From Solirubrobacterales bacterium (lineage in GTDB: Bacteria; Actinomycetota; UBA4738; HRBIN12): a stretch of 36,380 bases of DNA. Under the pieces are notes generated by a model that had not been told where the DNA came from, searched no databases, and saw nothing but the letters and a program-made list of their open reading frames with translations. Position 1 is the stretch's first letter. The number at the start of each line of letters is the position of its first letter. Where the stretch lies: contig JBLNAW010000080.1 in NCBI GenBank assembly GCA_050259555.1, positions 1 through 36,380 of the forward strand, read 5' to 3'. The translations under genes and the position numbers were made by a program. This document shows, piece by piece, positions 1 to 36,380 of this stretch.

Positions 1-308
1 AAGGGCTCGACCTCGAGCTGGATCGACCACGCGCCCTCGTTGCCCCACGCGTACGGCGCCATCCGTATCGCCCTAGGGCCGAACCGCGCGCCCGAGCGGG
101 CGGACGTGCCGTCGTCGAGCGGTGCTCCCACGATCGCGACGTCCGCGCCGGCCGTGCGGATCTCCTCGGGCGTGACCGCCCACGGGAGCTTGTGGAACGA
201 GCCCCGCCAGTCGGTGAAGTACGGGAGCTCGGCCGAGGGAACCTCGTGGAACTCGTCCTCGGCGATGAGCTCGCTCTGCTCCAAACGGAAGTCGGGCGGG
301 TCGCTCAC
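1..308 (-). CDS. Agmatinase/arginase-family ureohydrolase, N-terminal fragment (gene continues past the left edge)
   Basis: My own minus-strand translation from GTG at 308-306 gives VSDPPDFRLEQSEL...ADVAIVGAPLDDGTSARSGARFGPRAIRMAPYAWG. The GxPxDxGxSxRxGxRFGPxxIR block is the first conserved ureohydrolase motif. GAGGAG lies 6 nt upstream of the GTG. It is absent from the ORF track because no stop codon falls inside the window. Confidence 0.7.
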   Translation of the reverse strand, partial: MSDPPDFRLEQSELIAEDEFHEVPSAELPYFTDWRGSFHKLPWAVTPEEIRTAGADVAIVGAPLDDGTSARSGARFGPRAIRMAPYAWGNEGAWSIQLEVEP

Positions 309-336
309 TCGGCGCTCCTCGGGTCGGGCAGGTCGC

Positions 337-365
337 ACGCTATCCCCCCGAGCCCGAGGGCTCAA
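337..365 (-). promoter_or_regulatory. Candidate sigma-70-type promoter for the ureohydrolase gene
   Basis: Minus-strand sense reads TTGAGC (365-360), a 17-nt spacer, then TAGCGT (342-337), about 30 nt upstream of the GTG start. The -35 overlaps the inverted repeat GAGCCC-nn-GGGCTC (350-363), which could also end the upstream response-regulator transcript. Confidence 0.3.
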
Positions 366-421
366 CCCGTGGCTCGCCTCGCGGCGTGCTGCCGGTGAGG
401 ATCGGTGCGACGTCTCACGCC

Positions 422-1099
422 TCAGCGACCGATGTCCACATCGCCCGGCTCGACGAGCCCGCTCTCGTAGGCGAAGACCACCACCTGGGCACGGTCGCGC
501 AAGCCGAGCTTGCCGAGGATATTCGACACGTGCGACTTCACCGTGGCGGCTCCGATGAAGAGCTCCTTGGAGATCTCGCCGTTGCTCGACCCGCGCGCGA
601 TCGCGGCCACCACGTCGCGCTCTCGCTCGGTGAGACGTTCCAGGCGCCCGGCCGCGGCGGTATCGACGGCGAGCCGCTCGGCGAACCGGCCGATGAGGCG
701 CCTCGTGATCGAAGGAGCGAGCAAGGCCCCGCCGTCGGCCACGGTGCGCACGGCGGCGACGAGCTCATGGGGGGCGATGTCCTTGAGGACGAAGCCGCTG
801 GCACCGGCGCGCAGCGCACGGTAGACGTACTCATCGGGGTCGAACGTCGTCAGGATGAGCACCCGCACGTCCCAGTCGGCCTCCGCCAGGATCCTCGAGG
901 TGGCCTCCAAGCCGTCCAGGTCCGGCATCCGGATGTCCATGAGGATCACGTCCGGGCGATGCGCACGTGCCACCTCGATCGCCTCGAGACCGGTCCCGGC
1001 CTCGGCCACGACGTCGATGTCCGCCTCGTGACCGAGGACCATCGCGAACCCGCCCCGCACCAAGGCTTGATCGTCGACGACGACGACACGGATGCTCAT
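422..1099 (-). CDS. Two-component response regulator, NarL/FixJ (LuxR-type HTH) family
   Basis: The receiver domain shows VVVVDDQ...ILMDIRMPDLDG. The C-terminal LuxR HTH shows LTERERDVVAAIARGSSNGEISKELFIGAATVKSHVSNILGKLGL. The ATG overlaps the kinase stop (ATGA at 1096-1099). Confidence 0.9.
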   Translation of the reverse strand: MSIRVVVVDDQALVRGGFAMVLGHEADIDVVAEAGTGLEAIEVARAHRPDVILMDIRMPDLDGLEATSRILAEADWDVRVLILTTFDPDEYVYRALRAGASGFVLKDIAPHELVAAVRTVADGGALLAPSITRRLIGRFAERLAVDTAAAGRLERLTERERDVVAAIARGSSNGEISKELFIGAATVKSHVSNILGKLGLRDRAQVVVFAYESGLVEPGDVDIGR

Positions 1100-2286
1100 G
1101 CCGGCTCGCCCTCGATGGGCAGATGGGCGACGAGCCGGAACCCCCCGCCCGGACGCGGCCCGGCCTCGATGCTTCCGCCCAGCAGCAGAGCCCGCTCACG
1201 CATGCCGACGATCCCGTGGCCGGACCCGGGCAGGATGGTGGCGCCGTGCCCGTCGTCGAGCACCTCGATGGTGACGTGACGGTGGTCGGTGGTGAGCCGC
1301 ACCTCGGCCCTGGCAGCGGGTCCGGCGTGTTTCAGCACGTTGGTCAGCGCCTCCTCGACGATGCGGTACGTGGACAGATCCACGCGCGCCGGGAGATCGG
1401 TTCGAACGCCCTCCATCGTCAGCGAGACATCCAGACCCGCGTCTTCGAACTGGTCGACCAACCGAGGGACATCGGCGATCCCCGGCTGCGGACCGAGCCC
1501 ACCGCGTTCGGCCTCCGGTCGCAACACGTCGAGCAGGTGGCGCAGCTCATCCAGCGCCTCGCGTCCCGCCTGTTCCACCGCGCCCATCGCCTGCAAGGCA
1601 CCCGCCGGATCGTCACCGGCAACGGTCTTGGCGGCACCGGCCTGCACCGTCATCAGGCTGACCCGATGCGCGACGACGTCGTGCAACTCACGGGCGATGC
1701 GGGTTCGCTCCTCGGCGACCACCCGGCGGGCCTCGGCCTCGCGTTCGCGCTCCAGCTCGACGGCACGCTCGGCGCGGAGGCGCATCCGGCGGCCGATGTA
1801 CCACACCCCCGCCATGACGACGAGGCCGAACCCGAGGTCGGCGGCGCTCGTCGCCTCCTCGGTGAACCGCGCGCTCAGCACGAAGAGCAGCGCGGCACCC
1901 AGCGCGCCGTAGCTCCACCGCTCGTCGGTGACGTAGCGAGCGACGCTGTACAGCGCGATCAGGAAGGACAGGCCCACGAACTGGGAGTAGTCGAGGAAGC
2001 CGCAGAGCTCGGCGGCGACCAGGGTCACGGCGAGCACGGCCAAGGGCTGCGTGCGGCGCCAGAGGACTGCGCCGCACGCCACCGCGAAGAGGAAGAAGGC
2101 GAGGAGAGGTACGTCGCCGAGCGAGCGGATGGCGAGGTCGTCCGGCTTGGCGCCCTCGACCACGAAGACCGAGAGCAGGAACACGACGAGGGCGAGGGCG
2201 GTGTCCACCACGCGCGGCCAGCGCGCGAAGGGGCCTCGATACCGCCGTGGGGCGCTTCCGAGAGGTGCCTGGGTCTGCAGAGCCAT
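1096..2286 (-). CDS. Sensor histidine kinase, HisKA_3 (NarX/DesK-like) family
   Basis: The N-terminus has multiple hydrophobic helices. The H-box is ELHDVVAHRVSLMTVQAGAA and the C-terminal HATPase region shows EALTNVLKH...GHGIVGMRERA. I chose the ATG at 2286 (GAGGTG 6 nt upstream) over the track's GTG at 2316. Confidence 0.85.
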   Translation of the reverse strand: MALQTQAPLGSAPRRYRGPFARWPRVVDTALALVVFLLSVFVVEGAKPDDLAIRSLGDVPLLAFFLFAVACGAVLWRRTQPLAVLAVTLVAAELCGFLDYSQFVGLSFLIALYSVARYVTDERWSYGALGAALLFVLSARFTEEATSAADLGFGLVVMAGVWYIGRRMRLRAERAVELEREREAEARRVVAEERTRIARELHDVVAHRVSLMTVQAGAAKTVAGDDPAGALQAMGAVEQAGREALDELRHLLDVLRPEAERGGLGPQPGIADVPRLVDQFEDAGLDVSLTMEGVRTDLPARVDLSTYRIVEEALTNVLKHAGPAARAEVRLTTDHRHVTIEVLDDGHGATILPGSGHGIVGMRERALLLGGSIEAGPRPGGGFRLVAHLPIEGEPA

Positions 2287-2575
2287 GCGGTTCACCTCGT
2301 TTCGATGATGACACACCCCGATACCCGGTCGACGGTTCGCGGGGTCCTGCGATCACGGTAGGCCGGCCCGTGGAGGCCGTCGCCCTCCCGGAGGCGGTTC
2401 CGGTCTCCGTCTCTGGGGGGAGCCCTCCCGCACCCATCGCCTCGCTCAACCCGTCTCGCGGCGGAGCCTCGAACGTCCTGTGGGGCGACGACGACGAGCA
2501 CCTCGACTCCTACCTTCGGGATGTGCCCGCGCATCGAGCGATCGGGCTCGGACCACGGAGCGAAGGAGGATGGTC

Positions 2576-4810
2576 ATGAAGGTGTCAACGGAGTCGCTGG
2601 CCCGCTCGGCGGGCCGGCACCCGTGGCGGATCCTGGTCGTCTGGGTCGTCGCGCTGCTCGGCGCCGGCGTCCTCTCATCGCAGTTGCTCGGCGATGCCCT
2701 GACCACCGACACGGACTTCACGAACAACCCTGAGGCCAAGCGGGCCGCAACCCTGTTGGAGGAGCGCCTGCGTGGCCCCGGCGCGAGCACGGAGTTCGTC
2801 GTCGTGACGGCCGCAGCGTCGGTCCACGAGCCCGAGTACCGGACCTACGTCACCGAGCTGCAGACGACGATCGAGGCGCTCGGCCCGGACGTCGTGCGGC
2901 ACGTGGGGAGCTACCTGACCAATGAGGGCCCGGTCTCCGAGACGGGCCGATCGACGCTGCTGCCCGTGACGCTGACCGGGGCCGACCATACGGCCGTCGG
3001 TGAGCACGCGACCCTGCTGGCCGACGCCGTGAAGAACGTCGAAGCGCCGGGAGGCTTCGAGGCGCTCGTGGCGGGACCGGCCACGCTGGAGAACGACTTC
3101 ATCCGGCTCGCCGAGGAGGGGCTCCAGCAGGGTGAGACGATCGGCCTGCCGGTCGCCCTCGTGGTGCTGGTGCTCGTGTTCGGGGCCGTCGTCGCGAGCC
3201 TGATCCCGATCGTCCTCGGCGTCATGGCGATCGCCATCGCGCTCGGTGCCGCCGCCGTGTTCGGACAGATCTTCGATCTCCCGTTCTTCATCGCCAACAT
3301 CATCACGATGATCGGCCTGGCGGTCGGCATCGACTACTCGCTGTTCATCATCTCCCGCTATCGCGAGGAGCGCACCAAGGGTCTCGACAAGCTCGACGCG
3401 ATCTCACGTGCCGGCGCCACGGCGAGCCGAGCGGTGCTCTTCTCGGGTCTCACGGTCATGGTGGCCCTCGCGGGCATGGTGCTCCTGCCGAACACGATCT
3501 ACCGCAGCATCGGCCTCGGAGCGATCCTCGTGGTGGTCATCGCCGCCGCCGCCTCGCTCACCCTCCTGCCCGCCGTGTTGGCGATCATGGGCGACAGGAT
3601 CGACTCCCTGCGGCTCCGTGGCAGGAAGCGCGTCTCCGGACTCAGGGGGCATCGCTTCTGGGACCGGATCAGCGGTCGCGTCATGCGCCGACCCGTGGTC
3701 AGCATGCTGCTGGCGGTCGGCATCTTGGTGATGGCCGCGGTTCCGTACCTCGGCATCAACGAGGGGTTCTCGGGCGTGAGCACCCTGCCCGATGAGGTGG
3801 ACTCGAAGCAGGCGTTCATGATCATGAAGCGCGAGTTCTCCGGAGGACTCGGCTCCCCCGTGCAGATCGTCATCGACGGCGACATCACCGCGCAGGTGAT
3901 CACCGCCATCGAGCACCTGCAGGAGGCACTGGCTGCCGATCCATCGTTCGGGCCGCCGGATGTCGAGGTCAACGATGCCCGCGACCTGGCGCTGGTGTCT
4001 GCGCCACTGTCCGGGGACATCGCCGGAGATCACGCCATGGCCACGGTGCGTGAGCTGCGTGCCCGGCTCGTTCCCCGCCTGTTCGAGGACGTGCCCGTCG
4101 ACGTGCTCGTCGGAGGCGACACCGCCTACAACGTCGACTACCTCGACCAGACGACCCGGTACATGCCCATCGTCTTCCTCGTGGTGCTGGGTGTGTCCTT
4201 CCTGCTCTTGACCGTGGCGTTCCGCTCGCTGGTGATCCCCGCGAAGGCGATCGCGATGAACCTGCTCTCGGTGGGAGCAGCGTTCGGGTTGGTCGTCCTG
4301 TTCTTCCAGCGCGGCGTGGGGCCCGAGTTCGTCAAGGACATCGCGGGCTGGCTCGGCTTCGGCCAGGTCGAGGCCATCGAGGCCGGATTGCCGCTGTTCA
4401 TCTTCGCCGTCCTGTTCGGGCTCTCGATGGACTACCACGTCTTCCTGCTCTCCAGGATCCGTGAACGGTTCGATCACGGCGGCGACAACGCCGAGTCGGT
4501 CGCCTACGGGCTGCGCACCACCGGTGCCCTGATCACCGGGGCGGCGGCCATCATGGTGGCGGTCTTCGGTGGCTTCGCCGCCGGCCCACTGGTCGGGTTG
4601 CAGCAGATGGGGTTCGGGTTGGCCGTCGCCGTCGCGCTCGACGCCACCATCGTCCGATCCGTGCTGGTGCCCGCCACGATGAAGCTCCTCGGCGACCGCA
4701 ACTGGTACCTGCCGTCCTGGCTCACATGGCTGCCGGAACTCAACGTGGAAGGCCCGACCACGCGGACGGTCGTCGCCGAGCCAGAGCGAGAGCTCCTGCG
4801 AGCCAGCTGA
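2576..4810 (+). CDS. MMPL-family (RND superfamily) membrane transporter
   Basis: About 745 aa with two blocks of TM helices separated by soluble loops. It carries MMPL-typical GIDYSLFIISRYREE and GLSMDYHVFLLSRIRE motifs. GGAGG at 2565-2569 lies 6 nt before the ATG at 2576, so the track start at 2480 looks like an over-extension. Confidence 0.85.
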   Translation: MKVSTESLARSAGRHPWRILVVWVVALLGAGVLSSQLLGDALTTDTDFTNNPEAKRAATLLEERLRGPGASTEFVVVTAAASVHEPEYRTYVTELQTTIEALGPDVVRHVGSYLTNEGPVSETGRSTLLPVTLTGADHTAVGEHATLLADAVKNVEAPGGFEALVAGPATLENDFIRLAEEGLQQGETIGLPVALVVLVLVFGAVVASLIPIVLGVMAIAIALGAAAVFGQIFDLPFFIANIITMIGLAVGIDYSLFIISRYREERTKGLDKLDAISRAGATASRAVLFSGLTVMVALAGMVLLPNTIYRSIGLGAILVVVIAAAASLTLLPAVLAIMGDRIDSLRLRGRKRVSGLRGHRFWDRISGRVMRRPVVSMLLAVGILVMAAVPYLGINEGFSGVSTLPDEVDSKQAFMIMKREFSGGLGSPVQIVIDGDITAQVITAIEHLQEALAADPSFGPPDVEVNDARDLALVSAPLSGDIAGDHAMATVRELRARLVPRLFEDVPVDVLVGGDTAYNVDYLDQTTRYMPIVFLVVLGVSFLLLTVAFRSLVIPAKAIAMNLLSVGAAFGLVVLFFQRGVGPEFVKDIAGWLGFGQVEAIEAGLPLFIFAVLFGLSMDYHVFLLSRIRERFDHGGDNAESVAYGLRTTGALITGAAAIMVAVFGGFAAGPLVGLQQMGFGLAVAVALDATIVRSVLVPATMKLLGDRNWYLPSWLTWLPELNVEGPTTRTVVAEPERELLRAS

Positions 4811-4886
4811 TCCGTTCCGACGGCAGCAGTGGAGCCGACCGGAGGAGCACGTCGCTCCCCTCGGCGGCCACTCCCTCGAGCAGCGA

Positions 4887-4919
4887 GCTGAGGGCCTCCC
4901 GATCAGGGAGGCCCTCAGC
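4887..4919. terminator. Perfect 14-bp GC-rich hairpin between convergent genes (MMPL and hypE); probable bidirectional intrinsic terminator
   Basis: GCTGAGGGCCTCCC (4887-4900), loop GATCA, then GGGAGGCCCTCAGC (4906-4919). There is no U-tract, which is common in high-GC actinobacteria. Confidence 0.55.
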
Positions 4920-4970
4920 ACATCCGATCGCGGGGCGAACGCTCGGGGGCTGTCGGACGAGACCCGGAGG

Positions 4971-6041
4971 TCAGCAGATCCTGGGGAGCTGATCGCCCGC
5001 GAGCATGATGAGCGGCCTCGTCGCGCCGAGCCCCGTGCGGAGCCCGACCTTCGGCGGGCCCTCGCGCGCCTCGCCCACGAGCGCGGCATGCTCGCCCGCA
5101 GGGGTTGAGCGCGCGGCGGCGAGCACCGCCTCGGCGTCCTCGGGCGCGACGATCGCGACGCAGACCCCCTCGTTCGCGACGTAGAGCGGATCGAGGCCGA
5201 GCATCTCGCACGCGGCCTTCACGGGCGGGAGCACGGGGATCACAGCCTCGTCGGCCGTCATCGAGACGGAGGAGGCCTCGGCGAGCTCGTTCAGCACGCT
5301 CGCGACGCCGCCCCGCGTCGCGTCGCGCAGGACGCGAACGTCGCCGGCGGCGAGCATCGCGGCCACGAGCTCGGTGAGGGGTTGCGTGTCGCTCGAGAGC
5401 TCGCCCCGGAACTCGATCCCCGCGCGACGCGACATCACCGCCACGCCGTGCGAGGCGACCGGACCGCTCACGAGGATGCGATCGCCTGGGCGGGCGCGCT
5501 CGGGGCCGATCTCGACGCCGTCGGGGACGAGGCCCAGCCCTGACGTGATCACGAACAGGCCGTCGGCGCTCCCGTGCTCGACGACCTTGGTGTCACCGGT
5601 CACGAGCGCGACCCCAGCCCGCTCGCACGCTCGCGCCATCGCGGTGACGACGAGGCCGAGATCCTCGAGCGGCAGCCCCTCCTCCAGGATCAGCGCGGCC
5701 GAGAGGAACAACGGTCGAGCGCCCATCATCGCCAGGTCGTTCACCGTGCCGTTGACGGCGAGCTCGCCGATGTTCGAGCCGGGGAAGAACGCCGGCGTGA
5801 CGACGAACGCGTCCGTCGTGAACGCGAGGCGCTGCCCGCCGGCCTCGACCACGGCCGCGTCGCCGAGGCGCGCGAGCTCCGAGCCGCCGTGCGCGTCGAG
5901 GATCGGCACGAAGACGTCGCGGATCAGCTGCTGCGTGAGCTTGCCGCCGCTCCCGTGCCCGAGCAGGACCGTCGCGCCCGGCGGCAGCGGGACCGGGCAA
6001 CGCAGGACGAACTCGGTCGCGAGTTCGTCCGCCTCGCTCAC
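4971..6041 (-). CDS. hypE: Hydrogenase maturation protein HypE (carbamoyl dehydratase)
   Basis: AIR-synthase-like fold signatures are present ([31 protein letters not shown]) along with the diagnostic C-terminal PRIC. The GTG at 6041 follows GGAGG by 7 nt and overlaps the hypD stop (GTGA 6038-6041). The rest of the 659-aa track ORF is an Arg-rich over-extension. Confidence 0.92.
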
Positions 6042-7141
6042 GCCGTTGCCTCCACGCGGCGACGGCCGGCCAGGAAGTAGGCGGCGCATGCGCCCTCGCT
6101 CGAGACCATCGGTGCCCCGAGCGGCGACTCGGGCGTGCAGAGCGTGCCGAACGCGGGGCAGTCGTGGGGCTTCGCGCGGCCGCGGAGGACGTCGCCGGCG
6201 ATGCAGATCTCGGATTCGCTCGCGGGCTCGCCCTCGCGCGGGAAGAGGAGCTCGGCGTCGTGGGCGCGGTAGGCCTCGCGGAGACGCAGGCCGCTGTTCG
6301 GGATCACGCCGATCCCGCGCCATGCCCGGTCGCAGGGCTCGAAGACCTCGGCGACGACGGCACGGGCCGGAGCGTTGCCGTCGCGGACGACGGCGCGCAC
6401 GTACTGGTTCTCGACCTCGGCGCGGCCCTCCTCGAGCTGCGCGACGGCCATCCGGATCCCCTCGAGCAGGTCGACGGGCTCGAACCCGGTGACGACGATC
6501 GGCACGCCGAAGTCGCGCGCGATCGGCTCGTAGTCGCGCCAGCCCTCGATCGCGCACACGTGACCGGGCGCGAGGAACCCCTGCACGCGATTCCCGGGCG
6601 AGACGAGGATCGCCATGATCGCCGGCGGCACGAGCACGTGCGCGACGAGCAGCGCGAAGTTGTCGATCCCGAGCGCCTTCGCCTGCTTCACCGCCATCGC
6701 GTTCGCCGGCGCGGTGGTCTCGAACCCGACGGCGAAGAACACCACGGTCTTGTCCGGGTTCCGGCGGGCGACCTCGAGCGCATCGAGCGGCGAATACACG
6801 ACGCGGGCGTCCCCGCCGGCGGCGCGCGCCATGAACAGGTCCTCGCTCGAGCCCGGCACGCGGAGCATGTCGCCGAACGAGCACAGGATCGCGTCGGGCC
6901 GCTTCGCGATCGCGATCGCCTCGTCGATCAGCGCGAGCGGCGTGACGCACACCGGGCAGCCCGGGCCGTGCACGAGCTCGACCTGCGGCGGCAGCAGCTG
7001 GTCGATGCCCTGGCGGATCAGCGTGTGGGTCTGCCCGCCGCAGACCTCCATCAGCGTCCAGGGCCGGGTGACGATCCGCGCGATGTCGTGGAGGAGCGCT
7101 CGCGCGATCCGGTCGTCCCGGTACTCGTCGACGAACCTCAT
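6038..7141 (-). CDS. hypD: Hydrogenase maturation protein HypD ([4Fe-4S] scaffold)
   Basis: Starts MRFVDEYRD. It contains [16 protein letters not shown] and PGHVC, plus the C-terminal CX14CX6CX16C cluster motif ([40 protein letters not shown]). The ATG overlaps the hypC stop (ATGA 7138-7141). Confidence 0.93.
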
Positions 7142-7446
7142 CCCTCCGCCCCCGCCGCCTTCGTGGGGCGGTAGTCCTCGGCGCGGACCCCCTCGGGGCC
7201 CTGTGGGAGGTCGATGTCCTCGAGGTTGCCCATCTCGGCGAGCAGCTCGTAGGAGCGCTTGGCCTCCTCCTCGTCCACGACGCTGATCGCGAACCCGACG
7301 TGGATCACGACCCACGAGCCGACGCCGATCTCGGGCGCGTACTCGAGGCACGCCGAACGCGTGATGCCGCCGAAGTCGACGGTGCCCATGCGGATGCCGT
7401 CCTCGTCGCGGACGTCGATGACCTTCCCGGGAACCCCGAGGCACAT
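7138..7446 (-). CDS. hypC: Hydrogenase assembly chaperone HypC/HupF
   Basis: The N-terminus MCLGVPGKV has the essential Cys2, and the core shows the family's ...VHVGFAI... pattern. At 102 aa it has a longer acidic/Pro-rich tail than typical HypC. Confidence 0.9.
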
Positions 7447-7455
7447 GTGGGTGAC

Positions 7456-9738
7456 CTACCCTTCGAGTCGTGCGTGCGCGACGAGCACCTGCCCGAGCGC
7501 GATCCCCCCATCGCCGACCGGCGCCTGGCGGGGAACGTACACCTCGAAGTCGCAGGTCTCCAAGCGCGAGGTGACGTCGGACAAGAGCAGGTCGTTCTGG
7601 AAGACACCGCCGCCCAGGCACACGCGATTCATCCCGGATCCACCCCGCATCGCACGGCAGACCTCGAGGATCGCGGCGGCGAGCGTCCGGTGGAACCGGC
7701 CGGCGACCTCGCCCGGCGCGCGGCCCTTCACGAGGTCCTTCACGACCGCGGCCACGATCGGGCGCGTGTCGAGCACGAGCCGCCCGTCCTCCATCGAGAC
7801 GTCGAAGGGATACTCACGGGTCGCGCTCGAGAGCGCCGCCTGCTCGAGCAGCATCGCGGCCTGGCCCTCGTAGCTCGCCTCGTGGCAGATGCCGGCGAGC
7901 GCCGAGACGGCGTCGAACAGCCGCCCTCCCGACGTCGTCAACGGGGACACGAGCCCGGCGCGCAGCTGCCCGAGGACCTTGTCGGAGTCCTCGGGCAGAT
8001 GCCCGTCCATCAGGCCGAACGCCTGGTCCAGGACTCCGGCGTCCTCGGCGTGCGCGAGCGCCATCCGCCACGGGTGCAGGACGGCGGCATCGCCGCCGGG
8101 CTGCCGAACCGGACGCAGGTGCCCGAGGCGCTCGGCGTGCCGCGCGTCGCACGAGAGGAACTCGCCGCCCCAGCTTGTGCCGTCCTCGCCGAGCCCGAAC
8201 CCGTCGAACGCGACGCCGATCACCTGGCCCTCGAGGCGGTGCTCGGCCATCGTCGCCACGACGTGCGCGTGGTGGTGTTGGACGGCGACGGGGTGCAGGC
8301 CCGTCTCCTCGGCGAACCGCGTCGAGAGGAAGTCCGGGTGCAGATCGTGTGCGACGACCTCGGGCTCGATGCCGAAGATCCACTTGTAGCGCTGGTAGGC
8401 GTCGGTGTACGCCTGCATCGCCTCCTCGGTGTCGAGGTCGCCGATGTGCTGCGACAGGAACGCGCGCGTCCCGGCGGCCAGGCAGAAGGCGCCGTGCAGC
8501 TCGGCTCCGGCGCCGAGCATCGGCTTCACGGCCGCCGGGAGCTCGATCGGCGCCGGCGCGTAGCTTCGTGCTCGGCGCAGCACGATGGGGGCGCTCCGCC
8601 AGCAGCGGGTGACCGGGTCGTCGTACCGAGACACGATCTCGCGGTCGTGCAGGACGAAGGCATCGGCGACGCCCTCGAGCCGCCGCAGCGCCTCCTCGTT
8701 CTCGGTGCAGATCGGTTCGTCCGAGAGGTTCCCGCTGGTCATCACGAGCGGCGCGCCGACCTCGCGCAGCAGCAGGTGGTGGAGCGGCGTCGAGGGGAGC
8801 ATCACGCCCTGCCGGCGGTGCCCGGGCGCGACCGACGGCGCGAGCGTCCCCCGGTCCTTCACGAGCGCGATCGGGGCCTGCGGAGACGAGAGCAGGCACT
8901 CCTCGGTCGCCGAGAGCTCGAAGCGCTCGACGGCTGCGGCGAGGTCCGGGACCATCACCGCGAACGGCTTGTCGGGCCGGTGCTTGCGCCGGCGCAGCTC
9001 GGCGACGACGCGCTCGTCCGTCGCGAGGCTCGCGAGCTGGAACCCTCCGAGACCCTTCAGGGCGACGACCTTGCCCTTGGAGAGCAACGCGGCGGCCCGC
9101 TCGATCGGGTCGCCGGACACCTTCTTTCCCTTGCCGTCGACGAGCAGCAGCTGCGGCCCGCAGACGGGACACGCGATGGGCTCGGCGTGGAACCGCCGGT
9201 CGGCGGGGTCGCGGTACTCGCGCTCGCAGTCGGCGCACATCGGGAACACCCGCATGCTCGTCCGCTCGCGGTCGTACGGCAGCGACTCGATGATCGTGAA
9301 GCGCGGTCCGCAGTCCGTGCAGTTGATGAAGGCGTAGCGATGGCGCCGATCGCCGGGGTCGAGCAGCTCGGCGAGGCAGGCGGGGCACGTCGCGACGTCC
9401 GGCGACACCAGCCGGTCCCCGGCGTCCTCGTCGAGGCTCTCGTCGACCTCGAAGCTCGCGAACCCGGCGAGGCGGGCGGGCGCCCATCGCACGTCCTCGA
9501 TGCGCGCGAGCGGGGGCGCCTCGGCCGAGATCGCGGCACAGAACGCGTCGAGGTCGGGCTCGAGGCCCTCGGCGAGGATCTCGACGACGCCACCGCGGTT
9601 GCGGACCCAACCGCTCACGCCGTACCGATCCGCGAGACGCCAGACGAAGGGCCGGAAACCGACCCCTTGGACGACCCCCCTGACCTCCACGGACCGTGCG
9701 GACATCGAGGGCCTCGACGGAGCTTTCGCCTTGGCCAT
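7456..9738 (-). CDS. hypF: Carbamoyltransferase HypF
   Basis: It has an acylphosphatase domain ([18 protein letters not shown]) and two zinc-finger pairs (CPACLAEL / CTDCGPRF / CADCEREY / CPVCGPQL). A YrdC-like region and a Kae1-like C-terminal domain (HHHAH) follow. An alternative start is the ATG at 9705 (MSARSVEV). Confidence 0.92.
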
Positions 9739-9892
9739 CTCCGCAGCAATCGTCGTCGGGCGACGCTCGCTCGGATTGGGTCGCTCGACCCTTGGTCACA
9801 AGGGCAACCGGCCCCGAGGATGCCATCGTCGGAGCGCGCGCGCCGCTCGGACGTTCAGCCGACAACGCGGACCGGATTGGTCCGTTGAACGA

Positions 9893-10429
9893 TCAGCAGT
9901 CGGGTGGTTCGGCGTGATGCTCGACGTCGGGCGCCGCGTCCCGCAACCACGCGTCGACGACCGCGACGGCCTCCTCGACGAGCACCGGCACGACGGCCTC
10001 GACCTCGTTCGAGAGCCGTGCGCCCTCGGTGATCGTGGACTGGACGCCGAGGAGCGCGATCTCCTCCGGAGCATCCGCGTGCTGCCCCGCGAGGACGAGG
10101 TGATGGACGATGTCGAGATCCCGGAACGTCACCTGGGCGATGCAGGGCGAGAGCATGTCGCCGTCGAACAGCACCACGGCACCCGGCTCCCGGCCGACGT
10201 CGACACAGTCGATGACGAGGACGTGGGTGGCGCCGTCGAGCTCCGCGAAGTCGCGCTCCATCTCCGCCGAGCACAGGAGTCGGACCCCCGCGGGCATGCG
10301 CTCACGGAGCAGGTTCACGACCACCGCTCCGACCTCGGCGTCGCCGCAGGCGCCGTCCACGCCGAGGACGACGACGTCGGCCGCGCGGGCGCGCATCGCA
10401 GGTGCAACCGGGGGCCTCGGTCCGGCCAT
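9893..10429 (-). CDS. HybD/HyaD-family hydrogenase maturation endopeptidase-like protein, divergent (catalytic motifs degenerate)
   Basis: The length and block order match the family: VVVLGVDGACGDAEVG, HVLVIDCVD, ALLGVQ. However the GxGN Asn is lost, and the metal-ligand His position (SxHxxG in the paralog at 12942-13412) reads FRDLD. The start is uncertain (10429, or 10396 for MRARAADVVVLGV). Confidence 0.6.
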   Translation of the reverse strand: MAGPRPPVAPAMRARAADVVVLGVDGACGDAEVGAVVVNLLRERMPAGVRLLCSAEMERDFAELDGATHVLVIDCVDVGREPGAVVLFDGDMLSPCIAQVTFRDLDIVHHLVLAGQHADAPEEIALLGVQSTITEGARLSNEVEAVVPVLVEEAVAVVDAWLRDAAPDVEHHAEPPDC

Positions 10430-10488
10430 GCCGGACCAACCCTAGTCCACTCTTCCGCGGCCCGAGGTGGACCCTTCGGCCCCCGCTC

Positions 10489-11757
10489 CTAGTGACGACC
10501 GGCTCGCTCGAGCTCCCGGACCTCGTCGATCGGGAACACCGCGAACCTCGGCTTGGCCTTCGCCGCCTTCGCCCGTGCCTTCGCCTCGGCCATCGCGGCC
10601 TCCGAGGCCGCCACGTCGTCCAACGTGTAGATCGGGAAGTTCTCCACGATGAACAGGTAGGCGAGCGCCACCGCCGACGCGAGGCCGAGCACGATGATCG
10701 TCTCCATCAGCGAAGGGATGTACCAGCCGCCGTTGGCCTCGACGAGGCCGGTCATCGTCACGTTGAACCGGAACCCCCATGTGCCGAAGATCGCGAGGAG
10801 CGAGGCGACGACCATGCTCTTCTCGGATCGTCGGAGGTCGCGGCTCGCGAACATCGCGAGCGGGAGCGCGACGCCGATCCCGAGCTCGATCAGGGCGAAG
10901 TTGCCGTAGAGGGTCCCGCTCAGCAGCTCGTCGAACACGCCTCGGACGGCGTAGTCCGCGATCCGCAGCACGAGGTAGATGGACATCACGAGGACCGTGA
11001 TCGGCATCATGTCGCGCACGATCCGCATGTGGACCGGCCGCCCGTACACGCGGCGGGCGATCACGTTCTCGAGCAGGACCACCGGCGGGCCGATGTAGAA
11101 GAACGTCATGACGGCATAGACCGGCAGGAGCTGTGACCACCACAGCGGGTCGAGGCGCCCCTTCGTGATCACGTAGAGCGAGACGAGTGCCGACTGGTGG
11201 AACACCGGCAGGAAGCACGCCAGCAGCAGCAGGGGCGCGTGGATCTTGTGGAGGACCCAGTGCAACGGCTTCCACGGCACGCGCTCTTCGAAGATGGCGA
11301 AGAACTCGATGACCTGGACCACGGTGTACGAGCCGACGCAGAAGAACAGCTCGAACATCACCGAGTGGAAGCCCCACTGGTACACCGGGCGGTAGGCGTT
11401 GTACCACTGCCCGAGGTCCATCACGAGCGCCGCGCACAGCATCAGGTACCCGAGCATCGAGACGACGAACGCGCCGCGCTCGACGTCGCGGTACCGCTCG
11501 CGGCCGAGGAAGTAGATCATGAACATCGTGGCGTAGCCGGCGCCGGCCAGGGAGACGGCGCTCAGCTTCCACCACGTCCAGAAGGACCATGCCCACCGGT
11601 CGGTCAGGTTGGTGACGGCGCCCAGCCCCACCACGAACCGGTAGCCGAGGAGCACGATCGTGACGCCCAGGATCATGAGCAACACGATCCGGAACGGCGT
11701 GATCGCGAACGTCCAGCGTCGGCGGGTCGGCGACCAGGGTGTCGCGCTCGGCTTCAT
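10489..11757 (-). CDS. NrfD/PsrC-family integral membrane quinone-interacting subunit (HybB-like)
   Basis: About 420 aa with roughly 8-10 predicted TM helices. Size and hydropathy pattern fit HybB/NrfD/DsrP proteins. It is translationally coupled to the upstream FeS subunit (ATGA 11754-11757). The C-terminal tail is Ala/Lys-rich and cytoplasmic-looking. Confidence 0.8.
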   Translation of the reverse strand: MKPSATPWSPTRRRWTFAITPFRIVLLMILGVTIVLLGYRFVVGLGAVTNLTDRWAWSFWTWWKLSAVSLAGAGYATMFMIYFLGRERYRDVERGAFVVSMLGYLMLCAALVMDLGQWYNAYRPVYQWGFHSVMFELFFCVGSYTVVQVIEFFAIFEERVPWKPLHWVLHKIHAPLLLLACFLPVFHQSALVSLYVITKGRLDPLWWSQLLPVYAVMTFFYIGPPVVLLENVIARRVYGRPVHMRIVRDMMPITVLVMSIYLVLRIADYAVRGVFDELLSGTLYGNFALIELGIGVALPLAMFASRDLRRSEKSMVVASLLAIFGTWGFRFNVTMTGLVEANGGWYIPSLMETIIVLGLASAVALAYLFIVENFPIYTLDDVAASEAAMAEAKARAKAAKAKPRFAVFPIDEVRELERAGRH

Positions 11758-12803
11758 CGGGCGGCCACCTCCTCCTTCACCTCGACGCCCGCAGCTGCGT
11801 TCGCCTCAGCCTCCTCGCGCTCGCGAACGAGCCTCTGGCGGCGGGCGAACAGGGCCATGATCGTGACGGTGAACCCCGCCGCGAACGGCGGCAGGATCCG
11901 CGTGACCTCCCACGTGTAGGTGGGCAGCGGATCGGTCGGCAGGCTCGTCCGGAAGCCGAGCTCCTCGAAGGGGACGTCCGAGATGTACATGACCGAGGTT
12001 CCGCCGACCTCGGTCTCGCCGTACACGTGGCGGACGTAGCTCCGATCCGCGTTGATCCTGCGCCAGGCCTCAGCGAGAAGCTCGCCTCGGTGTCCGAACG
12101 TGAGCGTGCCCACGGGGCAGGCCTCGGCGCAGGCCGTCGGCTCGCCCTGCGAGGTGCGCTCGGGGCAGAGGTCGCACTTCTGGATGTGGCCGAACGTCTT
12201 GTCCCACTCGAACGTGGGGACGCTGAACGGGCACGCCATCAGGCAGTACCGGCAACCGACGCACCGGTTCGCGTCGTACAGGACCGGGCCTTCCTCGCTC
12301 TTGTGCAGCGCCGCCACGAAACAGGCCGAGGCACATGCCGGCTCGAGGCAGTGCATGCACTGCGACTTCACGTACCGGCGGGTCAGACGCCGGCGCGGTC
12401 CCAGGCGCGTGTCCTGGATCATCTCCACGCTGTTCGATCGCACGGCGGTCCAGTTGGTCGAGGCGAGCGCGGCGTCGGGGCCCGTCGCGGGCTGGTCGTC
12501 CCGCCACTCGAGGTCGTTGTCGAGCTTGCAGGCCCGGACGCACTTGCCGCAGCCGACGCACCGCGTGAGATCGATGAGGAGGCCGGGATCGCCGGCGTGC
12601 TCACGGGCGAGCTCCTCGGGGTTGGACTCGGGAACGAGACCGCCGGAGGCGTGAGCCGAGGTGGCCGAGGTGGCCACCACCCCCGCCGTTCCGGCCGCCA
12701 CCGTTGCCGCCCTGAGGAACGACCGCCGCGAGAGCGCCGCCCGATCGCGCTCCGGAGGCATGTCGGCGTCCGAGGCCGGATGACGGAGATCTTTCGTTGT
12801 CAT
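11754..12803 (-). CDS. Tat-exported 4x[4Fe-4S] ferredoxin-type subunit with C-terminal TM anchor (HybA/NrfC/DsrO-like)
   Basis: The twin-arginine signal is SRRSFLRAATVAAGTAGVVATSATSAHA-SG. Four Cys clusters are present: CVGCGKCVRAC, CMHCLEPACASAC, CVGCRYCLMACP and CDLCPERTSQGEPTACAEACP. The C-terminal helix is LPPFAAGFTVTIMALFA. I chose the ATG at 12803 (GGGAG 7 nt upstream); the track start at 12899 looks over-extended. Confidence 0.85.
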   Translation of the reverse strand: MTTKDLRHPASDADMPPERDRAALSRRSFLRAATVAAGTAGVVATSATSAHASGGLVPESNPEELAREHAGDPGLLIDLTRCVGCGKCVRACKLDNDLEWRDDQPATGPDAALASTNWTAVRSNSVEMIQDTRLGPRRRLTRRYVKSQCMHCLEPACASACFVAALHKSEEGPVLYDANRCVGCRYCLMACPFSVPTFEWDKTFGHIQKCDLCPERTSQGEPTACAEACPVGTLTFGHRGELLAEAWRRINADRSYVRHVYGETEVGGTSVMYISDVPFEELGFRTSLPTDPLPTYTWEVTRILPPFAAGFTVTIMALFARRQRLVREREEAEANAAAGVEVKEEVAAR

Positions 12804-12941
12804 GACCGTTCTCCCGGACGTTCGTCTACCGAGAGCTTCGGTCTGCCGAACCGAGCGGCCATCGGGCTGTCGTCCCTCGCGTGCCTGGGACCTGCCCAAG
12901 GTTGCGTAGGGCGGCCACCCTAGTGCGGCCGAGGAGGGCCC

Positions 12942-13412
12942 CTAGGACGTGAGCGCGAGCGCCTCGGCGACCACCCGAGCCACGACCTCGGGCAGGGATG
13001 AGGCGACCGGCTCGGACGGACCGTGGCCCGCGGTCAGGTCCGCGATCTCGATCCCGATGACCACGACCCGAGGGGCCGTCTCGAGCGCGGCCGCGAGCCC
13101 CACGGCCTCTGCCACGCCGAACCCGTGCGACGAGAGCGAGGACCCGAACTCCGCCGGCAGACCCTCGGGGCCGGCCTCGGCGCGCACGATCGTGCCGGGC
13201 GACCGGCCGCCGCGAGGTGCACGCACGGCGTCCACGACGATCACGGCCTCGGCGTCCCGGAGCAGGTCCACGACATGCAGGCCGGCACTGGTCTCGACGA
13301 CCTCCACGCCGAGCGCCTCGAGCTCGGGACGCGCGGCACGGACCGCGAGGAGGCCCACGGCATCGTCACCGACATCGGGGTTGCCGACGCCGACGACGCG
13401 GACCCGGGTCAC
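12942..13412 (-). CDS. [NiFe]-hydrogenase maturation endopeptidase (canonical; cognate to the adjacent large subunit)
   Basis: VVGVGNPDVGDDAVG, VIVVDAV and SLSSHGFG supply the three metal-ligand blocks of the HycI/HybD/FrhD family. The GTG at 13412 overlaps the large-subunit stop (GTGA 13409-13412). The remaining 330 aa of the track ORF is a shadow frame. Confidence 0.85.
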   Translation of the reverse strand: MTRVRVVGVGNPDVGDDAVGLLAVRAARPELEALGVEVVETSAGLHVVDLLRDAEAVIVVDAVRAPRGGRSPGTIVRAEAGPEGLPAEFGSSLSSHGFGVAEAVGLAAALETAPRVVVIGIEIADLTAGHGPSEPVASSLPEVVARVVAEALALTS

Positions 13413-14701
13413 ACCCGCTGGATGTCGAGGCTGAGGAAGTGGGTCGCGCACGAGATGCAGGGATCGTAGTTGCGCACGACCATCTCGCACAGCCGCGTGA
13501 GCTGCTCGTCCGGCTCGTCGAGCACGCCGGGGACGAACCGTCGCAGGTCCTCCTCCATGTGCCGGAGGTTCTGCGAGGTCGGCGGCACGATCTTCGCCTC
13601 GAGGATCGTGCCGTCCTCCGCCACGTCGTAGCGGTGGTAGAGCGTCCCGCGCGGCGCCTCGGTCGCCCACATCCCGCGGCCGGCCTTCGGCACGACCTCG
13701 GCCATCGAGGGCTCGGGCGGCACGTAGCCACGGATGATGCGGATCGCCTCTTCGATCGCGAGCGCGGCCTCGGCCACGCGCGCGGCCATCGAGAAGAACG
13801 GATCGCCCTCGGGCACCGTGAGCCCCGCGCGAGCCATGCACTCCCTCGCGACCGGCGTGAGCAGGTCCGCGTTCAGGTTCACGCGGGCGAGCGGCCCCGT
13901 CGAGTACGGCGTCTGCGTATCGGTCATCACCGAGTGGAGCGCGTTCGAGTGCTCCACGTGGACCTCCTGCGTGACGGCCTCGTACTCGGAGAACGCCCAG
14001 CGCCGCCCGGTCGTCGAGGCCATCGAGCCCTCGTTGATCGGGTACTCGGTCGGGTGGACCATCGAGACCAGCTCGACCTCGCGCGGGAGCTTCGGCGTCG
14101 GGAGCGACGCGACGAGGTCGGCGACGCCCGGCATCTGCTCCAGCGCCCACTCCAGCCGTGGCAGCAGCGGCTCGAGCTCGCGCGTGCGCGCCGCCCGCGA
14201 GAACCCGCCGACGCGGGGCGAGACCGGGTGGATCTCGCGGCCGCCGACCTTCTCCATGATGTCGTTGCCGATGCGCTTGATGTCGAGCGCCATCTTCACG
14301 AGGTCGGGGTGGTCCTTGGCCATCTCGATCGCGCTCCGATAGCCGAGGAAGTCCGGCGCCGCGAGCAGGAAGATGTGGAGGATGTGGCTCTCGATCCACT
14401 CGCCGCAATACAGGAGCCGGCGGAGCTCGCGGGTGCCCTCGGGCACCTGCACGCCGAAGAGCTGCTCGAGCCCGTGGATCGCGCTCATCTGGTACGCGAC
14501 CGGGCAGATCCCGCAGATCCTCGGCACGATGTCGGGCACCTCGCTGAAGTTCCGTCCCTGCAGGAACGCCTCGAAGAACCGTGGGGGCTCGTAGATCTCC
14601 AGGCGGAGGTCGAGGATCTCGCCGTCCTTCGCGGTGATGTGGAGCGCGCCCTCACCCTCGACGCGGGCGATGACCGGCACTTCGACCTGACGGTGCGTCA
14701 C
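13409..14701 (-). CDS. hyhL: [NiFe]-hydrogenase large (alpha) subunit, group 3b-like
   Basis: ARVEGEGAL and the L1 motif PRICGICPVAY are present. The L2 motif VRNYDPCISCATH is followed by a 9-residue tail (FLSLDIQRV) for proteolytic removal. At 430 aa its size is typical of group 3 enzymes. The start is a GTG that overlaps the small-subunit stop. Confidence 0.93.
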   Translation of the reverse strand: MTHRQVEVPVIARVEGEGALHITAKDGEILDLRLEIYEPPRFFEAFLQGRNFSEVPDIVPRICGICPVAYQMSAIHGLEQLFGVQVPEGTRELRRLLYCGEWIESHILHIFLLAAPDFLGYRSAIEMAKDHPDLVKMALDIKRIGNDIMEKVGGREIHPVSPRVGGFSRAARTRELEPLLPRLEWALEQMPGVADLVASLPTPKLPREVELVSMVHPTEYPINEGSMASTTGRRWAFSEYEAVTQEVHVEHSNALHSVMTDTQTPYSTGPLARVNLNADLLTPVARECMARAGLTVPEGDPFFSMAARVAEAALAIEEAIRIIRGYVPPEPSMAEVVPKAGRGMWATEAPRGTLYHRYDVAEDGTILEAKIVPPTSQNLRHMEEDLRRFVPGVLDEPDEQLTRLCEMVVRNYDPCISCATHFLSLDIQRV

Positions 14702-15516
14702 GGGGTCCTCACCTCCTCCTTCTCGCCGTGGCCGTCAGCGAACGCGTCGGCCGCCTCCTTGAACGGCGGCGCCCATCCGGTGATGAACCGGAACTTCTCG
14801 CTCGTCGCCTTCGGCGTGAGCCCAAGCTCGATGAACCGTCGCCCGAGCGCATCGGTGTTGTTCGAGGGCTGAGCGGGCCCGAAGCACCCGTAGCAGCCCC
14901 GGCCGAACCCCGGGCAGAGCGCGCCGCAGCCGGTCCGCGTGACGGGGCCGAGGCACGGCTCCCCCTTCGCGACGAGCACGCAGACGTAGCCCCGGCGCTT
15001 GCACTCGACGCAGACCGGCGAGGTCGAGAGGCGCGGCATCGCGCCTCGCAGGAGCGCCGTGATCACCGTGAGCAGCTCGCCCCGGTCGATCGGGCACCCG
15101 GTGAGCTCGAGATCGACGTCGACGTAGTCGGCGATCGGGTGCGAGTCCTCGAGCGAGTCGATGAACTCGGGGGTCGGGTAGACGGTTCGGATGAACTCCT
15201 CGTGCTTGCCGGTCGCGTTCCGCAGGGCCTGGATCCCGCCGGCGGTCGCGCAGGCACCGATCGTGATGAGGACCGAGGACGCCAGGCGGATGTCGCCGAT
15301 CTGCTCGATCTGCTCGGGCGTCGAGACCGATCCCTCGACCAGGGTCACGTCGTACGGCCCCGGGCGCATGTCGGACGACGCCTCGGCGAAGTTCACGATC
15401 TCGATCGCGCCGGCGAGCTCGAGGAGCGCCTCCTCGGCGTCGAGCAGCTGGAGCTGGCACCCGTCACAGGAGGCCATCTTGAAGACCGCGACGCGCGGCT
15501 TGCCGTTGTCGCTCAC
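14698..15516 (-). CDS. hyhS: [NiFe]-hydrogenase small (delta) subunit, group 3b-like; no Tat signal
   Basis: VAVFKMASCDGCQ, TIGACATAGGI and LTGCP form the proximal-cluster motifs. The C-terminal Cys-rich region is CVECKRRGYVCV...CLGPVTRTGCGALCPGFGRGCYGC. There is no RRxFxK signal, so a cytoplasmic location is inferred. The GTG at 15516 follows GGAGG and overlaps the gamma-subunit stop (GTGA). Confidence 0.9.
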   Translation of the reverse strand: MSDNGKPRVAVFKMASCDGCQLQLLDAEEALLELAGAIEIVNFAEASSDMRPGPYDVTLVEGSVSTPEQIEQIGDIRLASSVLITIGACATAGGIQALRNATGKHEEFIRTVYPTPEFIDSLEDSHPIADYVDVDLELTGCPIDRGELLTVITALLRGAMPRLSTSPVCVECKRRGYVCVLVAKGEPCLGPVTRTGCGALCPGFGRGCYGCFGPAQPSNNTDALGRRFIELGLTPKATSEKFRFITGWAPPFKEAADAFADGHGEKEEVRTP

Positions 15517-16388
15517 AGGTCCTTCACCTCCATCAACGGGGAGATGACGTCCCATCGGAAGACCGGGCCGTCCTTGCACACGAAGGCGGCGCCGAGCTGG
15601 CAGTGCCCGCACAGCCCGATGCCGCACTGCATGTGCCGCTCCATCGAGCACCACACGTGCTCGGCGGGCACGCCGAGATCGACGAGCCCCCGGCCCGCGA
15701 ACCGCATCATGATCTCGGGACCGCACATGAACGCGGTCGTGCGCTCGGGCTCGATCCTGGCCTTCGGGAACAGGGTCATGACGACGCCGACGTCGTAGAG
15801 CCACGTGCCGACGGCCTCGTCGACCGTGAGGTGGAGCTCGACGCCCAGGCGCTCCATCAGCGCGACCCACTCGTCGAGCTGGTCCTTGTAGGGCAACAGG
15901 TCCGGCGTGCGTGCGCCGAGCAGCAGGATCAGGCGCCGGTACTTGTCGCGGCGGCGCATCGCCGACTCGATCGCGGGACGCACGGGGCAGACGCCGACAC
16001 CGCCGGCGACGACGACCAGGTCGCCGCCCTCGGCCTCGTGCAGCGGCCAGGGCCTGCCGAACGGGCCGCGGATCCCGAGCTCGTCGCCGGGCTTCAGGTC
16101 GCGGAACGCGTTCGTCACGCGCCCGACGTGCCGGACCGTGTGGCCGAGGCGATGCGGGTGCATCGGATCGGACGAGATCGAGATCGCGACCTCGCCGACG
16201 CCGAACAGGTACAGCATGTTGAACTGGCCCGCCGCGAACGTGTAGCCCTCGCCGTCGCCGTCGCGCCACGTCATCCAGTAGGTCGCGGACTCCGGCGTCT
16301 CGGGGACGATGCGCTGGATCACGGCGGTCCGCATCGGGCCGCCCTCGGGCTGGGTCACCCGCACGTCACGCATCTCGGTCACGCTCAT
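15513..16388 (-). CDS. hyhG: Hydrogenase gamma subunit: FAD/NAD(P)-binding oxidoreductase with [2Fe-2S] (sulfhydrogenase HydG / AsrB-like)
   Basis: It has a ferredoxin-reductase-type fold (GQFNMLY, RGPFG, VVVAGGVGVCPVRP) and the C-terminal cluster motif CGIGLCGHCQ. The ATG at 16388 overlaps the beta-subunit stop (ATGA). Confidence 0.88.
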   Translation of the reverse strand: MSVTEMRDVRVTQPEGGPMRTAVIQRIVPETPESATYWMTWRDGDGEGYTFAAGQFNMLYLFGVGEVAISISSDPMHPHRLGHTVRHVGRVTNAFRDLKPGDELGIRGPFGRPWPLHEAEGGDLVVVAGGVGVCPVRPAIESAMRRRDKYRRLILLLGARTPDLLPYKDQLDEWVALMERLGVELHLTVDEAVGTWLYDVGVVMTLFPKARIEPERTTAFMCGPEIMMRFAGRGLVDLGVPAEHVWCSMERHMQCGIGLCGHCQLGAAFVCKDGPVFRWDVISPLMEVKDL

Positions 16389-17488
16389 CGGGCCACCACC
16401 TCCACCGCGCCGTCGGTCGCTCGGATCGCGACGATCTCCTCGGTGACGTCGATCCCGACCGGGCACCACGTGATGCAGCGGCCGCAGCCGACGCAACCGG
16501 ACGTCCCGTACTGATCGATCCACGAAGCGAACTTGTGCGTGAGCCACTGGCGGTACCTCGAGGCTCGGCTCCCGCGGACGACCTCGCCGGCCGCCCAGCT
16601 GTACTCGGCGCTGAAGCAGCTCGCCCACTCACGCGTCCTCGTGGCCACGTCGCCCGAGAGCGACACGCCGTCGAGGACGTCGTGGCAGAAGCACGTCGGG
16701 CAGACGTTCGTGCAGTTCGCGCAGGCCAGGCAGCGCTCGGCGACGTCCTGCCAGCGGGGGTGGGTCCGGTTGCGGTACAGGAGGTCCGGCATGTCCGAGG
16801 TCTCGAGCGTGCGGCCCATCGCGCCCTTCGCGCGCTCGGTCACCGCGAGCGAGGCCTTCTCCTCATCGGCGGTCGCCTGCCGCTCCGCGACGACGGACAG
16901 GAACTCCTCGCCGCGCGAGCTCCCGGCCTCGACGGTGAAGCCGTCCTCGATCTCGGTGAGCGCGAGGTCGAACCCGATCGAGCAACGCGGCCCGGTTCCC
17001 ATCGAGACGCAGAAGCACGTGCCGCCCGGGACGGCGCAGTTCACGCCCACGAACAGCGCCTGCTCGCGCCGCCGCCGGTAGGCGGGGTCGAGATCCATGA
17101 ACACGCGGTCCTGCACCGCGATCGCGTGCAGATCGCACGAACGAAGCCCGACGAAGGCGAGCGGCTGGTCGTCCTCGGGCACGGCCTCGTGCCGCATCCC
17201 GTTCCCGTTCCGCGAGATCGTTCCGAGCAGCTCCCGGGGCGGGAACAGGAAGCGCTTCCCCGCGTCGGGCCCGTGGGCCCAATCGAACAGCCGGTCGTCC
17301 CCGGTCTGGGTCAGCTCGTAGTGCGCGGGTCCCTGGGTCTCACGGATCCCCGCAGGAAGGTCCTCGACGCCGTCGATGTGCTCGAGCACGATCGCGCCGT
17401 CTCGGACGGTGGGTCCGATCACGTCGTATCCCTGTTCGGCGAGCAGCCGGATGAGCCGGTCGAGCCCGTCTCGGGCCAGATGCCACAT
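16385..17488 (-). CDS. hyhB: Hydrogenase beta subunit: 4Fe-4S protein (sulfhydrogenase HydB / AsrA-like)
   Basis: Two ferredoxin-type motifs are present (CLACANCTNVCPTCFC and CVGCGRCITWCPVGI), plus the Cys cluster GGTCFCVSMG. The ATG at 17488 has a perfect AGGAGG 6 nt upstream, so it is preferred over the track start at 17515. Confidence 0.88.
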   Translation of the reverse strand: MWHLARDGLDRLIRLLAEQGYDVIGPTVRDGAIVLEHIDGVEDLPAGIRETQGPAHYELTQTGDDRLFDWAHGPDAGKRFLFPPRELLGTISRNGNGMRHEAVPEDDQPLAFVGLRSCDLHAIAVQDRVFMDLDPAYRRRREQALFVGVNCAVPGGTCFCVSMGTGPRCSIGFDLALTEIEDGFTVEAGSSRGEEFLSVVAERQATADEEKASLAVTERAKGAMGRTLETSDMPDLLYRNRTHPRWQDVAERCLACANCTNVCPTCFCHDVLDGVSLSGDVATRTREWASCFSAEYSWAAGEVVRGSRASRYRQWLTHKFASWIDQYGTSGCVGCGRCITWCPVGIDVTEEIVAIRATDGAVEVVAR

Positions 17489-17659
17489 GGGGTTCCTCCT
17501 GGAGGTTGCCTCCATCCCGCACTCTCCCGGATGCGCCCGAGGCGACGGGGGGGCGGAAGCCCTGGGGCCTATGGGCCCGCCGCCTTAGGGTGCCTCGCAA
17601 CGGCTGAGGGCGCTCGAGGCCACCGTAGCCCGCGAAGATCGGCGCCGCAACGGACCGCG

Positions 17660-17674
17660 TACCCTGTCGCCATG
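17660..17674 (+). promoter_or_regulatory. Candidate -10 element (TACCCT) placed for a leaderless pncB transcript
   Basis: TACCCT (17660-17665, fits TANNNT) ends 6 nt before the ATG at 17672. There is no SD sequence upstream of that ATG. Confidence 0.3.
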
Positions 17675-19000
17675 CCGTCGGCGCTGCTCACCGACCTGTA
17701 CGAGCTCAACATGGCCGCGAGCTACCTGCGCCGCGGCATGGACCAAGAGGCGACCTTCTCCCTGTTCGTGCGGCGACTGCCGCCGAACCGTGGATTCCTC
17801 GTCGCGGCCGGGCTCGAGCCCTGCCTGTCCTTCCTGGAGGGATTCCGGTTCGAGGAGGAGGAGCTCGAGCACCTCGGCGCGCACCTGGCCTTCGACGACG
17901 ACACGCTCGAGGCCTTCCGGGCGCTTCGGTTCGAGGGGGACGTGTGGGCGGTGCCCGAGGGCCGGATCGTGCTGCCGAACGAGCCGCTGCTCGAGGTCAC
18001 CGCGCCGATCGCCGTCGCTCAGCTCGTCGAGACCTACCTCCTGAACGTCATCACTTTCCAGACCACGATCGCCTCGAAGGCGGCACGCTGTCGCATCGCG
18101 GCCGGGGGACGGGACCTCGTGGACTTCTCGTTCCGGCGCACACAGGGCATCGACGCGGCGATGGCGGTCGCCCGCGCAACCGCGATGGTCGGATTCGGGG
18201 CGACCTCGAACGTGGAGGCCGGGCGGCGCTTCGGGCTGCCGGTCGCCGGCACGATGGCGCACTCCTACATCGAGTCCTTCCCGTCCGAGAAGGACGCGTT
18301 CACCGCCTTCGCCCACGACTTCCCGACCCGCACGACGTTCCTCGTAGACACCTACGACACGCTGAACGGCGTCCGGACCGCGATCGAGGTGATCCGCGAG
18401 CTCGGGCTGACCGACCATCTCGGGATCCGCCTGGACAGCGGCGACCTCGGAGAGCTCGCGCGGCGGTCCCGTGCGATCCTGGACGAGGCCGGGATGCCGC
18501 ACGTGCGGATCTTCGCGAGCGGCGGGCTCGACGAGCTCGACGTCGACCGGCTCGTGCGGGCCGGCGCGCCGATCGATGCCTTCGGGGTGGGCACGAGGGT
18601 GGGGGTCTCGGCCGACGCGCCCTACGTGGACTCGGTCTACAAGCTCGTCGAGTACGACGGGCGGCCCGTCCTGAAGCTCTCGGCGGGCAAGACGACGGCG
18701 CCCGGACGCAAGCAGGTGTTCCGTGGGGCCGGTGCCGACGTGATCGCGCTCCGCAACGAGCCGGTGCCCGAGGCCGCGGAGCCGCTCCTCGTGCCCGTGA
18801 TGCGGTCGGGGCGGCGCTCGGGTCCGCCGCGCACGCTCGCGTCGGCGCGCCTCCTCTTCGAGGCCGACCTCGCCCGCCTGCCCGAGGGTGCCCGCGAGCT
18901 GACGAACCCGCAACCCCCGCGGATCCGGGTCTCCGACACGCTCGACGAGCTCACGCGCTCGGTCCGGACCGAGATGCGGCGCCGCGCCGGCGTTCTCTAG
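17672..19000 (+). CDS. pncB: Nicotinate phosphoribosyltransferase
   Basis: The N-terminus is LLTDLYELNMAASY. Also present are FSFRRTQG, GTMAHSYI, FLVDTYDT, IRLDSGD and FGVGT, all characteristic of the NAPRTase family. About 380 codons of the track ORF (from 16535) are an upstream shadow extension antisense to hyhB. Confidence 0.85.
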   Translation: MPSALLTDLYELNMAASYLRRGMDQEATFSLFVRRLPPNRGFLVAAGLEPCLSFLEGFRFEEEELEHLGAHLAFDDDTLEAFRALRFEGDVWAVPEGRIVLPNEPLLEVTAPIAVAQLVETYLLNVITFQTTIASKAARCRIAAGGRDLVDFSFRRTQGIDAAMAVARATAMVGFGATSNVEAGRRFGLPVAGTMAHSYIESFPSEKDAFTAFAHDFPTRTTFLVDTYDTLNGVRTAIEVIRELGLTDHLGIRLDSGDLGELARRSRAILDEAGMPHVRIFASGGLDELDVDRLVRAGAPIDAFGVGTRVGVSADAPYVDSVYKLVEYDGRPVLKLSAGKTTAPGRKQVFRGAGADVIALRNEPVPEAAEPLLVPVMRSGRRSGPPRTLASARLLFEADLARLPEGARELTNPQPPRIRVSDTLDELTRSVRTEMRRRAGVL

Positions 19001-19019
19001 GACCGCTGCCGTTCCCGGG

Positions 19020-19047
19020 TTGACGCCTTACATCGTATGTCTATACT
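19020..19047 (+). promoter_or_regulatory. Near-consensus sigma-70 promoter for the DHA2 MFS gene
   Basis: TTGACG (19020-19025), a 16-nt spacer, then TATACT (19042-19047). It sits in a roughly 55-nt AT-rich island that contrasts sharply with the surrounding GC-rich DNA. GGGAGGGG SD precedes the ATG at 19092. Confidence 0.5.
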
Positions 19048-19091
19048 TACGTCGTAAACGTACAGTGTAAATCGAAGGGAGGGGATCGGAG

Positions 19092-20672
19092 ATGGAGCAG
19101 GTGCAGCCGTACGCGAAGCGGTGGTGGGCCCTCGGGGTCCTGATCCTGTCGCTGTTCGTGATCTCGCTCGACAACACGATCATGAACGTGACGCTCCCCA
19201 CGCTCGTGCGCGAGCTCGGGGCCTCGGCGACCGAGCTGCAGTGGATCGTCGATGCCTACGTCCTCGTCTTCGCCGGGTTGCTCCTCACCGCGGGGAGCCT
19301 CGGGGACCGGTTCGGCCGTAAGGGCGCGCTCACGATCGGTCTCTTGCTGTTCGGGCTCGGCTCGGCCGCGGGGGCGTTCGCGAGCTCGCCGGCCCAGCTC
19401 ATCGCGATCCGCGCGTTCATGGGCATCGGCGGGGCGCTCATCATGCCCGCGACCCTGTCGATCCTCACCAACGTGTTCCCCGCCGGGGAGCGGGCGCGAG
19501 CCATCGCGATCTGGTCCGCCGTTGCAGGGCTCGGCTTCGGGCTCGGGCCGGCGATCGGTGGATGGATGCTCGAGCGGTTCTGGTGGGGCTCCGTGCTGCT
19601 GGTGAACGTCCCGGTGGTGACGCTGGCGATCGTCCTCGGGCGGGCGCTCATCCCGACCTCGAAGGACCCGGCGGCCGACCGGCCGGACCCGCTCGGCGCG
19701 GTGCTGTCGGTCGCGGCCCTCGCCGCCCTGCTCTACGGGATCATCGAGGCCCCACGGAACGGTTGGGGTGACGCGGCGACGCTCCTGTGGATCGGGGGTG
19801 GGCTCGGCCTGCTGGGGACGTTCGCTGCCTGGGAGCTGCGGACCGATCACCCGATGCTCGACATGCGGTTCTTCCGGAACCCGAGGTTCACGGCCGCGAG
19901 CGTCTCGATCACGTTGTCGTTCTTCGCGCTCGCCGGGTCGATGTTCTTCCTGACCCAGATCTTCCAGTTCCTGATGGGCTACTCGACCCTGAAGGCGGGC
20001 GTGGCGATCTTGCCGGCGGCGCTCGCCTCGGCAGCGGGGGCGCCGACCGGCGCGCTCCTCGCGAAGCGGTTCGGGTCGAAGGCCGCCGTCGTGGCCGGGC
20101 TGGCGACGATCGCTGCGGGGCTCGCGATCGTCGGAACCCTCTCGACCTCCTCGGGCTACGGCCTGCTCCTGGTCGCGATGATCGTCGCGGGTTTCGGCGT
20201 CGGCGTCGCGATGACGCCCGCGACCGAGTCGATCATGGGGTCGCTCCCCACGGCGAAGGCGGGCGTGGGCTCGGCGGTGAACGACACGACGCGCGAGATC
20301 GGCGGCGCGCTCGGCGTGGCCGTGCTCGGCAGCTTGCTCGTCTCGACCTTCGGGAGCCAGATGGCCGAGGTCACGGCCGGGCTGCCGACGGCTGCGGCCG
20401 AGATCGCTCGCGACTCGCTGGGCGGGGCGCTCGCCGTCGCCCAGCAGGTCGGCGGGCAGGCGGGTCAGGGGCTCGTCGCGGCCGCCCGGACGGCCTTCGT
20501 GGACGGCACCGGGCTCGCGATGTTCGTCGGCGCGGGGTTCGCGCTCGGCGGGGCGCTCGTCGCGCTCCTGTTCCTCCCGGCCCGAGCCCGCGACGAAGAG
20601 GGCCAGCGCGTCATCACGGTCGAGGTCGAGCCGATCGAGGACGGCGACCTCGTCTCCGAGCGCGTGGCCTGA
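19092..20672 (+). CDS. MFS transporter, DHA2 (EmrB/QacA, 14-TMS) drug:H+ antiporter family
   Basis: LDNTIMNVTLPTL and GSLGDRFGRK (motif A) are present, with about 14 hydrophobic segments over 526 aa. Confidence 0.85.
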   Translation: MEQVQPYAKRWWALGVLILSLFVISLDNTIMNVTLPTLVRELGASATELQWIVDAYVLVFAGLLLTAGSLGDRFGRKGALTIGLLLFGLGSAAGAFASSPAQLIAIRAFMGIGGALIMPATLSILTNVFPAGERARAIAIWSAVAGLGFGLGPAIGGWMLERFWWGSVLLVNVPVVTLAIVLGRALIPTSKDPAADRPDPLGAVLSVAALAALLYGIIEAPRNGWGDAATLLWIGGGLGLLGTFAAWELRTDHPMLDMRFFRNPRFTAASVSITLSFFALAGSMFFLTQIFQFLMGYSTLKAGVAILPAALASAAGAPTGALLAKRFGSKAAVVAGLATIAAGLAIVGTLSTSSGYGLLLVAMIVAGFGVGVAMTPATESIMGSLPTAKAGVGSAVNDTTREIGGALGVAVLGSLLVSTFGSQMAEVTAGLPTAAAEIARDSLGGALAVAQQVGGQAGQGLVAAARTAFVDGTGLAMFVGAGFALGGALVALLFLPARARDEEGQRVITVEVEPIEDGDLVSERVA

Positions 20673-20689
20673 GGAGCGAACGCTCCACC

Positions 20690-20717
20690 GGGGCGGGCGC
20701 CACACGAGGCCCGCCCC
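20690..20717. terminator. GC-rich hairpin between convergent genes; candidate terminator
   Basis: GGGGCGGGC (20690-20698), a 10-nt loop, then GCCCGCCCC (20709-20717). There is no U-tract. Confidence 0.4.
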
Positions 20718-20725
20718 TCGGTGCG

Positions 20726-21673
20726 TCAGAGCACCTCGACCTTCGCGGCGCCCGTCTCCAGGTGGATGTCCGCGCGATGCTGGGCCGTTTCGTAGTCGGC
20801 CGAGCGCCACTCGCCGCCCCATTTCGGGAACCGGTGGGGGTCCACGCGGACGTTGGACAGGCCCGCGCGCGCCTCGACCCGGGCCGCGACGCCGCTCGGG
20901 ACCTCGAGGCGGATGCTCATCGCGCCGCCCTGGACCCGAACCGAGTACCGGCCGGTCGAGGGCAGACGGACCACCGTCGTGCTCGCGCCGGTCTGGATCC
21001 GCAGCTCGGTGAGCCGGAGGTCGGTGAGGTCGAGGTCGCCCTCGTTCGCGCCGGTCCGCAGCTCGAGGCTCATCGGCACCCGGCGCGAGACCGTGAGGTC
21101 CCACTCGAGCCCGTGCTCGCGGCCGGGCCCCCAGGGCATCCCGTTCCGCGCGCGCACCGTGACATCGAGGCGTCCACCGGTCCGCCGCACCTCGGTCTCG
21201 GCGCCGCCGCCGAACCGACCCTCGACGAGGTCCGGGGAGTCCGCGGCCCGCACCCGCAGGCGCCCGGCGCCGTGGTCCAGTCGCAGCGACGCGTCGTGGG
21301 CGTCCTCGAGCGGGATCCGGACCTGCTCCTCGCCGACCGCGCGACTCCGGTTCTGCGAGATCGCCGACAGCGCGAGGCCGAGCCCGATCGCGATGACGAT
21401 GACGGGGACGAGGACGTCTTGGTCCGGCAGGGCGTCGAGGTCCTCGAGGAGCAGGACCGTGCCGATCCCGATCAGCAGGAACGGCCAGACGTAGCCGCCC
21501 CCCCACCGCGAGCCGAAGAGGGAGCGCTCGAGCAGCAGCCACACGCCGATCGCGATGAGGACGAGCGGCCAGACCTCGACCTTGTTCGAGATCAGGTCGG
21601 CGTTCTGCAACAGAAGGAAGACGCCGACCCCGATCAGGAGCAGCGCCCACAGGATCGTCCGGTTCCGGTGCAC
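20726..21673 (-). CDS. Membrane protein with LiaF/DUF4097-like beta-rich C-terminal domain
   Basis: The N-terminus has 4 TM segments rich in LLIGxGxxLLL, as in LiaI/LiaF-type transmembrane regions. The C-terminal half has repeated short beta-strand motifs (LDVTVRA, LELRTGANEGDLDL, LRIQTGAS, VRVQGGAMSIRLEV). The GTG at 21673 has AAGGAGG 5 nt upstream. The other 250 aa of the track ORF is a shadow frame over the permease gene. Confidence 0.6.
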   Translation of the reverse strand: MHRNRTILWALLLIGVGVFLLLQNADLISNKVEVWPLVLIAIGVWLLLERSLFGSRWGGGYVWPFLLIGIGTVLLLEDLDALPDQDVLVPVIVIAIGLGLALSAISQNRSRAVGEEQVRIPLEDAHDASLRLDHGAGRLRVRAADSPDLVEGRFGGGAETEVRRTGGRLDVTVRARNGMPWGPGREHGLEWDLTVSRRVPMSLELRTGANEGDLDLTDLRLTELRIQTGASTTVVRLPSTGRYSVRVQGGAMSIRLEVPSGVAARVEARAGLSNVRVDPHRFPKWGGEWRSADYETAQHRADIHLETGAAKVEVL

Positions 21674-21705
21674 GGCAACCTCCTTGCGCACGAGCCGAAC
21701 GGAGC

Positions 21706-22497
21706 CTATCCCTCGGCGCGCACGAGCAGCCCGCGGCGGCGGCGGACCCGACGATCGGCCCAGGAGAACAGGGCATCCACCGCGATCCCGACGAGCATGA
21801 TGACGACCATCGTCGCGAGCACGAGCGGCGTGTCGTACTGCGCGCCGGCCCTGGCGATCAGGTGCCCCAACCCGCGCGCGCCGGCGACGAACAGCTCGGC
21901 GGCCATCAGGGCGCGCCAGGCGATCGCCCACGCCTGCTGGAGGCCCGCGATGTACCCGGGCACGGCCGCCGGGAGCACCACGCGCGCATACAGCACCCAA
22001 CCCCTCGCGCCGAGCGTTCGACCGGCGCGTACCAGGTGCGGCGGCACCATCCGCACGGCCGCGGCGGTACCGATCGCGACCGCCGGCACCGCACCGATGA
22101 CGACGACGAACAGGACCGCCTTCTCGTTGATCCCGAACCACAGCATGGCGAGCGGCAGCCAGGCGATCGACGGGAGCGCCTGCAGACCGACCACGAGCGT
22201 TCCGACGCTTCGCTGGAACAGCTCCCAGCGGGCGCTCGCGAGCCCGATGGGCGTCCCGAGCAGGACCGCCACCACGAGTCCGATGGACAGACGGAACACG
22301 CTCCGGTAGGCGACGACGAGGAGCCCGTTCGATCCGCCGAGGTGCGATACGAGCGCATCGCCCACGCTCGCCGGCGAGGGCAGCAGCACGGAGTTCCAGA
22401 TGCCCGCCGTGTAGACCGCCCACCAGACGAGGACCACGGCCGCGACGATCGCGAGCCTAGGCCAGACCTGGCCGAGCACCCTCCTCGGACGAGACAA
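21706..22497 (-). CDS. ABC transporter permease, NitT/TauT (sulfonate/nitrate/taurine) family
   Basis: It has 6 TM segments and an EAA-like loop (RAGRTLGARGWVLYARVVLPAAVP), as in SsuC/TauC. The TTG start at 22497 has AAGGAGGTG 7 nt upstream and overlaps the ATPase 3-prime end by 41 nt. Confidence 0.85.
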   Translation of the reverse strand: MSRPRRVLGQVWPRLAIVAAVVLVWWAVYTAGIWNSVLLPSPASVGDALVSHLGGSNGLLVVAYRSVFRLSIGLVVAVLLGTPIGLASARWELFQRSVGTLVVGLQALPSIAWLPLAMLWFGINEKAVLFVVVIGAVPAVAIGTAAAVRMVPPHLVRAGRTLGARGWVLYARVVLPAAVPGYIAGLQQAWAIAWRALMAAELFVAGARGLGHLIARAGAQYDTPLVLATMVVIMLVGIAVDALFSWADRRVRRRRGLLVRAEG

Positions 22498-23302
22498 CCT
22501 TCTCCACCTCCTTCAGCAGGTGGTCGTGCACGTCGACGACCACCTTCGACAGGAGGACATCCTCGAACGCGCGCGGCCGCGGCGACGAGATGCGATGCTC
22601 GGCGACGAAGGTCCCGGGGCGCGCGGACATCAGCACGACGCGATCGGCGAGGAACACCGCCTCGCGCACGTTGTGGGTCACGAAGACGAAGGTGTTGCGG
22701 GTCTCGAGCCACACGGCCTGGAGCTCGCGCTGGAGGATCTCCCGGGACTGGGCGTCGAGTGCACCGAACGGCTCGTCGGCGAGCAGGATCTCGGGCTGGC
22801 AGGCGAGCGCCCGTGCGAGGGTCGCGCGCTGCCGCATCCCGGGCGACAGCTCGTGCGGCTGCGCGAGCGCGAAGCGCGCGAGGTGGACCTTCTCGAGCCA
22901 CGCCATCGCACGCTCGGTCCGCTCGCGCCTCGCCGTGCCATTGAGCTCGAGCGCGAACTCCACGTTGCCGAGCACGCTCATCCAGGGGAACAGCGACGGC
23001 TCCTGGAAGAGCACGGCCCGGTCGGGTCCGGGTCCCGAGACCGGCCGGCCGTCCATCAGCACCTGGCCCTCGTCCGGCCGCTCGAGCCCGGCGATCAGGT
23101 TCAGGAGCGTCGACTTCCCGCAGCCCGAGGGCCCGATCAGGCAGACGAACTCGCCCTTCGCGATGTCCAGCGTCGCGCGCTCGAGCGCCTGCACGCGCTC
23201 GCCGCTGCCCTGCACGTATGACTTCGAGGCGCCGAGGATCGAGAGCTTGGGGGCCGAGGCTCCGGCCTGGGGAACCACGTGGAGCGCGGGCTTCGACGTC
23301 AT
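22457..23302 (-). CDS. ABC transporter ATP-binding protein, NitT/TauT family (SsuB/TauB-like)
   Basis: Walker A is GPSGCGKST, the signature is LSPGMRQR, and Walker B is ILLADEPFGALD. I chose the ATG at 23302 (MTSKPAL), 7 nt after the binding-protein stop. Confidence 0.88.
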   Translation of the reverse strand: MTSKPALHVVPQAGASAPKLSILGASKSYVQGSGERVQALERATLDIAKGEFVCLIGPSGCGKSTLLNLIAGLERPDEGQVLMDGRPVSGPGPDRAVLFQEPSLFPWMSVLGNVEFALELNGTARRERTERAMAWLEKVHLARFALAQPHELSPGMRQRATLARALACQPEILLADEPFGALDAQSREILQRELQAVWLETRNTFVFVTHNVREAVFLADRVVLMSARPGTFVAEHRISSPRPRAFEDVLLSKVVVDVHDHLLKEVEKVVSSEEGARPGLA

Positions 23303-23309
23303 CGCTGCC

Positions 23310-24341
23310 TCATCCGGGTACCTCGACGGGCGGAAGGCCCTCATCGTCGAGGACGGCGTTCAGAGGGTCAAGCCGGTAGATCCCGAGCGCGCGGCCGGGG
23401 TCCTCCTCGAGCACGCCGAGCACGTGCGCGTCCTCCGCGACCTGCTCGATCGCCGCCGGCACCGGCTCCCACGTGAACGTGAGCTTCCCCCACGCCGCCG
23501 CGAGGACCGAGGCGTCCATCGGCGGGGCGCCGGCCCACACGAGCCGCCGTTCCGCGATCGCCTGGGCTCGGAGCGGCGAGGCCTGCGCGAACCGGATCGC
23601 CGCGACGTTGGCCTCGACGAGCCTGCGGACGACGTCGGGGTGAGCGTCCATGTAGATCGTCGAGACGACGAGGCTCGCGGTGAGGAACCCGCCCGGCGGC
23701 CAGAGGTCCGACTCGTCGACGAGGACCTCGCCGACGCCCTTCGCGACGAGGTACGTCGGGTACGGCTCCGGCACCCATGCGCCGTCCAGCCGGTCCGCCC
23801 GGAAGAGCTGGAGGAGCTGCGAGCCGTCGGCCTCGGTGATCGCGACGTCACCCCCCTCGTCGGTCGCCTCGAGCCCGTTCTCGTGGAGCCAGGTCCGCAG
23901 CGCGATGTCCTGCGTGTTCCCGACGTTCGGCACGGCGATCCGTTTGCCGTGCAGATCTTCCGGGCTCGCGATGTCCGAACCCCGGCGGACGACGAGCGAG
24001 GCTCCGCCGACCGCGGCGCCCGAGACGACGGCGACCTTGCCCGATTGCAGGTACAGGCTGATCGCCGGCCACGGGCCCATGTAGCTCGCGTCGATCGAGC
24101 CCGAGAGGAGGGCGACCCCGGCCTCGGTCCCCGAGTTGAACGTGTGCACCTCGACCTTCGTCGGAGCGAGGGTCTCGGCGAAGATCCCCGAGCCGATCCC
24201 GACATGCGCGGGCGCATGGGTGAGGGTAGGGAACACACCGAGCCGGAGCACCTCGGCGCTCCCCCGCGCCCGGGCCTCGGAGCCGGAGCATCCGGGAACG
24301 AGGAGCGAGAGCGTGAAGGCGAGGACGACGAGCCGCCTCAC
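23310..24341 (-). CDS. ABC substrate-binding lipoprotein, NMT1/SsuA/TauA-like
   Basis: The lipoprotein signal has lipobox LLVPGC. It is a periplasmic-binding-protein type 2 fold of about 340 aa and sits first in an SBP-ATPase-permease operon. Confidence 0.8.
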   Translation of the reverse strand: MRRLVVLAFTLSLLVPGCSGSEARARGSAEVLRLGVFPTLTHAPAHVGIGSGIFAETLAPTKVEVHTFNSGTEAGVALLSGSIDASYMGPWPAISLYLQSGKVAVVSGAAVGGASLVVRRGSDIASPEDLHGKRIAVPNVGNTQDIALRTWLHENGLEATDEGGDVAITEADGSQLLQLFRADRLDGAWVPEPYPTYLVAKGVGEVLVDESDLWPPGGFLTASLVVSTIYMDAHPDVVRRLVEANVAAIRFAQASPLRAQAIAERRLVWAGAPPMDASVLAAAWGKLTFTWEPVPAAIEQVAEDAHVLGVLEEDPGRALGIYRLDPLNAVLDDEGLPPVEVPG

Positions 24342-24383
24342 GTCGCGATGCCCCCTCGAGTCACGCCGCCACGGTACCGGACC

Positions 24384-25460
24384 TCACTCGGAGGGCGCCC
24401 CCACGGGCTCGGGAGCCTCGAACGCCTTCGCGCGGCGGAGGTCGACGTTCACCGGTGAGCCGACGGTGAGATCGACGAGGTCGTCGTTCGGGAGCTCGGC
24501 GACGATCACCTGCCCGTCGTTCAGCCGCAGCATCACCCGCGACAGCCAGCCGAGCGTCGAGATGCGGTCGATCCGAGCCTCGACCGAGTCGTGCTGCCCG
24601 TTGGGGACGGACAGCCGAACGTCGTGCGGCCGGACGAACGCGCGAGCCGCGGCACCCTCCTCGAGGTGGTCCGCGCCGGCGACACGGTGGTCGCCGAACT
24701 GCACATGCCCCCCGGATACCCTGCCCTGCAACACGTTCGCGCTCCCAACGAACCCGGCGACGAACGCGGTCTCGGGCTCGTTGTAGATCTGGGTCGGCGT
24801 GCCGACCTGCTGGATCCGCCCCTCGTGCATCACGACCACCTCGTTCGCGAGCTCGAGCGCCTCGTCCTGGTCGTGCGTCACGAGCAGGCTCGTCACGCCG
24901 AGCTCGCGGTGCAGGTCGTCGAGCCAGTGTCGCAGATCCTGGCGGACGCGGGCCTCGAGGGCGCCGAACGGCTCGTCGAGCAGGAGCACCTTCGGACGCG
25001 GTGCGAGCGCGCGGGCCAGCGCGACCCGCTGCCGCTGGCCGCCCGAGAGCTGGTCCGGGTACCGGTCCCGGAACGGCAGGAGCATCACGAGCTTCAGGAG
25101 CTCCTCGACGCGCTTCGTCTGCTCAGCCTTGCTCTCCTTGCGCACCGCGAGCCCGAAGGCGACGTTCTGCTCGACCGTCATGTGCCGGAACAGCGCGTAG
25201 TGCTGGAACACGAACCCGACGCGCCGCTCCTGGACGCTCTTGAACGTCGTCTCGTCGTCCTCGATCCAGATGCGCCCCGCCGTCGGCGTCTCGAGGCCCG
25301 CGATCATGCGGAGGACGGTGCTCTTGCCCGAGCCGCTCGGCCCGAGGAGCGCGGTGATCTTGCCCTCGGCGGCGTCGAACGTCACGTCTTCGACCGCGAC
25401 GAAGCCTCCGAACCGCTTCGTCAGGCCCTGGACCCGGATCGCCGGCTTCGTCGTCGTCAT
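24384..25460 (-). CDS. cysA: Sulfate/thiosulfate ABC transporter ATP-binding protein
   Basis: Walker A is GPSGSGKST, the signature is LSGGQRQR, and Walker B is LLLDEPFGALE. A C-terminal TOBE-like regulatory domain is present. The ATG overlaps the cysW stop (ATGA 25457-25460). Confidence 0.88.
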   Translation of the reverse strand: MTTTKPAIRVQGLTKRFGGFVAVEDVTFDAAEGKITALLGPSGSGKSTVLRMIAGLETPTAGRIWIEDDETTFKSVQERRVGFVFQHYALFRHMTVEQNVAFGLAVRKESKAEQTKRVEELLKLVMLLPFRDRYPDQLSGGQRQRVALARALAPRPKVLLLDEPFGALEARVRQDLRHWLDDLHRELGVTSLLVTHDQDEALELANEVVVMHEGRIQQVGTPTQIYNEPETAFVAGFVGSANVLQGRVSGGHVQFGDHRVAGADHLEEGAAARAFVRPHDVRLSVPNGQHDSVEARIDRISTLGWLSRVMLRLNDGQVIVAELPNDDLVDLTVGSPVNVDLRRAKAFEAPEPVGAPSE

Positions 25461-26341
25461 CGCGAGACCTCCCTCACCTTGCGTCGCTTGCTGATCTCGA
25501 TCACACCGAGCATCAGGACGGAGATCGCGGCGAGCGTGAGCGCCACGATGTAGCCCTGGGTGTCCAGACGTTCCTCGTTCGCGTACAGGATGAAGATCGT
25601 CGCCGTCTCGGTCTTGCCCTTGAGGTTGCCGCTCACGAGGAGCACCGCCCCGATCTCACCGATCGCACGGGCGGTCGTGAGGGCGATGCCGTAGAGGAGC
25701 CCCCATCGGATGTTCGGCAGGATGACCCGAAAGAGCGTCTGCATCGTCGAGGCACCGAGCGTCCGCGCCGCGTCCTCCTCCTCGGTCCCGAGCTCCTCGA
25801 GCACCGGCGCGACCGAGCGGATCACGAACGGGATGCAGATGAAGATCGTGACGAGCACCATCGAGGGCAGCGCGAAGATGATCTGGATGCCGCGGGCGGT
25901 GAACCACTGCTCGAACCATCCGCCGCGGCCGAACAGCAACACGCAGGCGAGCCCAACGGTCACCGGCGACATCGCGAGCGGCAGCTCGACGAGCGCATTC
26001 ATGATCCGGCGACCGACGAACCGGTGCCGCACGAGGACCCACGCCGTCACGGCGCCGAGGGTCGTCGTGACGACCAACGTGACGACCGCGATCTGGAACG
26101 TGATGAGGAACGCGTGCTGCACGTTCGGCGTCTGGAAGGTCTCGACGACGGTCGGGAGGCCCTTCGCGAAGGCGCTCAGGACGATCCCGACGAGCGGAGC
26201 GAGGAGGAGGAACGTGAGGTAGAGGAGGCAGAGCGCCACGATGGAGCCGCGGACGAGCGTGCGGCGTCGTTCGCGGCGCCGCATCTCGGCGCCTCCGGGC
26301 GTGATGTCGATCATCTGGCGAGCCTCGGTCGCGACGCTCAC
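25457..26341 (-). CDS. cysW: Sulfate ABC transporter permease CysW
   Basis: It has 6 TM segments and the EAA loop EEDAARTLGASTMQTLFRVILPNIRWGLLYG. It is the second of two paralogous permeases after sbp. The GTG overlaps the cysT stop (GTGA 26338-26341). Confidence 0.85.
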   Translation of the reverse strand: MSVATEARQMIDITPGGAEMRRRERRRTLVRGSIVALCLLYLTFLLLAPLVGIVLSAFAKGLPTVVETFQTPNVQHAFLITFQIAVVTLVVTTTLGAVTAWVLVRHRFVGRRIMNALVELPLAMSPVTVGLACVLLFGRGGWFEQWFTARGIQIIFALPSMVLVTIFICIPFVIRSVAPVLEELGTEEEDAARTLGASTMQTLFRVILPNIRWGLLYGIALTTARAIGEIGAVLLVSGNLKGKTETATIFILYANEERLDTQGYIVALTLAAISVLMLGVIEISKRRKVREVSR

Positions 26342-27201
26342 GCCTTCGCCTCCTTGCGCTCGGTCCGTACGAGGCGGCTCGTCAGCAGGACGAGCAGGAA
26401 GGAGATCGCGAACAGAAGGGTCGCGACGGCGGCGGCCTCCTCCGGCTTGAACTGGTTCGTGAGCTGGAAGATGAAGTAGGGGGCGGTCATCGTCTTGCTC
26501 GTCAGGTTGCCCGAGACGAACACGATCGAGCCGAACTCTCCGAGCGCCCGAGCGAACGCGAGGAGCGCTCCTGCGGCGATCGCCGGCCGGATCGCCGGCA
26601 TGACGACCGCGCGGAAGGTCTTCCAGGGCGAAGCCCCGAGCACCTGCGCGGCCTCCTCCTCGGCCGTGTCGAGTTCAAGGAGCACCGGCTGCACCGTCCG
26701 GACGACGAACGGGAGCGTGACGACGCAGAGCGCGAGCAGGACCGCGAGCTGGCTGAACATCAGTTGGATCCCCACGCTCCCGAACGCTTTGCCGATCGGC
26801 GTGTTCGGGCCGTAGATCGCGACGAGCATGACGCCCGTGACGAGCGTCGGGATCGCGAACGGGAGGTCGACGATCGCCGAGAGCACCCCGCGGCCGCGGA
26901 ACCGGTAGCGGACGAGCACGTACGCGAGCATCGTCCCGAAGATCGCGTTGATGATCGCGGCGAGCGCCGAGGTCACGAGCGTGAGCTTGATCGCCGCCCA
27001 CGCCCCCGGGCTCGCCATCGCGCTGCGGAAGGTGTCGAGGCCCTGCCCGAACCCCTTCGACACGATCGCGATCACCGGAACGACGATCATCGCGACGAGA
27101 TAGGTGACGGCCGCGCCGCGCAGGCCCCAGTGCCGCAGGCGGGTCACCGTGGGGGCACGGAAAGCGGGTCTGCGGCGTACGGTCTGCGCGGCGCTTGCCA
27201 T
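26338..27201 (-). CDS. cysT: Sulfate ABC transporter permease CysT (CysU)
   Basis: The EAA loop is EEEAAQVLGASPWKTFRAVVMPAIRPAI. AAGGAG lies 5 nt upstream of the ATG at 27201; the track start at 27204 is the adjacent GTG. Confidence 0.85.
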   Translation of the reverse strand: MASAAQTVRRRPAFRAPTVTRLRHWGLRGAAVTYLVAMIVVPVIAIVSKGFGQGLDTFRSAMASPGAWAAIKLTLVTSALAAIINAIFGTMLAYVLVRYRFRGRGVLSAIVDLPFAIPTLVTGVMLVAIYGPNTPIGKAFGSVGIQLMFSQLAVLLALCVVTLPFVVRTVQPVLLELDTAEEEAAQVLGASPWKTFRAVVMPAIRPAIAAGALLAFARALGEFGSIVFVSGNLTSKTMTAPYFIFQLTNQFKPEEAAAVATLLFAISFLLVLLTSRLVRTERKEAKA

Positions 27202-27210
27202 CACGTCTCC

Positions 27211-28296
27211 TTAGCCCTGCGCCGCGTTGAAGGCCTGCGTGAAGACGCCCGAGTCGCTGAACAGCTTCTCGTCGAGGGCCTTCCAGCCGCCGAAGTCGTC
27301 GACGGTCCACAGGTCCTGGATCGGCGGGAACCCCATCTCCTTGTCGCCGGCGGCTGCCGCCGCGGCGTCGGTGGGACGCAGGGACCCGACGGTGCGGTAG
27401 TACTCCTTGGCCTCGTCCGAGTGCAGGTACTCGACGAACGCCTCGGCGGCGTCGCGGACGCAGTGCTTGTCCACGTTCACGTCCACGACGGTGGCCGGGT
27501 TCTCGATCAGGATCGTCGACGGAGGGTAGACCGCCTCGTCCGGAAGTCCGGCGTCCTGCGCGGTGAACACCTCGTTCTCGTAGGTGATCGCGACGTCGCC
27601 GTTGCCGGCCTCGAAGTTCTTGATGGAGTCGCGCGCGCTCTTGTCGAGCGCGATGACGTTGTGGAACACGTTCGTGAGCAGCGTCTGCGCCCCCGCCTCG
27701 TCACCCTCGGTGACCCCGGCGAAGCCCCGCATCGCGGCCCCGTACATCGCGACGATGTTCCAGCGGGCACCGCCGCTGGAGGCCGGGTCCGGCGTGAGGA
27801 CGCCCACGCCCGCAGCGCCGATGTCGCTGAAGTCCGCGAAGCCCTTGGGGTTGCCGGGACGGACGTCGAGGACGACGACCGAGGTCGAGACCATCCCGCC
27901 GTCGGCCTCTGCCGTCCAGTCGTGCGTGATCAGGCCGGCGTCGGCGATGTAGTCGACGTCCGGGCCGAGCGACAGGGCGACGACATCGGCCTCGAACCCG
28001 TTGACCACGTTCTGGGCCTGGGTCGTGCTGCCACCGTAGGACTCCTGGAAGATGACCTGCTGGCCGTCGTGCTCGTCCTTCCACTTCGTCTGGAAGGCCG
28101 AGATGATCTTGCCGTACACCTCGCGCGGGGTGCTGTACGCCGCGAACGTGATGACCGGCGTGTCGGCCGGCGTGCAGGCGCCGCCGGACGCGGAGGGGTC
28201 CGCACCGTCGCCCGAGTCGCTGCTGCAGGCGGTCGCGAGGATCGCGAGGACTGCGGTGAGGGCGAACAGGCGCACGCCGAGACGTGGTGCTCGCAT
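27211..28296 (-). CDS. sbp: Sulfate/thiosulfate-binding lipoprotein (Sbp/CysP)
   Basis: The lipobox is ILATAC. Similarity blocks to E. coli Sbp as I recall it are strong: STPREVYGKIISAF, QESYGGSTTQAQNVVNGFEADVVALSL, VRPGNPKG and TPDPASSGGARWN. Confidence 0.87.
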   Translation of the reverse strand: MRAPRLGVRLFALTAVLAILATACSSDSGDGADPSASGGACTPADTPVITFAAYSTPREVYGKIISAFQTKWKDEHDGQQVIFQESYGGSTTQAQNVVNGFEADVVALSLGPDVDYIADAGLITHDWTAEADGGMVSTSVVVLDVRPGNPKGFADFSDIGAAGVGVLTPDPASSGGARWNIVAMYGAAMRGFAGVTEGDEAGAQTLLTNVFHNVIALDKSARDSIKNFEAGNGDVAITYENEVFTAQDAGLPDEAVYPPSTILIENPATVVDVNVDKHCVRDAAEAFVEYLHSDEAKEYYRTVGSLRPTDAAAAAAGDKEMGFPPIQDLWTVDDFGGWKALDEKLFSDSGVFTQAFNAAQG

Positions 28297-28304
28297 AGGG
28301 AACT

Positions 28305-28368
28305 CCTTTCGTTGACCGGCGAGTTGGGTCTGCCGACTCGGTCTCCGGTGGTCCGGTCAACCGAAAGG
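28305..28368 (-). promoter_or_regulatory. Long imperfect hairpin in the sbp leader that base-pairs the Shine-Dalgarno sequence
   Basis: In mRNA sense, CCUUUCGGUUGACCGG (28368-28353) pairs with CCGGUCAACGAAAGG (28319-28305), giving 15 bp with one bulged C. The 3-prime arm contains the SD GAAAGGAG, 8 nt before the ATG at 28296. Confidence 0.45.
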
Positions 28369-28478
28369 CGGTTCGGGGGGATGGAGGAAACGGGGTTCCG
28401 GTGGTCCGGTCGCCCCGTGCAGGCACTAGTCGTAACAGCGGATCGGGGTGCCGTCAAGCCGGGAGGCCCGAGAACCCC

Positions 28479-28652
28479 TCAGACGAGGCGGATCTTCTCG
28501 GCCATCTCGATCTGGACGACCTTGCCGTCCTGCACCACGAGCAGCACGGTCCCGTACTTCAGGCGGCGCAGCAGCTCGACCACCTGGAGGAGGACGGCTT
28601 GCTCCTCCTCCGAGATGGGGGCGAACTCCGCCGGTCGCTGTTCCGGGGCCAT
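28479..28652 (-). CDS. YezD/DUF2292-like small protein (57 aa), absent from the supplied ORF track
   Basis: My own translation gives MAPEQRPAEFAPISEEEQAVLLQVVELLRRLKYGTVLLVVQDGKVVQIEMAEKIRLV*. The C-terminal YGxVxxxVxDGKVVQIExxEKIRL pattern is the hallmark of the YezD family. It sits immediately upstream of the sulfate importer. Codon third positions are GC-rich, as in neighbouring genes. Confidence 0.7.
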   Translation of the reverse strand: MAPEQRPAEFAPISEEEQAVLLQVVELLRRLKYGTVLLVVQDGKVVQIEMAEKIRLV

Positions 28653-28686
28653 CCACCCGGGACGTTACCGCATCGGCGAGCCCGAC

Positions 28687-29658
28687 CTACCAGGCGTAGG
28701 CCTCGGGCGCCGCGCCGCCGGGGCCGGGGAACAGCTCGTCGAGCCGTCCCATCGCGGCCGCGTCGAGCTCGAGCTCGAGCGCGCGGAGCGAGCCGTCGAG
28801 CTGCTCGACCGTGCGCGGACCGATGATCGGCGCGGTGACGACGGGGTTCGCGAGGAGCCACGCGAGCGCGACGTCGGCCGGCTGCTCCCCGAGCTCCTTG
28901 CAGAACGTCTCGTACGCCTGGATCTGGTCGCGGAACTTCGGCAGGTCCTCCTGCACCCATTCCCCCGAGCGGCGGCCGCCCTCGATCTTGCCGAGCACCC
29001 CGGCCAGGAGCCCGCCACCCAGGGGGCTCCACGGGAGCACGCCCATGCCGTACGCCGCACACACCGGGAGGACCTCGAGCTCGCTCATCCGATCGTGCAG
29101 GTTGTAGAGGCACTGCTCGGAGACGAGCCCGAGGAGGTGACGGGTCTGCGCGACCTCGTTGGCCTTGGCGATGTGCCAGCCGGCGAAGTTGCTCGAGCCG
29201 ACGTAGAGGACCTTGCCCTGCTGGACGAGGCTCTCGAACGCCTGCCAGACCTCGGCCCAGTCGGCCGCCCGGTAGATGTGGTGCATCTGGTACAGGTCGA
29301 TGTGGTCGGTCTGCAAGCGCTTCAGGCTTGCATCGCAGGCCTTCCGGATCGCGAGCGCCGACAGACGAGACTCGTTCGGCCACTCGGCCATCTCGCCGTA
29401 GACCTTCGTCGCGAGCACCACCTTCTCGCGGCGGCCCTCGCCCTTGGCGAACCAGTTCCCGATGATCGTCTCGGTGGCGCCGACCCCCTTGCTGCGCCCG
29501 TAGACGTTCGCGGTGTCGAAGAAGTTGATGCCGTGCTCGAGCGCACGGTCCATGATGGCGTGGCTGTCCGGCTCGGTCGTCTCCGGACCGAAGTTCATCG
29601 TGCCGAGGCACAGGCGGCTGACCTTCAGCCCCAGCCTCCCGAGATGCATGTACTCCAT
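28687..29658 (-). CDS. Aldo/keto reductase family oxidoreductase (Tas/YghZ-like)
   Basis: LGRLGLKVSRLCLGTMNFG, INFFDTANVYG, DLYQMH, GSSNF and PWSPLGGGLL are typical AKR blocks. The ATG at 29658 has GGAGGGGAG 6 nt upstream. Confidence 0.88.
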   Translation of the reverse strand: MEYMHLGRLGLKVSRLCLGTMNFGPETTEPDSHAIMDRALEHGINFFDTANVYGRSKGVGATETIIGNWFAKGEGRREKVVLATKVYGEMAEWPNESRLSALAIRKACDASLKRLQTDHIDLYQMHHIYRAADWAEVWQAFESLVQQGKVLYVGSSNFAGWHIAKANEVAQTRHLLGLVSEQCLYNLHDRMSELEVLPVCAAYGMGVLPWSPLGGGLLAGVLGKIEGGRRSGEWVQEDLPKFRDQIQAYETFCKELGEQPADVALAWLLANPVVTAPIIGPRTVEQLDGSLRALELELDAAAMGRLDELFPGPGGAAPEAYAW

Positions 29659-29719
29659 GGCGGGCTCCCCTCCGGACGCGCTGATGTGATTCGACCACAC
29701 CGCGCGAGAGCGCGCGCGG

Positions 29720-31000
29720 CTACGCCGTGGCCGGCTCGGCCAGGCTGCCGTCTCGCTCGGGATCGCGGGCGCCGCGGACGTACATGAACGCGACCGTGAT
29801 CCCGGCGCCGAGCACCCCCGCTGCGATCAGGGTCTTGTCCGTGCCGAACACGGAGGCGGCCGGACCGACGAGGGCGAACGAGAGCGGCACCCCCGCGGTC
29901 GAGATGAGCCAATCGAGGCTGGATACGCGGCCGAGCATCTCGGCGGGCACGAGCCGTTGGACGAGGGTGGTCCAGGTCACGAACAGGAGGGTCAGGCTCC
30001 CTTCGGCGACCAGCGAGACCGCCATCGCCTGCCAGAGATCGGTCACGAGTCCGAACCCGCCGACGAGCAGCATCCCGAACGCCCACGCCAGGTAGAGCAC
30101 CGTGATCGGCTTGCGGGGCAAGCGGCCGCGCTGACCCATCGCGAGCGCGACCGCGACCGCGCCGAGCCCACCCGCCCCGTAGACGACGCCGAGCGAGGCA
30201 GCGGAGCCGTGCAGGTCGTTCTTCACGACGTACGGAACGAGCACGTCCCACGGGCCCCACGTGAAGAGCAGGCTCACCGTGGCCGCCGCCATGCACACCC
30301 ACAGCCACGTGTGACGCCGAACGAAGCGCAGGCCCTCGGTGAGGTCGTTCCACATCGAGGCATGCTCGCGCTCCTCGCGGTGGACGGCTCGCGCGCGCAT
30401 CGACAGGATCATCGCGGCCGAGAACACGAAGGTGCCGGCGTCGACGAGGAACGCCCAGCCGAGCCCGAGCCACCGGATCAGCAGCCCGCCCACGACCGGC
30501 CCCACGAGCGCGAGCGTGAACGGCCGCACGAACTGCGCGAGGGAGTTGGCCTGCACCCGGAGGTCGTCGGGCACGATCGCGGGCAGGATCGAGGAGAAGG
30601 CGGGTCCGAACACGGCTTGGCCCATCCCGTAGACGACGACGAGACCGACGAGCCTCGGCAGGGTGAGCTCGTTCGCGAGAGCAAGCAGCCCGACCACGCC
30701 GATCGCGACGAGCCGGACGAGGTCGCCCGCGATCATCAGGTGCCGGCGGTCGAGCCGGTCCGAGAGCACCCCGGAGAACAGCAGGAGCACCATCTGCGGG
30801 ATGCTCCACGCGAGCCCCACCGCCGCGAGCGCCGATGGCCGGTTCCAGATCTGGTAGGCCTGCCACGCGACCGCGACGACGTAGATGCCGTCGCCGACCA
30901 TCGAGACGGTGAGACCGGTCCACAGCAGCCGGAAGTCCCGGATCCGGAGGGGGCGGAGGATCCCGATCCGATCGACGAGCGGTTCCGGCTCGCGGTTCAT
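29720..31000 (-). CDS. MFS transporter (EntS/MFS_3-like, 12 TMS)
   Basis: FRLLWTGLTVSMVGDGIYVVAVAW and SGVLSDRLDRR (motif A-like) are present, with about 12 hydrophobic segments. The ATG at 31000 overlaps the upstream gene's stop (ATGA 30997-31000). The remaining 278 aa of the track ORF is a shadow extension. Confidence 0.85.
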   Translation of the reverse strand: MNREPEPLVDRIGILRPLRIRDFRLLWTGLTVSMVGDGIYVVAVAWQAYQIWNRPSALAAVGLAWSIPQMVLLLFSGVLSDRLDRRHLMIAGDLVRLVAIGVVGLLALANELTLPRLVGLVVVYGMGQAVFGPAFSSILPAIVPDDLRVQANSLAQFVRPFTLALVGPVVGGLLIRWLGLGWAFLVDAGTFVFSAAMILSMRARAVHREEREHASMWNDLTEGLRFVRRHTWLWVCMAAATVSLLFTWGPWDVLVPYVVKNDLHGSAASLGVVYGAGGLGAVAVALAMGQRGRLPRKPITVLYLAWAFGMLLVGGFGLVTDLWQAMAVSLVAEGSLTLLFVTWTTLVQRLVPAEMLGRVSSLDWLISTAGVPLSFALVGPAASVFGTDKTLIAAGVLGAGITVAFMYVRGARDPERDGSLAEPATA

Positions 31001-32148
31001 CCGCCGAGCATACGGGCGCGGCGGAGCCACATCGCCACGAGGTACCCCCCGCCCGCGGCACCGGCCACGGCGAGTGAGATCCCCATCGACGACGGCGCCA
31101 CGGCGAACGGCGCGGCCGCGATCCGGGTGGCCAACAACATCGCGAACCCGGCGGCCGGGGCCACCGCGAGCGCATCGATGGCCCGCGCGGTGACCGACCA
31201 AGCCCATCCGAACCCGATCACCTCGGCGAGGGCGAGCGCGGCGAGGCAGCCGAGCGCGATCCGGACGAAGGAGGACGCCTCGAGTGGGTCGAGATCCGTC
31301 CCCGGCCCCGGATGAGGGCCGACGATCGCGACGCCCTGCGAGGAGACCTGCGGCCGAAGGACGGTCGAGGAGCCCGGATATCCATCGGGGGTCCCGAACG
31401 GCTTCCCGTAGTCCGTGCGGTCGAATGGGGCGAGGTCGAACCACACCAGGTCCGCGGGAGCGTCGATGCCGTCGAACGCCTGGGACTCCGACGCCCGAAC
31501 CACGAGCCGATCCTCGATCCCCTGCGTCGCCACGGCCTCGAACGAGCTCGGCAGGACGACGCGGACGTCCCGGATCCGAACCGCCGGGACCGCCGCGCGG
31601 ATCGCGTTGCCGGCCTCGGTCCAGAAGAAGGACGCGATGGGCTGCCTGCCGCTCGCGGTGAAGACCAGCCGCGTGCCGGGTGGCACCGCCGAGATGAACC
31701 TCGATGCCTCGGTGACACGTTGCACTTCGAGCGGGAACAACTTCGGGGGGGTGCCGAACCACACCGATGCCGTCGGCCAGACGAACGCGATCACGACAGC
31801 CGCGCCGATCGCCCAGCCGGCGGGCTTCTGCCATCGAGCCGCCGTTCCGGACCCTCGGCCCGTCACGTCACACACGACATCGGGGATGCCGAGGCCGAGG
31901 CCGATCGGGATCGCGAAGGCGAACGTCACGAGCCGCTCGGCGGGGAACCACCCCGTCACGAACGCGACGCCGCCCCCGAGGACGAGCACCGCCGCCCACG
32001 CGGACAGGTACCGGCGCAGGAAGCCTCGCGCGCGCAGGATCCCGACGGCGACGAACGGAAGGCAGGGAGGCGCGTAGCTCCAGCCGTGCTCGATCAGGCG
32101 CTCGCGGAACAGCCCGGGGAGCTCGGAGCCGAGTCCGAGGCTCTGCAT
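30997..32148 (-). CDS. Hypothetical integral membrane protein (N-terminal and C-terminal TM segments flanking a ~200-aa soluble domain)
   Basis: Codon usage is consistent with the neighbours. Hydrophobic segments lie at both ends (AAVLVLGGGVAFVTGWF; FVRIALGCLAALALAEVIGFGWAW; AAGFAMLLATRIAAAPFAVA). It is translationally coupled to the MFS gene. I recognised no family and found no clear SD at 32148, so the start is uncertain. Confidence 0.5.
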   Translation of the reverse strand: MQSLGLGSELPGLFRERLIEHGWSYAPPCLPFVAVGILRARGFLRRYLSAWAAVLVLGGGVAFVTGWFPAERLVTFAFAIPIGLGLGIPDVVCDVTGRGSGTAARWQKPAGWAIGAAVVIAFVWPTASVWFGTPPKLFPLEVQRVTEASRFISAVPPGTRLVFTASGRQPIASFFWTEAGNAIRAAVPAVRIRDVRVVLPSSFEAVATQGIEDRLVVRASESQAFDGIDAPADLVWFDLAPFDRTDYGKPFGTPDGYPGSSTVLRPQVSSQGVAIVGPHPGPGTDLDPLEASSFVRIALGCLAALALAEVIGFGWAWSVTARAIDALAVAPAAGFAMLLATRIAAAPFAVAPSSMGISLAVAGAAGGGYLVAMWLRRARMLGG

Positions 32149-32313
32149 CAGGTCGTCGCGGGAGGTATCGACGTGGATCGCCGACGCGCCGTGATGCCTC
32201 CTCCTCGGTCTCAGGAGTCCCGACGGCCAACCCCCGACGGAGCGATGGCGTCAAGACCCACACTGCGGAACATGGGGGCGGGGCCGTGCCGAGGCCGGGG
32301 CGGTCTCCCACGG

Positions 32314-32790
32314 TCAGCGCCGCCGTCCCCGGCCGCGCCAGTCGTACACGACCGCCGTCCGCAGCAGCAGATCCTGCACGGAACGCCGCGTCCCGCTGAC
32401 CGAGCACCACAGCAGCCCGATCGGGAACACGACGTACAGGGCGGCCCGCGCGATCGCCACCAGCGCCGAGACGGGTCTGCCCGAGGTGTCGACGAGGGCG
32501 AGTCCCACGACCCGCTTGCCGACGGTCCTCCCGGTCCTCGCCCACCCCCAGGCGAGGTACACGAGGAGCACCGCGCCCCCGAGCGAGAGCAGGCCGAACC
32601 TCGACGGCCAGTTGAGCCGGAGCGGCGCGGCGTCCGAGAAGAAGAAGGCCCAGACCGATCGAGCCACGACGGCCCCGACGATGAGCACTGCGACGACCAC
32701 GAGATCGAGCACCCCGGCGACCGCTCGGGACACGATCCCTGCCCGTTCTCCCTGGAACCCTCGGGCATCGGCGGGGAGCGCCAGGCTCAT
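32314..32790 (-). CDS. RDD-family membrane protein
   Basis: The pattern AGIVSRAVAGVLDLVVVAVL...RTGRTVGKRVVGLALVD...RRSVQDLLLRTAVV matches the RDD domain layout, with its R...D...D residues and three TM segments. The ATG overlaps the upstream stop (ATGA 32787-32790). Confidence 0.8.
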   Translation of the reverse strand: MSLALPADARGFQGERAGIVSRAVAGVLDLVVVAVLIVGAVVARSVWAFFFSDAAPLRLNWPSRFGLLSLGGAVLLVYLAWGWARTGRTVGKRVVGLALVDTSGRPVSALVAIARAALYVVFPIGLLWCSVSGTRRSVQDLLLRTAVVYDWRGRGRRR

Positions 32791-33776
32791 GGTCCGGCTC
32801 CGACGTCATCGCCAACCTCGGGCTCGTGGGGTGCTCGATGGTTGCGCCGCCCGAGGATCCTGTCGACGACGCGTGCGACCGCACGATCCGCGTCCACGGC
32901 GCCGTACCTCAGGTCGTGGACGGCCTCGGTGGTCACGCCCTCCGTCGACTCTCGGATCAGGGCCGGCAGGTCGAGCTCCTCGATCACCTCGCGTGCCAGC
33001 CGGGTGAGCTCCACCCGTCGGATCACCGCGTCGATGTCGACCTTGGCGACGACGGGGTCGGGATCGACCCGAGCGACGAGCGCATCCAGGTCGAGCCGGG
33101 CGACGATCCGCTCGATATCGACACGGTCCACGATCCGATCCAGGTCGACGCGCTCGACGATCCGGTCCACGTCGACCCGGGCGACGACGGCGTCGAGGTC
33201 CACGCCGCCCACGAGGGACTCGACATCCACACGCTCCTCGATGAGCGCGGTGAGATCGAGTCGGTCCAGGACCGCCTGCGCGACGGCCGGCACGATCTCG
33301 CGCATGAACGCGGCCGCGGCCTCCTCCGCGTGAGGGGCGAGGTCCTGCCACCGCGCGTTGAACCGAGTCATCGAACGCTGAGTGGCTCGCTGCGCGCCGC
33401 TCGCCGCGAAGACCCACGATCCCCAGGGCGCGAGCGTGCCGACCGTTCTCATCGCGGCGGTCGTCGCCCGGGTGATCGTCTCGACGGCGAGACCGAGGGT
33501 CGCTCCGACGACGAGGGCCGGAAGCGGCGGCTGTCCCGGCTCGCCGCCCGGGTCCCGGTCTTCACCCAACGTGTGGCGAACGAGCTGGGCGCCGACGGCA
33601 GCGCCGGCGACGACGGCTCCGATCGCGACCCGCAGGGACTGGAGGGCGACGGCTTCCAGGTCGTTGGCCGGCGTTCCTCGCTCGTCGGCGGGCGTTGCCG
33701 GGTCGTCCGGCGGTGGATCGCTCGACGGGGTGGGCTGGTTCCGACCGATCGGCGTGTTCGGCATCTGCAGGATCAT
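32787..33776 (-). CDS. Uncharacterised protein: Pro-rich N-terminus, two hydrophobic segments, then ~11 tandem 9-residue repeats (consensus VDLDRIVAR)
   Basis: The ATG at 33776 overlaps the YihY-like stop (ATGA 33773-33776). The repeat run reads LDRLDLTALIEER VDVESLVGG VDLDAVVAR VDVDRIVER VDLDRIVDR VDIERIVAR LDLDALVAR VDPDPVVAK VDIDAVIRR VELTRLARE. The upstream 237 aa of the track ORF is a shadow extension. Confidence 0.65.
   Translation of the reverse strand: MILQMPNTPIGRNQPTPSSDPPPDDPATPADERGTPANDLEAVALQSLRVAIGAVVAGAAVGAQLVRHTLGEDRDPGGEPGQPPLPALVVGATLGLAVETITRATTAAMRTVGTLAPWGSWVFAASGAQRATQRSMTRFNARWQDLAPHAEEAAAAFMREIVPAVAQAVLDRLDLTALIEERVDVESLVGGVDLDAVVARVDVDRIVERVDLDRIVDRVDIERIVARLDLDALVARVDPDPVVAKVDIDAVIRRVELTRLAREVIEELDLPALIRESTEGVTTEAVHDLRYGAVDADRAVARVVDRILGRRNHRAPHEPEVGDDVGAGP
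33015..33230 (-). repeat. Eight imperfect tandem copies of a 27-nt unit (coding repeat inside the CDS 32787-33776)
   Basis: The plus strand shows recurring GTCGA(C/G)...GCGACGA(T/C)CCG-type 27-mers. These correspond to residues 183-254 of the protein. Degenerate copies extend to about 32952-33269. Confidence 0.8.
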
Positions 33777-34753
33777 CGCGATCTCCGTCCATCCGGCCGG
33801 GCCGTCCCCGGACCCTGCTCTTCTGGCTGCCGCGCGAGCAGGGTCGCATTGAGGACGGGCGCGGCGACCGCCACCCTCCCGATCACGTATAGCCACACGA
33901 GCAGGCCGATCGCGATCCCGAGCGGTCCGTACACCTCCGAGGCGTGCGCGATCCGACGCGCGAAGTACAGCACGGTCGCCAGATGGAGGACCTGGATCCC
34001 GATCGCGAACAGGAGCGCTCCGGGGATCAGCGCTTTGGGCGGTGCATCGGCATGTGGGAGCGCGAGCGACGCAGCGAACCAGACGCCCGCCCACAAGAGC
34101 ACGAGCAGGAGGGTGTATGCGAGCCCGACCCCCGGGGCGTCGGCGCGGATCCGAGAGACGAGCGCAGCCAGGAGGAACGATCCGAGGGTGGCGCCCGTGA
34201 AGCAGAGCCCGCCCTTCCACGCTCCTCGCGCGGGCGTGACGGGTAGTCGCCATGCCAGCTGATGGATCGCTCGGAGGGCCTTGAAGGCGCCGATGCCCGC
34301 CCACCAGAGCGCGAAGGCGCCGATGACGAACGCGACCACAGACCCGGCACTCGAGTTCGCCGCGATCGACTCCGCGATGTACCTGCTGAGCCCGAGGCGG
34401 TCGTTCAACGTGGAGGCATCGGTCGTGCCGGAGCGCGCTGCGATCCCGAGGCCCCCAACGAGCACGAGCGAGACGGGGACCAGCCACAGGAACAGCCGGA
34501 ACGCCACCGCTCCCGCGAGGAGGCTGCCACCCACCGCTCGGTCGGTGCGGACGCTCTTGAGCCCTGCATCCAGTGCGGGGATGCGCGGTGCGGTCTCCTC
34601 GACCCTCCGCCTGGTTCCCTCGATGCGGAGACGAGTCTGCACGACGCGAGCGCGGAGCTTCCGCGCCAGCTTCTCACCCGACCCGTCGCCGAGGTCCGGA
34701 CGCGCGGACAGAGCCGGACCTCCGCTGCTCCGGGTCTCCTGGGATGGACTCAT
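33773..34753 (-). CDS. YihY/BrkB-family (virulence factor BrkB / formerly 'RNase BN') membrane protein
   Basis: GGSLLAGAVAFRLFLWLVPV is followed by six hydrophobic segments and the C-terminal YGPLGIAIGLLVWLYVIGRV motif typical of YihY proteins. Confidence 0.8.
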   Translation of the reverse strand: MSPSQETRSSGGPALSARPDLGDGSGEKLARKLRARVVQTRLRIEGTRRRVEETAPRIPALDAGLKSVRTDRAVGGSLLAGAVAFRLFLWLVPVSLVLVGGLGIAARSGTTDASTLNDRLGLSRYIAESIAANSSAGSVVAFVIGAFALWWAGIGAFKALRAIHQLAWRLPVTPARGAWKGGLCFTGATLGSFLLAALVSRIRADAPGVGLAYTLLLVLLWAGVWFAASLALPHADAPPKALIPGALLFAIGIQVLHLATVLYFARRIAHASEVYGPLGIAIGLLVWLYVIGRVAVAAPVLNATLLARQPEEQGPGTARPDGRRSR

Positions 34754-34781
34754 CGGGTCCTCTGCGTGACCACCATGCAGC

Positions 34782-36158
34782 CTAGGCGAGGGCGGGTGGC
34801 GCGAGAGCCGCCGCCGTCCTCCAGACCGCCAGCTCGAAGAGGGCGAGGATCGCCGTCAGCAGGAGGAACCCCGCGACCCCGACATCGACCACGAGCAGGA
34901 CCAGGACGAACAGCGCGGCGCCTGCGAGCATCAGCGGGTCGCGCCGTGAGGCGACCCAGCGAGCGGTCGGTCCGGCCTGCGTCCCTCGCACGGCTCCGAC
35001 CGCGGCAGCCACGACGTCCACGACACCGCTGCGCATCCGCGTGGCCCAGCCGTAGGGCCCGGTGACCAGGGCCATCGCGCTCGCGAGGACGGCGATCCAC
35101 AGGAGCCACTTCGTGTACCGGAGGAGGCCCCCGAGGAGCACATCGGCGATCGCCCGGCCGGCGGCTCGCGCCTCGGGTGCGAGTCCGGCCACCACGCTGT
35201 CGACCGTGGCGATGGCGAACCGCCGTTCGAGGACGAGGACGATCGTGGACGCGACGAGCAGCTGCAGCAGCGTCCGCCGACGTCGCTGCGAAACGAGGAG
35301 CGCGGCCGCGAACGTCAGCACCCACAGCACCACGACGAGAACGACCGCCCGGTCGAACAGGTTGACGGCTTGCTGGACGGCCTCGATCTCGTTCGCGTCG
35401 TAGATCTCGATCGCCCCGAGGTTGTCGGGAAGATCGACGCCGAGGGCCGACTCGATCTGCGTGATGGCCTCGCTCGGGACCGTTGTCGCGGTGATCTCCG
35501 GCATCTGGACCGGTCGTCCGACCAGATCGGAGACCAGCCCGGTGAGATCCTTGAGCGTCTCGTTCACGATCGGAAGGGTGTTCAGCACCACCTTGCCGTC
35601 GACGATCCTCACGGCTTCGGAGTCACCCCCGAGCACCGCGAGGATCTGCGCGTGGGCAACACGGTTGGCCTCGGCCCACAGTCGTTGGAACGTCTCGCTC
35701 GCGAGGAGCTGCTCGACACGGGACCGGATCCGCTCATGGACGGCCTGCGTGATCGGGCCGGCGAGGAAGCCGAGCTCGGTCCGCACGCCGGACAGGGCGG
35801 ACCGTAGCCTGGCCTCGACGTCGAGCGCCTCGAACGCGGCGTCGGTGATCCTGGCCGCGAGGCGCTGCTGGACCGCAGGCTCGGCAGCGATCTGCGAGGT
35901 GTACTCCACGTACCGGTCCGTGTTCAGGACGGTCCGGCGGGTCCACGTGCCCGGCACCGCGGCCGCGAACGCCACCACCGACACGACGACGAGGGCCACG
36001 GCCGCGATCGCACGTAACCGCCGTGGCGCGGATGGCCCATGGAGCCGGTCGACCTCTCCCCTCAGACGGTCCCGCTCACGCTCGAGACTCTCGATCTCCT
36101 GCCGGAGCTGGCCCGGATCTCCACCGCTCATGGCATCACGCCCCCTCGGCTCGGTCAT
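34782..36158 (-). CDS. Hypothetical membrane protein: N-terminal coiled-coil-like segment, one TM, ~250-aa extracytoplasmic domain, C-terminal multi-TM block
   Basis: LRQEIESLERERDRLRGEVDRL is followed by AIAAVALVVVSVVAFAAAV, then four hydrophobic segments at the C-terminus. The ATG at 36158 has GAGAGGGAG 6 nt upstream; the track start at 36296 is unsupported. I recognised no family. Confidence 0.6.
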   Translation of the reverse strand: MTEPRGRDAMSGGDPGQLRQEIESLERERDRLRGEVDRLHGPSAPRRLRAIAAVALVVVSVVAFAAAVPGTWTRRTVLNTDRYVEYTSQIAAEPAVQQRLAARITDAAFEALDVEARLRSALSGVRTELGFLAGPITQAVHERIRSRVEQLLASETFQRLWAEANRVAHAQILAVLGGDSEAVRIVDGKVVLNTLPIVNETLKDLTGLVSDLVGRPVQMPEITATTVPSEAITQIESALGVDLPDNLGAIEIYDANEIEAVQQAVNLFDRAVVLVVVLWVLTFAAALLVSQRRRRTLLQLLVASTIVLVLERRFAIATVDSVVAGLAPEARAAGRAIADVLLGGLLRYTKWLLWIAVLASAMALVTGPYGWATRMRSGVVDVVAAAVGAVRGTQAGPTARWVASRRDPLMLAGAALFVLVLLVVDVGVAGFLLLTAILALFELAVWRTAAALAPPALA

Positions 36159-36380
36159 CGGACGCTCCCTCTCGCACGAGGGCATCTGTGCCCGGTCAAC
36201 GACCTCTCCGAGGACCATCGCAGGCGGGTGCATCCAGCGCATCGTCCTATCAGGTTGATATGCGGGCGGCCCGAGGACCGTGGAGACGTGACCCAAGCGG
36301 GTCTATCGCACCCGTGCGTGGTCGCGACCGCTCACTCAGGGTCGGGGAGTTCCGGGCTCTCCAAAGCGGCCTCGACGTCG

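Follow-up and report, generated by a model that had tools for sequence, protein, structure and literature searches.

Results

An outward-facing pair in a cytoplasmic hydrogenase locus

Why should the gene cluster of a cytoplasmic hydrogenase include an electron-transfer arm that faces out of the cell? The window analyzed here, the whole of a 36.4-kb contig from a metagenome-assembled genome (MAG), raises this question: genes for a ferredoxin, FeS1, and a membrane protein, NrfD1, lie between hyhBGSL with its protease gene and hypFCDE, all on the minus strand (Table 1). Both genes are found where an earlier note on this DNA had placed them, and the flanks that it named are correct, but hypF is not the next gene; a third gene of the HycI family, Prot2, which the note overlooked, intervenes between NrfD1 and hypF and was recognized by Pfam and NCBIfam profile matches. 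Related loci, denoted by L-numbers, were collected for comparison. Among the matches listed in a profile scan of genome contigs with the FeS alignment there were only distant pairs (37-51% identity), and the close loci were gathered by a metagenome scan with a single protein and by exact look-ups.

Table 1. Features of the hydrogenase locus in the 36.4-kb window
Feature	Position	Strand	Description
hypE	4971-6041	-	
hypD	6038-7141	-	
hypC	7138-7446	-	
hypF	7456-9738	-	hypF domains (Pfam)
hypF leader	9739 to about 9815		~75 nt; conserved in the window, L001, L091 and L093
Prot2	9893-10429	-	Degenerate HybD/HycI-like protein, 178 aa (167 aa from alternative start)
NrfD1	10489-11757	-	HybB-type polytopic membrane subunit, 422 aa, ~10 TM helices
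FeS1	11754-12803	-	Tat-type, C-tail-anchored 4x[4Fe-4S] ferredoxin, HybA/HmcB type, 349 aa
FeS1 leader (spacer 5' of FeS1)	12804-12941	-	138 nt, conserved (nucleotide alignment, nine loci)
Prot1	12942-13412	-	Maturation protease of the 3b enzyme, canonical HycI-family member; overlaps hyhL by GTGA
hyhL	13409-14701	-	[NiFe] large subunit, sulfhydrogenase/group-3b-like, 430 aa; Pfam NiFeSe_Hases
hyhS	14698-15516	-	Small (delta) subunit; Oxidored_q6, ShyD/HydD; start approximate
hyhG	15513-16388	-	FAD/NAD(P)-binding gamma subunit; NAD_binding_1, DHODB_Fe-S_bind, PRK08345
hyhB	16385-17515	-	Beta subunit; Fer4_22, AsrA-like

The four-subunit HyhBGSL architecture is supported by Pfam and NCBIfam matches for every subunit. 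The best of these are to ShyA/HydA, ShyB, ShyC, and ShyD, all below the equivalog cut-offs, including those of HyhL to ShyA (253 bits) and HydA (239 bits). The N-terminus of HyhS reads VSDNGKPRVAVFKMASCDGC and contains no Tat signal. Prot1 has N10, D15, D16, D62, and H93, and the order hypC-hypD-hypE is the same in L001, L003, L006, and L179.

FeS1 opens with the motif SRRSFLR, followed by a hydrophobic stretch and then AHA|SG; R26, R27, and L30 of this signal are invariant across 19 homologues, as is every one of the 16 cysteines, which are arranged in four ferredoxin-type motifs. Hydropathy analysis gives a single C-terminal hydrophobic helix (approximately residues 300-320), followed by RRQR, in a region that aligns with the C-terminal tails of FdnH and HybA. 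Together these features show FeS1 to be a predicted Tat-exported, tail-anchored protein, with its clusters on the outer face of the membrane. Pfam finds Fer4_11 (E = 4e-21). The best NCBIfam match is to HmcB (NF045715; 251 bits, cut-off 420), and the HybA profile (PRK10882) gives 221 bits against a cut-off of 263; by these scores, FeS1 is related to both HybA and HmcB and is the equivalog of neither. An Arg-rich insertion at about residues 125-143 is common only to proteins of the L003/L005/L006 type. The closest solved structure by sequence is E. coli FdnH (1KQF_B; E = 2.8e-35), with a match that takes in the four-cluster domain and the C-terminal TM helix. Lacking its own signal peptide, FdnH hitch-hikes with FdnG, and it docks on the cytochrome b FdnI rather than on an NrfD-type subunit.

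The NrfD1 start codon overlaps the FeS1 stop codon in the sequence ATGA. By Kyte-Doolittle hydropathy, NrfD1 has about 10 hydrophobic helices and a basic tail at either end, which fits a predicted topology with both termini in the cytoplasm. NrfD1 matches the NCBIfam HybB profile (PRK10881) over nearly its full length (214 bits, E = 4.8e-63; cut-off 450) and HmcC with 166 bits. A Pfam search at E 0.01 gave no match to NrfD1, whereas its homologues in L003, L006, and L008 do have PF03916; a PDB sequence search with NrfD1 likewise gave no match. All four of the E. coli HybB residues R89, Y99, E148, and H184 are kept; in the account given by PMC8076601, which cites Lubek 2019, their replacement impairs H2 oxidation. 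Of the other residues assigned to the proton path and quinone site of HybB, D109, S129, E133, S95, Y141, E155, S186, R265, E291, and R329 are kept as well, and D58 is replaced by Lys. NrfD1 thus shows the marks expected of a cofactor-less, 10-helix, quinone-reactive membrane subunit, and FeS1-NrfD1 those of an intact HybA/HybB-type module.

No group 1 [NiFe] large or small subunit is encoded in the 36-kb contig, and all six frames of the window contain no Tat-like motif besides that of FeS1. Near the pair we found neither a CxxCH protein nor a second Tat substrate, and near the cluster no catalytic subunit of sulfur metabolism. Much of what the earlier note had said of the pair therefore stands: a 16-Cys protein with a Tat signal and a C-terminal anchor, as seen from its invariant RR motif and cysteines and its hydropathy peak at 300-320; coupling to NrfD1 by ATGA, where the overlap is present; a HybA/HybB-type pair facing the opposite side of the membrane from a group 3b enzyme whose small subunit has no Tat motif; and the absence of group 1 subunits in cis.

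Linkage to hyhBGSL, which had been proposed in advance as a test, is conserved in at least eight independent contigs. It occurs without a group 1 core in cis in the window and in L001, L003, L006, L091, L096, L184, and L007. At L007, a multihaem cytochrome c adjoins the FeS/NrfD pair. The FeS1 leader has a TAGGGT box as well as a hairpin, the 3' arm of which includes the Shine-Dalgarno sequence GGGAG; RNAalifold found the stems to be conserved, with little covariation. No Rfam family matched the cluster, and a terminator and promoter scan of the spacers found nothing, including no terminator between FeS1 and Prot1.

Relatives carry a complete group 1 operon at the same site

Two close relatives, L093 and L179, have a complete group 1 operon of Hyb-like type exactly between Prot2 and hypF, ahead of the hypF leader, in the order SSU-LSU-FeS2-NrfD2-protease (Prot3), with the FeS1-NrfD1-bearing segment directly upstream of its SSU-LSU. 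The SSU carries a Tat signal, and the LSU (567 aa) is 46% identical to HybC. The basal loci L180 and L181 have a simple arrangement of hyh and an ordinary group 1 operon. Between L093 and L179, dS is 0.63-0.78 for the operon genes and 0.57-0.77 for the flanking genes; the equality argues that the operon is ancestral, was inherited vertically, and has been lost in the lineage of the window. In neighbor-joining trees, L001, which has no operon, is the sister of L179, and L091, also without it, lies near L093. That operon-bearing loci stand beside operon-less relatives implies more than one loss, and the operon probably disappeared from the window's lineage and at least three others. A search for a deletion scar between Prot2 and hypF, comparing the window with L093, found no operon remnant, the shared part being the hypF leader only, and the direction of change is for that reason taken from dS and the trees. 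It is highly probable from these comparisons that the locus descends from a supercluster with a group 1 operon that was later lost here.

L184 was considered as a decayed locus and then no longer counted towards co-loss: all of its genes are full length, and we read its scattered 1-nt frameshifts as long-read assembly error. Large deletions in hyh and hypD of L005 appear real; hypF and hypC are still intact there, so the decay is recent, and the intact FeS-NrfD pair of that locus says little.

FeS1-NrfD1 is a paralogue under selection

FeS1 and FeS2 are 60-64% identical, and NrfD1 and NrfD2 are 56% identical. L096 and NrfD1 together form the sister group of NrfD2 (bootstrap 100%), and NrfD1 lies on a long branch; these are neighbor-joining trees on short proteins, in which FeS and NrfD disagree on the L003-type pairs. 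The dN/dS ratios are 0.11-0.33 for FeS and 0.06-0.35 for NrfD, compared with 0.12-0.23 for HypF and 0.08-0.29 for HyhL (0.42 against the frameshift-ridden L184), all of them rough values because dS is 0.15-0.8 and GC3 exceeds 90%. Ratios for FeS and NrfD are also low when two operon-less genomes are compared, and for the window and L182, the closest pair. Measured to the window, dN is nearly the same for operon-less L001 and operon-bearing L179 (FeS, 0.167 and 0.177; NrfD, 0.131 and 0.130), and likewise for L091 and L093 (FeS, 0.136 and 0.150; NrfD, 0.124 and 0.121), so constraint was not relaxed after the loss. These rates leave us confident that FeS1-NrfD1 is functional and under selection.

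Prot2 has lost two nickel ligands

Prot2 matches PF01750 (HycI; 51.8 bits, cut-off 23) and TIGR00072 (56.5 bits, cut-off 47.45). We take Glu16, Asp62, and His93 (HybD numbering) to be the metal-binding triad seen in the HybD crystal structure, and checked these residues against the E. coli sequence. Prot2 has Ala16, Asp62, and Arg93, so that two of the three Ni ligands are gone. Both E16 and H93 are replaced in all 38 members of the Prot2 family, His93 being present in none, and the full triad is kept in all 19 other proteases of these loci. The few members with a named source, and those whose gene contexts were examined, come from uncultured Actinomycetota. Prot2 clusters with group-1-type proteases on a long branch (neighbor-joining); it has a terminal Cys and, internally, a conserved one. 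Its dN/dS reaches 0.6; Prot3, a bona fide protease with the full triad, evolves about as fast (0.48). We had considered Prot2 as a pointer to a missing large subunit and rejected the idea, since Prot2, with two Ni ligands missing, cannot be the protease that matures a large subunit encoded at a distance. Prot2 may instead act as a non-proteolytic accessory protein.

Discussion

A module that may have outlived its hydrogenase

The history that we propose begins in a clade of uncultured Actinomycetota with a supercluster in the order pncB, hyhBGSL-protease, group 1 Hyb-like operon, and hypFCDE. An ancestor of the window-type clade would have held two copies, FeS1-NrfD1-Prot2 and SSU-LSU-FeS2-NrfD2-Prot3, and the complete operon would later have been deleted, both on the window's line of descent and, in separate events, on others. 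FeS1-NrfD1 adjoins the 3b enzyme because the supercluster and its shared hyp genes were inherited; the adjacency is not in itself evidence of a physical or electron-transfer link. The triad FeS1-NrfD1-Prot2, with its own leader, would now work independently of a group 1 catalytic core, which we judge about an even call, and would pass electrons between menaquinone, at NrfD1, and the chain of clusters in FeS1 on the outside of the cell, with a redox partner for FeS1 that is not encoded in cis. As a whole, a functional, quinone-linked outward relay that is derived from group 1 and no longer tied to that enzyme has, in our estimate, an equal chance of being right or wrong. We count as divergence from hydrogenase duty the loss of ligands in Prot2, the long branches of NrfD1 and Prot2, the FeS1 insertion, and the separate leader. 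There is precedent in HybA/HybB-like pairs that serve many partners elsewhere (PMC10924467). Against our preferred reading stands the stable place of the triad between hyh and hyp, a hint that some tie to H2 metabolism persists. To our knowledge, moreover, all characterized HybA/HybB-type modules work with an outer-face partner, either catalytic or a cytochrome.

The module might instead serve a HybO/HybC-type group 1 core encoded elsewhere, either as the ordinary H2:menaquinone arm or as a second, alternative one, and we allow this a modest chance. The contig covers only 36 kb of the genome, the pair has homologues in HybA/HybB and paralogues in the FeS2-NrfD2 that belong to a genuine group 1 operon, and it sits in a hydrogenase supercluster with hyp genes, directly upstream of the group 1 SSU-LSU in two relatives; in E. 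coli, moreover, the interaction of HybOC with HybAB is labile and modular (PMC5902676). The reading is made less likely by the finding that each core brings its own module and that Prot2, two ligands short, has lost the means to process a distant LSU: every complete group 1 core in these loci (L008, L036, L054, L093, L100, L154, L156, L160, L161, L164, L179, and L181) has FeS-NrfD and a protease in its operon, and L097 and L180, on truncated contigs, agree as far as they reach. Nor did loss of the operon in cis change the evolutionary rate of the triad.

One explanation offered in the earlier note, that the pair survives from a membrane-bound uptake hydrogenase since lost, has the history right, in that the operon present in L093 and L179 was lost at this very site. 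The pair is not the operon's leftover, however, since the lost operon had its own FeS2-NrfD2; it is a paralogue older than the divergence of the clade, 56-64% identical to the second copy. A non-functional relic on its way to decay would accord with a catalytically degenerate, fast-evolving Prot2 (dN/dS up to 0.6) and with the real hyh and hypD deletions of one relative, L005, yet the rate of Prot3, a genuine protease, is about the same, every lineage has intact ORFs, the 16 cysteines, Tat motif, and key HybB residues are all invariant, the leader is conserved, and dN/dS of 0.06-0.35 resembles that of hyp and hyh genes, also in the operon-less pair and between the window and L182. We consider decay improbable. 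Least credible, and to be given very little weight, is a coupling of the module to cytoplasmic HyhBGSL, as a membrane-anchored 3b hydrogenase or a sulfur- or polysulfide-reducing complex. It would make sense of a tight, conserved linkage on one strand across a spacer without a terminator, but ancestry in the supercluster explains that linkage (basal relatives have hyh and then an ordinary group 1 operon), FeS1 has its own leader, its clusters are predicted to lie outside after Tat export while Hyh is NAD(P)-linked and has no signal peptide, and the cluster has no catalytic subunit of sulfur metabolism nearby. Of the stand-alone module also suggested in the earlier note, the stand-alone part is possible and is the one we favor; we found no support for linking it to sulfur chemistry or the 3b enzyme.

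Relation to known systems

In E. coli, HybA combines a Tat signal with four [4Fe-4S] clusters and a TM helix at the C-terminus (PMC5902676), and HybB is predicted to have 10 TM helices (PMC5902676; PMC8076601). The window pair resembles this arm of Hyd-2 (hybOABCDEFG) in its ferredoxin, with Tat signal, 16 Cys, and C-terminal helix, in the 10 helices, lack of cofactor, and R89/Y99/E148/H184 set of NrfD1, in the adjacency and translational coupling of the two genes, and in the HybD-family gene that comes next. It differs in that identity is just 32% to HybA (E = 1e-49) and 26% to HybB, below the NCBIfam equivalog cut-offs, and in the absence of HybO/HybC in cis, the two missing Ni ligands of the HybD-like protein, and the Arg-rich insertion of FeS1; the operon of the relatives runs SSU-LSU-FeS-NrfD, versus O-A-B-C in E. 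coli.

Closer is the direct paralogue FeS2-NrfD2 of L093 and L179, with the same architecture and genomic neighborhood. That pair follows a Tat-signal SSU and a 567-aa LSU and precedes a full-triad protease, whereas FeS1-NrfD1 lacks core subunits and is accompanied by a degenerate homologue of the protease; its NrfD lies on a long branch, and its ferredoxin contains the insertion. FeS1 and NrfD1 also resemble HmcB, the top match of FeS1, and HmcC. HybA/HybB-like pairs linked to a cytochrome c or an [FeFe]-hydrogenase show that such a module is workable without a [NiFe] core (PMC10924467), but these modules, HmcB/HmcC included, always have such a periplasmic partner encoded alongside, and the window pair has none nearby.

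Implications

An outward arm in a cytoplasmic hydrogenase locus can be explained without new biochemistry, by a supercluster from which the exported group 1 enzyme was lost several times. What appears to outlive the enzyme is a paralogous HybA/HybB arm, still selected, alongside a HybD homologue without nickel ligands, and this constitutes a natural experiment in how modular NrfD-type respiratory complexes are. For annotation, labels such as "HybA/HybB" or "hydrogenase maturation protease" should not be taken to mean that an uptake hydrogenase is present. In a 2021 survey of KEGG genomes, HybB was not found in Actinobacteria, the phylum of the window's host (PMC8076601); Actinomycetota do have Hyb-type group 1 enzymes, the presence of which differs among close relatives.

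More tentatively, and with the balance of probability against it, FeS1-NrfD1-Prot2 could form a respiratory module of three proteins that is new and lineage-specific, belonging to uncultured Actinomycetota and freed from its [NiFe] core. If so, the triad would be a stand-alone, menaquinol-linked outlet or inlet for electrons at the cell surface, for example to soluble or mineral acceptors, kept through repeated loss of the hydrogenase operon together with a non-catalytic HybD-like partner. The locus points to a hydrogenase-independent use of the Hyb-type arm in Actinomycetota of soil or sediment.

A HybA/HybB-type pair beside a group 3b hydrogenase

Genes were called in the window (G+C content, ~70%) from third-position GC and open reading frames, and are listed in the table. 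The Hyh enzyme shows a four-subunit architecture of the sulfhydrogenase/3b kind and, as the earlier note had stated, its small subunit carries no Tat signal; no signal peptide was found in the hyhS product. The features ascribed to the ferredoxin FeS1 were likewise recovered: a Tat signal (SRRSFLR, a hydrophobic stretch, then AHA-SG) and a C-terminal anchor, a single hydrophobic helix followed by RRQR. R26, R27, L30, and all 16 cysteines do not vary among 19 aligned FeS homologues (51 to 93% identity), and a six-frame scan of the whole window found no Tat-type motif besides that of FeS1. Its top family matches were HmcB (251 bits) and HybA (221 bits), both under the curated cut-offs; models for FdnH, DsrO, DmsB, and NrfC scored far lower. 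Among solved structures, E. coli FdnH (1KQF_B, E 2.8e-35) is nearest, the match including the tail anchor, and identity to E. coli K-12 HybA is 32%. An Arg-rich insertion of 12 to 14 residues (…RLGPRRRLTRR…) is otherwise found only in proteins of the type encoded by the related locus L003.

NrfD1 is, as claimed, an NrfD-family polytopic protein; it has ~10 helices and basic termini and is of the HybB type (HybB model PRK10881, E 5e-63; 26% identity to E. coli HybB). Neither Pfam (at E 0.01) nor a sequence search of the PDB gave a match. HybB residues R89, Y99, E148, and H184, substitution of which impairs H2 oxidation in E. coli (PMC8076601), are all retained in NrfD1, as are most proposed channel residues. 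The pair had been placed between the hyhBGSL-protease genes and hypFCDE; it does lie there, on the same strand, but hypF is not directly next, as the gene for a HybD-like protein, Prot2, intervenes. With this one correction, the observation of an outward-facing HybA/HybB-type pair beside a 3b enzyme stands, given the features of FeS1 and NrfD1, the Hyh architecture, and the single Tat-type motif in the window.

Features of the window and their coordinates
Feature	Coordinates	Strand	Remarks
61-codon ORF	28479-28664		strong coding GC3; adjoins aldo-keto reductase gene
CysPTWA set	24384-28356	minus	sulfate/thiosulfate-type ABC importer
Binding protein-ATPase-permease set	21706-24383	minus	aliphatic-sulfonate/nitrate type; adjoins CysPTWA set
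pncB		opposite to hyh	upstream of hyh cluster
hyhB	16385-17515	minus	
hyhG	15513-16388	minus	
hyhS	14698 to about 15516	minus	
hyhL	13409-14701	minus	
Prot1	12942-13412	minus	HycI-family protease; GTGA overlap with hyhL
Prot1-FeS1 spacer	12804-12941	minus	138 nt
FeS1	11754-12803	minus	
NrfD1	10489-11757	minus	ATGA overlap with FeS1
Prot2	9893-10429	minus	second HycI-family gene
hypF leader	9739 to about 9815	minus	~75 nt
hypF	7456-9738	minus	
hypC, hypD, hypE	down to 4971	minus	3' of hypF

The window is a complete MAG contig, 36,380 bp being the length of the longest contig on which its proteins occur. Elsewhere on it are genes for ABC transporters of the sulfate and sulfonate types, an aldo-keto reductase, MFS and MMPL transporters, and a two-component system. 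In partial synteny, cysTWA, pncB, and the aldo-keto reductase gene also lie near the hydrogenase cluster in loci L005, L006, and L007.

Linkage of the pair to hyhBGSL in relatives

Neighborhoods were read around FeS homologues and in loci from a metagenome scan. The linkage of FeS-NrfD to hyhBGSL, which the earlier note had proposed to survey, recurs in these relatives (source names, Actinomycetota bacterium). The order hyhBGSL-Prot1-FeS-NrfD-Prot2-hypFCDE is found in L001 (GCA_035456485.1), L091, and L184 (a 595-kb contig, ERZ25039603), and is matched as far as sequence extends in the short contigs L090 and L182 (GCA_040960625.1); L003, L006, and L096 have the same order without Prot2. Nearly every cluster gene of L184 (2900-15500) has single-base frameshifts. 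We rejected a decayed locus, since the frameshifts are scattered and all genes are full length; they look like long-read assembly error, and the split FeS, hypF, hypD, and hypE calls in that assembly should not be taken for pseudogenes. In L005 (ENA ERZ4756919 NODE_1402, 8700-16200), hyhS and hyhL are deleted entirely, hyhG and hypD for the most part, and Prot1 by half, and hyhB and hypE are frameshifted; FeS, NrfD, hypF, and hypC are intact. Either this hydrogenase locus was inactivated recently or the contig is misassembled.

L007 (GCA_041643115.1, 5270-20984) reads hyhBGSL-Prot1-FeS-NrfD-multihaem cytochrome c (243 aa)-FeS-NrfD, after which come genes of the HdrABC/MvhD-like type and a group 3c-like hydrogenase. 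No other actinobacterial relative encodes a candidate outer-face partner, here the cytochrome c, beside the pair.

A group 1 operon in sister genomes

A complete group 1 operon is present in L093, a 47.5-kb JGI contig whose proteins are 76 to 90% identical to those of the window, and in L179 (GCA_964589685.1), the sister of L001, lying precisely between Prot2 and the conserved hypF leader. In both it encodes a C-terminally anchored small subunit (SSU) that bears a Tat signal (SRREFLR), a large subunit (LSU) of 567 aa extended at its C terminus, another Tat ferredoxin (FeS2), another NrfD-type protein (NrfD2), and a protease (Prot3); LSU and SSU are 46 to 47% identical to E. coli HybC and HybO. 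The hypF leader, GGGCCGGTTGCCCTTGTGACCAAGGGTCGAGCGACCC…CGACGATTGC, holds a short palindrome; its conservation extends across the window, L001, L091, and L093, and in L093 the leader comes after Prot3. Between Prot2 and hypF the window has a 154-nt spacer in which no operon remnant was found, and the leader is the only part of it shared with L093. In the basal loci L180 and L181, hyhBGSL-Prot1 is followed directly by SSU-LSU-FeS-NrfD(-HycI), and an acidobacterial locus, L008, has SSU-LSU-FeS-NrfD-HycI-hypFCDE. The NrfD-type gene of L181 (ENA ERZ27256953, 12601-14250) was called as a 549-aa product with NrfD and HycI domains, either an NrfD-protease fusion at the cytoplasmic C terminus or read-through caused by assembly error.

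When L093 and L179 are compared, the operon genes have dS values (SSU, 0.75; LSU, 0.63; FeS2, 0.78; Prot3, 0.76) equal to those of flanking genes (HyhB, 0.57; Prot1, 0.66; FeS1, 0.77; HypF, 0.65), so the operon has co-diverged with its surroundings. Bootstrapped neighbor-joining (NJ) trees paired L179 with L001, which lacks the operon, at 100%, and grouped L093 with L090 and L091, the latter also operon-less; the FeS2 proteins of L093 and L179 are sisters at 80%, and the NrfD2 proteins at 100%. On the simplest reading, the window-type clade descends from a common ancestor that already had the operon, which then disappeared independently from the lineages of the window, of L001, and of L091, and probably from that of L184.

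FeS1 and FeS2 within one genome are 60 to 64% identical, and NrfD1 and NrfD2 are 56% identical; in the NJ tree, NrfD2 is sister to L096 plus NrfD1 (100% support), NrfD1 having a long branch. FeS1-NrfD1-Prot2 is thus an older paralogue of the accessory genes that form part of a group 1 operon.

Prot2 and the leader of FeS1

Prot2 places among group-1-type proteases, apart from Prot1. Of the metal-ligand triad (HybD numbering), Glu16 is replaced by Ala or Leu and His93 by Arg in comparison with E. coli HybD and HycI (MAFFT, BLASTP, and HMMER agree), and Prot2 has lost the GN motif as well. A search of 5.8 billion proteins gave only 38 relatives (48 to 100% identity), none with His93 (0/38); the full triad is kept in all 19 other proteases of the examined loci. 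The family shares new motifs (SPC[IV]A, LAGQHADAPEE[IV]ALLGVQ, and a terminal Cys). Prot2 is fast-evolving (dN/dS, 0.19 to 0.61), but Prot3, a bona fide protease, is too (0.48).

Nucleotide conservation of the spacer that precedes FeS1 far exceeds that of synonymous sites in nine loci (the window, L001, L090 to L093, L095, L179, and L182), with common blocks including AGCCCGATGGC and GCTCTCGGTAGACGAACGTCCGGGAG. A TAGGGT box lies ~100 nt upstream, and the 3' arm of a predicted hairpin, with almost no covariation, spans the Shine-Dalgarno sequence; extra upstream copies of a CCTAGG-containing motif occur in L001 and L179. Neither a terminator nor an Rfam match was found in the spacer, which may hold an internal promoter and a translational control element; its conservation, the box, and the hairpin over the ribosome-binding site suggest that the pair is under regulation of its own.

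Interpretation

Among 111 distant FeS-NrfD pairs listed (34 to 53% identity), upstream neighbors included [NiFe] small subunits (11), CCG-domain proteins (10), [FeFe]-hydrogenases (6), multihaem cytochromes (6), and molybdopterin enzymes (6). A GcvH-like protein, of the lipoyl-carrier type, lies immediately upstream in 26 of the 111 (distant loci L009 to L168). The counts agree with a published survey of Tat tail-anchored proteins, in which HybA-like/HybB-like pairs occur beside octahaem cytochromes, in Hmc, and with periplasmic [FeFe]-hydrogenases (PMC10924467). The varied neighbors and the survey thus mark the module as promiscuous. Described modules have a partner encoded alongside, unlike the pair of the window; no HybB was reported in Actinobacteria in a 2021 survey of KEGG genomes (PMC8076601).

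The earlier note had listed, among possible explanations, that the pair is a relic of a lost uptake hydrogenase. Half of this survives: the lineage of the window appears, from the comparison of loci, to have lost an exported group 1 enzyme. The pair is not a remnant of that operon, however, since the lost operon carried its own FeS2-NrfD2. That the pair is decaying is improbable, as pairwise dN/dS (NG86) is low for FeS1 (0.11 to 0.33) and NrfD1 (0.06 to 0.35), comparable to HyhL (0.08 to 0.29; 0.42 against the frameshift-ridden L184) and HypF (0.12 to 0.23). For the closest pair, the window and L182 (dS about 0.15 to 0.2), the values are 0.20 for FeS1 and 0.06 for NrfD1; between the window and L184, both operon-less, they are 0.24, 0.25, and 0.19 for FeS1, NrfD1, and Prot2. 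A simple relative-rate comparison showed no acceleration of these three after operon loss: dN from the window to L001 versus L179 is 0.167/0.177 (FeS), 0.131/0.130 (NrfD), and 0.263/0.244 (Prot2), and to L091 versus L093 it is 0.136/0.150, 0.124/0.121, and 0.397/0.420.

A stand-alone module linked to the sulfhydrogenase-type enzyme had also been proposed. The placement traces instead to ancestry: the pair and the 3b enzyme lie side by side by inheritance from a hydrogenase supercluster, with no sign of a joint machine, and we regard coupling of the pair to Hyh as very improbable. That it serves a group 1 core encoded elsewhere in the genome is less remote, if still unlikely. What remains in the window is an intact, selected, separately led older HybA/HybB arm with a degenerate HybD homologue. 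The likeliest reading in our view, though at no better than about even odds, is that this arm functions without a group 1 core and serves as a menaquinone-linked relay; electrons would then pass, via FeS1-NrfD1, between menaquinone and a partner encoded outside the window.
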